Assembly (NCBI GenBank): GCA_012517355.1 | Contig: JAAYVD010000022.1 | Location: forward strand, 75,011 to 139,010 | DNA from: Candidatus Rifleibacteriota bacterium | Lineage (GTDB): Bacteria; Muiribacteriota; Ozemobacteria; Ozemobacterales; Ozemobacteraceae | Reading direction: 5' to 3' | DNA: 64,000 bases | Shown: positions 1 to 64,000 of the stretch, piece after piece | How positions within the stretch are numbered: the stretch's first letter is position 1 | Layout of the letters: each line of letters starts with the position of its first letter | Translations under genes and position numbers: made by a program | The notes under the pieces: generated by a model | Databases searched by the model: none | The model's input: the letters and a program-made list of their open reading frames with translations, nothing else | What the model was told of the DNA's origin: nothing

Positions 1-395
1 CCGGCATCCTCGCCGTCCATCGGCGGGGCCGCACCTCGCCAGTCACCATCGACGGCCGGCGGGGCCGCCTGTTCTGGGAAATCATCGGACCGCCCTCCCA
101 CCCCGCCGGGGGCTTCTTCCTGCTGCTGCCGGATGTCCCCCACCGGGCGCACCTGTCCCTGGCATGGTGTCTCGAGCGGGTAGCCGCCCAGTCCCGGGAC
201 AGGCTGCTGCCCGTTCTCCTGCCCGCGGCCCGGTTCCGGGAACGCCTTTCCCCCCTCTACCCGCGTCGCCGGGCCGCCCCCCAGGCGGCGGGTGCCGGCA
301 GGGGGGCCCGGGGCCAGACCTGGCTCCTGGCCCGGCTGGATCGGGATCGGCCGGACCTGACGGCCGAAAAGACCTGGGAACTGGCGGGCCGCTGG

Positions 396-2420
396 GTGAT
401 GAAAGGCTTCTTCTCCAACGACCACCCCTACACCGCCTGGGTTTGTACAAGCATTGAAACATTGGTGCCGAGTCCGGTACCCGGGCAAAGGAGGCTGCTC
501 TGGGCTTTCCTGGCAGGGTGGCTTGCCGCCGCCGCGCACCTGCTCACCCGTCCCGCCCGTTTCGTGTCGCTGCGCACCTCGTTCCGGGTCGTCTTTTTCC
601 TGGTCGGGGCCTTCCCCGTGGCCGGCCTCCTGGTCCTGGGCTGGATCCATCTCGATGCCGAGGCGGAACGGGACATCCAGCGCGTCGGTCGGGAAACCCG
701 GGAGTGGATCGGCGACCTCGATTCCAAGTCCGGCCGCGTCATCCCGAACCTGGCGGGGCTGTCCCAGCGGGCGGTCAGCCAGCCGGATTTCCTGCGGCGG
801 ATGGAGGGCTCCGGGCCGGCCAGCCTGCGGGCCGCCGGGGAGTCCCTGCTGGCCTTCTGGGCCCGGCATGGCCTGCCCGCCGTGACCCTGTTCCTGTTCC
901 GCCCGGGGGAGCCAGCGCTCGCCCTGCCGGAACGGGACCCGTTCGGAGAACCGAACCAGTCCCGCCTCGACACCATCGCCCCCCTCGTCCACATGGCCCA
1001 CCATGCCAACCATCCCCCAGGCGGGCCGGTGCCCGCCCCCCTGCTCGAAAAGTCCCAGGAATGGTGGGTGGAGGTCTACACCTCGCTGGGGGCCGACGAT
1101 TCCCGCAACCTCCTGTTCGATTTCGAGGAAACGGGCGATTTTGCCCAGATGGAGGGCGGCACCCGGGCCTTCACCATCTCGCACCAGTTCACCCGCCATG
1201 GCGAGGTGCGAGGCTATCTGATGGTCCAGGCCCTGGTCGACGAGGCCTTCCGGGCCTTCCTCGGCCGCCGGCTGGCCCGCGCCTCCCTCGAGCCTGGCCG
1301 CGCCTGTTTCCTGGGCCGGGTGGAGGCCGGTGGCCAGACCCCCGTCTTCCCGTCCCCCGCGGCGGGGGCCTGGCAGACCCCCACCGGCGCCGCCATGCAG
1401 GGGTTGCTCTCGGCGACCGCCCGGGTCCGGGCCGGACGTTTGGTCCGGACGGCCGATGCCCTGCTGGTGACCGGCCTGTGCGCCCGGTTCGTGCCGTTCG
1501 TGGTCGGGGTGCGGGTCGACCTCGCCCCGATCCTGGCCCGGGCCTGGTGGGGGAAGCTCGGTCTCGCCGCGTTCGGATGCCTGGTGCTGGGCCTGGTCAC
1601 CGCCCTCGGCCACCTCACCGGCCGGTTCCTGATCGATCCGCTGATGCTGGTCGAGCGGGGGTTGCAGCGGGTCGGCGGGGGCGACCTGACGGTGCGGGTC
1701 GGCCTGGACCGGGAGGACGGCCTGGGCGACCTCACCCGGGCGGTCGACCGGATGGTGGTGGGCCTGCAGGAGCGGCGCAACCTGGGCCGGTTCGTCTCGG
1801 GAACCCTGGAAATGGCCCTGCAGGATGGGCAGGCCGGCGTCTTCGATGCGCCGCGCCTGGTCCCCGGCGCGATCCTTGTCTCCGACATCCGTGGCTTCAC
1901 CACCCTGTCCGAGCGGGAACCGCCCCTGGAGGTCGTGGCCATGCTGAACGCCCACCTCGAGGTCATGTCGGACCTCATCGAGGGCCATGGGGGGCGGATC
2001 GACAAGTTCATCGGGGACGCCATCGTGGCCTTCTTCCCGGCCGCCAGCCAGGAAGAGGCCGCCCGCCTGGCCACCCGGGCCGGCCTGGCCATGCGGGCCG
2101 CCCACCGCCGGCTGCAGGATGAACGCCGGCAGGCGGGCCGGTTCCCCTACGAGATCGGCGCGGGCGTCGCCAGCGGGGACTGCCTGGTCGGCATGATGCG
2201 CGGCCAGGACCGGGCCGAATTCACCGTCCTGGGGCCCGAGCGGGCCGAGGCCGAACGCCTGGAAGGCCTTTCCAAGCTGGGCTCCTACACCCGCGTCGTG
2301 GTGTCGCCGGGCGTCTGTCGCGACCTCGGCGGGGAGTTCCGGTGGGCGGCGATCCCCAACCAGCAGGCCTGGGAACTCGTCGGGCCGGCCCTTCCAGGAG
2401 CGGGGGGGGGCGGCGCGTGA
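396..2420 (+). CDS. Membrane-bound HAMP + class III adenylate/guanylate cyclase. The reading frame stays open upstream to position 3 with no in-frame ATG/GTG/TTG, so the gene may begin before the window.
   Basis: Two N-terminal TM helices (LLWAFLAGWLAAAAHLL, VVFFLVGAFPVAGLLVLGWI). HAMP-like segment (LTRAVDRMVVGLQERRNLGRF). Cyclase motifs GFTTLSE and FIGDAIVAFF. No stop codon in this frame between position 3 and 396. Confidence 0.8.
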   Translation: MMKGFFSNDHPYTAWVCTSIETLVPSPVPGQRRLLWAFLAGWLAAAAHLLTRPARFVSLRTSFRVVFFLVGAFPVAGLLVLGWIHLDAEAERDIQRVGRETREWIGDLDSKSGRVIPNLAGLSQRAVSQPDFLRRMEGSGPASLRAAGESLLAFWARHGLPAVTLFLFRPGEPALALPERDPFGEPNQSRLDTIAPLVHMAHHANHPPGGPVPAPLLEKSQEWWVEVYTSLGADDSRNLLFDFEETGDFAQMEGGTRAFTISHQFTRHGEVRGYLMVQALVDEAFRAFLGRRLARASLEPGRACFLGRVEAGGQTPVFPSPAAGAWQTPTGAAMQGLLSATARVRAGRLVRTADALLVTGLCARFVPFVVGVRVDLAPILARAWWGKLGLAAFGCLVLGLVTALGHLTGRFLIDPLMLVERGLQRVGGGDLTVRVGLDREDGLGDLTRAVDRMVVGLQERRNLGRFVSGTLEMALQDGQAGVFDAPRLVPGAILVSDIRGFTTLSEREPPLEVVAMLNAHLEVMSDLIEGHGGRIDKFIGDAIVAFFPAASQEEAARLATRAGLAMRAAHRRLQDERRQAGRFPYEIGAGVASGDCLVGMMRGQDRAEFTVLGPERAEAERLEGLSKLGSYTRVVVSPGVCRDLGGEFRWAAIPNQQAWELVGPALPGAGGGGA

Positions 2421-5350
2421 AGCAGACCCTGCGCCTCGTCCTGTTCCTGGTTTTCGTCCTGGTGCCAGGGGTGACCCTGCTGTGGGGCGACCGGGCGGCC
2501 ACCCTGCGCCAAAGCGCGGACCTCGAGCAGGAAGCCCTCCGCCGGCTGGCCTGGCACCGGGACCGGGTGGAGGCTTCCCTGGATCTCGATGCCCAGGTCA
2601 ACCTCCTGTTCGACCGTTTCGGCGACGAGGCGCTCCGGACCCCGGGCCGCTGGGAGGCATGCCGGGCCTTCTACCGGCGCCACCTGGCCCCCGGATTGCC
2701 CCCCCACGACCTGCAGGTCTTTTCCTGGGCCACCGCTCCCCGACTGTTGTTTCGGGCTGGCCGGCCCCTCGTTCCGCCCGCCCTGTTCGCCGAGCTGGGC
2801 GCGGCCATCCGCCAGGCCAAGGTGACCGACCGGACGGTCGATCCCCCCGGCTTGCGCGACCGGTTGCGAAAGGCCCTCGGCGTGGTCATCCCCGTGTCCG
2901 TCGAGGTCGACCGGGAGGGCAAGCTCCAGGTCTTCCGGAGGCCGGAAGGGCGTCGCGGCCTGGTCTGGCGGGCCTTCGGTGGCACGCTGCTGATCGTCTG
3001 CCTGTTCGACCTGGGCGCCCAGGGGGAGCGAGGGTTCCGCCTCCACCCCACCGCCTGGGTGGAGGCCGGGGTCGGGCTCGTGCTGATGCCCCGCTGGGGG
3101 GGGCGGCCGGTGTTCAGCTCCTTCTTCCGCGACCACCCCGGGGCGGCGGACTTGTTCCGGACCCAGGCGGCCGAACGGGCCTGGGCCAACGCCGCTCCGG
3201 CCAACCCCGCCTCCGACCCCGGGCGGGTGACGGCGGCTCCCTTCCTCTACGGGCCGCGGTTCGCCGGCCGCCGGTGGGGCGACTGGCTGACGGGGCCGCC
3301 GATCCCCCTGCCAGGATCGGCCTGGCGGGCCTTTCTGGTGGTCCCGCTCGGAGGCGCGACGCCTCCCTCCCCCTGGGCCGCCGCCTGGCGGGTGCTGATC
3401 GGCCTGGGCCTGCTGACCGGCAGCTGCCTGGTCGTCGAGCGGACGGTGTTCGGGCGGGGCTTCCCGCTGACCGTGCCGGTGGTCCTGTGGGGCGGGTTCC
3501 TGTTCGTCTCGGTGCTTCCCCTCTCGCTGTTCGATGCCCTCCTGCGGTCGTCCATCGACCGGGAGATCGCCGACCGCCGGCAGGAGGTCGCCCTGTCCCT
3601 TCACGACGACCTGGTCGGCCTCGACGAGGCGGGCCGGCTGAACCTGGCTTCCTACACCCATTTCCTGAAATCCGTGGGCTCGGTCGAAGCCCTGGAACGG
3701 CTGTCCCGCCTGCGTTTCGATCCCGCCTCCGGGCCCAAATTCCTGGAAAAGAGCTTCCAGACCCTCTGGGACAAAGACATCCTGTTCCTGCACAATTTCG
3801 TCGGGGTTGCCACGGGGGGGCAGGCCGTTCATTTCGTCAACTTCTACAGCGACATCCATGCCGCGACGGTCGATGACCCCTTGACCCGGCGCATGGTCCG
3901 GCGGGCCCGGGAGGATCTGCGGCGGCTGGGGTTCGATCCCCGCGACGGCACCCCCGGCGGCGCCGGCGGCGATCTGGTGGCGGGCTACCAGGAGGACCTG
4001 GTGACCGAGGCCCTGCTCACCCTGATGGGTCCCGATGCGTATCTGGCGGTCCTGCAGATGCCCGAGCGGCTGTTCGAACTGCGGTTCCTCTACAGTGCGA
4101 CCTTCCTGGTCCAGATCCCGATCACCTGGCGTGGGCGGCTCTGGATGCTCGCCAGCTGGTTCTGGAACCGGGAAGCCCTCGACCAGAAGTTCCTCAAAAC
4201 CCGCCTCCCGGCCCTGCAGGACCCTTCCGCCGGCCGCTACCTGATGGCCTTCAACGGCTACCGTCACCGGGTCACCCCGGTGATGGGAACCTGGGCCGGC
4301 ATCCACGCCCGGCGGCGGATTCTGGCGGAGATGAGCCGCAATGCGCATTTTACGGGGGTCAATGCCCGTCTCGTCGACGGGGGGGATCCGGACCGGCCGG
4401 TGGTGGAGGCCATGCCCGGCCGGTACACCAACGGTGTCCTGGCGGGTTCCCGCGGCACCTCGTTCCTGGAGGAGGATCGACGGCGCCTGAACAGGCGGGC
4501 CGCGGCGTGGCTGGTGGCGTCTCTCGTCTTCGCCCTCGTCCTGGCCACGATCGCCGGATGGTCTTTCCAGAAACCTCTCGGGGAGCTGTTCGCCGCGGTG
4601 CAACGGGTGGGGGAGGGCCGGTTCGACACCCGCCTCGAAATCGATCGCGAAGACGAGTTTGGCTCCCTCGCCCGGGTGTTCAACCAGATGGTGCGGGGGC
4701 TGCAGGAAGGATCGATCCTGCGGCGGTTCGTCTCGCGTTCCGTCCGGGAGACGGTCCTGGAGACCGGTGGTGACATCCGCGCGGGCGAGGGGCGCACCAC
4801 CGACGTCACCATCGTGTTCTCCAGTCTCGCCGGATTCGACGAGTATCAGAGGACCCGGGAACCGGGCGAGGTGTTCCTCCTGCTGGAGGCACATCTCGAG
4901 ATCGTCAGCACGGCCGTGGCGGCCGCCGGGGGAGACATCGACAAGGTCATCGGCGACAAGATCATGCTTGTCTTTCCCCACGACCCCGCCGACGGAGGAA
5001 GGTCCGCGGTGGTCCGGGCCCTCACGGCGATCGGCCGGACCCGCCGGGAATGGGCCGGGCGCGGGTTCGACCTGTCGATCGCCGCGGGAGTCAATTCCGG
5101 CACGGTGGTGGCCGGGATCATCGGGGCCAGCCGGGTCAGGCTCGACCACACGGTGGTCGGCGATCCCGTCAACCTTGCTTCCCGCCTCGCCTGTCTCGCC
5201 CAGGTGACCGGAGGATCCCAGGTGGTGATCGCCGCCGGCAGCCTGGCCCTGGCGGGGCCTCCCTGGGCCGGGGAGCGGCTTCCCTTCCGGACGGTGCGGG
5301 GAAAGAACCAGCAGATCGAGGCGTTCCTGGTGCGGGAATTCCCGTCCTGA
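2417..5350 (+). CDS. Second membrane-bound HAMP + class III nucleotidyl cyclase. The likely GTG start at 2417 overlaps the upstream gene's TGA stop as GTGA.
   Basis: TM helix right after the GTG (LRLVLFLVFVLVPGVTLL). Large periplasmic region and a second TM cluster. HAMP (FNQMVRGLQEGSILRRFVSRSV). Cyclase core (IGDKIMLVFP, VVGDPVNLASRLA). Confidence 0.8.
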   Translation: MKQTLRLVLFLVFVLVPGVTLLWGDRAATLRQSADLEQEALRRLAWHRDRVEASLDLDAQVNLLFDRFGDEALRTPGRWEACRAFYRRHLAPGLPPHDLQVFSWATAPRLLFRAGRPLVPPALFAELGAAIRQAKVTDRTVDPPGLRDRLRKALGVVIPVSVEVDREGKLQVFRRPEGRRGLVWRAFGGTLLIVCLFDLGAQGERGFRLHPTAWVEAGVGLVLMPRWGGRPVFSSFFRDHPGAADLFRTQAAERAWANAAPANPASDPGRVTAAPFLYGPRFAGRRWGDWLTGPPIPLPGSAWRAFLVVPLGGATPPSPWAAAWRVLIGLGLLTGSCLVVERTVFGRGFPLTVPVVLWGGFLFVSVLPLSLFDALLRSSIDREIADRRQEVALSLHDDLVGLDEAGRLNLASYTHFLKSVGSVEALERLSRLRFDPASGPKFLEKSFQTLWDKDILFLHNFVGVATGGQAVHFVNFYSDIHAATVDDPLTRRMVRRAREDLRRLGFDPRDGTPGGAGGDLVAGYQEDLVTEALLTLMGPDAYLAVLQMPERLFELRFLYSATFLVQIPITWRGRLWMLASWFWNREALDQKFLKTRLPALQDPSAGRYLMAFNGYRHRVTPVMGTWAGIHARRRILAEMSRNAHFTGVNARLVDGGDPDRPVVEAMPGRYTNGVLAGSRGTSFLEEDRRRLNRRAAAWLVASLVFALVLATIAGWSFQKPLGELFAAVQRVGEGRFDTRLEIDREDEFGSLARVFNQMVRGLQEGSILRRFVSRSVRETVLETGGDIRAGEGRTTDVTIVFSSLAGFDEYQRTREPGEVFLLLEAHLEIVSTAVAAAGGDIDKVIGDKIMLVFPHDPADGGRSAVVRALTAIGRTRREWAGRGFDLSIAAGVNSGTVVAGIIGASRVRLDHTVVGDPVNLASRLACLAQVTGGSQVVIAAGSLALAGPPWAGERLPFRTVRGKNQQIEAFLVREFPS

Positions 5351-5644
5351 AGGACCCTCCCGACTCCCGGCAGGGGGCCCCTGGGCGGTTTCTCCCTCCT
5401 CCCTGGCAGACCTCGAATGTCCGGTTCCCCGGTGTCTCTTCCCGGCCGCCCCGCGTTGGTCCCCCCATGACGCGCGGCTCCTTTTTCCTCGTCCTCCGGT
5501 GCCTGCCCTGTCCGCATCGACAAAGGCTGGCCATGCCAGGGGGCCCCGACACCCTTCGCCCGGCCCGCTTTCCCTGCTTCCCTGCTTCCCCTGCACTCCT
5601 GGGGGGGGCTTGCCCCATGCCAGGTCCTGCCTGGAGAGTGGCGT

Positions 5645-7723
5645 TCAGCCTTCTGGGGGAGCCTTCTCCTCCGGGGCGTCGGCGACGTCTTCCCCGCCTT
5701 CCGACTCTTCTGAGCCCTCTTCGCCGGCGGCCTCGCCTTCCACCTCTTCGGAGCGCCCCTCATCGGCGGCCCCGCCTTCCGCATCGTTGGAGCCCTCTTC
5801 GCCGGCGGCCCCGCCTTCCCCCTCTTCGGAGCCTTCCTCAACGGCGGTTCCGCCTTCCCCTCCTTCGGCGGACTCCTCGGCCGCGGACTCTTCGGAAGCG
5901 TCCTCGTCTTCCCCTGCCTCGGCCCCTTCCACCGGGATTTCCTCGCCCGCTTCCCCCGTTTCCCCTGCCTCTCCCGGCGCGGAGGTATCCCCCCCCTCAC
6001 CCCCGGCGGCGGCCGCGGCAGACCCCGCCTCCCCCTCTGGGCTGCCTTCTGTGGCGGCAGTCCCGGCGTCCGGCACGGGGGCGTCCGGCTGCCGCCGGAT
6101 CTTGGCCAGGATGCCGGTGATGAGCGGCAACAGCTTGCCCTTCAGCGTCTGCAGGGCCGAGGGCTTGGCGGCGGGACCCCCGGCGTCGGCGTCCCCGGCC
6201 GGCGCAGCCGCGGCGGCGGCGGCCAGGCCTTCGCCGCCCGCCACGGGGGCTGCGCCGCCGGCGTTTCCGGCATCTCCGGCGTCTCCGGCCGGCGCCTTCT
6301 TTTTGAGTTTCTTGCGGGCGGCATCCGCACCGGCCGCCAGTCCGCCGAGTCCGAGGAGCAGGAACAGCCAGTTCTTCTTCGCCCACAGGGTGTAATACCG
6401 CATGGCCAGTCCCGGAGGGCCGTTCTTGGCCGTGCGGGCCTTGGCGAGGTGCTGCAGGGCCATGGCCAGATCGGGTTTCTTCGCGTTGGCCAGCGCTTCC
6501 GCCATTCCCCAGTTGCCCCAGGGGTCGTCGGGGGCTTTCTCCAGGAGCTGGCCGGCCTTGTTCTTCACGTCCTGGTAGTTGACCTTCTTGCCGTTCAACT
6601 GGCATTGGATCAACATTCCCAACCCCTCGGGAGTGGCCCCCGCCTCGGGGTTTTCCTGCAGCAGGCTCTGCAGATCGCTCCACTTGTCGTTCTGACGGAG
6701 TTTGCGCGCCTCGACCAGAGCGGCCTGCGCCCCGACCGAAGGCTCGGCCGGGCCGGCCGCCTCCCCCTCCCCGGCCGCCTCCCCATCGCCGGGTGGTGGC
6801 CCGCCTTCGCCTTCACCCGTGGCGGCTTCCCCGGCCGCGGCGGTGGGTGTCGCTGCAGGCACGGTTCCTGGGCCGGCTGCCTCCCCTTCGCCGGCCGGCC
6901 CTCCGGGAGCGGCTTCACCACTGCCTGTGGAGACTGTCCCGGCGGTCTGGGACGCCCCCCCGGGGCCGCTGGTGGCGGCCGGGTCGACGGCCGTCGCACC
7001 GCCGGCGGCATGGTCGGGAGTTCCCGCGACCTTGGTGGCGCTGGCCGCGTCGGTGCGGGTGGTCGCCACCTGCGTGTCGCGGGCGGTCGATGCCGGCCCG
7101 CTGGCGGGCGGGGTGCCGGCCGCGGGCGGCCTGTTACCGGGCGGCCCGGCCACCGCCGTTCCTGAACCCGTCGCTCCGGCCTGCGCCGTGGCCGATGCGG
7201 GGGCCTTGCCGGCGGTTCCCTGGGCTTGTGCCGGGGCCGGGGGTTTGCTCCCGGCCCCGGCCGTCATCGGGGGCGAGGCGGTGCCGGCCGGCCCCGTGGC
7301 CACCCCGGGAAATGGCAAGCGGGCCGGGGCGGATCCGGCCGGCCGGCTCCTGGAAGCGATGGAGCCCGGTTCCAGAGCCTCGGCGGTGGCAGACCCCGGC
7401 CGCGTGAGGCGGAGCCCATTGGTGGCCTCGCCGTGGGCCGCGGCCTGTTTGAGGGAGCCGGTCCCGGTGGGGGCTCTGGCGGGGGTTCTGGTGGGGTGCC
7501 GGCCGGCCGCGGGCGGCGGTTCGACCGGCAGGGGAAGCGGAACGGGATCCTTGGACCGGAGGTCGATGGAGCGGGAGGCGGTTCCCGGGTAGACCACGGT
7601 GGGCGGGGGCAGGTCGCGCAACAGCCGGCGGGGGTCATCCCTTCCCGGAAATCCCCCTTCGGCCGCCGACCAGCCGAGGACCACGATCAGCAGCAGGGCC
7701 GCGACCGTCCGGACTTCCCTCAT
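5645..7723 (-). CDS. Secreted/membrane-anchored hypothetical protein. It has a signal peptide, a Pro/Ala/Thr/Gly-rich region, a TPR-like segment, one TM helix and a poly-acidic C-terminal tail. I placed the start at the ATG whose ATGA overlaps the rnhA stop.
   Basis: [23 protein letters not shown] signal peptide begins exactly at the rnhA stop (ATGA overlap). TM helix [17 protein letters not shown]-terminal E/G/S-rich tail. The listed 986-aa ORF extension over rnhA is in another frame and is spurious. Confidence 0.55.
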
Positions 7724-8208
7724 CGGCCCCCCGGTCGCCGCCCCGCCGCCGCGCGGTCCCGCGCCGCCACGGCCAGCCGGTCGCAGCGCTCGTTCTCGGC
7801 GTGGCCGGCGTGTCCCTTGATCCACCGCCAGGTCACGGTGTGTCGGGCCGTCAGCTGCAGCAGTTCCTCCCACAGGTCGCGGTTCTTCACCGGGCTCCGG
7901 CCCGACGTCCGCCACCCGTTCCGCTGCCAGTTCTCCAGCCAGCCGTCGTTGAAGGCCTTGGCCAGATACTGGCTGTCGGTCTGGATCACCACCCGGCAGG
8001 GTTCCTTCAGGCAGCGCAGGGCTTCGAGACAGGCGGTCAGTTCCATCCGGTTGTTGGTGGAATCGGGCTCGCCGCCGGAAATCTCCCGTTCCTTGTCCTG
8101 GTAGCGGAGGATGGCCCCCCAGCCGCCCGGCCCGGGGTTGCCCAGGCAGGCGCCGTCGCAGAAGATCTCGACGGTCTTGCGGTGGTCGGTGGCGGTCGGC
8201 CGGTTCAT
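7720..8208 (-). CDS. rnhA: Ribonuclease HI
   Basis: [23 protein letters not shown]...[21 protein letters not shown]...IQTDSQYL...[15 protein letters not shown] are the canonical RNase H catalytic motifs (DEDD). GGAG Shine-Dalgarno 7 nt upstream, inside the end of the giant gene. Confidence 0.9.
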
Positions 8209-8211
8209 GGT

Positions 8212-11200
8212 CTACTCCGAGGACCAGACATCGTTGAGAGGCCCCAGGTTGGTCTCGCCCCCGGTGACGACCATCCGGCCGTCGTGGACGGCAGCCCCGG
8301 CCCTGGCACGGCCTTCGAAGCGGGCCGGGCCGGCGGGGGCGTTGTCGAGGACCCGCGTCCAGGTCGTGCCGTCCGGGGTCGACCAGACGTCGTTCAGGTA
8401 GGTCTCCCAGCCGTCGGTGTCCCTGCCGATGCCCCCGATCAGCCAGGCGTTGTTCTTGTGGAACAGGAGGGCCGCCCCATACCGGGCGGAATACCCGGCC
8501 TGTTCGGCGACCCGGTTCCAGACCGCGCCGGTGGTGGTCACCCAGGCGTCGCCCAGGGGACCGGTGACCCCCGCCGCGTTGGTTCCGTAGCCGCCGAAGA
8601 CCCACAGTCGCCCGCCGAGCACGGCAGCCGTGGGGTACATCCGGGGGAAATAGCTGACCGAACTGGGAACCTCGGTCCAGCGCACCCCGTCGGTCGAGGT
8701 CCAGGCGTCGCCGAGCAGCACCACGTTGCCGTCAGGATCATAAGCCCGGCCGCCCAGCAGCCACATCTTCCCGTCGTAGGCGACGGCGGTGGCATACCCC
8801 CTGGCCCAGAAATCGGCCGAGGTCGTGGCCACCGTCCAGGACACGCCGTCGGTGGTATACCAGGCGTCGTCCATCACGTCGATGCCCGTGGCCGTCTCGA
8901 CCTCTCCGCCGATCACCCAGAGCCGATTGTCATAGACCAGGCAGGCATGCCCGGCCCGCGGCGAGAACCGACCGGGGGCCGTGGGGGCGTCGGCGGCGAC
9001 CTCGGTCCAGGTCTTGCCGTCGTCCGACCGCCAGACATCGTTGCGGAACGCCCCGTCGTTGCCCCCGATGAGCCACAGGGAACCCCCGAAGGAAACGACG
9101 GCGTGGTCCTGGCGTTCGGAAAAATGGCTGCCGAGCGGATCGTCGGGCAGGTCACAGCGCCAGGCCGCCCCTTCCAGGCCGCGGGTGGTGAACGTCCAGG
9201 AATAGGGGGAGGCCAGGGAGTTGCCGCGCTCGTCGGTGGCGGCGGTGGTGATGGTCACGGTGCAGGCGGTGGAGATGGGCAATGGCCCGGCCGGAGTGAA
9301 CTCCAGGGTGCGGTCCTGCCAGGCGAACGAGCCCGGAACGGCCGTTCCCCCCGCCGTCAGCCGGAAGGCCGCTTCGGTGGTGGCCCGGTTCATGGTCTTG
9401 GAGAAGGTCACCGCGACCCTGGTGTTGGTGGCGATCCCTTCCGCGCCGGGGGTCGGGAATTCGCTCCCCGCGACCACCCGGGGACGGGCTTCGGTGGTGA
9501 ATGCCGTGGAAACGGCTGTCACCAGCGCGGTTCCGGTGGCGTCACGAGCCGTGACCCCGACGGTCGCCTCGTAGGCCGTGGCATACGACAGCGAGGCGGG
9601 GAAGGTGACGCTCAGGGTGGTGTCGCCGGCCGACCACGCGAAGGCGGGCGCGTCGACCACCGGTTGGATGGTGAACGCCCCCGCCGTGGAGGCCCGGTCC
9701 ATGGCCCGGTCGAAGATGAAGACGATCGGGGCCTGCCGGGCCACCTCGACGGCCCCTGGCGCCGGCGACAGGCTCACGACCTGGGGGGCGGTCACCGCGA
9801 CGGTCCGGAAGGAGAACCCGGTGACCCCGGTCAGGGGGCCGCCATAGACGTCGCGTGCCCCGGCGGCCACGGTCACCTGGTAGGTCTGGTTCGCGGCGAA
9901 CGCCGATCCAAACGCGATCGACAACCTGGTGCCGCTGGCATTCCAGGTCTGGGTGAGGGTTCCGGCCGGCGCTGGGCTGAAGCCGACCGTCACGGTATCG
10001 ACCACCATCGGGTTGGAAAACTCGAGGACCACGGGAGAAAGCAGCGGCACCGCGGTCTGCCCGTCGACGGGGCTGGTCGAGGCCAGGCGGAGGGCCGGGG
10101 CGGGAACCGTCTGGAACGTCGAGGAGAAGCGCGTGGCGAGGGCATTGTCGCGGGTGTCGCGGGCGGTGGTGTCCACGGTCACGCCCAGCGTGGCGGAGGC
10201 CGGCAGGGGCGATCCCGGGCGGAACACCTGGGTCAGGCCCTCCCACGAGAAGGTTCCGGTGATGGGGCCCGTCCCGGCCACCAGGCTGAAGGCCTGCTCG
10301 GCGGCGAGGTGGTTCATCTCTTTGTTGAACTGCACGCGGATCGTCGCGTCGGTGGCGATGCCGGTCGCCCCCGCCGCCGGCGTGACGGCCGCCACGGCCG
10401 GCGCCGCCTCGGTGGTGAAGGTGGCGAGGAAGGGTACGGCCAGGCGGCTTCCGGTCATTGACGTGGCCGCGGTGGTCACGGTGACTCCGTGGGCCTGGCC
10501 GAAGGGCAGGGGCGCGGGCCACTGCAGGGTGAGCCGGGTCCAGTCGGCAGACCACGTGCGGACCGGGGTTCCCGCCGGGGGCGGGGCGACGGTCACGGCG
10601 CTCTCCACGGAGGCCGTCGCCATGGGGGCGTCGAACCGCAGGGTGATCGCGGTGGCGACGGGCACGTCGGCGGCGTCGGGGAGCGGTGTCATGGCGATCA
10701 CCCGGGGCCCGGCGATGGCCTGGGTGGTGAAGGAGAGGGAAAACGCGCTTCCCAGGAGGTTCCCGGCGGTGTCCGCCGCGGTGGCGGGGACGGTGACGGT
10801 GAGAAGGGTGCCGCCCGGCCAGCCGCCTGGCTGGCTGAGGGTGAGGACGGTGCCGTCCGCCGACCAGCTCCGGACCGGGGTCGGACCGGCGGGGCTGACG
10901 GCGACGGCCACGGTGGGCGACGCCATGGGCTTGGAAAACGTGACGGTCACCGCGCTGTCCACGGCGACCCCGGTTGCCCCGGCCGCGGGGGAACCACCCG
11001 TCACCGTCGGCGGGGCCGACCGAACCGTGGCGAATCCCGTGGTGAAGACGGTCCCGAGGGTGAGGCCGAGGCGGTCGGGGGCGGCGGCCCCGACGGTCAC
11101 GGCGATCGTGCCGTCCACCGGCAGGGGGCCGGTGGGCCGGAAGGTCATGGTGGAGCCACTCCAGGAGAAGCTGCCGCCCACCGCCGCGCTGTTGGCGGTC

Positions 11201-14200
11201 ATCGTGAAAGCCGCCTGCACGGCGGCCTCGTCCATGAGTCGCGAGAAGGGCAGCACCAGTTCCGCGTTGGTGGCGACCCCGGTGGCGCCGTCGGCGGGCC
11301 GCACTCCGGCGGTAAGCACCACCGGCCGACCCAGGGTGCTGAAGCCGATGGTCACCGCCTCGGAGAGGGCGACCCCCCCCTGGTTGCGGGCCCCGGTGCC
11401 GACCGTGATGGTGGCGGGGGTGCCGAACAGCAGCGGCTGGGCGAAGGAGGCGGTCATGGTCTGGCTGTCTGGCCAGGCGAATTGCACCGGGCCGCCGGGC
11501 GCGGGCACCAGGCTGAACGCTGCCTGGACCGAGGCCTGGTCCATCGGCTGGTCGAAGGTCAGGCGGATCGGTAGCAGGGGGTTGGCGGCTGCAGCCCCGG
11601 GCGCCGGCACCGCGGCGATCAGGCGGGGACCGGCCGGGGAAACGGTCTGCAGGGTGAACGATCCCGGAGGGGTCAAAGCCAGGCCGTCCTGGTCACGGGC
11701 CCCCGGCCCTACCGTCCATTCCAGGGTGGTGGCGGGTTCCAGGCCGAGGGGAAAACGCAGGGTCAGGAGGCGGTTCCCGTCCGACCAGGCCAGGGTGGGC
11801 GCCTGCTGCGGCACCGGCCGGAAAAGGGGGATGACGGTGGCCGGCTCCATGGGGGCGGAAAAGGCGATCTCCAGCGGCGTATCGAGGGGAACCCCGGTGG
11901 CACCGGATTCGGGACGCACGGCCGTCACGGTGGGGGCGACCCCGGCGGCGGTGGTGAATCCGGCGGAAAACGCGGCGGCGAGGGCGATACCCTGGGCGTC
12001 CCGGGCTCCGGCTCCGACAAAGACCGAGTAGGCCTGGCCCGGTCGCAGGGGGGAGGCCGGGGCGAAGGACAGGGTGGAACCGCTCCAGGAGACGGTGCCC
12101 GCTTCCGCCAGCCCGCCGCGGAGCAGGGCGAAGGCCTTGGCCGTCGCCGTCTGGTCCATCGTCTTGCTGAAGGGAACGCGGATCACCACCCCGCTGGCCA
12201 CGCCCGTGGCCCCGTCTGGCGGAAACAGGCCCCCCGCCACCACGACCGGGGCCGCCTCGGTCTGGAAGGTGGTGGCGAAATCGCGGCCCAGGGCCACGTT
12301 GCTGGCGTCGGTCACGGTGCTGGCGATGGTGCAGGTGAACGTCGTCCCGGCGGGCAGGAGCGCCCCCGAGGTCACGGTCAGGGTGCTGCCCGCTCCGTCC
12401 CAGGCCAGGAGGGTGCCGCCCGGGGGAGCGGGGGACAGCCGGAGGCCAGCGGTCACCGCGGCCTGGTCCATTGCCCGGTCGAAGACCACCTGCAGGCGCA
12501 GGACGGTGGTGGCGATCACCGTTCCATCGGTAGGCGAGACACGCACGATGCGTGGGTTCAGGACCGCCCCGGTGGTGAACGTGATGGCCCGCGTTCCCGT
12601 CAGAGTCTGCCCCAGCAGGTCGGCGGCGGAGGCCGCCACCGTGGCCTGGTAGGCGGTGGAGGGGGCCAGGGCCACGTTCCAGGCGAGGGTGAGGGTCCGG
12701 CCGTCCGCGCTCCAGGACCGGGTGGGGGTGCCGCCGATCTCGGGAAGGAAGCCCACCTGGACCGTGTTAGTGGCCATGGTCTTGGAAAACCCGAACTGGA
12801 GGGTGGGGAACAGGGGCACGCCGGTGGCCCCGTTGGCGGGGGTGGTCTGCACCAGAGTGGGCGGGGTGGGGTCGGCCGTGGTGAACGTGAATTCCCACGG
12901 GGCGGCGGGATGGTTCCCCAACAGGTCGGCCGTGGCGGTGCCCAGCCGTCCGGTCATCCGGGTGTTGCCCGGCAACGGCTTGGACCAGGAGATCCGGACC
13001 GTACGGTCGTCAGGCCAGGTGAAGGACGCCGTGCCGGCCGGGGGCGGAGAAAGGCTCCAGGCGGCCGGTACCGAGGTTCGCGACACCGGCTCGTCGAAGG
13101 CCAGTTCCACCGTCGTGGCCGGGTCCACGTTGGCCTGGCCGTCGGCCGGCGCCACCCGCACCAGGTTCGGAGGTTCGGTGTCGGCCGTGGTGAACGTGAT
13201 CCGGATCGGCTGGGACAGGGGAATACCCCCGGCGCTTTTCGCGGTCTGGCCCACCGCCAGTTCATAGGTCGCGAAGTTGGCGAGCGGCATGGGCGGGGCG
13301 ACTTCCAGGGTCTGGTTGCCGTCCTTCCAGGTCAGGACGGGCGGGACCGCGCCGGCCGGGGCCAGGCTCAGGGCGCCCTTGACCGAGACCGGATCCATCG
13401 CCTGGGAAAAACGCAGGGTGGGAATGGTGGTGCGGAAGACCCCGGTCTGCCCGTTGGCGGGAACCGCCCCGGTCAGGGTGGGGGCCACCTGCGAGGAGGT
13501 GGTGAAGGCCACCGACCAGGCCGCGCTCAGCCCGTTCCCGTGCAGGTCGGCTGCCGCCGTGGCGAGGAACCACCGGACGGTGGCCAGGGCGGGCCAGGGC
13601 AGGCCCGGGTTGACCCAGGTTTCCGTCCCGCTCGCGTTCCATTGGAAGGTCAAGCTGGTGGCGGGCGGCGAGAAGGCGAGGGACTGCTCGACCGAGGTCC
13701 GGTTCATCGGCTCGCTGAACTGCAGGAACAGGGCGGCGTTGGTCGGCACCCCAAGGCTTCCGGAGGCGGGCAGGAAGGCGGTGATCGTGGGGGCGGTGAG
13801 GTCGGGCAGGGGGAACTGGAACCGTGTTTCCCCCGCCAACGCGATGCCTTCCTTGTCGCGGGCGAAGCCCGAGAAGCTGGCGACCAGGTCGGACGTGGGC
13901 ATCCAGGGCGGATCCCAGGTGATGAGGACCTCGGTGTCCTCGGGGTTCCAGGTGAAGGTGGCCGTCACCGGGGCGACCGGCCAGGTCGAGAAGCCGGCGG
14001 CCACGCTGGCCTTGTCCATCGGCCGGTCGAACTGGAACTTCAGGCTGGCCAGGGGCCCGGTGAGCGGGCTGCCATTGGCCGGCACCGTCCCGATGACCGT
14101 GGGACCGCTCTTGGCGCCGGTGGTGAAGGAGATCTGCCGCGCGGCGACGAGGGCATTCCCCTCGAGATCCCGGCAACCGGTTCCGATCAGGATCTCGTGC

Positions 14201-15810
14201 AGGTCAGATGCCTTCCAGAGGGCGTTCGGGACGACCGCGACCGTGGTCCGGTCGGCGGTCCAGAACCACGACAGGGTTCCGACATCCGGCCGGAGCACCC
14301 GGACCGATTTCTCCACCGAGTCCACCTCCATGGTCTCGGAAAAGCGCATGGCGAGCCGCGCATTGCACGGAACATTCTGGGCGCCGTTGGGCGGGGAGAC
14401 CTGCACCAGGCTCGGGAGATAGGTGTCGGCCGCCGCCGCCGTGGTGAACGACCAGCGGAAGGGTCGGGCCAGCGCGCCGCCCTCGAGGTCGCGGGCCTCC
14501 GTTCCCAGCGTGGCATGGTAGGTGGTCTGCACGGCCAGAGGCAGATCGAACCGGACCAGGGCCGACCGGCCGTCCAGCCAGGTCCAGGAGGCTGCCCCCG
14601 GGTCCGGGGTCAGGCTCAGGGCCCGCGCGACCGACAATGGTTCCATCGCCCGGTCGAACGCGATCTCCAGGAAACTCTGGCGGGGAACCCCGACCGCGAG
14701 GTCGGCCGGGACCGTCTCCAGGACGCGGGGCAGGGATACCGCGGCCGCCGCGGACTGGGGTTGCACGATCAACCGCCCTTCCCGCAGGAACCGCGGTCCC
14801 GTCCCGTTCCACGCCGTCAGCCCCCAGTCGATGATCTGGGGGACCTGCGAGGGGGTCTTCCCGGACAGGGCCAGGGCGAACGAGAAGGTGGCTCCGCCCG
14901 TCCCGGTCGTCCGTTCGACGAACGCGGCGGTCTCGAGGGGGATCCGGATGCCCTGAATGGGGTCGGGGGAGAGGGATTGGCCGTTCCCCGCCGCGGCCGG
15001 GGGCCGCACTTCCAGCGCCAGGGCGGGGTCGGGGAACAACTGCATGGTCACCCGCCAGGAAGACAGATCGAACGCTCCGGCCACGGGGGCGGGTAGGAGA
15101 GAGTCCAGCCGCAGGTCCTGGGCGAACCATCCGTTCCGGTCGAGGAGGGCGACCGCCGGGGTGGCGGTCAACCCTGGGGCCGCCAGCGGATACCCGTGCT
15201 CGAACCCGGTGCACCGGACGGCCATCCATTCCGACAGCCGCCAGGTCATGACGGCCGCGGTGCGACTCAGGGGATCTATGGTGGGAGAGATGAGCTCCCA
15301 TGGGCTGCTGGCCTGTCGGCGGGCCAGGAAGATGCCGGTGTCGTTGCCGGCGGCAACCTGCAGGTCGGGAAACAGGGGAATGTCGAGCCGCACTGGTTGC
15401 AGGAGGCGGTCGAGCCTCAGGCGGAGGTTGATCCGGTACAGGTCGGAGACCGGGCTGAACCCGCGGGGAAGGGTTCGTGCTTCCGAACCGGGAAAGGTGG
15501 AGGAAACCGTCAGCATGCAATCCTGGGGGGTGGCATTGAGGGGAACCTGCAGGCGGAACCGGTCGAACCGGTAGTCCAGGGTTTCCGCCGTCCTGACCAT
15601 GAGGGCCGCGTTGAGAGTGGTCGCCCCCCCGTCGGGATGGTCACGCATGACCCGGAACGGACTGACGATGGCGCAACCGAACCCAAGGAGCGGGAGGAGG
15701 AAAAGGAGGAACACTTCCGGTCTGAATCGGGGGAACCTCGTCTCCCTCACGGGCTTACCTCCAGATTGCCATGTCGTTGGCATCGTGAAGTTGGGATTGT
15801 CCGGGGACAC
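8212..15810 (-). CDS. Giant (2,532 aa) cell-surface protein. It has an N-terminal signal/anchor, about 20 tandem bacterial Ig-like (SbsA/Big_5-type) domains and a C-terminal Kelch-type beta-propeller.
   Basis: Repeated ~90-aa units with the pattern V(S/T)P..GA.GV......L.F(S/D).PM....V. C-terminal Kelch-like blades (DVWRSDDGKTWTEV, RLWVIGGE, KMWLLGG, RLWVFGG). N-terminal hydrophobic anchor FLLFLLPLLGFGCAIV. Confidence 0.85.
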   Translation of the reverse strand: MSPDNPNFTMPTTWQSGGKPVRETRFPRFRPEVFLLFLLPLLGFGCAIVSPFRVMRDHPDGGATTLNAALMVRTAETLDYRFDRFRLQVPLNATPQDCMLTVSSTFPGSEARTLPRGFSPVSDLYRINLRLRLDRLLQPVRLDIPLFPDLQVAAGNDTGIFLARRQASSPWELISPTIDPLSRTAAVMTWRLSEWMAVRCTGFEHGYPLAAPGLTATPAVALLDRNGWFAQDLRLDSLLPAPVAGAFDLSSWRVTMQLFPDPALALEVRPPAAAGNGQSLSPDPIQGIRIPLETAAFVERTTGTGGATFSFALALSGKTPSQVPQIIDWGLTAWNGTGPRFLREGRLIVQPQSAAAAVSLPRVLETVPADLAVGVPRQSFLEIAFDRAMEPLSVARALSLTPDPGAASWTWLDGRSALVRFDLPLAVQTTYHATLGTEARDLEGGALARPFRWSFTTAAAADTYLPSLVQVSPPNGAQNVPCNARLAMRFSETMEVDSVEKSVRVLRPDVGTLSWFWTADRTTVAVVPNALWKASDLHEILIGTGCRDLEGNALVAARQISFTTGAKSGPTVIGTVPANGSPLTGPLASLKFQFDRPMDKASVAAGFSTWPVAPVTATFTWNPEDTEVLITWDPPWMPTSDLVASFSGFARDKEGIALAGETRFQFPLPDLTAPTITAFLPASGSLGVPTNAALFLQFSEPMNRTSVEQSLAFSPPATSLTFQWNASGTETWVNPGLPWPALATVRWFLATAAADLHGNGLSAAWSVAFTTSSQVAPTLTGAVPANGQTGVFRTTIPTLRFSQAMDPVSVKGALSLAPAGAVPPVLTWKDGNQTLEVAPPMPLANFATYELAVGQTAKSAGGIPLSQPIRITFTTADTEPPNLVRVAPADGQANVDPATTVELAFDEPVSRTSVPAAWSLSPPPAGTASFTWPDDRTVRISWSKPLPGNTRMTGRLGTATADLLGNHPAAPWEFTFTTADPTPPTLVQTTPANGATGVPLFPTLQFGFSKTMATNTVQVGFLPEIGGTPTRSWSADGRTLTLAWNVALAPSTAYQATVAASAADLLGQTLTGTRAITFTTGAVLNPRIVRVSPTDGTVIATTVLRLQVVFDRAMDQAAVTAGLRLSPAPPGGTLLAWDGAGSTLTVTSGALLPAGTTFTCTIASTVTDASNVALGRDFATTFQTEAAPVVVAGGLFPPDGATGVASGVVIRVPFSKTMDQTATAKAFALLRGGLAEAGTVSWSGSTLSFAPASPLRPGQAYSVFVGAGARDAQGIALAAAFSAGFTTAAGVAPTVTAVRPESGATGVPLDTPLEIAFSAPMEPATVIPLFRPVPQQAPTLAWSDGNRLLTLRFPLGLEPATTLEWTVGPGARDQDGLALTPPGSFTLQTVSPAGPRLIAAVPAPGAAAANPLLPIRLTFDQPMDQASVQAAFSLVPAPGGPVQFAWPDSQTMTASFAQPLLFGTPATITVGTGARNQGGVALSEAVTIGFSTLGRPVVLTAGVRPADGATGVATNAELVLPFSRLMDEAAVQAAFTMTANSAAVGGSFSWSGSTMTFRPTGPLPVDGTIAVTVGAAAPDRLGLTLGTVFTTGFATVRSAPPTVTGGSPAAGATGVAVDSAVTVTFSKPMASPTVAVAVSPAGPTPVRSWSADGTVLTLSQPGGWPGGTLLTVTVPATAADTAGNLLGSAFSLSFTTQAIAGPRVIAMTPLPDAADVPVATAITLRFDAPMATASVESAVTVAPPPAGTPVRTWSADWTRLTLQWPAPLPFGQAHGVTVTTAATSMTGSRLAVPFLATFTTEAAPAVAAVTPAAGATGIATDATIRVQFNKEMNHLAAEQAFSLVAGTGPITGTFSWEGLTQVFRPGSPLPASATLGVTVDTTARDTRDNALATRFSSTFQTVPAPALRLASTSPVDGQTAVPLLSPVVLEFSNPMVVDTVTVGFSPAPAGTLTQTWNASGTRLSIAFGSAFAANQTYQVTVAAGARDVYGGPLTGVTGFSFRTVAVTAPQVVSLSPAPGAVEVARQAPIVFIFDRAMDRASTAGAFTIQPVVDAPAFAWSAGDTTLSVTFPASLSYATAYEATVGVTARDATGTALVTAVSTAFTTEARPRVVAGSEFPTPGAEGIATNTRVAVTFSKTMNRATTEAAFRLTAGGTAVPGSFAWQDRTLEFTPAGPLPISTACTVTITTAATDERGNSLASPYSWTFTTRGLEGAAWRCDLPDDPLGSHFSERQDHAVVSFGGSLWLIGGNDGAFRNDVWRSDDGKTWTEVAADAPTAPGRFSPRAGHACLVYDNRLWVIGGEVETATGIDVMDDAWYTTDGVSWTVATTSADFWARGYATAVAYDGKMWLLGGRAYDPDGNVVLLGDAWTSTDGVRWTEVPSSVSYFPRMYPTAAVLGGRLWVFGGYGTNAAGVTGPLGDAWVTTTGAVWNRVAEQAGYSARYGAALLFHKNNAWLIGGIGRDTDGWETYLNDVWSTPDGTTWTRVLDNAPAGPARFEGRARAGAAVHDGRMVVTGGETNLGPLNDVWSSE

Positions 15811-16000
15811 TCCACTATATCCCTCGTGGCATGAGGTGTAAAGGGATCGATAAGGCTTCCGGCAGATGTGGCCGGTGCCCCGATTGGGTTTCTTGCCGCG
15901 TCAGGCGGCCTTCATTTCCCCGGCGATATGAGGTCATCCCTACCCCAGGCCCTGCGACAGGCGGCGCGAAATATCCGTGTCCCCAACGGACACAGGCTCG

Positions 16001-16837
16001 TCAGGGGCGTGCCGGCTCCCGGGGGCCCGCCATGGGCCCGGGTACCGCTTTGTGCCGCACGAGGTCTGGCAGGCAGAATGCCTTCCCATCCGGCCCACAG
16101 TCCGGACACGTGCAATATCGGAATTCCAGGTCGGGATCGGTGCGCTCGGTCCGACCGCACGTGGTGCACCGGTGGCGGGCTTCGGCGGGCTCTGCGGACA
16201 GCGCCGCGGCCTGCCTGGCACGTGCGGCCTGCCCCAACCGCTGGCGCATTCCCCCGAAGAACATCGGCGCGAAAAACAACAGGTAGTTCCCGATGGCCAC
16301 AAGGGCGGCGAACTTCAGGGCCCAGGGCAGCACTACCACCGCCCACACGATGCCCGCGCCGCTCAACAGGCCCAGATACTTCGCCTTCACCGGGAGCACG
16401 AAGAACACCAGGAACTCGTAGTCCGGGAACAGCGTGGCGAAAGCCAGGAACAAGGTCAGGTTGAGAAAATAGCTGCCGACCGGAAAGAAGGGCACGGCAA
16501 AGGCAACCACCAGGGTGAAAACCACCCCCAACAGGTAGAAGACGTTGAACCGGAAGGTTCCCCATTCCTCCTCCAGGGCGTCGCCGGCCAGCACCAGCAT
16601 CATCGTCTCGAACAGGAAAAAGATGGGATTGCCGCTGGCGGGCACGAACAGGAAGCTCCCCAGCCGCCAGACCTGGCCGGCCAGCACCGCATCCGCCTGC
16701 AGCAGAAAGGCTTCCCGGCCAATGATCCCCAGATACTCCGCGCCGAAGACGAGCAGCATGCCCCCGGCCACCACCCGCGTCAGACCCGGCAGGGCCCATC
16801 CCCCCCAGGTCCGCTCCAGGCGGTCGATCAGCGACAT
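16001..16837 (-). CDS. Polytopic membrane protein with a C-terminal zinc ribbon
   Basis: At least six predicted TM helices. C-terminal CTTCG...CTCPDCG (CxxC...CxCxxC). Confidence 0.6.
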   Translation of the reverse strand: MSLIDRLERTWGGWALPGLTRVVAGGMLLVFGAEYLGIIGREAFLLQADAVLAGQVWRLGSFLFVPASGNPIFFLFETMMLVLAGDALEEEWGTFRFNVFYLLGVVFTLVVAFAVPFFPVGSYFLNLTLFLAFATLFPDYEFLVFFVLPVKAKYLGLLSGAGIVWAVVVLPWALKFAALVAIGNYLLFFAPMFFGGMRQRLGQAARARQAAALSAEPAEARHRCTTCGRTERTDPDLEFRYCTCPDCGPDGKAFCLPDLVRHKAVPGPMAGPREPARP

Positions 16838-16853
16838 GGTCGGGAAACCGCGC

Positions 16854-19322
16854 TCAGGACCGGGGCTTGAAGGAATGGCACTCGGCCATGATGCTGCCGT
16901 CCTTCAGGGTCTGGTAGGGCAACATTTCCACCTCGATCTCCTCGTTTCCGACGAGGTAGGGAAGCGAAGCCACCCCCTGCAGCCGGAACGTCTTGCCCTG
17001 GAAATCGACCAGGACCCCCCCGTCGGGCCGCACTTCCTTCAACTTCGCGGTGACCCGGCTCATCCGGTTCATGCGCAGCCCCTCGGGAACCTCCGAATGG
17101 TGGATCAGGTTCGCGTCACCTTTGCGCGGATCCCAGGTCTCGACCTTCGGGCCGGGGTCACCCGTCTCGCCGGGCCCCAGCATCCGCAGAAACAGCGACG
17201 GGAGGAAGGCCAGAAAGGCGATCACCCCGAGCATCACCGCATAGGTCTTCCATTCCCCGCCCCCCGGCTTCCCCTGCCCGGCGGCCTTGGCCTCGCGGCT
17301 GGCCGACTCCCGGCTGCGGATCGCCGCTCGCACCTGGGAGACGGCGTACGGCTTGGCCGCCCCGGGCTCCCCGCCAGCCGGCGTTCCGCCAGGGGTGGCC
17401 GGGGCCGTTCCCGTCCCCGAAGCCTCTTTCCCTGCCGCGCCGGGGGCCACCGGGCCGGGGGAGGCCGTCGGCGCCGGCGTGACGGGAACCCTTGGCGCGC
17501 CGCGCTTGCCCCGCACCGCCCCCCGCGCCTGGTCGTCCAGACCCAGTTGCAGGATCAGGTCGAACAGGTCCATCCGGGCCTGGGCGATGGTCAACGAGAC
17601 CGACGGATTCGACCGGGCATGCACCCGGTCGAGCTGGTCGAGCAGCTCCACCGACGGGTTCGACAACAGGACCACCAGGATCTGGCGCGCGATCGCCGAA
17701 TGGTCCTCCTTCTCGAGGGTTTTCAGCAGCAGCTTGGTGACCTTCTCTACCGGGAACAGGAACAGGCAGCTCACGGCATTGGCCCGCGCGGCCGGTTCCG
17801 GCGCGGCCAGCATCACGCCCAGGGCGTTCAGGGCGGCCTCCTCGTCGTGCGTCCGGGCGATCCGGATGCCCCGCGCCCGCAACCGCGCGTCTGAACTGGC
17901 CAGCAGCGCGGGCAGCAGCGGGATCAACCGCTTGGGATCGTGCTTCTCGATGATCCGGGCCGCCGCCGCCTGCACCCCCGGGTCGCCGTCGCGCATGGCC
18001 GCTTCCGCGACCGGCAGGCTGTCGGCCGCGGTGTCGAGCCGGTGCAGCGTGGCCAGGGCGGCCGCCCGCAGTGCCGGGGAACCGGCCCCCGCCTCCTGCC
18101 GCACCCAGTCCGCCCAGACCTTGAACGACTCGGCGTCCAGGGTGCGCAGAAACTGCCGCTTGTCCTCGTCGGAGTACTGCCCGGGACCGCCGGCCAGCGA
18201 AGCCAGCTGTTTCTCCTTCGCGTAGCCGGCCTGCACCCGTCGGGCCAGCTCCTCGGTGGCGGGGTTCGCCGACAACCGGTCCACCGTGGCCCGCACCTCG
18301 GCGGTCTCCATGTTCTTGGCCAGCCAGGCCTCCATCGCGTCGCGCCGCGGGCCGGCCGTGACCGCGATCTGCACCTCCAGGTCGGCCAGGAACTTCTTCA
18401 GCCGCTCCTGCCGCCACCGCCGGATCATCGCTTCGGCGGTGGCCTCTCCTTCCGGCACCACTCCGGCCACTCCCAGCGTCTGGCACAGCACCTTGAACAC
18501 CGCAGTCAGGCCGGGAGCGCGCTTCTTGTCGGCCGTGTCGATCAGGTCGAGCAGCCGCAGCGCCCCGTCAACCTCGGGATTCATGGCCAGCAGCGTGCCG
18601 CACCCCTTCACCACCTCGGGGTCCAACTCCTCCTGCAGGATGGCGAAGATGAACTCGCGCACCTTGGCGAAGGGGAACAAGAACGCGATCGACAGGCCGG
18701 CCAGCCGGTCCTCGGGCTTGCGCGAGGCCAGCAGTTCCGACAGGTGGGCCTCCGCCTCCTCGGGGTCGATCCGCCGCAACGCGGTGATGGCCCGCCCCCG
18801 CACCAGGGGGTGCGGGGAGGCCAGCAGGTCGGGCAGCAGGGGCAGCAGGGCCTGCGGGGCCAGCGTCTCCAGCGCTTCGATGAAGGGCAGGGCGAGGTTG
18901 GAATCGGTCTTCGGCAGCTGTGCCGCCAGCCAGGCCACGTCGGGTTCCCCCCCGTGGCGGCTCAAAAACACCGCGATCGCTGGCTTCAGCTCCTCACCGC
19001 ACTGGTCTCGCTTCGCCCGCACCAGTTCAAGGACCCTGGGAATCTCGTCCTTCAGCGGAGCCAGCAAGCAATTGCGGTCCAGTTCTCCCGTCGCTGCCGC
19101 CCCCTCCGGCTTCTGGCCCAGCCGGGCCTGGATCTTCGAAATGGCCTGCGCGGCGAAGAAGGTCAATTCCCGGTCGCCGCTCTCGGCCAGCTTGCGCAGC
19201 CGGAAGACCGCCTCGGGGTCGGCCGAGGTCTTGGCCAGCTGCACGATCGCCGCGATGACGACCGACCGCTTCTCCGAGGCGAGCTGGGCGAGCGTCGATT
19301 GGTCCTGGGTGGGTGCGGTCAC
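16854..19322 (-). CDS. HEAT-repeat (PBS-lyase-like) protein with a C-terminal TM helix and a small beta domain
   Basis: Repeating ~30-aa helical units (VRxxAAxALxxIGDP-like). TM helix VMLGVIAFLAFLPSLFL near the C-terminus. Confidence 0.7.
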   Translation of the reverse strand: MTAPTQDQSTLAQLASEKRSVVIAAIVQLAKTSADPEAVFRLRKLAESGDRELTFFAAQAISKIQARLGQKPEGAAATGELDRNCLLAPLKDEIPRVLELVRAKRDQCGEELKPAIAVFLSRHGGEPDVAWLAAQLPKTDSNLALPFIEALETLAPQALLPLLPDLLASPHPLVRGRAITALRRIDPEEAEAHLSELLASRKPEDRLAGLSIAFLFPFAKVREFIFAILQEELDPEVVKGCGTLLAMNPEVDGALRLLDLIDTADKKRAPGLTAVFKVLCQTLGVAGVVPEGEATAEAMIRRWRQERLKKFLADLEVQIAVTAGPRRDAMEAWLAKNMETAEVRATVDRLSANPATEELARRVQAGYAKEKQLASLAGGPGQYSDEDKRQFLRTLDAESFKVWADWVRQEAGAGSPALRAAALATLHRLDTAADSLPVAEAAMRDGDPGVQAAAARIIEKHDPKRLIPLLPALLASSDARLRARGIRIARTHDEEAALNALGVMLAAPEPAARANAVSCLFLFPVEKVTKLLLKTLEKEDHSAIARQILVVLLSNPSVELLDQLDRVHARSNPSVSLTIAQARMDLFDLILQLGLDDQARGAVRGKRGAPRVPVTPAPTASPGPVAPGAAGKEASGTGTAPATPGGTPAGGEPGAAKPYAVSQVRAAIRSRESASREAKAAGQGKPGGGEWKTYAVMLGVIAFLAFLPSLFLRMLGPGETGDPGPKVETWDPRKGDANLIHHSEVPEGLRMNRMSRVTAKLKEVRPDGGVLVDFQGKTFRLQGVASLPYLVGNEEIEVEMLPYQTLKDGSIMAECHSFKPRS

Positions 19323-19589
19323 GATCCCCTTCCTCGTCTCAATTCCCGGCGGATGGCCCTCGGGCGATGCGCGAAACGGAGGTTTCGCACGGCCACCCGT
19401 GGCGGCAAGGGGATCCTTCTGACGTCGTGTCGATCGCCTTCGCGCCCGGTGCGGCCCGATCGCTCAACACCGCCAGTGGTGGCGATACCGAGGCCACTTC
19501 GCATTTCGGAGGGAACGTTTTCCCGGTCCAGGGGGTGGGGGGTGGCGGCCGGTAACGGGCCGTCGGCGGCGGGCGGCGGGCCGCGCCGG

Positions 19590-19943
19590 TCACGACCCGA
19601 AGTAGGCTTTGGCCTCTTCCACCGTCGCGAAGAAGGTGCCGACCTGGTTCATGCCCGAGATCTGGAACGCCTCCAGGACCAGGTTCGACATCTTGCAGAA
19701 CCCGATCTCCAGCTGGTGCGCCTCCTGGAGGTTCTCGCAGACGTCGATCATGGCGGCCAGCCCGGTGCTGTTCACCACCGGGGAATCGGCGAAGTCGAAA
19801 ATGACGAACTTCACCCCGGCCAGCGGGGCCTGACGGATGCCCTCGGTCAGCTTCTGTCCGAGGATTTCGCTGAAATACCCGGACGGCGTGATCATCAACC
19901 ACGGCGGATCGGCCTTGATGGTGCATTCTGGGGTTTTGTTCAC
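19590..19943 (-). CDS. STAS-domain anti-sigma-factor antagonist (SpoIIAA/RsbV-like)
   Basis: 117 aa. The VIFDFADSPVVNSTGLAAMIDVCENL...GFCKMSNLVLEAFQISGMNQVGTFFATVEEA region shows the STAS fold pattern. Confidence 0.8.
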   Translation of the reverse strand: MNKTPECTIKADPPWLMITPSGYFSEILGQKLTEGIRQAPLAGVKFVIFDFADSPVVNSTGLAAMIDVCENLQEAHQLEIGFCKMSNLVLEAFQISGMNQVGTFFATVEEAKAYFGS

Positions 19944-20460
19944 GGTTCGTTATTCCCTCTCCGGGCCATTCTACCCTCCCCGCCCCCGCGTCGCAAGTGC
20001 GACCCGGAAAACCCTCTGGCACCTGGACGCTTCCGGGTTTCGGCTTGTGGACGAAGCTTCGGGCCGGCATCAGATCAGGATCGCGCCGACACGGTCGGAA
20101 CAGGGCCCTGCTGAAGGGGGTGGACCACGTCTGTTCCCCCACGTTCATCGGCGGAATCATGAGACGCTCAGCTGACCCATAAGAAAACCTGCAACCCCGG
20201 TCGACAGGGAAAGGGGAAATCCCGCCATGTTGAATTTGCTTTGCACAGGCCTCCGGTGGTGGCAGGCGGTTCCGCGACGGCTGGAAAACGGCGCCCCTGA
20301 GACGGCCGTCGGGTGGACCACTGGCGGCCGCTCCAGCGTGGCTGCCTACCGGTTTCACGGCCTGGACTGTCCCCCGCCCGACGATCCAGCCTCCCGGACC
20401 ACCGGTCCGAACAAGATCCGGTCGGAAGCCCGGACGCGGTTCCTGGAAAGGAATCCCTGA

Positions 20461-22344
20461 GTGATGCGCAAGAACCTGCTGGTCGCCCTCCCCATCTTCC
20501 TGGCTGCCGTCCTGATCGGCTTTCTCGGGGAACGGCGGTCTCTCCAGTCCTCGAGCGTGGGAACCCGGCAGGAAATGGCCGCCGAGGCCGCCCGCGTCCT
20601 GCGGACCCTGCGGCCCCTGCTGCGCGCCGATCCCCTCCCGGGGCCAGCCCTTCCCGCCTTCCCGGATTTCACCGCCTCCGATCCCGCCGTCGGCCTCCTC
20701 TTCGAATTGGGCATCATGAAAGGGTTCCCAGACGGAACCTTCCGGCCCCAGGCCCGGATCACCCGGGGTGAGGGCCTGGCGCTCTGGGCGGCTCTGCAGA
20801 AGACCCTGTCCCAACGCATGTTCCGCCCGCCCTTCGTTCTGGCGCGGACCCCCGTGTTCACCGACGTCGGCCCCGACCACTGGCTGGCCGGTTCCCTGGC
20901 CGGCCTGGCGGGGATCGGGGCGCTTGCCTGCTTCCCCCAGCAGCGGTTGGCGCCCGACCTTCCCCTGACCAGCAAGGAGATCACCTCCATCGGGCGGGCC
21001 TTCATCGAGTATTTCGGCGGCAATCTCTTCGTCATGGAAGTCCGTGGGGACGGGGTGAAACTGCACCCCAAAGGCGCCCTCGACGCCCTTTCCCTCGAGG
21101 GATGGACCTGCTCCTGGAACGACAGCGATTGGATGCCGGTGCCCGAGGACGGCTTCCTGGCCTACCCCGGCCGGTATTTCCGGGGGTTGCAGCTGTCCCT
21201 CCGCCATCCGGAGTTCGACAGCCTCGGGCCGGTCGAGATCGTCATGGACCCTTCCGTGCTCTGGTTCCTCCAGGTCCGCAAGGATATGGCCCGCTTTCGG
21301 GAACGGATGCGCCGCGGCCTGACCCGGGCTCCCGACGGGGCCGAACGGTTCCGCCTGGAATCCCATCTTGCCGCGCTCCGTTCCCGCCTGCGCAAGCGTG
21401 ACGGGGACCGGGGGGTCGTCTTGGGGGAAATGCCAGTCGCCGGGCGGAATTCTCGCCCTTCTCAACCGCCGGAGGAACTGGCCGGCAAGATGTCGGAACT
21501 GCCCCCTGGCCGCGATGGATGGCCAGGCGAAACGCCCGTTTCGAGCACCGCCAGGGGGTCAGTTGCCGGGCCCGACCCTGAACCGGCCGTGACACCCGAC
21601 GATCAGCGGCCGGGCTTCATGCCCCCCGCCGGCGATCCAGATCCCGATGCCGATGCCGATGCCGATTCCGAATCCGATGTCGACCCCGATCTTTCCGAGC
21701 TGGCCCAGGCCCCTGCCATGGAAGACGAGGCTCCGGCTCCCACCACCGTTCTGGCCAGACGCTCCGGCCGTCTTCCCCCGTCCCGGAATGCCCCCGCCGT
21801 CTCCCGCGCCGGCCAGGTGCAGGTGACGGGGCGGGTGCTGGACGCCCGAACCCGGCTCGGGGTGGGCGGGGCCACCATCCTGATGGGAGACCGTGATTTC
21901 ACCACCGGCCCCGACGGCCGCTTCTCGGTCGCCCTCGCCGCCGGCCAACCCGCCGTCCTGACCGTTTACGGGGAAGGATACGAGCCCCTCTTCTGGCGGG
22001 GCCGGCCCCCTTCCGCTGAAGGGGAACTGCGGCTGGCGCTGTCCCCTCTTCATTCCACCATGGAAGGCCGGATCGTCGATTTCGAGACCGGCGACCCCGT
22101 TCCCCAGGCAGTGGTCCAGGTTTCCAACCGCCAGGTGCGCACCGGCCCGGACGGCCGGTTCGCCGTCCCCCGCCTGCTGCCCACCTACCACCAGGTGACC
22201 TGCCGGGCCCCGGGTTACATGGACGCCGTCGAGGTCATCTACGTGTCGGGCCGCCAGGACCGCAAGGAGATCCGCCTGCGTTCCCTCGCCCCCGCCCAGG
22301 TGTCAGCCAACCACCGTCCCAAGGGCCTCGATTTCGGCAACTGA
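20461..22344 (+). CDS. SLH-domain (S-layer homology) secreted protein with C-terminal carboxypeptidase-regulatory-like beta domains
   Basis: Signal peptide. Two SLH-like motifs (FPDFTASDPAVGLLFELGIMKGFPDGTFRP and FTDVGPDHWLAGSLAGLAG). An acidic DPDADADADSESD linker. Two C-terminal copies of ...GRVLDARTRLGVGGATI... / GRIVDFETGDPVPQAVV.... Confidence 0.75.
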   Translation: MMRKNLLVALPIFLAAVLIGFLGERRSLQSSSVGTRQEMAAEAARVLRTLRPLLRADPLPGPALPAFPDFTASDPAVGLLFELGIMKGFPDGTFRPQARITRGEGLALWAALQKTLSQRMFRPPFVLARTPVFTDVGPDHWLAGSLAGLAGIGALACFPQQRLAPDLPLTSKEITSIGRAFIEYFGGNLFVMEVRGDGVKLHPKGALDALSLEGWTCSWNDSDWMPVPEDGFLAYPGRYFRGLQLSLRHPEFDSLGPVEIVMDPSVLWFLQVRKDMARFRERMRRGLTRAPDGAERFRLESHLAALRSRLRKRDGDRGVVLGEMPVAGRNSRPSQPPEELAGKMSELPPGRDGWPGETPVSSTARGSVAGPDPEPAVTPDDQRPGFMPPAGDPDPDADADADSESDVDPDLSELAQAPAMEDEAPAPTTVLARRSGRLPPSRNAPAVSRAGQVQVTGRVLDARTRLGVGGATILMGDRDFTTGPDGRFSVALAAGQPAVLTVYGEGYEPLFWRGRPPSAEGELRLALSPLHSTMEGRIVDFETGDPVPQAVVQVSNRQVRTGPDGRFAVPRLLPTYHQVTCRAPGYMDAVEVIYVSGRQDRKEIRLRSLAPAQVSANHRPKGLDFGN

Positions 22345-22492
22345 CCCCGTCGGGTCCGGTTCAAGAGGGCCTTCAGGACACCCATCCCGGAGGGGCCGCC
22401 CCATCAGCCGACCCAACTTGGATCTCCGAATGAACTCCCCGGCCAACCCGCTCAGCGCTTGAATGCAGGGATGGCTGACCCGGCGGTGGCGA

Positions 22493-24640
22493 TCAGGGCT
22501 GGAGGCTGAGGCGCGGCGTCGCTTCCCCGCCCCGGGTGGCCTGGGTGGCGGCGGAACCGTGCTGCCGGACGATGTGCGGCGTGATGAAGATGATCAGCTC
22601 GGTGCGTGATTCCTTGGAGGTCTTTTTGCGGAAGAGCTGGCCGATCCCGGGCAGATCGCCAAGGAACGGCACCTTGGAAATGGTGTCGTTCTTGTCGGTC
22701 TTGATCATGCCGCCGATCACGATGGTGTGGTTGTTCTTGATGATGACCTGGGTCTGGGCGCTGCGGTTGCTGAGGTTGGGGGTGGAGTTGCCACCCAGCG
22801 TGGTGAAGCCGAGCACGCTGCTGATGGTCGGGCTGATGTCCAGGAACACCTCGTCGTTGCCGGTCACCGACGGGGTCACCAGCAGGGTGATGTTGGCGTT
22901 GGCCTGGGCCACCGTCGTGGTGACGTTGCCCGTCTGGGCATTGGTCTGCGAGGACGAGACGTAGGGAATGGCCTGCCCGACCGTGATGTTGGCCTGCCGG
23001 TTGTTCAGGGTGGTGATGACCGGGTTGCTGAGCACCTTGGCGAAGGAATGGGTCTTGAGCATGGCCAGCAGGGCCCGGAACTGGTTGACGTTGAGACTGC
23101 CCCACCGGAAGACCCCCGTGCCGCCGGCATCGGCGGTTTCCGGGGCGATCGACATGTCGAAACTCTGCTCGTTGGTGCCGGGAATGGGGATCTGCTTCTG
23201 CCAGTTGATGCCCAGCCGCTCTTCCTCGTTCAGGTCGATCTCGTAGATGTGGGCGTCGATGGTCACCTGGATGGGCGCCACGTCGAGCTTGGCCACCAGT
23301 TCCCGGATCCGGTCGAGGTTGGACTGGTAGTCGGTGATGATCATCATGTCCGATCGCCCGGACCCCCCGCCGCCCGCCGCTGCCATGGAAGCCTGGCTCG
23401 ACGAATAGGCCTGGATCTGCGCCGCCGGGGCGATCATCTGGATGGCTTGCAGCAGGTTCGCGGCATCGACGTAGTCGAGGTAGAACACCTCGGTCACCTG
23501 CCGCACCGCCACCTCCACGGACTGTTCCTTGACATCGATCTGGGGCAGCAGTTTGGCGATACGGTCCAGCACCTGCTGGGTGTCGGTCACGAGCAGCGAG
23601 TTGGTGCGATCGTCCACCGACGAGGTGCCGCGATTGGGGGTGAGCAGGCGGTCGACGGTCGCCTTGATCGTGGCCGCCTTGGTGTTCTGGATGTTGAACA
23701 TGTGGGGGATCGTTGGGGCATTGGCCACCGGGAAGATGCTCAGGATGGAGCCCGACCAGGAGAATGCCAGGTCGTAGCTTCGCAGCAGGGTGTTGAACGC
23801 CTCCTCGACGGTGACGTCGCTGAACAGGATGGTCACCGTCCCACCGATCTGGGCATTGAGCATGAGATTGATGTTGACCAGGGTGGCCAGCGAGCGCAAG
23901 GCATCCTTCAGATCGGTGTCCCGGAAGTCCAGCTGCCGGATCTGGATGTTCGCTCCTGCGGGCAATCTGAGCGTGGTCCCCTGGCCGTCCGGTTCGCCCG
24001 TGCCGATGGTGGGACCTGACGGGGGGGTGAGCGGTTGCGGCTGGGCCCCGGTGATGGGGGAGGGAGCCGTGGCCGGGGCCAGCTGGTAGAGAGCATTCCG
24101 GTTCGCCCTTTCCCCGGCGGGGAAGGGGAGGCCAAGGGGAACGATGCCTTCCCGCGATCCGGGTGCTGATTCCCCCTGCCAGTCGGGTTGTGGGCACAGC
24201 CGGGCCGAGTCAGGCATCCCGGGGATGGGGAGCCCCTCCCCGACTTGAACGGGGAGGGCGGCTGCCCGAACTTCGGCGAGGGGATCGTGGGCCGGCGCGC
24301 GTGAAGGAAGAGTTCCCGGGGCGACCATGCGGATGCGGGTGCCGTTGCCCAGGTCGACCCAGTCCAGTCCCCGCGAAAAGCTGTGGCCGGTTCTGGCGCC
24401 AACCCCGCTGGTCGTCGACATGGAAGGTCCCACCTGGCTGGACGTGGAGGGAACCTTGAGAGAACCGTTCGGGGCCCGGGGAAGGGGCTGCCAGGGGGAG
24501 GCCGACCCGCGTGGCGACCGCGCCTGCACGACCGGGACGGGGGCTGTTCCGAGCAACAGCCCCACCAGGATCGCGCAGAACAGGGCTTTCCGGTCTTTCA
24601 GGATGGCCACGGCCTTCTCCGATGATGAGTCCCTCTTCAC
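22493..24640 (-). CDS. pilQ: Type IV pilus / T2SS secretin
   Basis: Signal peptide. N0/N1-like domains. Secretin C-domain with VPFLGDLPGIGQLFRKKTSKESRTELIIFITPHIV. Confidence 0.9.
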   Translation of the reverse strand: MKRDSSSEKAVAILKDRKALFCAILVGLLLGTAPVPVVQARSPRGSASPWQPLPRAPNGSLKVPSTSSQVGPSMSTTSGVGARTGHSFSRGLDWVDLGNGTRIRMVAPGTLPSRAPAHDPLAEVRAAALPVQVGEGLPIPGMPDSARLCPQPDWQGESAPGSREGIVPLGLPFPAGERANRNALYQLAPATAPSPITGAQPQPLTPPSGPTIGTGEPDGQGTTLRLPAGANIQIRQLDFRDTDLKDALRSLATLVNINLMLNAQIGGTVTILFSDVTVEEAFNTLLRSYDLAFSWSGSILSIFPVANAPTIPHMFNIQNTKAATIKATVDRLLTPNRGTSSVDDRTNSLLVTDTQQVLDRIAKLLPQIDVKEQSVEVAVRQVTEVFYLDYVDAANLLQAIQMIAPAAQIQAYSSSQASMAAAGGGGSGRSDMMIITDYQSNLDRIRELVAKLDVAPIQVTIDAHIYEIDLNEEERLGINWQKQIPIPGTNEQSFDMSIAPETADAGGTGVFRWGSLNVNQFRALLAMLKTHSFAKVLSNPVITTLNNRQANITVGQAIPYVSSSQTNAQTGNVTTTVAQANANITLLVTPSVTGNDEVFLDISPTISSVLGFTTLGGNSTPNLSNRSAQTQVIIKNNHTIVIGGMIKTDKNDTISKVPFLGDLPGIGQLFRKKTSKESRTELIIFITPHIVRQHGSAATQATRGGEATPRLSLQP

Positions 24641-24689
24641 ATCGGCATTTCGGGGAGAAAGGATGAGGTGGGGGCCTCTCCAGGGGCTG

Positions 24690-25163
24690 TCAGGGTTTGA
24701 ACAGCCGGCAGGTGGCGTCCCGGGTCAGGGTGTTGCCATTGACGTCCTGAAACGTCAACCGAATGGTGGCGATGATCGGTGACAGATCGGACGGAGACAG
24801 ATCATACAAGTCGACCACCCGGCGGGTGTAGGGGCTGATGGTGATGGTTTGGCCGGCCGCGGGGGTGAACTTGAATTCATACGGGGTGGGAGGAACGGCC
24901 AATTCCGGGAGGGCCTGCCCGACTTTGCTTTGGTAGGCGATCGAAAAGGAAACCAGGTTGGTTGGGACCGGGGTCTCGAAATCCAGGGTGATCTGCACGG
25001 CCGGCAGGTCGGCCGTTGCCGTCGAGGTGGGGACCAGATCGTAGGGATCGACCTTCGCCACTGTGATCATCACGGTGGGCAGGATGGTTTTTTCGATGCA
25101 TCCCGTTCCTGTCATGGACAGGACACCCAGGATGAGAAGCCCCAACACCACCCGACGCAACAT
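24690..25163 (-). CDS. Small all-beta lipoprotein-like protein between pilP and pilQ. It could be a pilotin or accessory protein.
   Basis: Signal peptide with Cys (LGVLSMTGTGC). 157 aa. Position immediately upstream of the secretin. Confidence 0.5.
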   Translation of the reverse strand: MLRRVVLGLLILGVLSMTGTGCIEKTILPTVMITVAKVDPYDLVPTSTATADLPAVQITLDFETPVPTNLVSFSIAYQSKVGQALPELAVPPTPYEFKFTPAAGQTITISPYTRRVVDLYDLSPSDLSPIIATIRLTFQDVNGNTLTRDATCRLFKP

Positions 25164-25223
25164 ATCCTCCCCATCGGCCGTTTGCGGGCCAGAATTGAGA
25201 GATGGGTGACCGTCAGGGGAAAG

Positions 25224-25925
25224 TCAGGGACCCTTGCCGAAGGTGTCGTCGTAGGTATACGTGCCGTCCGAGGCCACGTTGACCACGACCCCCCTCTTGG
25301 GGATCAACACCGTTCCCGAGGCGTCCTCCATGATGATCAGGTGGCGCTCGATCTTTTTGATCTCGAGGTCCTGGAAGGTATCGCCGGCCTTGTACAGGCG
25401 GCTGTCGAGAATGGCCATCAGATTGGTGGGGGTCTCGATGGTTCCCATGAAGGGGGCTTGGATGATCCGGGTGGTCTTGACGACCTTTTTCTCCTCCTCG
25501 GTTCCACTCTGCTGAACGGTTCCTGCCACCCTCTGCATTTCGAGGAACGGAGACGGTTCGAAGGGCATCCGCGGAAGGTCGGTGAAGGCCTGGATGACGG
25601 GATCGACGTCCGAAGCAACGTGGGACGGTGCGCTGGTCACGGCTTCGGCGTGGTCTTCCGGGTGGGCGGACTGCGAGGCCGCCGCATCGATCGGTTGTTC
25701 TTCCCCCGGTCCAGCGCCGGGGGCATCCTCCGAGCCCTCGGCCGTTGCCGCTCCCGGTGCCGAGGCGACGGGCGTGGTCTGGCTGGCGATCTCCAGGTCA
25801 TCCAGGCTCACCGCCACCGCCGCCTTTTTGGGTTTCGGCTTGATTTTCGGGCGGTTCTTGAACCAGTTGACCCCCATCGCCACCGACAGGACGATCAGGC
25901 TGAGGAAGAACAAGCGCTTCCCCAT
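25224..25925 (-). CDS. pilP: PilP-like inner-membrane pilus alignment protein
   Basis: N-terminal signal anchor, an acidic disordered linker and a C-terminal beta domain (AILDSRLYKAGDTFQDLEIKKIERHLIIME). It sits between pilO and the secretin. Confidence 0.55.
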   Translation of the reverse strand: MGKRLFFLSLIVLSVAMGVNWFKNRPKIKPKPKKAAVAVSLDDLEIASQTTPVASAPGAATAEGSEDAPGAGPGEEQPIDAAASQSAHPEDHAEAVTSAPSHVASDVDPVIQAFTDLPRMPFEPSPFLEMQRVAGTVQQSGTEEEKKVVKTTRIIQAPFMGTIETPTNLMAILDSRLYKAGDTFQDLEIKKIERHLIIMEDASGTVLIPKRGVVVNVASDGTYTYDDTFGKGP

Positions 25926-25927
25926 TT

Positions 25928-26557
25928 TTACCCCCCCTCTTCTGGTGGAGGCGGTGGCGCTACTGGACCGTTCAGGAACTCTTCAGGAAGGACGTAGACC
26001 GTGGGCAGCAGGTCGAACTTGAAGGTTCCGCTCGCATCCGCCGAAAGGGGGGGAAGATCGAGGAAGATCAGTTTCTCTTGTTTTTCCAAAAGGCGTAGAA
26101 AAATCCCGAGTTGGCTGAACGTTCCCTGGAAACTGATCTTGACCGGGTATTCCTCATACCGGACGGTTTCGAAGGTCCGCTCCTGCTTGGGTTGTGGGCT
26201 GATGCTCTTGATCTCCATCTTGGCAAGTTTGCCGACCTGCCGGAGGTTTTGGAGAAACTGGGAGGCCTCGGACTGCTTGTAACAGATCTTGACCGCGTTC
26301 TCGCGGGCCTTCCTGAACTCGTTGACCTCGAGCTGGATCTGCTCCTTGTTGGCCACCGCCTCCTCGAGTACCTGGATCTGGCTCTCGATACCCTTGTTCT
26401 TTTTCAGTTCCTTGGTCAGGAGCACGACCTGGGGGGAATACATGAACTTCCACCCAATGAACAGGATGGCTCCCAGAACCAGAAATGGCTGGGCCGCCAC
26501 CTTAGGGTCGGCCTTGGCTTTCTGCAGCCACTCGGTAAGGGAAAAACCCTCTGCCAT
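25928..26557 (-). CDS. pilO: PilO-like pilus assembly protein
   Basis: One N-terminal TM helix (FLVLGAILFIGWKF), a coiled coil and a C-terminal alpha/beta domain. Operon position after pilM/N. Confidence 0.7.
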   Translation of the reverse strand: MAEGFSLTEWLQKAKADPKVAAQPFLVLGAILFIGWKFMYSPQVVLLTKELKKNKGIESQIQVLEEAVANKEQIQLEVNEFRKARENAVKICYKQSEASQFLQNLRQVGKLAKMEIKSISPQPKQERTFETVRYEEYPVKISFQGTFSQLGIFLRLLEKQEKLIFLDLPPLSADASGTFKFDLLPTVYVLPEEFLNGPVAPPPPPEEGG

Positions 26558-26567
26558 GGTGGTTCTC

Positions 26568-28445
26568 CTAGCCCTCTGGAGGAGGCTCGCCGGCTGGGGG
26601 TTCCCCGCCCCCGCCTTCCCCTTCGGCCGGAGGAGGGGGAGGCTCGGGAATCACGATCTTGCCGGCCAGGGAGAACTTGATGAAAAAACGCTCTTCATCG
26701 ATGGGAACCTCTTCCGTCGATTCGAGGGCGGATCCCTTGAAAAAGGTCGAGTTGTTCAAGGCCTTGAGATACTCGAAAACCCGGTCGGAGGTGTCGGTAT
26801 GGCCCGCCAGCCTGAACACCCGCGGATCGGACCGTACCTGCAAATGGGCGTTGGTGAGAAAGATCTGGCGGGGGGTCGAACTGGCGAGATCGAGCAGGAT
26901 CTCTGACAGCGGCACCTTGCTTGCCATCAGGGCTTCAGTCAGGCCAGCCTCTCTCCCCAAGAGGTCTTTTTCCGCGAGCAGCTGGGTAACCTCGGCCTGG
27001 GATTCCGTAAGGTCATTGAGGCGGGCTTCCAGTTTCTTGGTGTCGTTCTTGGCCTTGGTGACATCCTGGCGGATCTTCACCAAGGGGAAAGACCCCACGA
27101 GCAGGACGAAGACGACGAGCAGGCCGGCCAGGATCCGGAGCTTGCCCTCGTCGAGCTGCAGGCTGATGCCCAGCTTCTGGGCGAACCCTGCCCCGAATTT
27201 CGAACTCACGCCCGAGAAATCGATCGCCTGCGCTCTCCGGTTGGGATACATGATGTCGATGAAGTTGATCACCTTGGCGTCCCGCAGCCCGTCGTAGAGG
27301 GCAACTCCCACGGCCGGAGCCAGGGCGGGGGTTTCCATCGGCAGCCGGTCGGGGGGAAAATTGGTGCTTGTCGGCGACAACGTCTTGAACGGGTCGGCCA
27401 GCTCGGCCGGCACCTCGAGGCTTTCCTGGATGAACTCCTTGAAATTCTTCATGGCCGCCGTCCCGCCCGACAGGATGATGCGGTCGATGGCGGTCTCTCC
27501 GAATTGGGAGATGTAGAAACTGACCGACAACTGGATGTGCTGGAAGATCTTTTCAACGGTGGCGAAGATCTGCTGCCCGGCCCACTTCTCGGCCCCCTTC
27601 ATCGCCTGTACTTCGTCGGGAGGAAGGACGCCGATCTTGTGCTTCAGTTCGACCACCTCGTCGACCGTCTTGAACTCGATCTTTTGCCCGTCCACTTCCC
27701 CCCCCGCGAAGATGGCCTCGGTGATGGTCTCACCCCCCATGTTGATATCGCGGTAGAAGTTCAGAACCCCGCCCTTGTAGATCATGATCGAGGTGGTCTT
27801 GTGGCCACAATGGATCAGGGCCACCTTGCCCTTTTCCCCGGCCGACTTGATCCCGGCGGGGAGGGCCAATTCGAGGGCCTGGGGGAGGGTCAGGACCCCC
27901 TCGTTCGACAAACCCCCGCCCTTCAGGTTGTCGGTCATGATTTTGACGATGTCCTGCTGGAGGGCGGCCACCATGACCTGTTTGAGGGCCTTTTCCTCCT
28001 TGACGATTTCCCCGATTTCCTGCCAGCCGAAGACGGCTTTCTCCATCGAGAAGGGCATCTGCTTGGCGGCCTCGGCATTCACGCTGGCGGCGAAGGCCTC
28101 TTTCTCGGGGGTGGGGGGAAGCTCGAAATAGCGAATGGTCACCGGCCGCCCGCTGGCCAGGGTGATTCCCCGTTTCGTCTGGATCTGGTTGTCATACAAA
28201 AGCTCGGTCAGGTGCTTGGTCAGGAACTTGATGAGTTTCTGGATGGCGTCATTTTCGACGTCTTCGCGGCTCATCTTCTCACGCTCTTCCGCGGTCAGCT
28301 GATGGACGAACGGCGGTATGCGCAGGTGGGCAAGGGCTTTCAAGACGGGTTTCCCGTCGTCACCGGCGATGACGTGGACAAACTTCAGGGAAAAACTCCC
28401 TATGTCCACCGCCACGAAAGGTTCGAATTTCGCTGGATCAGCCAT
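26568..28445 (-). CDS. pilMN: PilM-PilN fusion: an actin-like ATPase-fold PilM domain fused to TM + PilN-like coiled-coil/periplasmic domains
   Basis: N-terminus VAVDIGSFSLKFVHV is the PilM/FtsA-like motif. An internal TM helix (LAGLLVVFVLLVGSFPLV) is followed by a coiled coil. The C-terminal tail is Pro/Glu/Gly-rich. Confidence 0.8.
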   Translation of the reverse strand: MADPAKFEPFVAVDIGSFSLKFVHVIAGDDGKPVLKALAHLRIPPFVHQLTAEEREKMSREDVENDAIQKLIKFLTKHLTELLYDNQIQTKRGITLASGRPVTIRYFELPPTPEKEAFAASVNAEAAKQMPFSMEKAVFGWQEIGEIVKEEKALKQVMVAALQQDIVKIMTDNLKGGGLSNEGVLTLPQALELALPAGIKSAGEKGKVALIHCGHKTTSIMIYKGGVLNFYRDINMGGETITEAIFAGGEVDGQKIEFKTVDEVVELKHKIGVLPPDEVQAMKGAEKWAGQQIFATVEKIFQHIQLSVSFYISQFGETAIDRIILSGGTAAMKNFKEFIQESLEVPAELADPFKTLSPTSTNFPPDRLPMETPALAPAVGVALYDGLRDAKVINFIDIMYPNRRAQAIDFSGVSSKFGAGFAQKLGISLQLDEGKLRILAGLLVVFVLLVGSFPLVKIRQDVTKAKNDTKKLEARLNDLTESQAEVTQLLAEKDLLGREAGLTEALMASKVPLSEILLDLASSTPRQIFLTNAHLQVRSDPRVFRLAGHTDTSDRVFEYLKALNNSTFFKGSALESTEEVPIDEERFFIKFSLAGKIVIPEPPPPPAEGEGGGGEPPAGEPPPEG

Positions 28446-28608
28446 CTTCTACCTGGTTTGCCCCTCGGTCGGGATGGGGAAGAAAATCCCTGGTCGCTTC
28501 CCCTGTCGGTGAAACGGTCTTCCCATGTATCGGATTCCAGAGGAGAACCCTCTATCTCTAGATTAACAAATCCCCGAAGGCTTGCACTCGGTCGGGTACC
28601 CTCGAACT

Positions 28609-28647
28609 CCAAAGAAAAACCGGCGCCCCTGGGAGCAGGGACGCCGG
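28609..28647 (-). terminator. Rho-independent terminator downstream of the pilin gene
   Basis: On the minus strand the GC-rich hairpin CCGGCGUCCCUG-CUCC-CAGGGGCGCCGG is followed by UUUUUCUUU. Confidence 0.65.
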
Positions 28648-28662
28648 TATCGAGGCTCGCAG

Positions 28663-29211
28663 TTAGAATTTGACCCGGCTGACGGACACCAGGATGTCGT
28701 CGCCATCATAATTAGGGCCAGCGACGGTGGTAACCGCATCCATCGCGCCATCGGGGCCGGCAGAATGGAGGTAGATGCCTTTGTTCCAGTGATAGTACTT
28801 GATCTTGGCGTCCCAGGCATCCATCATGAATTCTTCGGGGTTGCTGTCCATGTAGGGGCCCTTCCACCGCTTGGAATAGGCGTTGATCCCCATGTTGGTG
28901 AATGTTCCGGTAACCGTATTGTTGACCAGGACATTTTTGTCGTAGGTGGCATCGAGAGCAACGGTATCCGCCGCGTTGATGGTGTTGGCCGATGAGGTGC
29001 TAGTGGTGTGGGGGAAGCGGCCGAGGTCGTTGTTGTAGTTCACCAGGGCGGTCTTCAGGTTGGTCATCGCTGCCTTGGTGGCGGCCGATTTGCCCTGGTC
29101 GGTGATGCTGCCGATCATCGGGCCGGCGACCGAGGCCAGAACCGCGATGACGATGATGACGACCATGATCTCCATCAGGGTGAAGCCTGCCCGCCTCGAA
29201 AGCCTGTTCAT
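28663..29211 (-). CDS. Type IV pilin / GspG-like major pseudopilin (prepilin with class III signal)
   Basis: RRAGFTLMEIMVVIIVIAVLA is the prepilin cleavage/methylation motif. Downstream KAAMTNLKTALVNYNNDLGRFP resembles GspG/PilA. It has its own promoter and terminator. Confidence 0.85.
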   Translation of the reverse strand: MNRLSRRAGFTLMEIMVVIIVIAVLASVAGPMIGSITDQGKSAATKAAMTNLKTALVNYNNDLGRFPHTTSTSSANTINAADTVALDATYDKNVLVNNTVTGTFTNMGINAYSKRWKGPYMDSNPEEFMMDAWDAKIKYYHWNKGIYLHSAGPDGAMDAVTTVAGPNYDGDDILVSVSRVKF

Positions 29212-29250
29212 CGGAATCCTCCTGCTGATTGCATTTCCCGGTTCGAAGGC

Positions 29251-29279
29251 AATATAGGAAATTCCATCGGCATCGTCAA
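29251..29279 (-). promoter_or_regulatory. Near-consensus sigma70 promoter for the pilin gene
   Basis: On the minus strand TTGACG - 17 nt - TATATT, about 35 nt upstream of the ATG. A GGAGG SD follows. Confidence 0.5.
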
Positions 29280-29332
29280 CCTCCCGATCAAGGGGAAAAT
29301 TCCCCTCGACCTTCTTGGGCCTTTGGGGTACG

Positions 29333-31507
29333 TCATTGCGGCAAGAAAACGCATTTTCCCATTTCCACTTCCTCGGGGGTGACCTTGAAGGTCACGGCAG
29401 CCGATGCTGCCTGCTCCAGGAATCTGAACTCGTAGTGGTCTTCCGTATGGACCCTTCCCCCGTGGTCGCCGGTCGGGTAGGCCACCCGGAAGCGGATTTC
29501 GCCAGCGGGGCCGGTTTTCCCCGTCACCTGATACGGCAGGTGCATGGCACCGAAAGTGATCCAGAGCCTGGCCGTGTAGGCGACCTCCGGGGGGCCCTGG
29601 CCGAGGATTTCCGCTCCCTCCACCACTTCGAAGATCTTGGTGAGCGCTCTGGATTTTTTATTGGAGGTGAGGAACCGGCATCGGAACCTGGACACCCCTT
29701 CCCAGGCGATGTTCTCCCTCCCCTGGAGGCCGAAGGAATCGAACAATTGGGCGATGGGAAGGGTTGGGGATGCGTTCTCCACCGGTCGTGGGGCCCTTCC
29801 CTCTTCCCGCGCCAGGACCGCCTCCATGACTTTCAGACTTTCCAAGACATCGGGAGTCAGAAAAAGAAACCGGATGTTGGCCTTCCGGCATTGGGTGTAG
29901 AGGTCATCTGGCTTCAGGGAAAGGAAGAGACGGGACATGGTGGCCACGCCTCTTTGGGTGTTTGCGGCAACGGTAGGACGCTGTCCGTAATAGGCAATGA
30001 AATTTCCCTCGTCCCAGAAATTCAGAACCCCATAGGCAGGCATTGAACCGTCAGCATAGCCGCCAGGGTCCGGCGTATGTTCCCGGAGCCATTGGATCCC
30101 CTCGAAAACATAGGGTACAAGAGGGTTTGGCTGGAGGAGGGTGCTGAAATTCAGGTGGAGCGAAAGAAGCACCGGGATGGCCAACAAAGCTGCCGTCCTT
30201 CCCGCCTTCCAGCCACTTGTCGGGGAACCCCCGATTGGCTTCAACACGTGGAATAGGTGAAATAGGACCAGCCCCAGGAGCAGGCCATTCGCCGGGCCCA
30301 TCCAGCGGAAAAACCTCGTCTGGACCAGCCCCAATCCCATGGTGATGAAAGCCCAATGGACGAGGATCCATATGTTCGGAAGCTTGGGGGACCGGTCGTT
30401 GGGAAAAACGGCCAAGAGGAGAAAGAAAGGATACAGGCCAAACCGCTCGAAAATTCTGAGAAGGTGGGAATCGATCATTCCCCACCCGGAAACATTGAGA
30501 ATGGAGCCCATTTCCTGAACCGTGGCGAGAATGGGATCCGTCCTGGCAAGGAACATCCCGCCTTCCTGGAGGGTCTTTGGGAAAACCAGGGCGATCAGGA
30601 CGCTTCCCGCCCCCAGCATGGCGAATCGGAGCGAGGTGGGGATCTTTTCCCCCAACCTGCTCTCCATCTGGAACATCAGGAAGAAAAATGCCCCACCCAG
30701 GATAACCAACGAGGCGTGGATCCATCCAAAGCCATCGAAGATCGATCCCGAAACCATGGGCGGGTACCGGAGGAAATACAAGGCGATCACCCCTCCGCCA
30801 ACCAGCATGCCGGAACCGGAAAACTCGAAAATCGCCTCACACTCGGGTTTTTTTGCCAACCACAGGACCAGCATCCAGGCTCCGAACAGGCCGAAGAAAA
30901 ACGGCGCTCCCTGCCAGGTTGCCAGGAAAGCCGCGCAGACCGCCCCTCCTAGAATCTTGAGTTCCGGGGCTCGGGACTGCACGTATCGGGTGCACAGGAA
31001 AATCCAACTCCAGAGCCACAAGTTCTCCAGCCAATGGTGATCGACCCCGAGGAAAGAATTGGTCAGGGCCTGGGGAAACCCGGGGAGACTACCGAGGGCA
31101 ACCAGGCAGCAGAAAGGAAAATTCCTGGTCAGTTTCCAAAGGGTGAGAACCATGAACAGGCTCAGGATTACACCGCCCAGTGGAGGGAAAATCCCGATGA
31201 TCAGTTCTGGCTGGGAAGTCAGAGAGGGCATGATGGCAAATGCCAGCTGGGTGAATTTGACGAGAAACCAGAGGTAAAGGGGGGGGAAATTGACGGTAAA
31301 TGTATCCGGGAAGGTCATGTACCGGTCGGTTTCGAGAGGGCGGCCTTGAAGAAGGGATTGCTCGAACCACCGGAGATACAGAACCGAATCCGGGTCACCC
31401 ATGGGGAACTTGCCTTCCCAGGGATGACACAATTCCACTTTATTGAAGGCCCAAACGAGTTGGACCAAGAAGAGAGCAGCCAGGATCCAGACTTGGCGGC
31501 GGGTCAT
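29333..31507 (-). CDS. Polytopic GT-C-fold membrane glycosyltransferase with features like the STT3/AglB/PglB (GT66) oligosaccharyltransferase family
   Basis: About 13 TM helices followed by a ~230-aa C-terminal soluble domain. Loop-1 acidic motif GDPDSVLYLRWFE. A TVQE motif (compare TIxE/SVSE of EL5). FWDEGNFIAYY just after the last TM, at the position of WWDYG. It sits immediately upstream of the pilin gene. Confidence 0.5.
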   Translation of the reverse strand: MTRRQVWILAALFLVQLVWAFNKVELCHPWEGKFPMGDPDSVLYLRWFEQSLLQGRPLETDRYMTFPDTFTVNFPPLYLWFLVKFTQLAFAIMPSLTSQPELIIGIFPPLGGVILSLFMVLTLWKLTRNFPFCCLVALGSLPGFPQALTNSFLGVDHHWLENLWLWSWIFLCTRYVQSRAPELKILGGAVCAAFLATWQGAPFFFGLFGAWMLVLWLAKKPECEAIFEFSGSGMLVGGGVIALYFLRYPPMVSGSIFDGFGWIHASLVILGGAFFFLMFQMESRLGEKIPTSLRFAMLGAGSVLIALVFPKTLQEGGMFLARTDPILATVQEMGSILNVSGWGMIDSHLLRIFERFGLYPFFLLLAVFPNDRSPKLPNIWILVHWAFITMGLGLVQTRFFRWMGPANGLLLGLVLFHLFHVLKPIGGSPTSGWKAGRTAALLAIPVLLSLHLNFSTLLQPNPLVPYVFEGIQWLREHTPDPGGYADGSMPAYGVLNFWDEGNFIAYYGQRPTVAANTQRGVATMSRLFLSLKPDDLYTQCRKANIRFLFLTPDVLESLKVMEAVLAREEGRAPRPVENASPTLPIAQLFDSFGLQGRENIAWEGVSRFRCRFLTSNKKSRALTKIFEVVEGAEILGQGPPEVAYTARLWITFGAMHLPYQVTGKTGPAGEIRFRVAYPTGDHGGRVHTEDHYEFRFLEQAASAAVTFKVTPEEVEMGKCVFLPQ

Positions 31508-31721
31508 TTCACGGGTGCCTCATCAACCAAGGGGAAATGCCAAGGGATGCATGTTGCAAACCGTTTGCCTTCCTACTACTGTGGAATGTGTGATAAATTC
31601 GCGATCCGCTCAGGTGGGTGAATCTTCAGGGTAACCGGATCTGCCGGGTTTGTCCAGATTTCTATGAGGCCCCCAGCCCGCCGTCCGGATCGATCCGCGA
31701 CCGAAGACAGGTGATGCCGGG

Positions 31722-34100
31722 ATGGCGGAGGGACGGCAGAATCCCCCGTTTGTCCGAGACCCGGGGATGGCTGCTCATCGAGTGGGATTCGGCAGGAGAA
31801 GAATGTCGGCGTTGATGGATGGACAACGGTCAGGGCAGGACGGGGGGGCAAGCCCGACGGTGGAGCAGGGTTCGGGGCCCGCCCTGGTTGGTTCACCGTT
31901 TCCAATAAAAGCGGAGGCTTCCCAGTCAGAAGCGGAATCTGGAAAGCCGTCGCCTTCAGCCGTCTGGTGGGTCCTTCCCTGGTGGCTGGCCGGCATTCTT
32001 GGAATCATCGGCTATCCGCTCCTTTCGGGAGCGGTCCAGCCGAAATGGGATTCCCTGCATCTCGGGTATCCCTCCATTGTCTTCATGACCGATGCCTATG
32101 CCGAAGGACGGTTCCCCCTCTGGGACCCGTACACATCTTGCGGTTATCCCTTCCATGCGGCTTTGGGTGGGATTCTCAGCCCGCTCTACATCCTCGCCGG
32201 AAAACTCTTCGCCAACGGCGGGACCGGGTATGCCATGATCTGGTTGTTCATCTGGTGGTGGGCGGGGGTGGGAATCTTGGTCTGGTGCCGTTCACGGGGG
32301 TATTCCCCCTGGGGCGGCCTCTTGGCGGCGATGACCTTCATGTTCTCGGGGATTTTTGTGGGGACTGCCCCGCAAATCTCCATCCTTTCCGTCGGCGCCT
32401 GGACTCCCTGGCTCATCTGGTGCATCGAGCAGGGAACCCTTCGCCATCACCTCGGATTCGGGCTCCTGGCTGGCCTTTGCGGAGGCCTCGGAGCTCATGG
32501 GGGGTATCCAACCCTCCATGCATTCTCCTTTCTCGTCGCCGCGGGGTGGGTCCTACTCGATAGCTGGTTCCGGCTCCGTTCCGAGGGCCTTCAGGGGCAG
32601 TTCCCCGCCTGGTTGAAGGGGGTCCTGACCAACTGCCTCCTTGCCGGCGTCATCACCCTCCTCGTGTGGGCCCCCGCCGTGACTGCGTTTCTGCAGGAAG
32701 GGGCGGGGTTCACCGACCGGGTCGATCCCCTGCCGGCGGAGGTGGCCAACCATTATGGCATTTTCCCTCCCTCGGCCATGCCTTCGGTCTTCTTCCCGTA
32801 TCTTTCCATCGCAGGTCTGAACGTCCTCCCCTGGGATGTCGCCCTGACCAACGGGTTCTGTGGAATTTTCACCCCCTTTCTCCTCCTGTTTTTCTTCCTG
32901 GAACGCCGAAAGCAGGGAAAGACCCCTTGGCCATGGATCCTGTTCGTGGGGTTCATGATCCTCATGTCCTTCGGCGGGAAAGGGGTCGTCCGGTTGTTCG
33001 TGAACGTCCTTTTCCCGCCCCTGAAATACATGCGACACAGCTCCTTTTTCCGGGTTTTCTGGATGCTCGGCCTTTCCCTCTGGCTCGGCGAGGCGGTCAC
33101 CACCCTCCTCGACTCCCGGTCGGCCACCAGGGAGGCCTCGCTCCGCCAGGCATGGTGCTGGTTCGCCGCCCTGGTCGGCCTGGCCGCTCTCGGCGTGACC
33201 TGGCTCCTGCCCCTGGAAACCGCATCCTTCCGGGTGTTGATCCGGATCTTCTGCCCCGGGGTATTGGGCTTGGTGGGTGCGGCACTGTTGGTGCGGTTCT
33301 TCTCCCAGCCGACAACGGGGAACGCCCGCTGGGGGTGGCTGGCCCTTCTGCTCCTCGTCCACCTCGACCTGGGTTTCCATTTCTGGAACAACCAGTTCAC
33401 CGTCTGGGAACCCGCCAACGACATCCCATGGGCCGAGAGCCGTCGCGTGCGGCAGACGACCATCCTTGGGGAGCCGGGGGGCCGGGGCCCTCCCTTCGCC
33501 TTCGGGTTCTTCAACGCCCAGCAGGTGCTCAAGGTTTTCGTGGCGCAAGGGTACATCACCATGAAGGACCAAGGGTTCGACGAGATCCTTTGCCGGAGCC
33601 CGTTTCTTTCGGTCCTGCGGTCGCCGGTCCGCTTCTGGCTTACCCCCGCCTGGCAGATCGGGGTTCCCCGCGAGGAGATTCTGCAACGGTTGAAGGACGT
33701 TTCCGCCTCGCATCCCGTCCCCGTGCTCCTCGAAGCATCGGAATCCCTGGCCCCCGGGTCGGGGGTGCCGGTGGTACCAGGAACCCTCGGCCAGGTGGCT
33801 TGCCGGAAGTTCTCTCCTGAGGAGATTGAACTTTCTGTGAACAACCCTGGTTCCGCCCCCCTCATGCTCGCCACCACCGAACGGTTCGCCGCGGGGTGGA
33901 AAGGATGGGTGGACGAGGTGCCGACCCAGGTTCTCAAGGTGAATGGGTGTTTCCGGGGAATGCTGGTGCCCCCGGGGAAGCACGAGGTGGTTTTCCGGTA
34001 TCTCCCGGCGGGGTGGCATGCCCTGGTGGCTCTCTCGCTTGCCACCTTCCTGCTCACGATCCTGTTGACGGTGTGGGCTTTCCGTTTCCGGAAGGCATGA
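31722..34100 (+). CDS. YfhO-like large membrane protein (GT-C-type periplasmic glycosyltransferase candidate). The true start is probably downstream of 31722.
   Basis: About 14 N-terminal TM helices, a ~190-aa extracytoplasmic domain and a final C-terminal TM helix (LATFLLTILLTVWAF), which is the YfhO topology. The N-terminal 60 aa of the ORF look like non-coding extension. Confidence 0.5.
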   Translation: MAEGRQNPPFVRDPGMAAHRVGFGRRRMSALMDGQRSGQDGGASPTVEQGSGPALVGSPFPIKAEASQSEAESGKPSPSAVWWVLPWWLAGILGIIGYPLLSGAVQPKWDSLHLGYPSIVFMTDAYAEGRFPLWDPYTSCGYPFHAALGGILSPLYILAGKLFANGGTGYAMIWLFIWWWAGVGILVWCRSRGYSPWGGLLAAMTFMFSGIFVGTAPQISILSVGAWTPWLIWCIEQGTLRHHLGFGLLAGLCGGLGAHGGYPTLHAFSFLVAAGWVLLDSWFRLRSEGLQGQFPAWLKGVLTNCLLAGVITLLVWAPAVTAFLQEGAGFTDRVDPLPAEVANHYGIFPPSAMPSVFFPYLSIAGLNVLPWDVALTNGFCGIFTPFLLLFFFLERRKQGKTPWPWILFVGFMILMSFGGKGVVRLFVNVLFPPLKYMRHSSFFRVFWMLGLSLWLGEAVTTLLDSRSATREASLRQAWCWFAALVGLAALGVTWLLPLETASFRVLIRIFCPGVLGLVGAALLVRFFSQPTTGNARWGWLALLLLVHLDLGFHFWNNQFTVWEPANDIPWAESRRVRQTTILGEPGGRGPPFAFGFFNAQQVLKVFVAQGYITMKDQGFDEILCRSPFLSVLRSPVRFWLTPAWQIGVPREEILQRLKDVSASHPVPVLLEASESLAPGSGVPVVPGTLGQVACRKFSPEEIELSVNNPGSAPLMLATTERFAAGWKGWVDEVPTQVLKVNGCFRGMLVPPGKHEVVFRYLPAGWHALVALSLATFLLTILLTVWAFRFRKA

Positions 34101-34142
34101 TTCCCGGGGGGCGGGAAGCCCTTCCCGGCCGAGGGTCTGCGG

Positions 34143-35597
34143 TCAGCCCGACCGCTTCCAGGCGAGGAGGGTGAGGGCGATGCGGGCCTTCTGCAGGAAG
34201 TCCCGCCAGCTCGAGAGGCGGCGGAAGCGCTTCCACAGGTAGGAGGGGCGGAAGTAGAAGCGCCAGTTCAGACCGCGGAGGATCCGGTCGAGGCGCGGTT
34301 TCTTCAAATGGGGGTAGGAAATGAAGGACTCCCGCATCGGGTCGATCGGCTCATACTCGGGCCTGATCATCCATCCCTTCGCCCGGGCGATCGCGTTGAA
34401 TTCCGTGAAGGGGAAGGGCGTGCAGATCGAGAACAACACGTAGTCCACGTCCAGTTTCAGGAGCTCCCGGAAGGTGTGATCGATCGTGGCCTCCGTCTCG
34501 AGGGGAGAGGAGGCCAGCAGGATGTTCAGTTCCGGTTCGATCCCGGCCGCCTTGACGTTGGCCACGGCGGGCCCGATCTGCTCGACGCGGTAGCCCTTGC
34601 CGATGTCGTCGATGATCGCCTGGGAAAAGGATTCCACGCCGATGTCGATGTAGCGGCAGCCCGCCCTGCCCATGGCGTGAAGGATTTCCGGGTCCTGCAG
34701 GCGGTCCACGCGGGCCAGACAGGACCATTCCAACCCGAGCGGTTGCATGCCCTCGGCGATGGCCAGAGCCCGCTCCTTTCCCCAGATGAACTGGTCGTCG
34801 AGGAACGAGATGGCCCGGAACCCTTCCCGGGCGAGGCTGGCGCACTCCGCCACGACATTGGCCGCGCTCCGCAGGCGGACGGGAGGCTTGCCGTGGGGCT
34901 CCGCCCAGCGCTTGAACTCGATTTCCCGGGCGAAACTCTGGGAATTGGGCACGCAGAACCGGCAGGCATACCCGCATCCGCGGGAGGCGACCATCGTGGT
35001 GCAGGGAGACCGGGACAACTTGGGGTTGCCGAAATCCAGGCCCCGAAGGAAAGACCGGTCGGGGAAGGGGAGGCTGTCGAGGTCCTCCAGCAGTGGTGGG
35101 GCGGCGGTGCCCACGGGACTCCCCCCGTCGAGGAAGGAGATGCCGGGAACGGAGGCGAGCGGGCGTTTCCCGAGAAAGGCTTCGAGCAGGGCGAGAACGC
35201 GGGTTTCGGGTTCCCCGCGGATGACGACCGAGGTGGAATCGAGGAACCGCTCGGGGGTGGCGGTGGGTTGGGTGGAGAAGAAGACGAACCGGGTGTGGGG
35301 ATGCCTTGCCTTCAGGGCATCGCGGGCCAGCAGGTCGGTGGCCGCCGAGAGAAAGACGGTGGAGAGGAACACGACGTCGTGGTCGAGAGAGTCGGCATCC
35401 CGCAGGAACTCGTTCTTCCCCTTGCCGGCGGCGGGGTAATCCCGATACTCGGTGGGGTATCCGGCCTGCCGGAGCATGGTGGCCGGGTACAGCAGGAAGA
35501 TGTTGGCCTGGGAATACAGCCCGTAGTTGCAGCCGAAGATCCGTTCGGCGGCGGGCTTGCCATCGAGGGCGGGGGGCACCAGGAACAGGCATCTCAT
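34143..35597 (-). CDS. B12-binding-domain radical SAM enzyme. The start ATG overlaps the upstream GT2 stop as ATGA.
   Basis: N-terminal B12-binding-like domain (MRCLFLVPP...). CxxxCxxC radical SAM cluster motif RGCGYACRFC. The 626-aa ORF extension upstream is in the GT2 gene's region and is spurious. Confidence 0.8.
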   Translation of the reverse strand: MRCLFLVPPALDGKPAAERIFGCNYGLYSQANIFLLYPATMLRQAGYPTEYRDYPAAGKGKNEFLRDADSLDHDVVFLSTVFLSAATDLLARDALKARHPHTRFVFFSTQPTATPERFLDSTSVVIRGEPETRVLALLEAFLGKRPLASVPGISFLDGGSPVGTAAPPLLEDLDSLPFPDRSFLRGLDFGNPKLSRSPCTTMVASRGCGYACRFCVPNSQSFAREIEFKRWAEPHGKPPVRLRSAANVVAECASLAREGFRAISFLDDQFIWGKERALAIAEGMQPLGLEWSCLARVDRLQDPEILHAMGRAGCRYIDIGVESFSQAIIDDIGKGYRVEQIGPAVANVKAAGIEPELNILLASSPLETEATIDHTFRELLKLDVDYVLFSICTPFPFTEFNAIARAKGWMIRPEYEPIDPMRESFISYPHLKKPRLDRILRGLNWRFYFRPSYLWKRFRRLSSWRDFLQKARIALTLLAWKRSG

Positions 35598-36421
35598 GCG
35601 GCGGTCCTTCCTTGCCAGCCGAATTCCGAGAGCAGATAGGCCCATCGGATGGCAGCGGCGGGCAGCGCTTGCAGGGCCATTTCCAGCCCGAACCGCAGGA
35701 GGTCGGCGGTCTCCCAACGGTATCCCAGGCGTCGGACCGCCTCGCGCTTGACCTTGAGGGTGGCCCCCAGCACCTCTTTCACCCTGGCCATGCGGGTGGC
35801 CTGGGGCGACAGGCGGTAGTCCAGGAGAACCTCGTCCAACGCGGCCAGGCGGCCCCAGCGGGCGATCTCCAGCCACAGGAAGTAGTCCTCGGCGTACCGG
35901 AACGCTTCCCGGTAGCGAAGCCGGTGACCGGGAACCAATGAGCGGCGGATCATGACCGTGGGATGGAGGAGCGGATTGGCCCACAGCGGGGATCCAGCCA
36001 CGCGGCAGGACCGGATCCTGCACAGGCTCCGGCCGTCGCGGTCGATGTAGCGGAGGGCGGTTCCGACCACCGCCACGTCGGGGTTGGCCTCGAGGAAATC
36101 CACCTGCCGGCGGAACCGCTGCGGGTGGGCGAGGTCGTCGGCGTCCATGCGGGCGAGAAAGCGCCCCTGGCAGGCGGCGAGGCCCCGATTGAGGGCCCGG
36201 ACGATACCCGTGTTCACCGTCAGGGAGATGACCCGCAGGCGGTCGTCACGGGCGGCGGCTTCCCGGAGGAGGGAGGCCGTGTCGTCCGTGGATCCGTCAT
36301 CGACCGCCACCAGTTCGAAGTCGCCGAAGCTCTGGGCGAAGACGCTGTCCAGGGCCGGCCGGAGGTGTTCCCCTCCGTTGTAAACCGGCATCAGGACGGA
36401 AATAATGGGCGGGATCGTCGT
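35594..36421 (-). CDS. Family 2 glycosyltransferase (GT-A fold). I assume a GTG start at 36421.
   Basis: ISVLMPVYNGGEHLRPALDSVFAQSF...ELVAVDDGSTDDT...RMDADD shows the DxD/GT2 signature. The Pro/Arg-rich N-terminal 37 aa of the longest ORF look spurious. Confidence 0.75.
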   Translation of the reverse strand, partial: TTIPPIISVLMPVYNGGEHLRPALDSVFAQSFGDFELVAVDDGSTDDTASLLREAAARDDRLRVISLTVNTGIVRALNRGLAACQGRFLARMDADDLAHPQRFRRQVDFLEANPDVAVVGTALRYIDRDGRSLCRIRSCRVAGSPLWANPLLHPTVMIRRSLVPGHRLRYREAFRYAEDYFLWLEIARWGRLAALDEVLLDYRLSPQATRMARVKEVLGATLKVKREAVRRLGYRWETADLLRFGLEMALQALPAAAIRWAYLLSEFGWQGRTAA

Positions 36422-36449
36422 CACCCTGGCCTTCCCTGGACGATTCCTC

Positions 36450-36842
36450 TCACCTGGATCGTCCCACGCCCTGGGTCTGGGCTTTGAGGATGGCCAGCTC
36501 CTGGACGAGGTTCTTGATCTGGGTGGTGACCGTGGCATCCCGCATCGAGGCTTGGAGGGCCAGCACCATCAGGAACAGTTGTCCGAAAAAGAAGATGGCC
36601 GAGGCCGGGGCGGCGATTCCCAGGAAATGGGTGAGCCGCCGCAGGATCGGGTAATTGGTTCCCAGCAGGAAGGTGAGCGACCCGACGCCCAGCCAGAGCC
36701 ACGAGTCGTCTTCCTTGACCTTCCGACGTCGGACGAGTTCCAGGGTGAGGAAGAACACGGCGGCGCTCAGGCTGACGATCAGGGTGCGCTGCCGCGGGGG
36801 CAGGTCGCTGGCTTCGGGGTCGTTGGTCATGGGCGTCTCCAA
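36450..36842 (-). CDS. Small 3-TM membrane protein of the kind found next to GtrB-like GT2 genes (DUF2304/GtrA-like candidate)
   Basis: 130 aa, three TM helices, a C-terminal amphipathic/coiled segment. Located between two GT2 genes. Confidence 0.5.
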   Translation of the reverse strand: METPMTNDPEASDLPPRQRTLIVSLSAAVFFLTLELVRRRKVKEDDSWLWLGVGSLTFLLGTNYPILRRLTHFLGIAAPASAIFFFGQLFLMVLALQASMRDATVTTQIKNLVQELAILKAQTQGVGRSR

Positions 36843-36894
36843 TCGGCGAAAGATGGTCAGGAGCGGGAAGTGAGTCGGGAAGCGAGTGCGGGCG

Positions 36895-37635
36895 TCAGTC
36901 GGCCTTCCAGAAACTCAACCCTCCCATGTGGCGCAGGAAGATCATGAAGGAAGCCATCAGCATTTTGGCGCAGTAGCGGACGGGGTGGAAGAACCCCGAG
37001 TGCATGCTCTTGGTCCCCGGCGGGGGATGCATGATCACATCGACCTCCCGCATGCGGACTCCGGCATACCGCATCATGATGTAGACGTCGGCGTCGGGGA
37101 AGTCCAGGGGGAAGTGGTCCCGGGTCAGGAGGGCGAGGGCTTTGCGGTTGTAGGCCCGGAAGCCGGAAGTGGGGTCCTGGGGCGGAATACCGGAAAACCA
37201 GCCGATCATCCAGGAGAAGAACCGGCGACCGATCCGGCGGAGCAGGGGAGACTGGTAATCCGATCCGGGATGGTAGCGGTTGCCGATGACGCAATCGGCC
37301 TCTCCGGCCAGCAGCGGGTCGAGGATCCGGGGAATCATGGTGGGGTCGTGCTGTCCGTCGGCATCCATCTGGACGAGGAAGGAAAACCCTGCCTGGAGGG
37401 CATACTTGTACCCGGTCTGCAGCGCCCCGCCGTAGCCGAGGTGGATGGGGAGCTTGAGGCACAGGACTCCCAGGTCGCGGGCCACCCGGGCGGTATCGTC
37501 GGCCGACCCGTCATCGACCACCATGGGGAGCGTGTGGGGGGGAAGGTTCGCCAACAGGGTGCGGAGGGTGCGGGGCAGATTTCCGGCCTCGTTGAAGGCG
37601 GGGATGATGACCAGGATGTGGGCCGGCGCTGTCAT
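36895..37635 (-). CDS. GtrB/DPM1-like family 2 glycosyltransferase (polyprenyl-phosphate sugar synthase type)
   Basis: ILVIIPAFNEAGNL...VVDDGSADDT...VQMDADGQHDP...C-terminal TM helix. The start ATG at 37635 was verified. The N-terminal part of the 647-aa ORF is the antisense shadow of pilC. Confidence 0.8.
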   Translation of the reverse strand: MTAPAHILVIIPAFNEAGNLPRTLRTLLANLPPHTLPMVVDDGSADDTARVARDLGVLCLKLPIHLGYGGALQTGYKYALQAGFSFLVQMDADGQHDPTMIPRILDPLLAGEADCVIGNRYHPGSDYQSPLLRRIGRRFFSWMIGWFSGIPPQDPTSGFRAYNRKALALLTRDHFPLDFPDADVYIMMRYAGVRMREVDVIMHPPPGTKSMHSGFFHPVRYCAKMLMASFMIFLRHMGGLSFWKAD

Positions 37636-37646
37636 CCGTGGCAGGT

Positions 37647-38852
37647 CTACTTCATCTGCTGGACGATCGAGAAGAGCGGCATGAAGACCGACAGGGCGAT
37701 GCCGCCGATCATGACGCCCATGACGACGGTCAGGATGGGAGTCAGGGCGGCGGTCAGGCCGTCGAGGGCTTCGGCCACCTCCTGGTCGAAGAAGTCGGCC
37801 GCCTTTTCCAGCATCTTGTCGAGGTTGCCGGAGTTCTCGCCGACCTCGATCATCTTCTGGACCATGGTGGGGAAGAGGTAGCTGCCCTTGATGGTGGCGG
37901 CGAGGCGTTTGCCACCCTGGACCCCGACGGCCATATCTGCGATCAGGTTTTCGAACAGCTTGTTGCCCATGACCGAACCCGTGATCTTGAGAGCGTTGAG
38001 AATGGGCACGCCGGCGGCCAGCAGGGAGCAGAAGGTGCGGCAGAAGCGGCTGACGGCGACCTTCTTGGTCAGGTTCCCAACGATGGGGGCGCGGACGGCG
38101 AACTGGTTCATCAGGGATTCGCCGATCTCGGTCTGGAGGAACACGTAGATCCCGACCACGGTGGCCGCCGTTCCTCCCAGCCACATGACATAGTTGTCCA
38201 GGAGGCTGTCCGACAAGAAGATCAGGAGCTTGGTGATGGCCGGGAGTTCGGCCTTCATCTTCTTGAACATCTTGGTGAAGTTCGGGAAGATCTTGACCAG
38301 CAGGAACACCACGCAACCTACGGCCAGCACCAGCTGCACGACCGGCATGGTCAGGGCGCCCTTGACCTTGCCGCGCATCTTCGAGTCGGCTTCGGCGAAG
38401 GCGGCCAGCCGGGCCAGGACCTTGTCGAGCATGCCGCCCGCCTCGCCGGCCTCGACCATGTTGCAGAAGATGTTGTTGAAGACCTTGGGATACTTGCGCA
38501 ACCCGGCGGAGAACGGCTGGCCGCTCTGCAGGTCCTTGCCGATCTTTTCCAGGACGCTCTTGAAGAAGGGGTTTTCCGTCTGGTCGCACATGATGCCGAC
38601 CGCCTCGACCAGGGGGATGGCGGAGCCCACCAGGGTCGACAGCTGGACGGTGAAGACCATCAGCTCCTTCGAGGAGACGCTTCCCCCGAACATGCCGCCG
38701 AACCCGCCCGCTTCCTTGGCGGCGGTGGCCTTGACGAGATAATACCCCTTGTCGGACAGGATGGAGGCGAGCTTCTGGATGCTCTCGGCCTCGATCGAAG
38801 TCTTGAGGATCTCGCCTTTGGAGTTCTTGACTTCGCAATCGTATTTCGGCAT
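37647..38852 (-). CDS. pilC: Type IV pilus / T2SS inner-membrane platform protein (GspF/PilC family)
   Basis: 401 aa. Two repeated cytoplasmic domains with three TM helices. The ...GNLDKMLEKAADFFDQEV... pattern is typical of the family. Confidence 0.9.
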   Translation of the reverse strand: MPKYDCEVKNSKGEILKTSIEAESIQKLASILSDKGYYLVKATAAKEAGGFGGMFGGSVSSKELMVFTVQLSTLVGSAIPLVEAVGIMCDQTENPFFKSVLEKIGKDLQSGQPFSAGLRKYPKVFNNIFCNMVEAGEAGGMLDKVLARLAAFAEADSKMRGKVKGALTMPVVQLVLAVGCVVFLLVKIFPNFTKMFKKMKAELPAITKLLIFLSDSLLDNYVMWLGGTAATVVGIYVFLQTEIGESLMNQFAVRAPIVGNLTKKVAVSRFCRTFCSLLAAGVPILNALKITGSVMGNKLFENLIADMAVGVQGGKRLAATIKGSYLFPTMVQKMIEVGENSGNLDKMLEKAADFFDQEVAEALDGLTAALTPILTVVMGVMIGGIALSVFMPLFSIVQQMK

Positions 38853-38884
38853 GGAACCTCCTCAGATCGATTCGCGGACAGGGC

Positions 38885-40561
38885 TCAATCGGCGCGGCAC
38901 AGGGCGAACACTTCGTCGGGGGTGGTCAACCCCTGGGTGAACTTCAGGATGATGTCGTCTTTCAGGGTTTTCATCCCGGATTGGATGGCGACCTTCATCA
39001 GGTCGTCGCCGGGGGCCTTCTGGATGATCAGGCGCCGGATGCTCTCGTTGGTATACATCACCTCGTGCACGCCGACGCGGCCCTTGTACCCGGTGGTGGC
39101 GCATTTTTCACAGCCCTTTCCCCGGTAATACGTGCCGTTGATGGCCTCGGGAGGCAGCCCGAGGGTCTGCAGGACCTCGGGGGTGATGTTCCCATCGACG
39201 TCCTTGCAGAACTTGCAGACGCGGCGGGCCAGGCGCTGGGAGACGATGCACAGGAGGGCCGCCGAGACCAGGAAGGGCTCGACGCCCATGTCGATCAGGC
39301 GGGAGGCGGTGCTGGGGGCATCGTTGGTGTGCAGGGTGGCGAACACCAGGTGGCCGGTCAAGGCCGCCTCGACCGCGATGGTGGCCGTCTCCTCGTCGCG
39401 GATCTCGCCGAGCATGATGACGTCGGGGTCTTGTCGGAGGAAGGCGCGCAGCACCTTCGAAAAGTCGAGGTCGATCTCGGGGCGCACCTGCACCTGGTTG
39501 ATCAGCTTGAGCTTGTACTCGACGGGGTTTTCGACGGTACAGATGTTCATGTCGACGCCCTTGATGGCGTTGAGGCAGGCATACAGGGTGGTCGTCTTTC
39601 CTGAGCCCGTCGGGCCGGTGACCAGGACCATGCCGTTGGGCGCGGCGATGGCTTTCTGCACCAGTCCGAAGTTGTATGGGGTGAAGCCCATTTGCTCGAG
39701 ATTGACCTGGACGTTTGATTTGTCGAGGATCCGGAGGCAGACCTTTTCTCCGTAGGCCACGGGAATGGTGTTGACGCGGAAATCGATCGGCTTGTCCATG
39801 ATCGTCATCTGGATGCGGCCGTCCTGGGGGATGCGGCGCTCGGAGATGTCCATGGATGAAAGGATCTTGAGGCGCGAGACCAGCGAGGCCTGCGCCTCGG
39901 GCTGCAGGGTCATCGAAACCATCAGGCTGCCGTCGATGCGCAGCCGCACCCGCAGTTCGCCTTCGTCGGGCTCGATATGGATGTCGCTGGCCCCTTTCTG
40001 CACCGCCTGCGTCAGGATCAGGTTGCACAGCTTGATGATCGGGGTGTCGTCGCTGGCCTTCTTCAGGGCGTCGAGTTCGCCGGCCGAGGCCTGCCCGTCC
40101 CCCATCGTGGCGAGGGCGTCGGCCATGGCGCCGGCCACGTACAGCTTGTCGAGGTTGTCGTTGATCTGGTTTTCCGAGCAGATGGCGCGCACGACCTCGC
40201 AGTTGTTCTGGAACTGGATCTCGTCGATGATGAACACGTCGAGCGGGTCGGCCATGCCGATCATCAGGCTCTTGCCGTCGAAACTGATGGGGATCAGCAG
40301 GTGCTTGCGGGCGATCTTCTCGGGCACCATCTTCAGGACCTCGGGCTTGACCTCGACCTTCGACAGGTCGACGAACGGCACCTTGAGCTGCTTTCCCAGG
40401 ATCGGCAGCAGTTTGTCCTCGGACAGGTAGCCGAGCTCGATGAGGACCTGGCCAATGCGCTTGCCGCGCTTCTTCTGCTCGGCGAGCCCGATGTTGAGCT
40501 CCTTCTCGCCGATGTGGCCGGCCTCAATGAGCATCTCGCCGATCTTCTTCCGTTTGAACAT
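38885..40561 (-). CDS. pilB: Type IV pilus assembly ATPase (GspE/PilB family)
   Basis: N-terminal GSPII_E_N-like domain. Walker A GPTGSGKTT. Asp box and His box. Tetracysteine motif CKFC...CEKC. Confidence 0.9.
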   Translation of the reverse strand: MFKRKKIGEMLIEAGHIGEKELNIGLAEQKKRGKRIGQVLIELGYLSEDKLLPILGKQLKVPFVDLSKVEVKPEVLKMVPEKIARKHLLIPISFDGKSLMIGMADPLDVFIIDEIQFQNNCEVVRAICSENQINDNLDKLYVAGAMADALATMGDGQASAGELDALKKASDDTPIIKLCNLILTQAVQKGASDIHIEPDEGELRVRLRIDGSLMVSMTLQPEAQASLVSRLKILSSMDISERRIPQDGRIQMTIMDKPIDFRVNTIPVAYGEKVCLRILDKSNVQVNLEQMGFTPYNFGLVQKAIAAPNGMVLVTGPTGSGKTTTLYACLNAIKGVDMNICTVENPVEYKLKLINQVQVRPEIDLDFSKVLRAFLRQDPDVIMLGEIRDEETATIAVEAALTGHLVFATLHTNDAPSTASRLIDMGVEPFLVSAALLCIVSQRLARRVCKFCKDVDGNITPEVLQTLGLPPEAINGTYYRGKGCEKCATTGYKGRVGVHEVMYTNESIRRLIIQKAPGDDLMKVAIQSGMKTLKDDIILKFTQGLTTPDEVFALCRAD

Positions 40562-40590
40562 GGGTCGTTCCCTTGTCGATCAGCCGCGGC

Positions 40591-41340
40591 CTAGCCGGCG
40601 GACTCCCAGTATTTGCGCCGGGCTTCCATGTAGTGCGGGTTGAGCTTGATGGCCAGCCGGAATTCGTCCATCGCCTCGTCGGGTTTGCCCCTCTTCTTCA
40701 GGATCATGCCCAGATGATAGTGCAGGTCGGCATACTCCGGATGCTCGCGCAACAGCCGGCGGTACTCCCGCTCGGCCAGGTCGAGCAGCCCCAGGTCGGT
40801 GAAGATGAGACCGAAATCGACCGTCACGCTTCCGGGGCCGAGCAGTCGGCCCATGTGGTCCTCGACCACCTGGCGGTATTCCTGCATGGCCCGGTTGAAG
40901 GCGCCCTGGTCCTGGTAGATGCGCCCGATGTAATACCGGGCGGCGGCATAGCGGGGGTTGATGGCCAGGGCGTTGGAAAAGCTGGCCAGGGCCTTCTCGA
41001 GCGCCCGGCTCTCGTAGAAGATCAGGCCCACGTTGAAATGGGCGTCGGCGAACCGGGGATTCAGGGTCAGCACCGATTCGTAGGCGGCGATGGCCTGGTC
41101 GCGATCGCCGAGCTGGCGGTAGGCGTGGCCCAGGTGGTTGAAATACACGGGGTTTTTCGGGTTCAGGTTCACCGCTTTGACGAAGCAGAACGAGGCCTTG
41201 TCGAGCTGTCCCTTGAGGAAAAACGCGTTTCCCAGGTGGAACAGGCCTTCCGGGTCCTTGGGGTGGTCCCGGAGGTGTTTGATACAGGCATCGACCACCT
41301 CGTCGAGAAGACCGGGGTCGTAGAGGGTTTCGGGCGGCAT
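40591..41340 (-). CDS. Cytoplasmic TPR-repeat protein
   Basis: About six TPR units (GNAFFLKGQLDKA, LGHAYRQLGDRDQA, ...). No signal peptide. Confidence 0.75.
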   Translation of the reverse strand: MPPETLYDPGLLDEVVDACIKHLRDHPKDPEGLFHLGNAFFLKGQLDKASFCFVKAVNLNPKNPVYFNHLGHAYRQLGDRDQAIAAYESVLTLNPRFADAHFNVGLIFYESRALEKALASFSNALAINPRYAAARYYIGRIYQDQGAFNRAMQEYRQVVEDHMGRLLGPGSVTVDFGLIFTDLGLLDLAEREYRRLLREHPEYADLHYHLGMILKKRGKPDEAMDEFRLAIKLNPHYMEARRKYWESAG

Positions 41341-41386
41341 GAACCTTCTTCCGTTCGTCCGCGAGGGACCCGTTCAGGATACCGCT

Positions 41387-42127
41387 TCAGCGGTGATCCG
41401 ACAAGATGGATTTCACATCCCGGCCGATCTTGGTGCGGGGTTCGAGACGGCGGAAGGACGCCTTCTCGGTGCAGTAGGTGTGCAATACCTCGAGCCCCTC
41501 GTACATCCTCTTGCGAAGCGCTTGTCCGAGGTCCATGAAGAAGGGGGCCAGGTGCCTGATGCCTTCATCGACCGACAGTTCCTCCCGGGGGTGGAACCGA
41601 AATTTGTAGATGATGCCGTCATCCCGTCGGAAGATGTCGATCTCGGGTTCCTCGAGGTGCGGATTGCGGGCGATGAAGGCCCGGGTCTCGAAAAACAGCT
41701 CCCGGGTGTAGCCCTCGTAGAGGTCGACCCCCCAGATGTAGGGGTTCTGGAAGACGCACACCGGAAAGACCGGGGAGAGGAACCGCTTCATGCTGTCGAC
41801 CAGGTCGAAATTGTACTGGTCGGAGGACACGGAGATGGTCAGGGTGCCGCCGCGCAGCTCGAACGAGCCGCCGTCGGCGAAGGTTCCCACGATGGTGTCG
41901 ATCTTGTCGGAGTCGGGATGGTTGACCAGGATCTTGCGGGTGCGGTCGTTGATGTGGCGGAACGATTCGTCGGGCCGGTCGGAATAGGTGATCGTGACCT
42001 CGTCCACGGACAGGGGGAGCAGGGTTTCCAGCACGTGGGAAAAGATCTCCCGGCCCTTGCGGGAACTGAAAAAGCCGTACTTCTCGAATACCTGGTCGGG
42101 TTCGGTCATGTCGTCACCGGTTCCCAT
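41387..42127 (-). CDS. Hypothetical protein (246 aa). No family was recognised.
   Basis: Long ORF with non-repetitive, balanced amino-acid composition. Its 3' end overlaps the upstream phosphatase gene by 22 nt. Confidence 0.5.
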   Translation of the reverse strand: MGTGDDMTEPDQVFEKYGFFSSRKGREIFSHVLETLLPLSVDEVTITYSDRPDESFRHINDRTRKILVNHPDSDKIDTIVGTFADGGSFELRGGTLTISVSSDQYNFDLVDSMKRFLSPVFPVCVFQNPYIWGVDLYEGYTRELFFETRAFIARNPHLEEPEIDIFRRDDGIIYKFRFHPREELSVDEGIRHLAPFFMDLGQALRKRMYEGLEVLHTYCTEKASFRRLEPRTKIGRDVKSILSDHR

Positions 42128-43734
42128 TTGACATACACGATCGTGGTGTCATCTTCAAGAGGGGCGGTTCCTTTGAAGCGGTTCAGGCCGGCCATCAGGT
42201 GGACGACGACCTCCGATGCCTTTCCCGCGGGCGCGTTTTCCAGGCTCAATCGCAGTTTCTCCATCCCGTACCGTTCCCGTTGCCGGTTCGTGGCATCTGT
42301 CAGCCCGTCGGTATACAACAGGAACCCGTCGGCGGGCAGCAATTCGACCTCCATGTCGGTATACTCCCCCTCGTCTGTATCGAAAAGGCCGAGGGGAATC
42401 CCCACCTCGAACGGGATGTCCTCGACGTATTCATTCCGGGTGCGGACCACCAGGGGCCGGCAGTGTCCCGCGCTGGCGAAGGCCACCCGTGGGGAGCCGG
42501 GGGTCAGGAAGGCCACCAACATCGTGGCGAACAGCGTGCCGAGGTTCTCCCGGGAGATCTGCCGGGAAAGGGTGGTCAGCAGGGCGGCCGGCGTGGGGGC
42601 CGGGTCGACGGCCGACCGGACGAGGGTCTGGATCTTCGACAGGAAGAGGGCGGCGGGCAGGCCCTTTCCCGAGACGTCGGCGATGACCACCGCCAGGCGG
42701 CCGTCGCCGCGGGGAATGAGGTCGTAGTAGTCTCCCGAGATTTCGCGGCTCGGGTTGCAGACCCCGTGGATGTCGAAACCCGGGAAGGCCAGGACATTCC
42801 GGGGCAGGGCGGACGTCTGCACCGAGCGGGCGATCTCCACCTCCTGATGCAGCCGTTGCTGGTCGAGATGTTCCTGATACAAGACGTGGTTGTCCAGGAA
42901 AATGGCGATCTGGCGGGCGATGAGATTGGCGATGACCAGCTCGTCTCCGGTAAGGCCGCGGGTCCGGCGGGGGTGGAACAGGAGAAGCCCTCGGATCCGG
43001 TTCCAGAGACTCAGCGGCAGGATGGCCTGGGCGGCCTGCTCACGGCCGGCCCGCCGGGGCAGCGCGAACGACTGCCAGCCCATGTCGTTGAGGCGCGGCA
43101 GATCGATCTGGTCTCGCAGGATCTCCGTGGCGTCCTGTACCAGATGGTCCTCCGGGGCCAGGAACTGGACTCCGCCGGTGGGGTGGGGGCTGCTGCCGAT
43201 CTCGAAATGCAGGCGGGGTCCATCAGGCAGGAAGATGAGGAGACAGGCATCGGGAAAAAGTTCCTGGGTGAACTGCAGGGCCACCCGCAACTGCCGGTGC
43301 AGTTCCTGCGAGTAATCCATGAACCCGAGAAGTTGCGAGATGCGCTCGAGGCTGGTGCAGCGGTCGCGCAGGCGGGAAATGCTGGACTCGAACCATCCCA
43401 CCACGAGTTGGGGCTGCAGGACGGTGTCGGAAAAATCGGGGATGCCCACGGGGGGAGGGGCCTCTCCGGGGGGGGGCGTGGCGGGCCGGCCTGGGAAAAG
43501 CCGCGAGTAGGTCCAGTAGGAGATGATGCCGGTCACCAGGGCGCCGAACACGACGAAGAACAGGGCCAGCACCCGGCCAGGCGCATACCTGGTCGCGGCG
43601 GGTTCCTGCAGGAACAACATCCCGATGGCGGTGGCCAGGGTGAACACCCCCGCCCCGAGATATTTGAGGGGAACCAGGCGAGATCCGTTTTCCATCGTCT
43701 TCGGGCCCGGGGCGGAGCAGAAAGGGCCGTCCAC
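42106..43734 (-). CDS. Membrane-anchored GAF + PP2C-type (SpoIIE/RsbU-like) serine phosphatase
   Basis: Two N-terminal TM helices, a GAF-like region, and PP2C motifs (ISGDYYDL, VVIADVSGKGLPAALF, LLYTDGLTDA). Confidence 0.8.
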   Translation of the reverse strand: MDGPFCSAPGPKTMENGSRLVPLKYLGAGVFTLATAIGMLFLQEPAATRYAPGRVLALFFVVFGALVTGIISYWTYSRLFPGRPATPPPGEAPPPVGIPDFSDTVLQPQLVVGWFESSISRLRDRCTSLERISQLLGFMDYSQELHRQLRVALQFTQELFPDACLLIFLPDGPRLHFEIGSSPHPTGGVQFLAPEDHLVQDATEILRDQIDLPRLNDMGWQSFALPRRAGREQAAQAILPLSLWNRIRGLLLFHPRRTRGLTGDELVIANLIARQIAIFLDNHVLYQEHLDQQRLHQEVEIARSVQTSALPRNVLAFPGFDIHGVCNPSREISGDYYDLIPRGDGRLAVVIADVSGKGLPAALFLSKIQTLVRSAVDPAPTPAALLTTLSRQISRENLGTLFATMLVAFLTPGSPRVAFASAGHCRPLVVRTRNEYVEDIPFEVGIPLGLFDTDEGEYTDMEVELLPADGFLLYTDGLTDATNRQRERYGMEKLRLSLENAPAGKASEVVVHLMAGLNRFKGTAPLEDDTTIVYVKWEPVTT

Positions 43735-44002
43735 TGGCGCCGACCTCCCGCTTCCGGGTGTCCCAGTGTAATCGGAACCCCCCTCGGCGTCAATGTTTCC
43801 GTCCCTCCCGGGGTTACCCGTCAGGGCCAGAATGAAGGCCTCTCTTCAGGTGTCGCCAACCAACCGATGGTATTTGGTCGGGTGGGAACTGGCCCCTGCA
43901 CCTGGCGGAAGAGGTTCCCTGGGGCCTGGCGGACGTTCCCTTTCATGCCCGTTCTTCACCAGTCAGGGAATGAGCGGTTGGCCGGCCCCGGAATTTCTGT
44001 CA

Positions 44003-44035
44003 GAATAAGAAAAACCCCGCGCCTTGGGCGCGGGG
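44003..44035 (-). terminator. Rho-independent terminator
   Basis: On the minus strand the hairpin CCCCGCGCCCAAGGCGCGGGG is followed by UUUUUCUUAUUCU, just downstream of the 44069 gene. Confidence 0.65.
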
Positions 44036-44068
44036 TCGGAGTCGGGGACGGGGGTAGGGGAAAAGGTC

Positions 44069-44509
44069 TCAGGCGGCCCGGTAACGCTCGTAGGAGTGCT
44101 CGACCCGTTGGTCCAGGGTCTTGAGGTGGTCAGAGAGGGCGTTGATGGCCTGGGGGTCGCCGATCTTGGCCAGGGCTTCCCCGGCGGCGATGCTCACTTC
44201 CTCCTTCGGGTCGGCCAGGGCTTCGATGAGCGCCTGGACGACGGCGGTGCCCCGCTTTTCTCCCAGTTGAATGCACGAGATACGGCGGATGCGCCAGTCA
44301 GGGCTCTTCAGGCCACGGATGTAGCGCCAGGTCTGGTCGAGGGGAGTGACCGAAGCCAGGGCGGGAACACGGGGACGGGGGGTAGGGCTGGTGCCGGCCG
44401 GGGCGGGGACGAACCGCTCCCAGGCGGCCGAGAAGACCTTTTCGAAAAGGAACCACCCCGTGAAGTAGACGAGGGTGAGCAACAGGATTTTCAGTTCGAG
44501 TTCGAGCAT
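44069..44509 (-). CDS. Small membrane-anchored HEAT-repeat (PBS-lyase-like) protein
   Basis: The start MLELELKILLLTLVYF... is preceded by AGGAGG 8 nt upstream. One TM helix. HEAT-like repeats (RRISCIQLGEKRGTAVVQALIEALADPKEEVSIAAGEALAKIGDPQAINAL). Confidence 0.65.
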   Translation of the reverse strand: MLELELKILLLTLVYFTGWFLFEKVFSAAWERFVPAPAGTSPTPRPRVPALASVTPLDQTWRYIRGLKSPDWRIRRISCIQLGEKRGTAVVQALIEALADPKEEVSIAAGEALAKIGDPQAINALSDHLKTLDQRVEHSYERYRAA

Positions 44510-44835
44510 CGGATAAGTGCCTCCTTCGGGTATCTGGGATATACATCGGCACGGTGCCCCGGAAGGTTGACCCAGGGTTGGGAAATCAGGCGTGCACGAA
44601 GGAAAGGAGACTCCAGCAAGCTGGTGGATGGGAAACAGGTTGCACCATCGCTGAACCCAGATCATCCTTGATGGATCGGTAACCGCTGAATCGGTCGTTC
44701 CCGGGCCTTTAAATTCCCGAGATGTTGGAGTGACAACATGAATGTCGGATTCCTGCGACGGGTGCGCAGGAATTCCGATCGATCAGGCGCACCTCGGCAG
44801 CCGGATTGGTGCTCCGGTGGGTGGCCGAAATGGGA

Positions 44836-46419
44836 TCAGACCGAAGGTTGTTGCCCGTGCCCGGCAAACTCGAGAGAAACTGGCCAGGGACCGTTGGACG
44901 GAACGGCCTTTCCTTCGAGGGCGTCGAGGGCTGCGCCGATGGCCGGGCTCCGGAACCCGAAGGTGGCCAGGGTGCCCTTTGCCTCTGGGAACAAGCCCAG
45001 GTCGTAGGGGTTCCGAACGGCCACGACGATGGAGTTCCGCCTCCGGGCAAGGAGGCGGCGCACCCCGTCCACCTGGCCGGGGAACAGGTGCGCATTGTAG
45101 GTGAAGATGACCATCGGGGCATCCGCCGGCAGAGACGCGGCGAGGCGGTCATACTCGGCGGCCAGGGCGTCTCCCGTTCCCTTCGGATCGAACAGGGCGC
45201 CCCGTGCCTGGGGGAACCGTTCCTGCACTGTGGCCAGGAAGCCGTCGCCCTGGTGGGTTTCCTCGACCTGCACAAGGGAGGCGATCCGGGGGCAGAAAGC
45301 CAGCAGGGGTGCGTTGCGTGGAATGGGAAGAACCCCGGGCGGCATCCGGCCGGCGAGGATGGCCTTGGCGCTGGCTTCGGCGATCAGGGACCGGTGGGAT
45401 CGTTCCAGGTCGGGCAGGGTGGCCCGGGAACCCGTCGTCGCGAGGGTCGCCCGTGCCCGGGCGATGCGTTCGAGACTCTCCGACAGGCGGCGCCGGGCTT
45501 CCGGGTTGGCGGTCACCTCCGCCAGGATGGTCTCGGCAGCCTGCCGCTCCCGGGCAAGGTCGTGGCAGATCAGCAGGAGGTCGGCCCCGGCCAGGAAGGA
45601 CCGGCGGGCGGCGTCGGGCACCCCGTAGGCTTCGGTGATGGCGCCCATCTCCAGGTCATCGGTGATCAGCAGTCCCTTGAATCCGAGTTCCTGGCGCAGC
45701 AGGTCGGTCAGGACGCGCCGGGACAGGGTCGCGGGCAGGTTGGGTGTTTCCTCGAACGCGGGGAAGAAGACGTGGGCGGTCATGATCGCTCCTACCCCCG
45801 CTTCGATCGCGGCCCGGAAGGGGGCCAGTTCGAACCGGCGGAGGCGGTCGCGGTCGAAGGGGATGGTCGGGAGGCTCAGGTGCGAGTCGACCTGGGCGTG
45901 CCCCTTCCCCGGGAAATGCTTGGCGCAGGCCAGGACCCCGCCCGCCTGCAGGCCCCGCAGATACGGGATGCCGAATCGGGTCACCTGGTCCGGGGTCTCT
46001 CCGAATGACCGGGCGCCGATGCCCGGGTTGTGGGCGTGGTTGATGTCGAGGACCGGGGCGAGGTTCCAGTTGAGGTCCAGGGCCCGCATTTCGCGGCCGA
46101 TGGCGGTGGCCACCTTCTCCACGAGTTCGGGCTGGTTGGTCGCGGCCAGGCCCATGGCACTGGGGAACAGGCTGCCACCGCGCAGGATGCGCAGGACGAG
46201 GCCCCCCTCCTGGTCGATCGAGGTGAACAGGGTCTGCCCGGAGGCTTCGCTGATGCGCCTGATCACCCCTGGCAGGTTCGCCGGGTCATCGATGTTGCGG
46301 ACGAAGACGATGATGCCGCCGATGCCCCATTCGTGGACGAAATCGAGGAACTCCCTGGTGGGTTCCGTTCCCTGGTAGCCGACGACGAAGAGTTGCCCGA
46401 TCTGTTTCTTGAGGTCCAT
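44836..46419 (-). CDS. nagZ: Glycoside hydrolase family 3 beta-N-acetylhexosaminidase (NagZ-like) with an extra C-terminal domain
   Basis: GQLFVVGYQG, SIDQEGGLVLRI, GH3 catalytic region KHFPGKGHAQVDSHL...ITDDLEMGAI. The start at MDLKKQIG was verified (ATG at 46419). Confidence 0.85.
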   Translation of the reverse strand: MDLKKQIGQLFVVGYQGTEPTREFLDFVHEWGIGGIIVFVRNIDDPANLPGVIRRISEASGQTLFTSIDQEGGLVLRILRGGSLFPSAMGLAATNQPELVEKVATAIGREMRALDLNWNLAPVLDINHAHNPGIGARSFGETPDQVTRFGIPYLRGLQAGGVLACAKHFPGKGHAQVDSHLSLPTIPFDRDRLRRFELAPFRAAIEAGVGAIMTAHVFFPAFEETPNLPATLSRRVLTDLLRQELGFKGLLITDDLEMGAITEAYGVPDAARRSFLAGADLLLICHDLARERQAAETILAEVTANPEARRRLSESLERIARARATLATTGSRATLPDLERSHRSLIAEASAKAILAGRMPPGVLPIPRNAPLLAFCPRIASLVQVEETHQGDGFLATVQERFPQARGALFDPKGTGDALAAEYDRLAASLPADAPMVIFTYNAHLFPGQVDGVRRLLARRRNSIVVAVRNPYDLGLFPEAKGTLATFGFRSPAIGAALDALEGKAVPSNGPWPVSLEFAGHGQQPSV

Positions 46420-46682
46420 GCCCGCCTCCGGTTCACGCTCGATGCCTCGCCGTTCCGGCGAGGTCCCCATGATAATCCGGTTCTCCCTTCCATTGGAAGC
46501 CCCGACCGAAACGGGGTCGGAAACCGGGGTTGGGATGCCTCTGCCGCCCTCGAAGGAGCGGTCTCCAGGCCGCGACTCCAGACCGTGACCTGACCGCCAC
46601 GATGACACCGGGCGGGCCGGGCAGGGTATTCCCCTGGCCCGCTGATTCCGGTATAATCCGACCGTCCTCGGAAGGAGAGCCT

Positions 46683-48089
46683 ATGTTTTGCTTTCGATGT
46701 GGGTACCAGCTGCCGCCAAAAGTGGTGGCCTGTCCGGTCTGCGATACCCCGCAAAAGCGGCGGCAGAGGTATCGCCAGCGCCTTTTCTTGGGGTTGTTCA
46801 TCTTCCTCGCCGGGGCCCTGGTCGGCAGTCTCGTCGACAGTTTCCTGTTCAAGGGCCGGGCCTGGGAGCACACCATGCTTGGCGGCCTGACCCACCGGGA
46901 CCCGTCGGCACCGGGGGCGGCCTCGACGCCGGAATCCCTGTCCGGGCCTGTTCCTTCCCTGCCCCCCACCCCCACCGCCCTGGCATCCGCCACCGAAGCC
47001 CCCCCTTCCCTTGGTTCCAAACCTTCGCCGGCCCCGGCCAGCCAGCCTTCCCCCTTGGCCGTAGCAAGCCCTGGATCCGTGCCTGCTACCCTGGCTGAAC
47101 CATTGCCGCTCGTTGCCAGCGGACTTCCGGCCCCGACCCCGCCTCCTCCCGCCCCGGCCGCTGGCGCCCTTCCCGCCACCGACTCCGCGGCCGCTTCCGA
47201 ACCGCTTCCTGGGGGGGCTCGCCTGCCTGACGTGAAACTCGCCTTCGCTGGGGCTTCCCCCCTCGAGGTCACTTCCGAGGTCGACTACCACGGGAGCCTG
47301 TCCCACGACGGCAAGGTCCTGGTCTTCTCCTCCAACCGCCCCGTCTCCGGGAAGGCAGGCCCCTTCCAATGCTACGTCAAAGACCCCGTGGCGACCGCCG
47401 CCGCCGTGCGCGCCTTCCCCTGGGAGGGCAACATCTGGACCCCTGAATTCACCCCGGACGGCCGCGCCCTGGTGTTCTCCAGCGACAGCCAGAAGCCTGA
47501 GCATATCTTCCTCTACGACCGGGTAACCCAGCAACCCCGGGCCCTCACCACGGGCTCCTCGAAGAACATGATGCCCGCCCTCTCGCCCGACGGGAAGTTC
47601 GTTGCCTTCGTCTCCGACCGGCGTGGTTCCAACGACATCTGGATCATCGGCCTCGACGGCAAAAACCTCATCCAGATCACCACCGGCAAGGAGGACGATC
47701 GCGAGCCCCGCTGGTGGCCGGACGGGCGGTCGCTGGTCTTCACGCGGATCTTGGAGAAGTATCGGAATTCCGTCATCATGCGGGTTCCTCTCGACCCCCA
47801 GGGTCCCCCCCAGCCGCTCGTCGAGGGCGGCCGCAATTGGCTGGCCGACCCCTCCCCCGACGGCCGCTACCTTGCCTATGTCCGGTCGAAAGATGCCGAC
47901 GGCAGCGGGAATGTCATCCTCGTCCGCCGCCTGGATTCCGGGGCGGAATTCGCCGTCTCTCCCACAGGGGCGGGCGAATGCTATCGACCGATCTGGACCC
48001 GCGACCTGGCCGGGTTGATCTTCCATGGCGAACGGAACGGGAAGAAGAACCTCTACCAGGCCCGCTTTTCCAAGGCACCCATTGATTGA
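46683..48089 (+). CDS. Single-pass membrane protein: an N-terminal cytoplasmic zinc ribbon, a TM helix, a Pro-rich linker and a periplasmic TolB-like (PD40) beta-propeller
   Basis: MFCFRCGYQLPPKVVACPVCDTP (CxxC..CxxC). TM helix LFLGLFIFLAGALVGSLV. Repeated PD40-like units (SPDGKFVAFVSDRRGSNDIWII, WPDGRSLVFTR, SPDGRYLAYVRS). Confidence 0.75.
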   Translation: MFCFRCGYQLPPKVVACPVCDTPQKRRQRYRQRLFLGLFIFLAGALVGSLVDSFLFKGRAWEHTMLGGLTHRDPSAPGAASTPESLSGPVPSLPPTPTALASATEAPPSLGSKPSPAPASQPSPLAVASPGSVPATLAEPLPLVASGLPAPTPPPPAPAAGALPATDSAAASEPLPGGARLPDVKLAFAGASPLEVTSEVDYHGSLSHDGKVLVFSSNRPVSGKAGPFQCYVKDPVATAAAVRAFPWEGNIWTPEFTPDGRALVFSSDSQKPEHIFLYDRVTQQPRALTTGSSKNMMPALSPDGKFVAFVSDRRGSNDIWIIGLDGKNLIQITTGKEDDREPRWWPDGRSLVFTRILEKYRNSVIMRVPLDPQGPPQPLVEGGRNWLADPSPDGRYLAYVRSKDADGSGNVILVRRLDSGAEFAVSPTGAGECYRPIWTRDLAGLIFHGERNGKKNLYQARFSKAPID

Positions 48090-48895
48090 GCGCTGACTGG
48101 CCGGTCGTCCTTCTCCTGTCGGTCCTGCCTGCCGTGGTCCTGGTGGCGGCCTTTCGCCGGACCTGGGCCGATGGGCAGCTGACCCAGGCCGCGGCCGGGG
48201 GCGGGGTGGCCGGGGCCGTCGCCGCGGTAGGGCTGAAATACGCCCTCTATCCAGGTCTGCAGAGCCTGCTGGGCATCGACCTGCGGACCGCCCTGGCCGA
48301 CTCTTCCTCCTTGGTGGTGCAGGCTGCCATCAGCATCTTCCTGGTGGGAGCCATCGAGGAAGGGGCCAAACTGGGAGGAACTCTGGGCCTCCTGACCTGG
48401 ATTGGCGGACTGCACCGGCCCCCCGCCGCCTATCTCGGATGCCTTGGCGCCGGCCTGGGGTTTTCCATCCTGGAAAATCTCGACTACTACGCCCAGTTCG
48501 GCCAGGCGACCCTGGTGATCCGGTCTCTGGTCAGCACCACGGGCCACCTGGTCTTTTCCGGCCTGATCGGTGTGACCCTGGGCGGAGCCCTGTATTGGAG
48601 CCAGCGGCGGCCTTTGGCTGGTTACCTGCTGCTCCTCGGGGGATACGGCGTGGGCATGACCTGCCACGGGGTCTTCAACCTGGTGGCCATGACGGCCGAA
48701 CCCGGCGTTTCCCTGCCCGTTCTTGCCGGGGTGCTGGTGGTCGGCCTGGTGATCATGTACGAGGGCTGGCACGCCCTGCTCCGCCTCGACCGGACGGACG
48801 GAACGGCCACCTGGACCTGTGTCCGCTGCGGGGAACCCGACGAGGGGCCCGGCCGGTTCTGCCGGAAATGCGGAGAACGCCAGCCGCGGGGCTGA
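48086..48895 (+). CDS. PrsW-family intramembrane protease with a C-terminal zinc ribbon
   Basis: Multiple TM helices. AIEEGAKLGG (the EExxK motif of PrsW). C-terminal CVRCG...CRKCG. TTG start overlapping the upstream stop (TTGA). Confidence 0.65.
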   Translation: MSADWPVVLLLSVLPAVVLVAAFRRTWADGQLTQAAAGGGVAGAVAAVGLKYALYPGLQSLLGIDLRTALADSSSLVVQAAISIFLVGAIEEGAKLGGTLGLLTWIGGLHRPPAAYLGCLGAGLGFSILENLDYYAQFGQATLVIRSLVSTTGHLVFSGLIGVTLGGALYWSQRRPLAGYLLLLGGYGVGMTCHGVFNLVAMTAEPGVSLPVLAGVLVVGLVIMYEGWHALLRLDRTDGTATWTCVRCGEPDEGPGRFCRKCGERQPRG

Positions 48896-48912
48896 AAGCG
48901 AGGATTCACGGC

Positions 48913-50208
48913 ATGGATAAAGCATTCACCGGGAAGAAGGGCATGACCCAATGGACCGGCCTCGAGCCTCCGAAACTCCTGGCCGTCGCCGTCCAACTGC
49001 CCGACCAGACCGACGAGCAGGTGACCGCCTCCCTCGACGAACTGGCCGAGCTGGTTCGCACCGCGGGAGGGCGGCTCGTCGGCCGGGTCGTCCAGAAGCG
49101 GGAACGGCAAGACCGGAACTCCTATCTCGGGTCGGGGAAGATGCGCGAGGTCGGCGAGGCCGCCAAGGCGGCCGGAGCCGTCCAGGTGATCACCGACGAC
49201 GAACTGACCGGGCTCCAGATCCGCCGGATGGAGGAAGGAACGGGGTTTCCCGTCATCGATCGCACCCGGGTCATTCTCGAGATCTTCGCCATGCACTCCA
49301 CGACCCGCGAAGGGAACCTGCAGGTCGAACTGGCCCAGGTCCAGTATGTTCTCCTCCGTCTGGCCGGCGGCTACGAGGGTTTTTCCCGCCAGCGCGGCGG
49401 CATCGGGACCAAGGGACCCGGGGAAACCCAGATCGAGACCGACCGCCGCGTTCTCAAGGTCAAGGTCAAACGCCTGCACGACGAACTGGCCCAGGTGGTC
49501 CGCACCCGTGACCTGCAGCGCCGGAAGCGGGCGGAGCGTTTTTCGCCGCTCTTCTCCCTGGTCGGGTACACCAACGCCGGCAAGTCCACCCTCCTCAACG
49601 CCTTGAGCGGCAGCCGGGTCGCCACTTGCGATGGCCTGTTCACCACCCTCGACCCCACCGCCCGGCTCGTCCAGATGCCCAGCGGCCGCTCGGGCATCCT
49701 GTCCGATACGGTCGGGTTCATCCGCAAGCTTCCCCATGGCCTGGTCAAGGCCTTCCGCGCCACTCTGGAAAGCGTCCTTCAGTCGCAGGTGATCGTGCTG
49801 GTCGCCGACGTTTCCCACCCGGGGGTGCGCGACCACATCGCCGCGGTGGAGGAGGTCCTGCGCGAGATCGGGGCCCTCGAGATCGAGCGGCTGATGGTGT
49901 TCAACAAGATCGACCTGGTCCCCGCCGGGTCCTACGAGGGCCTGGCCGGCGCGTTCCCGGAGGCCCTTTTCGTCTCGGCCCGAACTGGCGCGGGGCTCGA
50001 TCTTCTGCGCTCCCGCATGGACGAGATCCTCGGGCGGCAGTTCGCGGAGGTCGTGCTCGAGCTTCCTGCGAAAGACCCCATCCTGCGCGACATCCTGGCC
50101 ATGGGCCCCCCCCTTGAACAGCATTGGGAGGAGGGACGGGTGCGGGTACGGGTGGCCCTGCCGCGGCTCTTTCTGCCCCGGGTCAAACGGTTCCTGGCGC
50201 GATCCTGA
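48913..50208 (+). CDS. hflX: GTPase HflX
   Basis: HflX N-domain. G1 GYTNAGKSTLLN, G3 DTVGF, G4 NKID. Confidence 0.9.
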   Translation: MDKAFTGKKGMTQWTGLEPPKLLAVAVQLPDQTDEQVTASLDELAELVRTAGGRLVGRVVQKRERQDRNSYLGSGKMREVGEAAKAAGAVQVITDDELTGLQIRRMEEGTGFPVIDRTRVILEIFAMHSTTREGNLQVELAQVQYVLLRLAGGYEGFSRQRGGIGTKGPGETQIETDRRVLKVKVKRLHDELAQVVRTRDLQRRKRAERFSPLFSLVGYTNAGKSTLLNALSGSRVATCDGLFTTLDPTARLVQMPSGRSGILSDTVGFIRKLPHGLVKAFRATLESVLQSQVIVLVADVSHPGVRDHIAAVEEVLREIGALEIERLMVFNKIDLVPAGSYEGLAGAFPEALFVSARTGAGLDLLRSRMDEILGRQFAEVVLELPAKDPILRDILAMGPPLEQHWEEGRVRVRVALPRLFLPRVKRFLARS

Positions 50209-50239
50209 CTACCGGGACCCGTTTGGAAACTACCGTCCG

Positions 50240-50386
50240 GTCAAGGGCTAACGGACCGCGGTGCGGAGCTTCCGCGAGGGGAACGCGTTAGCGTTCCCCT
50301 CGCCACCAGAAAGGGTCCAGGGCCATCGGCCCTGGTGGGGTGAAGGGGCAAAGCCCCTTCGGCAAGCCTTTATGCGGACCATTGTT
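50240..50386 (+). repeat. Copy 1 of a conserved ~150-nt hairpin/palindrome-rich intergenic element (family R1)
   Basis: About 93% identical to the reverse complement of 56370-56526. It contains four perfect palindromes/hairpins: GCGGA-GCU-UCCGC, GAGGGGAACGC-GUUA-GCGUUCCCCUC, CCAGGGCC-AUC-GGCCCUGG and GAAGGGG-CAAAG-CCCCUUC. Confidence 0.8.
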
Positions 50387-50590
50387 GGGAAAAGGGCCAC
50401 CGGCGGTCAAGCTGAGGGTGGGGGGGGAATGGCCGGCACGGTTGGAAGGCGCCTCGGGTGAGGGTGAGAGGATGTGGTGCAAGTCCATCACACTTGCGAT
50501 ACAATGGCGCGGGCGGTTCATCGCCCTCCGGGACCGAAGATGGTCGACCGGGGTACCCCGGGAAAATCGAGGCAGGAAAAGGCAGACGAC

Positions 50591-51281
50591 GATGAAAAGG
50601 AACGTGTGGCTGGGGTTTTTGGTGATGTTGGTTCTGGTGGCCGGGCCGGTATCCGAGGCATGGGCCCAGGCCGAGACCTGGGAGGCCTACGAGATCAATG
50701 CCCAGTACCGCGGCGGGGTCAAGAAAGGGTTCGATGAATTGGGGTGCGGCGTCGGTGGGTACATTTCCCTGCCCGACGGCAACCGCGAGATCGTCTTCCA
50801 TGCCTGCGTCAAGGACCCTGAGAAACGGCAGAAGTTTTACGGCATGCGTCTCCGGATGGTCTACTCCTTCGACGGGAAGGGCCAGGTCAAAACCGTCACC
50901 GAGAAATACGCCTGGTTCGACAATTTCGAAAAGCAGCACCAGGACCAGATCCGCGACATGATCCTGCTGTTGGGCACCATCAAGGACGGGTCTCTTATCC
51001 AGGCGGCTCTCAAGCAGGTGATGATCAATGCCACCACCATCGTGCTCGACGGCAAGACGGGCTCCGGTGGCAAGTCGATGGAGCTCGGCATCCAGCGGCC
51101 AGGGAAGCCGATCCTGGAAGGGAAGTTCTTCCTCAAGAACGCCAGCTCCGCCTGGAACCTGACCAAGTTTCGCATGAAGCGCGGCAAGGTTTCCGTGTCC
51201 TTCGTGACGAATCCGCTGGCCCAGGTCCAGGCCGAATACCAGGCCAAGGAGCCGTTCTCCCGCGTGGTCTTCGGTCGGTGA
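50591..51281 (+). CDS. Secreted hypothetical protein (230 aa)
   Basis: Signal peptide MKRNVWLGFLVMLVLVAGPVSEAWA. Balanced composition. I chose the ATG at 50591; the longer ORF from 50340 runs through the R1 element. Confidence 0.6.
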
Positions 51282-51302
51282 CGGCGGTCCCCCGCGGCAG
51301 GG

Positions 51303-51412
51303 GCCGACCGACCGGATGTCGGAAGGGCTTTCCCCCTGCCGCTGCGGAGGGGGGCGCAAAACGGCAGCTCCGCGCATCGCAAGGGGGCCGACCGCTATGC
51401 TGTCGGCCGTTC
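51303..51412 (+). repeat. Copy A of a second intergenic repeat family (R2)
   Basis: It shares two conserved boxes with 53996-54108: CCGATGTC(G/C)GAAGGGCTT(T)CCCCCT and GCGCATCGCA(A/G)GGGGGCCGACCG. Confidence 0.6.
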
Positions 51413-51509
51413 CCCCCCTGTGACAAGGGGGGAGGCGTGAAACACCCGTTTTGCCCCTCGCCAGGGGGTTCTCCCCTCCCCCCATCCCTTCCTCACGGAT
51501 GACACCCCT

Positions 51510-53837
51510 GTGACCCCGACCCCTGCTCCCCGGCCGGGAGGGGGGGGGGGCGGCGCCCGTCGGGCACTTTTCTCTGGAACCCTGTTCTGGAGTGCTTTTC
51601 TGCTGTTCTCCATCCAGCCGTTGGCTGCCAAAAGGCTGTTGCCGGTGCTCGGCGGCGCGGTCGGCGTGTGGACGGGATGCCAGTTGTTCTTCCAATTGGT
51701 CCTCCTGGCAGGGTACGCGCTCGCCCACCTGGGACTGCGCGGGCTGGGGGCGGCCCGCCACCCCCCCACCCACGCTTTGTTGCTGGCCTTCGGTCTGCTG
51801 TCCGGGCCGTCCCGGCTGGGTCGGCTGGCCGGGCTGGATGCCCACTCCGCCCCGGTCTGGTTCCTCTTCCGCGAGTTGGGCGGGGCGGTGGGGTTCCCGC
51901 TGCTGGTCATGGCCGCCCTGGCTCCCGCCCTGCAGGCCTGGTTCGCCGTCGGAACCAGGCCCGGGGACGGCGATGATCCCTATCCCTTGTACGCCGCCAG
52001 CAATCTTGGCAGTCTGTCGGCGTTGCTGGCCTATCCCCTGCTCATCGAACCGTTCATTCCTCTGACCGCACAAGCCGGTTGGTGGGAAGATGGGTATTTC
52101 CTTCTGGTTCTGCTGGTCGTAGGATGCGCCGTTTCGACGGTCGCCGTGCCTGGGACCGGAGGGGCCGCGACTTCCGGTCAGGTTGCTGCCAGCGAAGGGC
52201 CGGCGAAGCCATTTTCCTCTGTCGGGCGGCCTGCCGGTCCATCCGGCTCCCCAACCATCGCTTCACCCGTCTCCTGGAGCCGCCGGTGCTCCTGGCTCGG
52301 CTGGGCGTTCCTGCCCACCAGCCTGATGCTGGGCATCACCTCCCAGACCACGATGGACATGGCCCCATTCCCTCTCCTGTGGACCCTTCCACTGGCCGTC
52401 TACCTGCTGACCTGGATGATGGCCTTCGCCCGGTCCCCGCGCTGGCGGGCGGGAGCCTGGCTGGACTGGGCCGTTCCCGGCCTCCTGGCCTGGGCGGCGG
52501 TCATCCATGTGTTGTTCGTGGTCTCCCCCGCCTGGCTGGTGGCGGGGTTCTACCTGGCCGTCCTGTTCGTGGCCGGGCTCGAATGTCACGGCCGGCTGTT
52601 CCTCGACCGCCCCGAAACTCAGGAACTGACCGGGTTCTACTTGGTGACCGCGATGGGAGGGGCCTTGGGAGGGATGTTCAACGGGTGGGTGGCGCCCCAG
52701 GTCTTCCGGCGGTTGCACGAGTTGCCGCTGGTGCTCGTGGCGATCGCCCTCGCTTTTTCCGCGGTGCGAACCCGGTCTTCGGGGTCTCTGACCCGGTTCT
52801 GGAAAGCCGCCGCCTTGCCCCTGGCCGTCGGAGGCTGCTTCCTGTGGTTTGGCGGGCTGGAAATGAATGACCAGTTCTGGTTCAAAGCGGCCTGTCTGGC
52901 GTCCGCCGTCGCCCTGGCGGCCCTGGGCGGTCTCCACGGCGTCCTGTTCGGGCCCCTCTTCGCCCTGGCCCTGGCCGGGGGAAGCCTGATCTGTTTCTCC
53001 CGTCCGGGTGTCCTCGCCGAGGCGCGGAGCTTCTTCGGGACCTATCGCATCCAGGCGAGCGCCACCGGCGCCCACCGGTATCTCATGCACGGCAACATCC
53101 ACCACGGCGGCCAGAAGTGGCTGCCTCCCGGGGAGCGAAACCGGCCTTTCTATTACTACATCCGCGAAGGGCCGGTGGGCGAGGTGTTCCGGGAACTGCG
53201 TCGGCGGCGGGGTCGCCGGATCTGCGTGGTGGGGCTCGGGGCGGGAACCCTGGCCTGCTACCTTCGCCCTTGGCAGGAGATGGTCTTTTTGGAGATCGAT
53301 CCCGTCATGGCTCGGCTGGCGGCGGATCCGTCGTTGTTTTCCTTCCTGGCCGATGCCGCGGGGCCCTGCCGCGTGGTCGAGGGGGATGCCCGCGTTTCGC
53401 TTGCCTCACGCGTTCAGGGGCCCTTCGATCTCATCGTCCTGGACGCCTATTCCTCGGACGCCATCCCCCTGCATCTGCTGACCCGGGAAGCCCTGGACGT
53501 CTATCTCTCCCGGCTCGCCCCCGACGGGTGGCTGATGTTCCACGTGTCCCACCGCACCCTCGACCTGGAGCCGGTCGTGGGCAACCTGGCTTTGGCCGCA
53601 GGACTGTCCGGACTCTCGGCCGGTTTCCGACCGGACCAGGCCTCCCAGCGGCTGAAATACGACGATGAGGACACGCCTTTCGTCTTCAGTTCCCATTGGC
53701 TCATCCTTGCCCGCTCTCCCGACCTTCTCGCCCCGTTTCGGGGCAGCCGGCTTTGGAAGTCGATCCGCGTGGCCCCGGGGTCCCCCGTATGGACGGATGA
53801 GATGTCCAGCGTCCTGTCCGCCTACACCTGGGAATGA
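51510..53837 (+). CDS. Fusion protein: N-terminal polytopic (MFS-like) membrane domain plus C-terminal spermidine-synthase-like (class I MTase fold) domain
   Basis: About 12 TM helices. The C-terminal CVVGLGAGTLACYL...FDLIVLDAYSSDAIPLHLLTREAL is a polyamine aminopropyltransferase-like motif. GTG start, with a G11 homopolymer in codons 10-15. Confidence 0.8.
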   Translation: MTPTPAPRPGGGGGGARRALFSGTLFWSAFLLFSIQPLAAKRLLPVLGGAVGVWTGCQLFFQLVLLAGYALAHLGLRGLGAARHPPTHALLLAFGLLSGPSRLGRLAGLDAHSAPVWFLFRELGGAVGFPLLVMAALAPALQAWFAVGTRPGDGDDPYPLYAASNLGSLSALLAYPLLIEPFIPLTAQAGWWEDGYFLLVLLVVGCAVSTVAVPGTGGAATSGQVAASEGPAKPFSSVGRPAGPSGSPTIASPVSWSRRCSWLGWAFLPTSLMLGITSQTTMDMAPFPLLWTLPLAVYLLTWMMAFARSPRWRAGAWLDWAVPGLLAWAAVIHVLFVVSPAWLVAGFYLAVLFVAGLECHGRLFLDRPETQELTGFYLVTAMGGALGGMFNGWVAPQVFRRLHELPLVLVAIALAFSAVRTRSSGSLTRFWKAAALPLAVGGCFLWFGGLEMNDQFWFKAACLASAVALAALGGLHGVLFGPLFALALAGGSLICFSRPGVLAEARSFFGTYRIQASATGAHRYLMHGNIHHGGQKWLPPGERNRPFYYYIREGPVGEVFRELRRRRGRRICVVGLGAGTLACYLRPWQEMVFLEIDPVMARLAADPSLFSFLADAAGPCRVVEGDARVSLASRVQGPFDLIVLDAYSSDAIPLHLLTREALDVYLSRLAPDGWLMFHVSHRTLDLEPVVGNLALAAGLSGLSAGFRPDQASQRLKYDDEDTPFVFSSHWLILARSPDLLAPFRGSRLWKSIRVAPGSPVWTDEMSSVLSAYTWE

Positions 53838-53995
53838 TCCCTGGAATCCGGACGGGGTCAGGGGGAACGGCCCGATCCACACCAGGTGGGAAGTGGGCCG
53901 CAGGCGCCACGGATGGCGCTCCTCCGCAGACCCGACCGGCACGAGGCCGGATGAGCCTGCGGCCATGAATGGGGGCCCACAACGCGAGTTGCCAG

Positions 53996-54108
53996 CCTCG
54001 CCAGGGGGCAGACCGGACCCGATGTCCGAAGGGCTTCCCCCTCGCCGCCAAGGATGACGGGGGGAGACCGTCGCTTCGCGCATCGCAGAGGGGCCGACCG
54101 ACAGTCTG
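53996..54108 (+). repeat. Copy B of intergenic repeat family R2
   Basis: See 51303-51412. It ends about 27 nt before a near-consensus sigma70 -35 box. Confidence 0.6.
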
Positions 54109-54134
54109 GCTGGTCTTCCGGGAAAACCGGTGCT

Positions 54135-54163
54135 TTGACTTGTAGGGGGGTTCCCGGTATCAT
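54135..54163 (+). promoter_or_regulatory. Near-consensus sigma70 promoter for the 54208 gene
   Basis: TTGACT - 17 nt - TATCAT. A GGGGGAG SD lies 7 nt before the GTG start. Confidence 0.5.
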
Positions 54164-54207
54164 TCCCGAGGATTTCTGGGGATCGCTAGAGTTGGGGGAG
54201 CGTTGGC

Positions 54208-55008
54208 GTGCTGAGATTTCTGGTGTTCCTCGGGCCGGTTCTCATGGTGTGCGTGTGTGTGGGAGGCGCTGGGCTTCCCGCGTTCGGGCAGGAGGAGGAA
54301 CCTGCCGTCTCCGACCCTCTCGGAGATCTTGAAAACCGGTTCTTCGAGGCTTTGGCCGGAGGGCAGGCGGGACAGGCGGAAGAGCTTTTGCGGGCCGCGC
54401 TGGCCGATGGCCGGTTGACCGGCAAGGACCCCCTCGAAGCCAACCTCCTGGTGGCCCTGGGCAACCATTTCTGTGAAGCGGGGAGCGTGGGCTCGGCCTG
54501 TTTCTGGCTGGAAGGGGCGGTGACGAGGTATGGCTCCCTCCCGATGGATGATGCCGGTGAGCAGACCTATGCCAGCGCCCTCGGGGCCAAGATCGCCTGG
54601 CTGAAAAGCGGTGGGGTCAGATCCTGGGTCGAGAAGGAGCCCGCCGTTCTGGCCCGAAAACTCTTCCAGGCCCTTTCCCGTGCCGACCGTGCGACCCTCG
54701 AAGGCTCCCTGGCCCTGTTCGACATCTACCTGGGGTGGTGGCAGAGCGAGCTTGAACCTGTCACCCGGGAGGAACTCCTCGCCTTCCTCGAATCCCACCG
54801 GGGAGGCACCCTCACGTGGGCCAACGAGCCCGAGGTCATCGCGCAAAGCCCCAAGGGCGACACTGTCATTTACATGAACATTCGTGGGTGGAAGGACATT
54901 GAGGGGTATTCGAACATCCAGTTTGCCATCCACCCCGTCGCCGCGGGAGGTTGGGAGTGGCGTGGCATCGTTCTTGGCGAAGACCAGACCGCTTCATCCA
55001 CTCCCTGA
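54208..55008 (+). CDS. Secreted hypothetical protein (266 aa)
   Basis: Signal peptide MLRFLVFLGPVLMVCVCVGGAGLPAFG. Helical, balanced composition. Confidence 0.6.
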   Translation: MLRFLVFLGPVLMVCVCVGGAGLPAFGQEEEPAVSDPLGDLENRFFEALAGGQAGQAEELLRAALADGRLTGKDPLEANLLVALGNHFCEAGSVGSACFWLEGAVTRYGSLPMDDAGEQTYASALGAKIAWLKSGGVRSWVEKEPAVLARKLFQALSRADRATLEGSLALFDIYLGWWQSELEPVTREELLAFLESHRGGTLTWANEPEVIAQSPKGDTVIYMNIRGWKDIEGYSNIQFAIHPVAAGGWEWRGIVLGEDQTASSTP

Positions 55009-55261
55009 AACTGGTCTCACGAGTGGCAACCCACCATAGATCCGTCCCGCCAGGTGGGTTTGTCCATTGGAGGGGATGATTTGAGCCAAGCCCAAAGAAC
55101 TGCCCGCCTCTTCCAACTCACGAACACCGATCCGATGACGAGTCCCTTCGATCGGGATCGGGATGTCCCCCATCCGGGGCCCCTCCGCCCCTCCCCGGCC
55201 ATGGTCTGACGAAGCTTTCTTCGGGTTCACAAGCCAGATGTTCACAAGCCAGAGAAACTGA

Positions 55262-55292
55262 ACCCCGCCCGTGATCGCACGGGCGGGGTTCT
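55262..55292. terminator. GC-rich hairpin, a likely bidirectional terminator between two convergent genes
   Basis: CCCCGCCCGUGAUCGCACGGGCGGGG, with UUCUG on the + side and UUCAGUUUCUCU on the minus side. Confidence 0.5.
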
Positions 55293-55317
55293 GCGGAATC
55301 CGGGTCCTGATTCCCGG

Positions 55318-56271
55318 TCAGAACTGCAGGTTGTCCTCCCTGGTCCAGCCTTCTTTGCGGCCCTGATGGTAGGTGATTTCGAACCATTGGTATTTGCCGA
55401 TGCGCTTGCAGCTTTTGATCTTCACCACCACACCTTTGGGGACCTTGCCCAGGAGAGCGGCCTTGGTGCTGGGGGCATTTCTGACCTTGGCGCCTGAATC
55501 GGCGACGACGGTGCCCTCTGCGGGCAGTTTGTCGGCGGAGGCGAATCCCTTCACGGTTTCGGCCGGAGGAGCGGGTTTCGCGACGGCCACGCTGACCGTC
55601 TGCGCCAGGGCCATGGCCTTCAGAGCGGCGGGATCGACGGGAACGGGCTTGCGGGTCGTGGGGTCGATGATCACCCGTGTCGTACCGCTCCCACTCTCAG
55701 GCGGAATGCCGGTAAGGGTGTCCTTCGGTCCGACGATCAGCAGGTCGTCCCTGGTCCAACCTACCTTCTTGTTGAAATCCCATTTTACCTGGGTCCAGCC
55801 GTTCTTACGGTCGATGACGTGACCCCGTGTGCCGTTGCCAATCTTCATGACCATCTTGCCTGAGACGTCCGGGATCTCACGGACGTTGATCCCGTTCCCA
55901 TTGGCGAAGGCGACCAGCTTGACATGCGGGTCGGGGGAGGGGGAACCGGCCTTGGCGGGCGGGGGGGCCGGTGGGACTGGTGTGGCGGCTGCAGAGGGAC
56001 CCGGTGATGACTCCGGGGTGGACGGAGCAGGCGAAGGGACGGGATTCGGTGCCCCGGACGGGGTGGCTGTGTAGAGGACCTGCGTCGCACCCTGGGAAGG
56101 GGCTGCCTCGGCGGTGGCAAGAACCCCTCCAGAAGGGGCGATGGCACCTGCTGGCGCGGGAAGACCACTGCGCGACTCGAGGTAGGTGAACATCTGTTTT
56201 CCCATGAAGATCCCTACGGCGACGACCGAAACCACGATCACCAATACGGAGAACACTTTGATCTTCTTCAA
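55318..56271 (-). CDS. Signal-anchored protein with two bacterial SH3 (SH3b) domains and Pro/Ala/Ser-rich linkers
   Basis: TTG start with AGGAG SD. TM anchor VFSVLVIVVSVVAVGIF. Two SH3b-like modules (NVREIPDVSGKMVMKIGNGTRGHVIDRKNGWTQVKW and KVRNAPSTKAALLGKVPKGVVVKIKSCKRIGKYQWFEITY). Confidence 0.7.
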   Translation of the reverse strand: MKKIKVFSVLVIVVSVVAVGIFMGKQMFTYLESRSGLPAPAGAIAPSGGVLATAEAAPSQGATQVLYTATPSGAPNPVPSPAPSTPESSPGPSAAATPVPPAPPPAKAGSPSPDPHVKLVAFANGNGINVREIPDVSGKMVMKIGNGTRGHVIDRKNGWTQVKWDFNKKVGWTRDDLLIVGPKDTLTGIPPESGSGTTRVIIDPTTRKPVPVDPAALKAMALAQTVSVAVAKPAPPAETVKGFASADKLPAEGTVVADSGAKVRNAPSTKAALLGKVPKGVVVKIKSCKRIGKYQWFEITYHQGRKEGWTREDNLQF

Positions 56272-56300
56272 CTCGGTGCTCCTATGAAAAGCTCCCGATC

Positions 56301-56329
56301 ATCATAGTACCGCCGGGAACCAGTGTCAA
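56301..56329 (-). promoter_or_regulatory. Near-consensus sigma70 promoter for the SH3b gene
   Basis: On the minus strand TTGACA - 17 nt - TATGAT, about 30 nt upstream of the TTG start. A T8 tract lies just upstream (UP-element-like). Confidence 0.55.
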
Positions 56330-56369
56330 TACCTTGGCTTTCGGCAGGGCACCGAATACTGGAAAAAAA

Positions 56370-56526
56370 ACAATGATTCGCAAAAAGGCTTGCCGAAGGG
56401 GGCTTTGCCCCTTCACCCCACCAGGGCCGATGGCCCTGGACCCTTTCTGCTGGCGAGGTGAACGCTGACGCGTTCCCCTCGCGGAAGCTCCGCTTCGCGG
56501 TCCGTTAACCCTGGACCGGATGGTAG
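56370..56526 (-). repeat. Copy 2 of the conserved hairpin/palindrome-rich element R1, on the minus strand
   Basis: Its reverse complement aligns to 50240-50386 with about 11 mismatches in 147 nt. It lies between the Flp-pilin terminator and the SH3b gene promoter. Confidence 0.8.
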
Positions 56527-56553
56527 AAAAAAACAACCCCGGAAGGGGTTGTT
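56526..56553 (-). terminator. Rho-independent terminator after the Flp pilin gene. It is symmetric with A/T tracts on both sides, so it is probably bidirectional.
   Basis: AAAAAAA-CAACCCCGGAAGGGGUUG-UUUUU. Confidence 0.65.
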
Positions 56554-56581
56554 TTTGGGGGGCAGACGGAACCGTCCAGCT

Positions 56582-56818
56582 TCATGGACTCGTGCTGTCC
56601 CCGGTCGACCCACCGGTCGAACCACCCGTGGACCCACCGGAATCTCCTCCACCCAGAACCGTTTTCAGGGTTTCGGAAATGGGGCCCCAGAACATTCCGG
56701 AGATGACGTCACCCATGGCCATCATGGCCACCAAAGCGACCATGGCAACCAGTCCAATCAATAGAGCGTATTCTACCAAACCTTGTCCTCTCCTTGACCT
56801 ACACCGCCGCATGCTCAT
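56582..56818 (-). CDS. flp: Flp/Fap-family type IVb pilin
   Basis: RGQGLVEYALLIGLVAMVALVAMMAMG is the Flp motif (G/xxxxEY, hydrophobic stretch). 78 aa. GGAGG SD. A C-terminal GGSTGGSTGGSTG repeat. Confidence 0.85.
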   Translation of the reverse strand: MSMRRCRSRRGQGLVEYALLIGLVAMVALVAMMAMGDVISGMFWGPISETLKTVLGGGDSGGSTGGSTGGSTGDSTSP

Positions 56819-56897
56819 GGTCGACCTCCAAAGGGATTTTCCTGATTACTAGCAAGAAGAATACCATGGCCGCCCGGGGTGGCGCATTTTCGGGAAA

Positions 56898-57788
56898 ATG
56901 GTAAAATGGCCCATGCCCGATTCCGAAAGCCCTTTGGGGCGCGACGTGATGGCTATCCTGGATGCCCTTCCCCTCGGAGAGGACGGCGGAATCGCCTATC
57001 ATCCGGGAGGGCCTTCCTCGGTCGAGGCGACTGCCCTGGCTTGGCTGGCGGCTTTCTCGCATGGGTGTCCAGAGCGTCTCGCCCGTGGACTCGCCTGGGT
57101 AGCCGCCTGTCAGAAGGCGGATGGCGGAACCCCTCTATACAGCGATTTTCCCGAGGAAGGCGGATGGGCCACGGCGCAGGCCACCGTCCTTTTTGCCAAG
57201 GCCGGGTGGCAAGGCCATGTGGCGCGGGGCTTGGCGTTCCTGGCGGACCGACGGTCCCTGACCTTTCCCGTGTCAGACAACGGAGAGGTGCCCATCGACA
57301 CCACCATTCCCGGATGGCCATGGCGGCAAGGTTCCTTCGGGTGGGTGGAGCCGACCGCCTGGGCGATCCTGGCTTTCGAGGCGGGCGGGCGGGGAGATCA
57401 TCCCCGTGCGGAGGAAGGGCGCCGTCTTCTCCTGGATCGGAGCATCGACACGGGGGGATGGAACTACGGCAACCGGGAGGCATTCGACCAGGAGCTCGTC
57501 CCCTTCTGGGACACGACCGCCCTGGCCATTCTCGCTCTCGGCAAATCCTTTCGTGATGACAAGATCGCCAAGGGTTTGGATTTCCTCGAACGGAACCTCG
57601 GTGATATCGCCTCTCCATACAGTCTGGCTCTGAGCCTGTTGGCCCTCGAGGCAGGAAACCGGTCCGTTCCCGGGGCGAAGGAGCGTCTCCGGGGGCTCCT
57701 CATGGACGGCCACCAGGTCCCGGGGAATTCGGTGGCGGTTTCCTGGGCGCTGCTCGCCCTGGGACCCCGAAAGGTCTTCCCGCCATGA
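56898..57788 (+). CDS. Prenyltransferase / squalene-oxidase-repeat (terpenoid cyclase-like alpha/alpha toroid) protein
   Basis: Repeated motifs of the DGGW..Y / GGWNYG type (DGGTPLYSDFPEEGGW, DTGGWNYGNRE). The start may be the second ATG at 56913. Confidence 0.55.
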   Translation: MVKWPMPDSESPLGRDVMAILDALPLGEDGGIAYHPGGPSSVEATALAWLAAFSHGCPERLARGLAWVAACQKADGGTPLYSDFPEEGGWATAQATVLFAKAGWQGHVARGLAFLADRRSLTFPVSDNGEVPIDTTIPGWPWRQGSFGWVEPTAWAILAFEAGGRGDHPRAEEGRRLLLDRSIDTGGWNYGNREAFDQELVPFWDTTALAILALGKSFRDDKIAKGLDFLERNLGDIASPYSLALSLLALEAGNRSVPGAKERLRGLLMDGHQVPGNSVAVSWALLALGPRKVFPP

Positions 57789-58753
57789 ACCGGAGAACAT
57801 TTCTCCAGTGGTTGATGGCTTCGATCGGTGGACTCTGCATTGGTCATGGGCTGGGGCAGACCCGGTTGCCTCTGAGCAGGGTCACCCTCCTGGAGGCTTC
57901 TTCCTATGATGTTGACTTGGTCAGCGGCCTCATGGCCGCCATGGGTGAGGACGGGCTGGCCCTGTCCGGCAAGCGGGTTCTTCTGAAGCCCAACTTCGTC
58001 GAGGTTCATCCGGGCCGGCCGATCAATACTCATCCATCGTTGATCCGACAGGTGGCCGAAGCCTGCCTGCGGCTTGGGGCGCGGGAGGTTCTGGTGGGGG
58101 AGGCGGCCGGGCATCGCCGTGACCCGTGGTTTTCGGTCATGAACCCGGACTTCATAAAAAGTCTTCCGGCGGGTGTCCGGTGCGTGGATCTCAATTATTC
58201 CAGGGTCGTCCGGGTCAGGAACACCAGTGCATATGGTGCCCTCGCTGAATTCCTGCTCCCGCTCCCTCTGCTTTCCTCTGATGTGGTCATCGGACTTCCG
58301 AAAATGAAGACCCATCATTGGATGGGAGTCACCCTCGCCATGAAGAATCTTTTTGGGGTGATGCCCGGGGTCATTTACGGATGGCCGAAAAACACCCTTC
58401 ACGTCAGTGGCCTGGGGCAGACGATCGTCGATCTGGCGCGTTGCGTTCCAACCCATTACCACATCGTTGACGGGATCACCGGCATGGAAGGTGACGGACC
58501 CATCCTCGGCACCCCGCTGCAGGTGGGTGTCGTGGTGGCTGGACGGGATATCCTGGCGGTCGATACCACCGCCGCACGCATCATGGGTTTCGATCCGATG
58601 CAGGTGCCCTACATGCGGGTGGCGGCCTGGCACCTGCCGGGGTTTGGCGAACATCGGAAGACCTATGCGGGGAAGCCGATGACGGCCTTTGCCCGGGATT
58701 TCCAGTGTCTGGAGAAATACCAGGAGTGGAAACTCAACCGGCTAAAAAAATAA
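57785..58753 (+). CDS. TAT-signal DUF362-family protein
   Basis: The N-terminus RRTFLQWLMASIGGLCIG is a twin-arginine signal. The conserved core resembles DUF362 (LLKPNFVEVHPGRPINTHPSLIRQVAE...GLPKMKTHHWMGVTLAMKN). Confidence 0.6.
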   Translation: MNRRTFLQWLMASIGGLCIGHGLGQTRLPLSRVTLLEASSYDVDLVSGLMAAMGEDGLALSGKRVLLKPNFVEVHPGRPINTHPSLIRQVAEACLRLGAREVLVGEAAGHRRDPWFSVMNPDFIKSLPAGVRCVDLNYSRVVRVRNTSAYGALAEFLLPLPLLSSDVVIGLPKMKTHHWMGVTLAMKNLFGVMPGVIYGWPKNTLHVSGLGQTIVDLARCVPTHYHIVDGITGMEGDGPILGTPLQVGVVVAGRDILAVDTTAARIMGFDPMQVPYMRVAAWHLPGFGEHRKTYAGKPMTAFARDFQCLEKYQEWKLNRLKK

Positions 58754-58792
58754 TGGGGCCTGGCGGCCCCAGAAATTGTTCTGAAAAACGCT

Positions 58793-58966
58793 TTAGGACG
58801 CGGCGCTGCTGAGGGTGGTGCCGATGCTGTTGAACATCTTGCTGACGCTGCCGCCGGAGAGGGTCAGGGCGACGATGGCGACGATGGCGATGAGGCCGAT
58901 GATCAGCGCGTACTCAACGAGGCCTTGTCCTTCTTCTTCGCGCACAAACCGACTGATCAGTTCCAT
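58793..58966 (-). CDS. flp: Second Flp/Fap-family pilin (57 aa), absent from the supplied ORF track
   Basis: The minus-strand translation is MELISRFVREEEGQGLVEYALIIGLIAIVAIVALTLSGGSVSKMFNSIGTTLSSAAS. It has a GGAGG-like SD. Confidence 0.8.
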   Translation of the reverse strand: MELISRFVREEEGQGLVEYALIIGLIAIVAIVALTLSGGSVSKMFNSIGTTLSSAAS

Positions 58967-59150
58967 GGTATTCCTCCTTCTGATGTTTGGCCACTGGCCA
59001 CCCTAGCCTACGCAAAGAGCGTGCCAAGGTCTTGCGCGGGATTCGACGCTTTGTTGATGCGGGTTCCCACCGCCAATCCCGCCTTCGCGGAGAATCCCGG
59101 GGAAAAGGTTGAGGTAAGGGTACTCTTCCTGAGGCAAAGAAACCACATTC

Positions 59151-61100
59151 CTACCGTGGGGGGGCCGCCCTCGTGATCCCCCACGGGTCAACACCATCGG
59201 GGAAGCCCGTTTTCAGGCGGTAATCATAGGTTCCCCCGTCCACATCCTTGACGAAGACTGGGCGGGTGGACAGATTCCCGGTTGTCGAGGCGCATCCGAC
59301 ATGGTCCTGCCCGGTGGGGAACCCGGAAATCGCGTTGGGGCCGAAAACCGGGGCCGGAGAATCCCCAGCGAGGTGCTCGATGCCCTTCACGCCTTGGCCG
59401 CCCGGACTACGGTCAGCCACGAGGATGTTCTTCTGGACGAGCATGACCCCTTCGTCGATCCTGATCCCGTAAGGGGAATCAAACGTGTTATAGGTGACGT
59501 CCGGGAGGAGGGCGGCGATATGCAGGCCAACGCCCGTCGCCGAGACGAAAAGGTTGTTGCTGACCAGGAGCGTGCCCCCGGACTCCTCTGTAAACAAGCC
59601 GAATTCGACGAATTCCAGGATGTTGTTTCCGATGAAGGAGATTTCGGAATTCTGGGAGGAACTGATTCCCCGGAGGCAATGGAAGAGGGTGCACCCACTG
59701 ATCTTGGTTCCAATGTTCTCCCTGAGATCCATTCCCGTGGCGGAAAACTCGATCGTCCAGCTGGCCAGGGACAAACCCTGGGTCTGGCTGGCGACCACCC
59801 CCGTCTGGCAGTGATGCAGGCGGGAATCGGCAAAGGTGCCCGTGGCGTTGGTCAGCAGGAGTCCCGTCGCGGCATATCCCAACGTGACGTTGACGAGGGC
59901 TGACTTTTGGGGGGTGTTGGACGTGAACGTGATCCCTCCCCAATCCCCGGCAGCGGGCAGGGCTTTCCCGGAGGACAGGACGATGGGGAAATCGTTGCCG
60001 GCGCTGGCGATCAAGGCTCCCTTGACGGTGATCTCCACCAGATTGGGGTTCCCCCACTTCATGGCATCGTAGTCGGCCATGACCACCTCGACCCCCGGAT
60101 CGATGTGCAGGATGCCGGTCGATTCGATCTTCAGGTCCCCCGCGAGATGGTAGGGGCTGTTGCCACGGGTCCAGGTGACTTCCTGGGTGAGGTTCCCGGG
60201 AATGAGCATGGAAACAGGCTCGGAAGGGCCGCTTTCGTTGCCTGCCAGATCGACGGCGGTGACCCGGTAGAAATATTTCTTCCCGGTGATGACGCCGGCA
60301 TCGACAAACCGCTCCTGGCCACGGGAAATCAGGACCCCCTCGATGGCCGAGAAGGTTCCCGCCAGGCTTTCGCCGCGATAGATGCGGTAACCCTTGAGGT
60401 CCCTTTCCGAATTGGCCGACCAGAAGATCGTGACCGAGTTCGGCAGTTCGGTGAGCGCCGCGGCGACCCCTTTCGGGGGCTCGGGAAGCTTCTCGTCGTC
60501 AAACGTCGCCTGGGTCACGAACGAATGTCCGGAGGAGGTCTCGGACGGCCGATTCTGCCGTGAGGCCACGATCCGGAAGAAATACTTGGTGTTGGGTTTC
60601 AGGTCGGTGATTTCCAGGGAATGCAGGGTGGCATACTGTCCGCCCGGTTCGCGGACGGTCCTGCCCAGCGAAGAGGTCTCCCCGTATTCGACGATCCCGT
60701 TGGTGTAATCGGTGGTCTTCCAGGAGATCAGGGCGGTGGTGGCCGAGACCTCCTTCACCTCCACGTCGCGGAAATCGAAGCTGGCGGTTTCCATGACGAC
60801 TTTCTGCAGGACCGAGGTCGCGCCCGAATAGATGGCCGCCCGGAAGGAGGTGTCGCGGTACCCGGCGAGCTGGGCGACGAATTCCTGTTCCCCGAAACCG
60901 ATCCCCTCAACGTGGAACTTCCCATCGGTGCCAGTCCTTCCCCAGCGGGTCCGGTCGACGGTCCAGCTGACCAGCACGGACGGAAGGACCACCCCGGCGG
61001 TGTCGTAGACGGTTCCTTCGAGGGCCCCTTCGCGCGGGGTGACATTGTTGCCCGTGTCGCAGCCGATGAGCAGGAATCCGGTCATGACGGCCAGGATCAT
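59151..61100 (-). CDS. Lipoprotein with a carboxypeptidase-regulatory-like domain, two fibronectin type III domains and a right-handed parallel beta-helix (pectate-lyase fold) domain
   Basis: Lipobox MILAVMTGFLLIGC. FN3 signatures PNTKYFFRIVA and KKYFYRVTAVDLAGNES. The beta-helix region has repetitive N/G/S-rich strands. The longer ORF start at 61289 is an alternative. Confidence 0.7.
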   Translation of the reverse strand: MILAVMTGFLLIGCDTGNNVTPREGALEGTVYDTAGVVLPSVLVSWTVDRTRWGRTGTDGKFHVEGIGFGEQEFVAQLAGYRDTSFRAAIYSGATSVLQKVVMETASFDFRDVEVKEVSATTALISWKTTDYTNGIVEYGETSSLGRTVREPGGQYATLHSLEITDLKPNTKYFFRIVASRQNRPSETSSGHSFVTQATFDDEKLPEPPKGVAAALTELPNSVTIFWSANSERDLKGYRIYRGESLAGTFSAIEGVLISRGQERFVDAGVITGKKYFYRVTAVDLAGNESGPSEPVSMLIPGNLTQEVTWTRGNSPYHLAGDLKIESTGILHIDPGVEVVMADYDAMKWGNPNLVEITVKGALIASAGNDFPIVLSSGKALPAAGDWGGITFTSNTPQKSALVNVTLGYAATGLLLTNATGTFADSRLHHCQTGVVASQTQGLSLASWTIEFSATGMDLRENIGTKISGCTLFHCLRGISSSQNSEISFIGNNILEFVEFGLFTEESGGTLLVSNNLFVSATGVGLHIAALLPDVTYNTFDSPYGIRIDEGVMLVQKNILVADRSPGGQGVKGIEHLAGDSPAPVFGPNAISGFPTGQDHVGCASTTGNLSTRPVFVKDVDGGTYDYRLKTGFPDGVDPWGITRAAPPR

Positions 61101-61285
61101 GGGCACCAAGGCGGTCGGGGAGGGAAGCCAACGGCCGCCCGTGGCTGGTCGTGACGGGGTGGGCCGGCGCTCGGTGAGGGGGGAGGGCCCCATGGCCATG
61201 CGCGAAGATGGCGTTTCGCGCTGCCATCCGCGGCGGCCAATGGGCGCTTCCGACATCCTGTCGGTCGGACCCTTCCCGTCACTCC

Positions 61286-63859
61286 TCATTTGACGCGCCC
61301 CAGGGCTTCGTGCACGAAGCGTTCGATCTGGGAATGCCGGGGGGCGTGTTTCTGGGCCTTGACGAAGCAGGCCTTGGCCTCGGGCATGAGGCGCTTCTCC
61401 TCGTAGGCGAGCCCCAGGTTGAAGCAGGCGTAGGGATCCTGGGGGGTCAGGTTGACCACCCGCACCAGGGTTTCGATGGCCGAGTCGGGGTCATGGTGGT
61501 CCATGTAGGCCATGCCGAGGTTGTAGAGGGCATAGGTGTCCTCGGGGTTGATCTCGATGGCATGGGTGAAAGCCATGATCGCCTCGTCGAGCTGCCCTTG
61601 TTCGTAGAAGGACATGCCGAGGTGGGAATACGAGTAGGCGTCGTCGGAATCGAGTTCGATGGCCTTGGAGAAGGCCTTGATGGCCATCTGGAGGCGTCCG
61701 GAGTTCTTGTAGATGACTCCCAGGCTGTATTGGGAAAAGGCGTCGTCGGGGTTGAGTTCGATGGCCTTCTTGAAGGACTCCTCGGACCGGGGAAGGTCGC
61801 CCAGGGACCGATAGATGGTGCCGAGGAGATAGTGGGCGAAGAACTGCTTGCCGTCGAGCCGGATGGCCATCATGACGCAGTTGAGGGCGTTCTCGATCTG
61901 GTTGAGGTTCTTGTAGACCGCGCCGAGACTGACCAGGGCGGGTACGTGATCCTCCTTGATGCGCAGGAGTTCTTCCAGGACGTCCCGGGACTCCTCGATC
62001 AGGCCGTTGTTCTTGTAGATGAGTCCGAGGACGAACCGGCTCTCGATATCGCCGGGGTTGAGACGGATCGTCTTCTTGATGGCCTGGACCGCTTCCTCGA
62101 GCATGCCCTGGTTGAAGTAGGCCTTGCCGAGGTGGAAGAAGGCTTCGCGGAACTCGGGGTCGAGTTCGATGGTCCGTTGCCAGGCGCGGATGGCATCGGT
62201 GGAATGGCCGATGCTCTTGTAGGCGATGCCCAACTGCAGGTGGGCATGGGAGAACTCCGGGTCGATGGCGATGGCCTTCTCCCACTCCCGGATGGCTTCG
62301 TCGAGCATGCCCTTTTCCTTGTAGGCGAGGCCGAGCCGGTAATGGGCCCCGGCGTTTTCGGGGTTGATCGCCACCGAGCGCTTCCAGCGCACCAGGTTCT
62401 GGTCGTCGATGCCCTTGAGGCGGTAGATCACCTCGAGGTTGTAGTGGGCGAAGGAGTCGTAGGGGTTGATGGCCAGCACCTTCCGGTATTCGAGAATGGC
62501 CTCGTCGTACATCTCCTTGTTCTTATAGGCGGAAGCCAGCTTGTAGTGAGCCTCGGCGTTGTTGGGATTGTTGACGATCTCGGTCTTGTACCGCTCGATC
62601 ATCATGTCGAGTTCACTCTTGGCCCGCACCGGGGGTTGCGGGGGTTTCTCGGGGGTGTCCTGGCTCTCGTTCTTCTTGCGCTGGTCGGCGGCCTTGCGCC
62701 AGTGGCTGACAGCCAGTTCGCACTGCCCCTTGACGTCGTAGATCTCTCCCAGCAGGTCGTTGGCCCGATGCAGGCCCTGGTCGAGGTAGAGCGCCCGCTT
62801 CAACTCACCCACCGCCTCGTCGAGCATGCCGCGGTCCTTGTAGGCCTGGCCGAGGCTGAAGTGCAGTTCGGCGTCGTTCGGGTTGAGGCCATTCTCGAGC
62901 TTGAATTCGTCGATGGCCTTCTGGGTGTCCCCCTTCTTGCGCAGGACGGTGCCGATGAAGAAATGCAGCCGGGGGAACTTCGGATCGAGCTTGAGGGCGC
63001 GGCGGAACTCGGCCAGGGCAGCGTCGTCCATGGACTTGCGCAGCAGGGCCTGGCCCAGAAAGACCCGGGCCTCGACCAGGTCGGGGCTGATGTCCAGGAC
63101 GCGCTTGAGCGCCTCGATGGTCTCGTCGAACCGGTTGGCGTAGAAGTGGGCGAGGCCGAGGTTGAGGAAGGTAAAGGCGTTTTCCGGGTTGAGGTCGATC
63201 GACTGTTTCAGCACGGCGACCGCCTCGTCATACTGCCGCGCGGCGATGAAAGCCCGGCCCAGTTGGCACAGGGCGTAGGAATCCTGCGGGTTGAGCAGGA
63301 CGGCCTTCTTGAACTCGACCACCGCTTTCTTGCTGCGTCCCACCTCCAGGTAGGTGGAGCCCAGCGCGAAATGGGCGTAGGCGTAGTCGTGATTCAGGTC
63401 GATGGCGTTGCGGAACCGGACGATGGCCTCGTCGTAGAGTTTCTTCAATTTGAAGATCAAGCCGAGCTGCAGGTGCGCGAAGGCGAAATCGGGTTTCAGG
63501 GAGATGGCCTTCTTGAACCGGATGATGGCCTCGTCGAACATGCCCTTGTGCTTGTAGATCACCCCGAGGTTGGCATACGGGAAGGCGTAGTTGTTGTTGA
63601 ACATGATCGCCTTCTTGAACTCCGTGATCGCCTCGTTGATCAGGCCCTTGTTCCGGTACGACAGGCCCAGGAAATTGTGGGCGTAGGCGTCCTTCTGGTT
63701 GATCGAAATGGCTTCCTTGAAGACGTTGATCGCCTCGTCGTTCTCCCCGGTCATCTCGAGGGCCCGGGCCAACTGGTAGTAGGCGAAAAAGTCGCGGGGA
63801 TTGGCGCTGATGCGCTTCTTGCAATCCTTGATGATCTGTTCGAACTTCTGTTCTCTCAT
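61286..63859 (-). CDS. Large TPR-repeat protein (about 24 TPR units)
   Basis: An uninterrupted series of 34-aa units of the form AxAxxxLGxxYxxxGxxxEAIxxFxKAIxLxP. Confidence 0.85.
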   Translation of the reverse strand: MREQKFEQIIKDCKKRISANPRDFFAYYQLARALEMTGENDEAINVFKEAISINQKDAYAHNFLGLSYRNKGLINEAITEFKKAIMFNNNYAFPYANLGVIYKHKGMFDEAIIRFKKAISLKPDFAFAHLQLGLIFKLKKLYDEAIVRFRNAIDLNHDYAYAHFALGSTYLEVGRSKKAVVEFKKAVLLNPQDSYALCQLGRAFIAARQYDEAVAVLKQSIDLNPENAFTFLNLGLAHFYANRFDETIEALKRVLDISPDLVEARVFLGQALLRKSMDDAALAEFRRALKLDPKFPRLHFFIGTVLRKKGDTQKAIDEFKLENGLNPNDAELHFSLGQAYKDRGMLDEAVGELKRALYLDQGLHRANDLLGEIYDVKGQCELAVSHWRKAADQRKKNESQDTPEKPPQPPVRAKSELDMMIERYKTEIVNNPNNAEAHYKLASAYKNKEMYDEAILEYRKVLAINPYDSFAHYNLEVIYRLKGIDDQNLVRWKRSVAINPENAGAHYRLGLAYKEKGMLDEAIREWEKAIAIDPEFSHAHLQLGIAYKSIGHSTDAIRAWQRTIELDPEFREAFFHLGKAYFNQGMLEEAVQAIKKTIRLNPGDIESRFVLGLIYKNNGLIEESRDVLEELLRIKEDHVPALVSLGAVYKNLNQIENALNCVMMAIRLDGKQFFAHYLLGTIYRSLGDLPRSEESFKKAIELNPDDAFSQYSLGVIYKNSGRLQMAIKAFSKAIELDSDDAYSYSHLGMSFYEQGQLDEAIMAFTHAIEINPEDTYALYNLGMAYMDHHDPDSAIETLVRVVNLTPQDPYACFNLGLAYEEKRLMPEAKACFVKAQKHAPRHSQIERFVHEALGRVK

Positions 63860-64000
63860 ACCTACCTCCAGCTCATGGGACCCAGGGCAGTGTTTGGAAC
63901 GGGGCGACGGGCTCGTTGCGGGCCAGCCGGCCGAGATCCTCCGGGAAATGGGGGAAGACCGGGCGGTCGGCCAGTTCCTCAGGGGTGAAGAGGTCGATGC

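Follow-up and report, generated by a model that had tools for sequence, protein, structure and literature searches.

Two segments of conserved intergenic DNA (51303-51412 and 53996-54108) lie on either side of a fused MFS/spermidine synthase gene in the stretch of 64,000 nucleotides of a Candidatus Riflebacteria genome analysed here (the window), and the question is whether they are regulatory sites, as the initial annotation assumed when it described them as a pair with two boxes and proposed a two-site regulator-binding region or a short structured RNA, or DNA of another kind. The segments are homologous (76% column identity, far beyond chance) and both of the quoted boxes are present in each. 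However, they are not a private pair. At least seven units of the same repeat, R2, are spread over five loci of the window, 17 further units are present in about 70 kb of other contigs of the same metagenome assembly, chosen because their encoded proteins contain R2, and a related MAG holds two. The repeat family with further copies elsewhere that the initial annotation had anticipated thus exists. R2 is best read as a new repeat family in Candidatus Riflebacteria, and most likely as selfish DNA rather than as a regulator site.

R2 copies in the window and beyond

The search pattern derived from the boxes, GATGTCNGAA-N7-16-GCCGC-N24-28-TYCGMGCAYSGC, matches the window four times as compared to 0.00 matches expected from 100 shuffles. 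Five copies (A to E) are of good quality, and degenerate tandem partners come in addition. These copies and the neighbouring features are, with bit scores from a covariance model (CM):

19354..19436, minus strand: R2 copy C, intergenic, CM 85 bits
21478..21558, plus strand: R2 copy E, 81 nt, intragenic and in frame, CM 84 bits
51304..51389, plus strand: R2 copy A, 84-nt class, CM 80 bits
51388..51468, plus strand: R2 copy A', degenerate 81-nt unit in direct tandem with A
51510..53837, plus strand: fused MFS/spermidine synthase gene, flanked by the arrays A/A' and B''/B'/B
53871..53928, plus strand: B'', probable third unit, truncated and very degenerate, from weak matches and reading of the sequence
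53932..54008, plus strand: R2 copy B', degenerate, in tandem with B, E=7e-4
54009..54095, plus strand: R2 copy B, 84-nt class, CM 65 bits
54135..54163, plus strand: sigma-70-like promoter TTGACT-17-TATCAT of gene 54208-55008, from a promoter scan
61186..61268, minus strand: R2 copy D, intragenic and in frame, CM 87 bits

Copy A, which is 81% identical to the R2 consensus, begins 23 nt past the stop of gene 50592-51281, and its partner A' (64% identity) ends about 40 nt upstream of the GTG start (51510) of the MFS/spermidine synthase gene. On the other side of this gene, B'' scores weakly with both the nhmmer profile (E=3.1) and the covariance model (E=0.71) and still has GGAAGTG and GCCACGGATGGCG. 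The two spacers, which in relatives are short, here consist mostly of these arrays; A and B with their degenerate partners are old, decayed intergenic members of the family. R1, the other repeat of this interval, is likewise a dispersed repeat.

The nhmmer profile finds 25 R2 units with E-values from 7e-4 to 1e-28 in a search space of about 148 kb, made up of the window and the loci L003, L012, L017, L018 and L019, with none of the units in L012. A covariance model run over nine sources (206 kb, in which L020 mostly duplicates the window) recovers the same set of units. R2 is thus dispersed, at a density of about one unit per 10 kb in a sample consisting of the window and of contigs partly chosen for containing R2. 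Direct tandem arrays of two to three units in head-to-tail arrangement are frequent (at A, B, L003, L017, L018 and L019), and their period is exactly 81/84 nt. Scanning a collection of genome contigs with the box pattern returned one true locus (L003) and three chance matches, and a collection of metagenome contigs gave seven chance matches and no true R2 locus, so that R2 is either rare or too diverged for the exact pattern. Rfam has no family that reaches its gathering threshold on the window, and on L003 nothing at E<=1 that overlaps the R2 repeats.

Structure of the repeat unit

An R2 unit is 81 or 84 nt long, starts with CCGACCGACAC at its 5' end and terminates in GGGGCC, the 3' end reading GCAAAGGGGCC. 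As RNA or as single-stranded DNA it has the potential to fold into a small hairpin, H1, followed by a three-way junction. H1 is a 5-bp hairpin, CCGAC-N5-GTCGG, and the closing stem of the junction, H2 (CCCCTTTGC/GCAAAGGGG), encloses H3 (CGCC/GGCG) and H4 (GCGAAAC/GTTTCGC). In arrays, the 3' CCGACCGAC of one unit serves as the first H1 arm of the next. The region between the boxes, originally described as a variable spacer of about 45 nt, measures exactly 26 nt from GCCGC to box 2 in all copies and contains two conserved hairpins. Over 23 copies, 85.6% of the cells in the proposed helices can pair, as compared to 37-47% when the partners are slid. H2 has compensatory changes at 33:81 (UA 11, CG 9) and at 35:79 (UA 11, GC 4), and H1 has one, in copy B (CGGAC/GTCCG). 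Pairing of box 1 (GATG..GAA) with box 2 (TTC..CATC), as a pseudoknot or a closing helix, was discarded on account of uncompensated changes in three copies.

Terminal inverted repeats are not seen in R2, as the 3' end, when reverse-complemented, does not match the 5' end; no common target-site duplication is seen across 12 array flanks; and the tags CGTC and GTAG are both absent from the consensus, which has TGTC in H1, where five of the 23 copies have CGTC.

All six frames of the consensus are free of stop codons. Among the copies, 123 of 138 frames are open versus 80 +/- 5.5 in shuffles, and 13 of the 23 copies have six open frames where 0.9 would be expected, although the relatedness of the copies means that these shuffle statistics overstate the significance. 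Could each copy then carry a small conserved ORF or leader peptide? One frame does encode a conserved 27-residue peptide that starts with ATG (M-S-E-x-P-x-C-R-x-G-W-x-R-E-T-P-V-S-R-x-A-x-G-P), the sole indel between copies is of 3 nt, and the tandem period corresponds to 27 codons. However, substitutions are spread over the codon phases as 27/23/28, without any periodicity, copy B has an in-frame TGA and copy C has ACG in place of the ATG, and the host proteins described below read the copies in five different frames. The codon-phase test and the five host frames rule out the peptide, whose probability we regard as negligible.

R2 and the neighbouring genes

A regulatory role in cis, with the boxes GATGTCGGAAG and TTCGCGCATCGC as operators or with the unit as a leader RNA or riboswitch of the downstream gene, would be in keeping with the conserved fold and with the position of the intergenic copies of the window (A, B and C), which are located upstream of and co-oriented with a downstream gene; for the two copies flagged initially, co-orientation with the flanking plus-strand genes holds. 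Copy B moreover adjoins a conserved promoter. The promoter scan finds a single TTGACT-17-TATCAT site where 0.1 would be expected, and this site is conserved in L012, a close relative in which R2 is missing at this position. The promoter thus is real-looking, conserved and independent of R2. Its adjacency to copy B was seen correctly, whereas the distance is about 32 nt rather than the 27 nt given. Since copy B lies upstream of the promoter, it would be outside the transcript of gene 54208.

The wider distribution of the family also speaks against regulation. R2 copies are found just past stop codons, between convergent genes, antisense, and inside intact ORFs in both directions, copy C sits between a STAS-like gene (19590-19949) and a HEAT-repeat gene (start 19322), and the genes that flank R2 copies are functionally unrelated. 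Degenerate copies are tolerated, and Rfam offers no match. A two-site regulator-binding region does not fit such unrelated loci and intragenic copies, nor the lack of the sites where L012 keeps the promoter. Of the structured RNA that had been proposed the potential to fold is conserved, but the mixed contexts and the lack of an Rfam match argue against a dedicated cis-regulatory RNA. The regulatory interpretation of R2 is not supported, and we consider it highly unlikely.

A different way in which the repeat could serve the cell is known from the REP and BIME sequences of enterobacteria, whose stem-loops have been reported to shield mRNAs from 3' exonucleases or to punctuate operons. By analogy, R2 may once have been selfish and its intergenic stem-loops may now protect upstream mRNAs or punctuate operons. 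In favour of this are a stable, GC-rich fold, the position of several copies (A, D and L019 18216), which begin 0-25 nt past the upstream stop, and the orientation of the arrays between co-directional genes, five out of six of which point in the direction of the genes. This orientation bias, however, is not significant, and a U-tract is lacking. Folding of the best-preserved R2 copy gives z = -5.4, but the window copies, at z of -0.1 to -1.5, fold no better than shuffles. Many copies are decayed, and the relative has no intact ones at the same operon junctions. Domestication of this kind therefore appears rather improbable. If R2 is a selfish repeat, any effects on neighbouring genes, for instance on the stability of mRNA 3' ends, would be incidental.

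R2 copies inside genes

About half of the arrays lie in frame within intact genes, a fraction that is biased upward by L017-L019, as these loci were found via R2-containing proteins. Such intragenic arrays occur in both orientations and in five different frames, with host homology on either side. Given a length that is a multiple of three and a consensus open in six frames, each insertion adds 27-28 residues and leaves the reading frame unbroken.

Two host proteins are particularly informative. The PPDK-like P0123 is colinear with a paralogue on both sides of two R2 arrays. P0122 has two insertions exactly at the R2 positions, which are missing from all six of the aligned homologues. In an AlphaFold2 model of P0122 (pTM 0.81), pLDDT falls below 50 in residues 1-42 at the N-terminus and otherwise only in the R2-containing segments 265-328 and 468-510, which are modelled as coil between regular elements. 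For this one protein, the model thus indicates that insertion of R2 is compatible with the host fold as a surface loop. P0124, P0121 and a PQQ protein of L018 read R2 in other frames. The hosts of R2 include an epimerase-like barrel, a PPDK-like ATP-grasp domain, an LTA synthase and a lipoprotein leader.

In the window, copy D is located in gene 59151-61289, which encodes a lipoprotein of 712 aa. It follows the ancestral start codon (61289, overlapped in an ATGA) and precedes the signal peptide, in a stretch of about 50 codons for which the orthologues in L013 and L015 have no counterpart. Copy E is part of an uninterrupted ORF (20461-22344), called as a single 626-aa gene by other annotators as well, which encodes an SLH domain, an acidic linker and two CarboxypepD_reg domains; for this protein no orthologue was close enough to provide an empty site. 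All of these sequences are metagenome assemblies, and the inserts are known here as reading frames only.

Orthologous sites and age of the copies

Orthologous loci were anchored on the fused MFS/spermidine synthase gene, and comprise that of the close relative L012 (MFS protein about 80% identical) and those of two more distant ones, L013 and L015. Boxes under selection had been expected to be conserved in orthologous intergenic regions, but none of the three loci has an intact R2 copy around the MFS gene. L012 still has a GGCAGGG-N5-CCCCTGCC hairpin at site A and a box-1-like fragment at site B; with such element-like remnants, deletion in L012 is not separable from insertion in the genome studied here.

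Identity to the consensus varies between 64 and 99% among the R2 copies, which hence are of a spread of ages. The copies in the other MAG are 95-99% consensus-like, and orthologous genes of the two genomes are just 62-78% identical at third codon positions. In about 170 kb of non-redundant sequence, covered by the genes scanned in the window and by the gene tables available for the other loci, no transposase is found, and movement of R2 is thus something that we infer rather than see.

These data bear on the possibility that R2 is a dispersed minisatellite of the MIRU/VNTR type, in which the units would be copied at G4/C4-rich hairpins through slippage, gene conversion or microhomology-mediated repair and not by transposition. 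The exact 81/84-nt period of the head-to-tail arrays would agree with such an origin, as would the direct repeat CCC(C/T)CGC(G/C)CAGGGG that flanks the extra DNA at site A and the failure to find terminal inverted repeats, target-site duplications and a transposase. Yet while recombination accounts for arrays, it does not easily account for dispersal to unrelated sites in both orientations, nor for copies so close to the consensus in two genomes that are nearly saturated at synonymous sites. We therefore judge a minisatellite unlikely.

Relation to known repeat families

The Rickettsia palindromic elements (RPEs) are reportedly the subject of Ogata et al. 2000 and 2002. R2 resembles them as a dispersed hairpin repeat that occurs both between genes and in frame in intact genes and that shows a range of decay. 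RPEs are short, dispersed and hairpin-forming, are found in intergenic DNA as well as inserted in frame within conserved Rickettsia ORFs, with about half of the sites intragenic, have no known dedicated transposase, and are variably decayed (PMC10969869; PMC3733652). There is no recognisable sequence relation between the two, RPEs having been compared by description and not by alignment. Moreover, R2 units are shorter (81/84 nt versus about 105-150), form direct tandem arrays and a multi-hairpin fold where an RPE is one long palindrome, are read in at least five frames, unlike RPEs, and lack in their consensus the CGTC end tag reported for RPEs (PMC3733652). The hosts differ too: R2 resides in a candidate phylum of high GC content that presumably is free-living and was sampled in an anaerobic-digester metagenome, RPEs in AT-rich, obligately intracellular alpha-proteobacteria.

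With REP/BIME sequences and REPINs R2 shares the character of GC-rich multicopy stem-loops that are often located just 3' of genes and sometimes within them. A REP, however, is a single palindrome of 20-40 nt tagged GTAG or CGTC and typically forms inverted dimers (REPINs), whereas R2 is a four-helix composite of 81/84 nt without a tag and is arranged head-to-tail only. REPs are thought to be mobilised in trans by RAYT, a tyrosine (HUH) transposase that recognises hairpins (PMC3733652); a RAYT/Y1 transposase gene was not seen in the roughly 170 kb of non-redundant sequence available. MITEs such as Correia/NEMIS, ERIC, BOX and Nezha are, like R2, small, non-autonomous, foldable as RNA and intergenic, with some intragenic copies with open frames (PMC10969869). 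What defines a MITE, however, is a pair of terminal inverted repeats together with a target-site duplication. The ends of R2 (CCGACCGAC... and ...GGGGCC) are not inverted repeats, and no consistent duplication is seen in its flanks. Short direct tandem arrays at many intergenic operon loci that are missing from relatives are, finally, what R2 has in common with MIRUs. These are units of 40-100 bp at tens of loci between co-oriented operon genes, with open frames that overlap the neighbours, and are absent from the homologous regions of a related species. MIRUs, compared here by description, are described as intergenic, whereas about half of R2, in a biased sample, is intragenic, and in both orientations.

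Origin and significance of R2

Taken together, R2 most likely represents a lineage-specific repeat family of the RPE/REP/MITE kind, whose small, non-coding, structured ('palindromic') units behave as selfish DNA in the Candidatus Riflebacteria genome. It would have spread through mobilisation in trans by an enzyme encoded elsewhere, the most natural candidate being a RAYT- or IS200/IS605-type HUH/tyrosine transposase that recognises hairpins. Arrays may grow and shrink by slippage or by unequal recombination between unit ends, and insertions in genes would survive where the extra loop is tolerated. The multiple-of-three length, the six open frames and the disordered, loop-compatible peptides would also suit a stronger proposal, namely that R2 is a currently active mobile element, shaped for coding sequence, that moves without inverted ends or target duplication. 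We regard this as possible but lean towards doubting it.

As a practical matter, R2 accounts for intergenic spacers of unusual length and, in gene models of Riflebacteria, for N-terminal 'extensions' and inserts that do not align, and it cautions against taking conserved intergenic boxes as regulatory before a genome-wide check. It would also provide a tractable set of natural loop insertions in which to study how a protein tolerates a foreign segment or puts it to use. Selfish repeats that reside in frame in functional genes have been described as a peculiarity of Rickettsia and are still rare; a second clear case in an uncultured phylum would untie the phenomenon from reductive intracellular genomes. 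If R2 is indeed an active element, it would be an independent, free-living, high-GC counterpart of the RPEs of Rickettsia and an example of a general way in which enzymes acquire loops from selfish DNA. 'Insertions' and over-long gene calls in metagenome-assembled genomes would then also arise from it systematically.

Results

R2 units in the window

The segments 51303-51412 and 53996-54108, which flank the MFS/spermidine synthase gene (51510-53837, plus strand), are homologous (76% column identity in alignment) and were grouped by a repeat finder as family D10. Both boxes that the initial annotation had quoted from them are present. A pattern derived from these boxes, GATGTCNGAA-N7-16-GCCGC-N24-28-TYCGMGCAYSGC, finds four matches in the window as compared to 0.00 expected from shuffles, which together with the homology of the segments establishes that the original observation is real and not due to chance. 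As a description of the repeat, however, the two segments (copies A and B) are incomplete, since the window contains three further good copies.

R2 units found in addition to copies A and B
19354-19436, minus strand: copy C (repeat search and direct reading of the sequence)
61186-61268, minus strand: copy D (repeat search and direct reading)
21478-21558, plus strand: copy E (repeat search and direct reading)
51388-51468: degenerate unit A', in direct tandem with A (profile of copies)
53932-54008: degenerate unit B', in direct tandem with B (profile of copies)
53871-53928: weak third unit B'' (profile search)

The MFS gene and gene 54208 are thus separated by a 370-nt spacer made up mostly of three R2 units, after which comes the promoter region.

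A 157-nt element, R1, has window copies at 50230-50386 (plus) and 56369-56526 (minus), an inverted pair of 92-94% identity bracketing a 6-kb block with both R2 arrays. Since other copies (76-92% identical) lie on further contigs of the same assembly (L017, 12515-12665 and 8154-8238; L018, 13402-13532), R1 is a second dispersed repeat family rather than a local one.

Unit anatomy and fold

The R2 unit starts with CCGACCGACAC, ends with GGGGCC and is either 81 or 84 nt long; a GGC after GGAAG distinguishes the two length classes. The spacer between the boxes, initially described as variable, is instead constrained, as TTCGCGCAYCGC lies at a distance of exactly 26 nt from GCCGC in all copies. A fold of four helices is supported by RNAalifold, run on the first seven copies, and by pair counts over 23 copies.

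Helices of the R2 fold
H1: CCGAC-N5-GTCGG
H2: CCCCTTTGC/GCAAAGGGG, the closing stem around H3 and H4
H3: CGCC/GGCG
H4: GCGAAAC/GTTTCGC

Paired cells in these helices amount to 85.6%, as compared to 37-47% with the 3' partners slid. H2 (UA 11 / CG 9; UA 11 / GC 4) and one pair of H1, which reads CGGAC/GTCCG in copy B, are the only places with compensatory changes. Relative to shuffles, folding is much stronger in the best-preserved R2 copy (z = -5.4) but no better in the window copies (z -0.1 to -1.5), as expected of decayed members. Arrays repeat with a period of exactly one unit, and the first arm of H1 in each following unit is supplied by the 3' CCGACCGAC of the unit before it.

R2 inside genes

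Six-frame translations of R2 identified four Riflebacteria proteins with an internal repeat in a protein collection; their loci (L017-L019) belong to the same assembly as the window and raise the total to 25 units. The PPDK-like enzyme P0123 aligns colinearly with its paralogue on either side of two R2 arrays, one of which lies inside the PPDK_N domain. In the GlcNAc-2-epimerase-like P0122 three blocks match homologues, and two insertions, missing in all six aligned homologues, match the positions of R2 sequence, which is present as three units in tandem and as a single degenerate one on the opposite strand. An AlphaFold model of P0122 (pTM 0.81) is confident except at the N-terminus and in these insertions, which are coil. 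R2 is read in other frames in P0124 (LTA synthase), in P0121 and in a PQQ-propeller protein. Host proteins use five of the six frames in total.

Within the window, copy E lies inside an uninterrupted ORF (20461-22344), annotated by others as one gene, which encodes an SLH domain, a linker and two CarboxypepD_reg domains. A linker of acidic, low-complexity sequence (DPDPDADADADSESDVDPD, 21620-21700) follows just downstream of the copy, whose surroundings were therefore probably disordered beforehand. In gene 59151-61289 (a 712-aa form in the assembly's own annotation), copy D separates the conserved, ATGA-overlapped start codon from the lipoprotein signal peptide; the orthologues of this gene in the more distant relatives L013 and L015 lack about 50 codons around this position. 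The adjacent gene (61286-63859, minus), whose stop codon overlaps the next gene's start (ATGA) in relatives too, encodes an 857-aa TPR protein consisting almost wholly of TPR repeats, which give rise to the ordinary 102-nt periodic DNA family D1.

One R2 frame reads M-S-E-x-P-x-C-R-x-G-W-x-R-E-T-P-V-S-R-x-A-x-G-P with a period of 27 codons. A conserved peptide is nevertheless ruled out, because substitutions are distributed evenly over the codon positions (27/23/28), copy B contains an in-frame stop and copy C has no ATG.

Each of the two unit lengths is divisible by three, and 123 of 138 frames (23 copies) are open, as compared to 80 +/- 5.5 in shuffles; 13 of the 23 copies lack a stop in all six frames, with 0.9 expected. 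Since the copies are related to each other, this excess is best regarded as a feature of the consensus.

Orthologous sites

The window is part of a 173-kb contig (ENA assembly ERZ928041), and its MFS/spermidine synthase has a 100% identical counterpart in a Candidatus Riflebacteria MAG. Pattern scans of genome and metagenome collections yielded a single true match, two perfect tandem R2 units at locus L003 of the related MAG GCA_964554555.1; every other match was chance. In L012, the orthologous locus from that MAG, the MFS protein is about 80% identical and gene order is kept, as is the TTGACT-17-TATCAT promoter. Intact R2 is absent there on both sides of the MFS gene, and the spacers measure 60 and 170 nt, as compared to window spacers of 228 and 370 nt; those in L013 and L015 measure 25 and about 100 nt, with R2 absent. 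Since L012 retains a GGCAGGG-N5-CCCCTGCC hairpin at site A and a box-1-like fragment at site B, gain of units in the window and loss in the relative are not distinguishable.

The promoter of gene 54208 (54135-54163; L012, about 11421-11449) is conserved nearly base for base, spacer included, and this conservation suggests a functional sigma-70-type promoter in this candidate phylum. Between hflX and the gene for a 229-aa secreted protein, L012 (7076-8173) carries two additional genes on the minus strand, one of 124 aa and one of 190 aa that has a pilin-like N_methyl motif, where the window has just a 384-nt spacer with R1 inside (50208-50592).

Other features of the window

The MFS/spermidine synthase ORF has at its 5' end a run of about 12 G (51540-51556) that encodes PGGGGGG and may be prone to assembly errors or slippage; the NCBI model starts downstream of this run (730 versus 775 aa). 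Five to six tandem 39-nt (13-codon) repeats of about 75-85% identity (5653-5886) lie inside a long GC-rich minus-strand ORF region (5645-7717) with no Pfam match. A giant minus-strand ORF (8212-15810, about 2500 aa) has internal repeats spaced about 921-927 nt (families D4, D7 and D8) and probably encodes an array of repeated extracellular domains. The minus-strand region 22493-31510 holds a type IV pilus/type II secretion-like cluster (secretin, PilO, T2SSG-like pseudopilin) and, further along, glycosyltransferases and a radical SAM/B12 enzyme; all of its genes are unrelated to R2.

Discussion

The initial annotation saw the boxes as fitting a two-site regulator-binding region or a short structured RNA. 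This interpretation is partly supported, in that R2 is a repeat family and is structured, but a regulatory role is contradicted by the mixed genomic contexts of R2, by its lack of conservation at orthologous sites, by the position of copy B upstream of the gene 54208 promoter, and by the absence of any matching Rfam family.

Identity to the R2 consensus ranges from 64 to 99%. All window copies fall at 64-85% and, judged by this divergence, are old. In the other MAG, R2 stays 95-99% consensus-like, although orthologous third codon positions between the two genomes are only 62-78% identical. Such sequence comparisons argue for recent spread from a conserved master, lineage-to-lineage transfer, or constraint by a mobilising machinery. 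We found no terminal inverted repeats, no target duplication consistent across copies and, among the window genes scanned and the gene tables of the loci, no transposase near R2, so that we infer rather than observe its mechanism of mobility.

Among known elements, the closest behaviour is that of the Rickettsia palindromic elements, which insert in frame into ORFs (PMC10969869; PMC3733652); these differ from R2 in sequence tag and host, and R2 is thus not a member. R2 has neither the terminal inverted repeats that define MITEs nor the single tagged palindrome and inverted dimers that define REPs. With MIRUs it shares tandem dispersal (PMC3184786) but, unlike them, it is not limited to intergenic DNA. 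Intergenic copies may have a secondary, REP-like role in mRNA stability. R2 is best explained as a new family of selfish repeats that are small and structured, of the same general kind as RPE, REP, MITE and MIRU elements, and whose lengths and open frames fit with survival inside genes.

Follow-up and report, generated by a model that had tools for sequence, protein, structure and literature searches.

A toroid–DUF362 gene pair, found beside pilin genes in many phyla, lies between two predicted Flp-type prepilin genes in Candidatus Riflebacteria

The window, a 64-kb stretch of a 173-kb Candidatus Riflebacteria metagenome contig, contains a group of four genes (Table 1). All four – Flp1, the toroid gene, the DUF362 gene and Flp2 – were found where a preliminary description of this DNA had placed them, and its account of their layout is corrected here: Flp1 and Flp2 both lie on the minus strand and bracket a plus-strand toroid–DUF362 pair, in which the DUF362 start overlaps the toroid stop by 4 bp (ATGA). 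The DUF362 gene and Flp2 are convergent, with a 39-bp gap between their stop codons. The left neighbour of the group, encoding an SH3-domain protein, occupies the same position in the Riflebacteria loci L003 and L004, and the right neighbour, encoding an fn3/beta-helix protein, does so in the Riflebacteria loci L001 and L004; it is uncertain whether either is a functional member of the group.

Table 1. Coordinates of the four genes, their terminators and neighbouring genes in the window.
Feature	Position	Strand	Predicted product	Basis
SH3-domain protein	55318..56271	-	317 aa	Pfam SH3_3
Terminator hairpin, 3' of Flp1	56529..56556	-		sequence and RNA fold
Flp1	56582..56818	-	78-aa Flp-type prepilin	
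Toroid gene	56898..57788	+	296 aa (291 aa if start is 56913), single-domain (alpha/alpha)6	
DUF362 gene	57785..58753	+	322 aa	Pfam DUF362 and twin-arginine signal
Terminator hairpin, 3' of Flp2	58754..58771	-		terminator scan and RNA fold
Flp2	58793..58966	-	57-aa Flp prepilin	
fn3 / right-handed beta-helix (NosD-like) protein	59151..61289	-	712 aa	Pfam

Profile scans agreed with the earlier assignment of both outer ORFs as probable Flp-type prepilins. Flp2 scored above the gathering threshold of Pfam Flp_Fap (PF04964; 36.0 bits versus 32.2), and Flp1, under that cutoff at 18.1 bits, passed Class_IIIsignal (PF04021; 26.4 bits versus 23.7). A motif scan revealed in each the processing site G/QGLVEY followed by a hydrophobic helix with at least 18 uncharged hydrophobic residues, and the GQGLVEY core was invariant across 12 aligned relatives; the loss of this motif among homologues, which the preliminary description had named as grounds for abandoning the assignment, was not seen. 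Applied strictly to the whole 64 kb, the motif scan returned Flp1 and Flp2 as the only Flp ORFs, together with one type IV pilin, which argues that the two are not chance ORFs. Flp1 has a basic leader of 11 aa (MSMRRCRSRRG) before the predicted cleavage site, and a Gly/Ser/Thr tail that contains the previously noted (GGST)3 repeat, encoded by 3.3 copies of a 12-nt unit (56601-56640), and ends in ...STSP. The leader of Flp2 is acidic and 13 aa long (MELISRFVREEEG), and cleavage at the same motif would leave a mature protein of 44 aa ending in ...SSAAS.

Each prepilin gene has its own ribosome-binding site, as had been reported, 5 nt upstream of the ATG (GGAGG for Flp1, AAGGAGG for Flp2). The intrinsic terminator of Flp1 consists of a 12-bp stem, AAAAACAACCCC/GGGGTTGTTTTT, with a dG of -23.8 kcal/mol (z = -4.05; 0/200 shuffles fold as well), and because an A-run and a T-run flank the stem it can act in both directions. 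The strong bidirectional hairpin noted earlier is therefore present, but it is not the sole terminator: Flp2 is followed by its own, a 7-bp GC stem and then TTATTTTTTT. Nor is Flp2 unannotated, since the 57-aa gene, with a Flp_Fap match, is among those publicly called on this contig. In NCBIfam, neither prepilin nor the toroid protein matched a named family. Orthologues of Flp1 occupy the same divergent position in L003, L004, L016, L033 and L035. Flp2 has between one and four tandem orthologues, likewise in its convergent position, in each of L004, L016, L018, L020, L033, L035 and L087.

Flp pilins classically belong to tad/cpa loci, such as flp-tad of Aggregatibacter and pilA-cpa of Caulobacter. 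Pfam scans of about 48 window ORFs detected no CpaF, TadB/C, CpaB, TadE or A24 peptidase, tblastn against the 64-kb window likewise found no Tad genes, and the annotated genes of the adjoining 4.7 kb (locus L001) include none either, in agreement with the earlier statement that Tad machinery is not nearby. TadV, CpaF, TadB/C, CpaB and TadE were also missing from seven further Riflebacteria loci, each read to within 10 kb. That lone Flp genes are unusual, or that their orphan state is noteworthy, was rejected: 11 of 15 control Flp loci, each with at least 4 kb of flank on either side, had neither Tad genes nor the toroid–DUF362 pair. Type IVa/T2SS-like machinery, on the other hand, is encoded at two places in the window: the stretch at 22.5-29.2 kb contains the genes for a secretin, PilMN, PilO and a pilin, and that at 37.6-40.6 kb those for PilC and PilB.

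The AlphaFold model of the toroid protein (pLDDT 92) comprises 12 helices in an (alpha/alpha)6 arrangement. Its top Foldseek matches (8pak and 8paj among them; TM ~0.6, identity 12-20%) were single-domain class II terpene cyclases and beta subunits of RabGGTase (Rab geranylgeranyltransferase), and further (alpha/alpha)6 matches were to the glycan hydrolases PssZ, BcsZ and MmpH. The protein scored 20.8 bits on Pfam SQHop_cyclase_C, under the cutoff of 26.1, and the profile of its family, which comprises 946 representative clusters at E <= 1e-30, matched a squalene-hopene cyclase in the PDB with E = 4e-16. The original label of a terpenoid-cyclase-like or prenyltransferase-repeat toroid thus holds for the fold but not for the catalytic motifs: DxDD (D.DD) occurred in 0/33 family members, and no Cys or His column was conserved in at least 80% of the 33 sequences. 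Because DxDD and the zinc ligands are missing, a function as terpene cyclase or prenyltransferase was rejected. No signal peptide was found in the window toroid protein.

The partner protein matched Pfam DUF362 (PF04015) over profile positions 1-200 of 200 with 158.7 bits (threshold 24). Its N-terminus, M-N-R-R-T-F-L-Q-W-L-M-A-S-I-G-G-L-C-I-G, conforms to the twin-arginine consensus (S/T-R-R-x-F-L-K plus a hydrophobic region), so the twin-arginine signal ascribed to it earlier, spanning approximately residues 1-30, was borne out. Residues R3, R4 and F6 are each at least 90% conserved, PF10518 is recorded for several homologues, and the twin-arginine motif is present in the DUF362 protein at 69/78 loci, compared with the toroid protein at 2/78. 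For the DUF362 model (pLDDT 86), the top 18 PDB matches in Foldseek were all LarA-family racemases, with low TM-scores (0.35-0.43); DUF362 and the LarA domain belong to one Pfam clan, CL0471 (PMC11770544). Among 57 invariant columns are H110, H177, H178, K187 and H206, and the series R78 (at least 90% conserved), H110, H177/H178, K187, H206, with spacings of 32, 67, 10 and 19, corresponds by spacing only, rather than by alignment to a LarA sequence, to R75, H108, H174, K184 and H200 of LarA1 (spacings 33, 66, 10 and 16), in which R75, K184 and H200 bind the cofactor and H108 and H174 form the catalytic His pair (PMC11770544). From the model we propose a LarA-like fold for the DUF362 protein, as the putative catalytic subunit of the pair. 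No larB, larC or larE was seen among the window ORFs scanned, and in NCBIfam the protein matched just Npun_F2552, far below threshold.

In a set of about 80 loci (82 counted), collected with tblastn as the top hits of a single toroid protein and hence a biased sample of the family, the DUF362 gene lies immediately 3' of the toroid gene in 78/82 loci from at least eight phyla (Riflebacteria, Acidobacteriota/Aminicenantes, Planctomycetota, Gemmatimonadota, Desulfobacterota, Nitrospirota, Chloroflexota and Bacteroidota). Six loci carry the two fused into one ORF of 642-713 aa. These fused proteins have no Tat motif, no signal peptide and no pilin nearby, and for this reason a complex of the two would not be periplasmic or pilin-linked everywhere. 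The full Flp / toroid–DUF362 / Flp layout that had been singled out in the window is conserved in relatives, recurring in eight other Riflebacteria-type loci and persisting down to 32-45% toroid identity within Riflebacteria. Neighbour clustering, noisy from spurious overlapping ORFs in high-GC DNA, revealed no third universally conserved gene. A literature search returned nothing linking DUF362 or these families to pili; the apparent mentions of DUF362 in one paper (PMC12423673) refer to DUF3623.

Pilin genes cluster tightly around the pair. The density of pilin-type ORFs was 0.435 per kb up to 500 bp from it and 0.02-0.035 per kb at 1.5-10 kb, an enrichment of approximately 15-fold. A pilin was present within 1.5 kb at 30/82 loci; of the other 52/82, some do have Tad genes no farther than 10 kb away, and many lie on short contigs. 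Flp-type pilins adjoin the pair in Riflebacteria, Planctomycetota, Chloroflexota and Bacteroidota. In Acidobacteriota the pilin gene is a type IVa pilA, which follows pilB-pilT-pilC-pilS-pilR and precedes the pair on the same strand by 180-375 bp, so that the pair appears to serve two unrelated pilin classes. Tad genes were found within 10 kb of it at 19 loci (Flp, A24 peptidase, TadE and CpaB at L021), and in other phyla it stands beside complete tad loci or pilB-pilT-pilC-pilSR-pilA loci. The toroid–DUF362 pair is thus a widespread, undescribed pair of a barrel-shaped and an exported enzyme-like protein that adjoins pilin genes in many phyla; given this linkage, the preliminary picture of orphan pilins flanking a terpenoid-like gene and a DUF362 gene gives way to one of a conserved pilin companion.

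Pilins next to the pair also share a C-terminal signature. Flp pilins ended in [GAS]S in 29/35 cases when adjacent to the pair and in 2/23 cases when the pair was absent and at least 2 kb of flank was available on both sides (7/104 overall); the difference is pronounced for single proteins (29/35 versus 2/23, Fisher p = 1.7e-8) and at locus level (18/22 versus 2/19, p = 5.8e-6), with p-values that overstate certainty because the loci are phylogenetically non-independent. The ending was found in 7/10 type IV pilins beside the pair and in 0/6 in-locus type IV pilins at least 5.5 kb from it, and the window's own GspG-like pilin does not have it. At the 52 loci without a pilin, hidden substrates were sought within 2 kb, but small membrane ORFs with the [GAS]S ending were absent. 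Flp2, ending in ...AAS, fits the pattern of pair-adjacent pilins; Flp1 (...TSP) lacks a terminal Ser, as do several of its orthologues. A precedent exists in TfpO and TfpM, pilin-modifying enzymes whose genes adjoin that of the pilin and whose target is a C-terminal Ser or Thr (PMC9829042).

On balance, we lean towards the view that the pair forms a periplasmic accessory complex dedicated to pilins and acting on their C-terminal tail, and that the four genes make up a pilin cassette, in which a two-gene operon for the complex is framed by two Flp prepilin genes, each monocistronic and strongly signalled. The DUF362 protein, whose conserved Arg, His and Lys are spaced like the nickel-pincer site of lactate racemase, would fold in the cytoplasm, possibly with a cofactor, bind the signal-less toroid and, by means of its own twin-arginine signal, take the toroid along through the inner membrane (Tat 'hitch-hiking'). 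In the periplasm the C-terminal tails of membrane-anchored pilins would be exposed. The beta-subunit toroid of prenyltransferases binds the C-terminal CaaX tail of its protein substrate; by analogy, we propose the toroid protein as a tail-binding or specificity subunit, which would bind the short Gly/Ser/Thr-rich tail ending in [G/A/S]-Ser, while the DUF362 subunit would modify or process the terminal serine before pilin assembly. In this genome Flp2 would fit the substrate pattern and Flp1 would not, and the prepilin peptidase and assembly ATPase would be encoded elsewhere. A fuller version, which we offer tentatively and regard as possible but doubtful, is that a heterodimer of a Tat-exported LarA-like DUF362 protein and a prenyltransferase-like toroid constitutes a widespread, undescribed post-translational system, with the toroid recognizing the free ...[G/A/S]-Ser tail of Flp and type IVa pilins alike and the enzyme, possibly the first exported one of nickel-pincer type, altering the terminal serine (e.g. 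by oxidation, epimerisation or capping) before assembly.

The same association could arise if the pair were a periplasmic enzyme serving some other part of the envelope (a surface glycan, exopolysaccharide or lipid-linked sugar, for example) and travelled with adhesion or pilus loci through co-regulation or a common adhesive surface; the C-terminal Ser would then mark pilins that an independent oligosaccharyltransferase glycosylates, with the pair doing no more than supplying or trimming the glycan. The toroid, having no recognisable catalytic motif, could equally bind a glycan, and PssZ, BcsZ and MmpH are among its fold matches. Small 2-hydroxy acids and sugar acids are the substrates of the LarA family (PMC11770544), and pilin C-terminal Ser/Thr is a known site of O-glycosylation (PMC9829042). 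A YfhO-like GT-C membrane glycosyltransferase is convergent to the DUF362 gene in L007, in a cluster common to seven loci, in L006 a PAP2 phosphatase gene comes after the pair, and more than half of the loci are without an adjacent pilin. We nevertheless consider this explanation rather unlikely, as the adjacency is very tight, peaking within 500 bp, with the pair directly after pilA on the same strand in Acidobacteriota, the linkage spans two pilin classes and many phyla, and no glycosyltransferase is common to all loci.

A chance neighbourhood, in which stray Flp paralogues surround unrelated terpenoid-type and DUF362 redox-type genes and are leftovers served by Tad machinery elsewhere or unused, would be in keeping with a window devoid of Tad genes, with the frequency of lone Flp genes in metagenomes and with the sub-threshold Flp_Fap score of Flp1. 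This is improbable, having been largely refuted already by recurrence of the layout down to 32-45% toroid identity in Riflebacteria, by the ~15-fold pilin enrichment across phyla and by the correlation of the C-terminal motif with the presence of the pair; moreover, the toroid lacks DxDD and zinc ligands, and neither Flp1 nor Flp2 has lost its ribosome-binding site, processing motif or terminator. Far-fetched, in our judgement, is a RiPP-like cassette in which the small tandem 'Flp' ORFs are precursor peptides and the toroid, of a LanC-like fold class, and the DUF362 protein are tailoring enzymes that would turn them into a secreted modified peptide, not a pilus. The toroid fold is indeed common to lanthionine cyclases, the C-terminal motif is conserved, and the precursor ORFs are small and stand in tandem, with one to four near-identical copies (L018). 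The partners of the pair, however, include canonical tad loci and full-length type IVa pilins of 170-308 aa, whose genes come after pilSR and next to pilBTC; the leaders belong to the class III signal peptides, and Glu at +5 is invariant; and the toroid has no conserved Cys/His for a LanC-type zinc site.

Pilin-adjacent accessory genes are already known as a kind; new here is the use of a DUF362 protein and a single-domain prenyltransferase-like toroid. DUF362 is a large, function-unassigned family in the LarA clan, and the module spans two evolutionarily distinct pilin classes and at least eight phyla, mostly uncultured. If confirmed, the pilin-dedicated role would provide the first biological context for DUF362, suggest that pilins undergo a novel modification at the C-terminal serine and bring a Tat-dependent step into type IV filament biogenesis, and a [G/A/S]-Ser pilin end together with the gene pair would be a simple sequence marker from which modified pili in metagenomes could be predicted.

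Each element of the proposed system resembles, and departs from, a known one. With prenyltransferase beta subunits and class II terpene cyclases the toroid protein shares the fold and the profile match to squalene-hopene cyclase; unlike them, it is one domain of 290 aa below the Pfam cutoff, has neither DxDD nor the zinc Cys/His, and is partnered by a DUF362 protein rather than an alpha subunit. The DUF362 protein resembles LarA and the nickel-pincer enzymes in Pfam clan, in its structural matches, with their low TM-scores, and in residue spacing, but is shorter (322 versus ~424 aa) and has a Tat signal, an obligate toroid partner and a link to pilins. Tat 'hitch-hiker' complexes are exemplified by hydrogenase small and large subunits and by DmsAB. 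As in these, one of two translationally coupled partners bears the twin-arginine signal; co-export of toroid and DUF362 would differ in that no Fe-S Cys cluster or other redox cofactor motif was found in the pair.

Compared with Tad/Flp (type IVc) loci, the window prepilins are similarly small, with a class III leader, G/XXXXEY and a hydrophobic helix, and in other phyla the pair adjoins Flp, A24 peptidase, TadE, CpaB, secretin and CpaF-like genes; in the window, by contrast, the pilin genes bracket a toroid–DUF362 operon that is absent from any described tad locus. TfpO/PilO, TfpM and TfpW share with the pair an accessory gene directly beside the major pilin gene and a pilin with C-terminal Ser/Thr. 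Whereas TfpO and TfpM are polytopic inner-membrane oligosaccharyltransferases, the pair consists of two soluble proteins, one LarA-like and Tat-exported, the other a toroid, neither of which matched Wzy_C-type oligosaccharyltransferases or a related family in Pfam scans, and the toroid–DUF362 module appears to serve Flp pilins as well.

Two Flp-type prepilin genes, Flp1 and Flp2, bracket a gene for an (alpha/alpha)6 barrel protein, the toroid, and a gene for a DUF362 protein; the latter two are referred to here as the pair. Both prepilin genes have a GGAGG-type ribosome-binding site 5 nt ahead of the ATG, bearing out the preliminary description, which had given each a site of its own. Placement of the two in the Flp family was upheld on the Pfam profile Flp_Fap for Flp2 (36.0 bits, cutoff 32.2), whereas Flp1 (18.1 bits) fell under that cutoff and reached the one for Class_IIIsignal. 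A strict scan of the whole 64 kb for a class III leader followed by an uncharged hydrophobic helix returned only these two ORFs and one GspG-like pilin. The (GGST)3 tail of Flp1 is encoded by a 12-nt repeat of 3.3 copies. Both genes add ordinary members to a known family, and the 57-aa gene, earlier taken as unannotated, is present with Flp1 in public gene calls. The window belongs to a 173-kb metagenome contig (ERZ928041), and its proteins share 99-100% identity with those of a Candidatus Riflebacteria assembly. The DUF362 protein described between them does carry a twin-arginine signal, MNRRTFLQ followed by a hydrophobic stretch, and matches the DUF362 profile; its gene overlaps that of the toroid by ATGA.

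Features of the window and of compared loci holding toroid homologues (window positions unless a locus is named)
Feature	Coordinates	Strand	Length	Remarks
HAMP + adenylate/guanylate-cyclase protein	396-2420	plus		adjacent to its paralogue
HAMP + adenylate/guanylate-cyclase protein	2342-5350	plus		adjacent to its paralogue
tRNA-Arg(CCT)	5593-5680			after the two HAMP + cyclase genes
Very long ORF	8212-15810	minus	2532 aa	GC3 0.90
Type IVa/T2SS-like block	22493-29211			secretin, two unknown genes, PilO, PilM-PilN fusion, GspG-like pilin
Secretin	22493-24640
GspG-like pilin	28663-29211			C-terminus ...VKF
AglB-like oligosaccharyltransferase	29333-31507
YfhO-like GT-C	31722-34100
B12-radical-SAM protein	34143-36023
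Type IVa/T2SS-like block	37647-41340			PilC, PilB with MshEN domain, TPR protein
PilC	37647-38852
PilB with MshEN domain	38885-40561
Protein with no Pfam match	51510-53837	plus	775 aa	NCBIfam 'fused MFS/spermidine synthase' 51 bits, cutoff 40
Flp1 terminator hairpin	56529-56556			dG -23.8, z -4.05
Flp1	56582-56818	minus	78 aa	MSMRRCRSRRG/QGLVEYALLIGLVAMVALVAMMAMG...GGGDSGGSTGGSTGGSTGDSTSP
Toroid protein	56898-57788	plus	296 aa
DUF362 protein	57785-58753	plus	322 aa	158.7 bits on DUF362
Flp2 terminator hairpin	58754-58771
Flp2	58793-58966	minus	57 aa	MELISRFVREEEG/QGLVEYALIIGLIAIVAIVALTLSGG...TTLSSAAS
L018, tandem Flp genes	11961-14574
L007, YfhO-like GT-C	11738-14095	minus
L006, PAP2-family phosphatase	7835-8899

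No Tad machinery lies near the Flp genes, as had been noted: CpaF/TadA, TadB/C, CpaB, TadE and A24 peptidase were absent from Pfam matches to about 48 window ORFs, tblastn with Tad queries found no Tad genes in the window, and the gene table of the next 4.7 kb past it listed none. Lone Flp genes are common, however, with 11 of 15 well-flanked Flp control loci having neither Tad genes nor the pair, so a lack of Tad genes nearby is unremarkable in itself. A type IVa/T2SS-like system is present in the window, in two blocks; a search of the window found no prepilin peptidase. The gene content of this pilus locus suggests that pilin or surface glycosylation genes are embedded in it: between the blocks lie the AglB-like, YfhO-like and B12-radical-SAM genes, a GT2 protein and DUF2304. 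GC content was 0.68-0.75 in the first 22 kb, 0.57-0.59 at 26-32 kb, where pilin and glycosyltransferase genes are found, and 0.60-0.67 thereafter.

Homologues of the toroid formed 946 clusters (50% identity, E <= 1e-30), with at least 587 matches among GTDB species representatives. Conservation of the pair was counted over 82 analysed loci, and in 78 of these a DUF362 gene directly followed the toroid gene. The two were fused to a single ORF of 642-713 aa in six loci, mostly of Gemmataceae (L026, L039, L046, L080, L082 and L084; about 10000-11900 in each). Of 78 loci, 69 have a twin-arginine motif on the DUF362 protein and two have one on the toroid. The order of the genes, their overlap and their fusion speak for the two proteins working as a complex, and the one-sided Tat signal suggests that the toroid is co-exported with DUF362, a step that we infer. 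None of the six fused forms has a Tat motif or an N-terminal signal, and none lies near a pilin gene; for this reason at least one sub-branch, the fused one, is probably cytoplasmic and put to a different use.

The preliminary description had placed the toroid and DUF362 genes between the two pilins. The density of pilin-type ORFs was 0.435/kb in the first 500 bp from the pair and 0.126/kb at 500-1000 bp, against a background of 0.02-0.035/kb at 1.5-10 kb, and a pilin lay within 1.5 kb in 30 of the 82 loci. The Flp/pair/Flp arrangement is kept in relatives, being repeated in eight Riflebacteria-type loci (L003, L004, L016, L018, L020, L033, L035 and the metagenome locus L087), with a single basic-leader Flp gene in divergent orientation to the toroid gene and between one and four acidic-leader Flp genes convergent with DUF362. 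Pair and pilins are arranged differently in other phyla: in Acidobacteriota and Aminicenantes a type IVa pilA, itself downstream of pilB-pilT-pilC-pilS-pilR, precedes the pair on the same strand, and in Gemmatimonadota, Planctomycetota and others it adjoins canonical tad genes (Flp, A24 peptidase, TadE and CpaB in locus L021). Tad genes were found within 10 kb of the pair in nineteen loci. Given the pilin density and these layouts, the pair is a companion that recurs at type IV filament loci and not an intruder between Flp genes.

Flp genes of Riflebacteria fall into two classes: those upstream have a basic leader and a long tail, and those downstream, of 57-61 aa, have an acidic leader; L018, from another Riflebacteria assembly, has four tandem near-identical 58-aa Flp genes downstream of the pair. 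The 775-aa protein and flanking unknown genes (313 and 266 aa) form a block kept beside the Flp1/pair/Flp2 cassette in L003 and L004.

Pair-linked pilins of unrelated sequence families have short Gly/Ser/Thr tails ending ...GS, ...AS or ...SS. As a control, 80 metagenome loci with GQGLVEYAL-type Flp genes were analysed: a [GAS]S end was present in 3/3 Flp genes with the pair nearby and in 7/104 without it (2/23 where at least 2 kb of flank was available on both sides). Pooled counts were 29/35 with the pair vs 2/23 without (p = 1.7e-8, indicative only, as kinship of loci is ignored); counted per locus they were 18/22 vs 2/19 (p = 5.8e-6, likewise indicative for loci that are not phylogenetically independent). 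Type IV pilins beside the pair had this end in 7 of 10 cases, and those at least 5.5 kb away in the same loci in 0 of 6. Within the window, Flp2 (...AAS) matches the pattern, and Flp1 (...TSP) and the window's own type IV pilin do not.

The toroid was modelled as a 12-helix (alpha/alpha)6 barrel (pLDDT 92), nearest to single-domain class II terpene cyclases and RabGGTase beta subunits (TM ~0.6, 12-20% identity). A DxDD motif is lacking across the family and no Cys or His is conserved, which rules out a terpene cyclase or zinc prenyltransferase; a binding or specificity subunit is more likely. For the DUF362 model (pLDDT 86), the top 18 PDB matches were all LarA-family nickel-pincer racemases, with low TM-scores, and DUF362 shares a Pfam clan with the LarA domain (PMC11770544). 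R78 is conserved at >=90% and H110, H177/H178, K187 and H206 are invariant; judged by spacing, these fall almost as R75, H108, H174, K184 and H200 of LarA1 (PMC11770544), a hint that the exported protein may have a pincer-type cofactor.

With a class III leader, the C-terminus of a pilin is left exposed to the periplasm, where a Tat-exported pair complex would meet it. On these grounds, and by the precedent of the oligosaccharyltransferases TfpO and TfpM, we lean towards the pair being an accessory complex dedicated to pilins, with the C-terminal tail as its target. The main rival, in which the pair is a glycan or envelope enzyme of the periplasm that does no more than share a location with adhesion loci, we consider rather improbable. 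Some Acidobacteriota loci have genes beside the pair that fit either reading: a YfhO-like GT-C membrane glycosyltransferase is convergent to DUF362 in L007 and in the same place in six other Aminicenantes loci, and a PAP2-family phosphatase follows DUF362 on the Acidobacteriota chromosome of L006. Both genes may be links to lipid-carrier-dependent glycosylation.

No paper in the literature searched ties the DUF362 or toroid family to pili, and the conserved module, like the C-terminal serine that goes with it, seems not to have been described before. The pilin-tail reading has a parallel in TfpO and TfpM, which are encoded beside pilin genes and modify the C-terminal Ser or Thr of the pilin (PMC9829042). 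Those enzymes are, however, membrane oligosaccharyltransferases unrelated to the toroid and DUF362.
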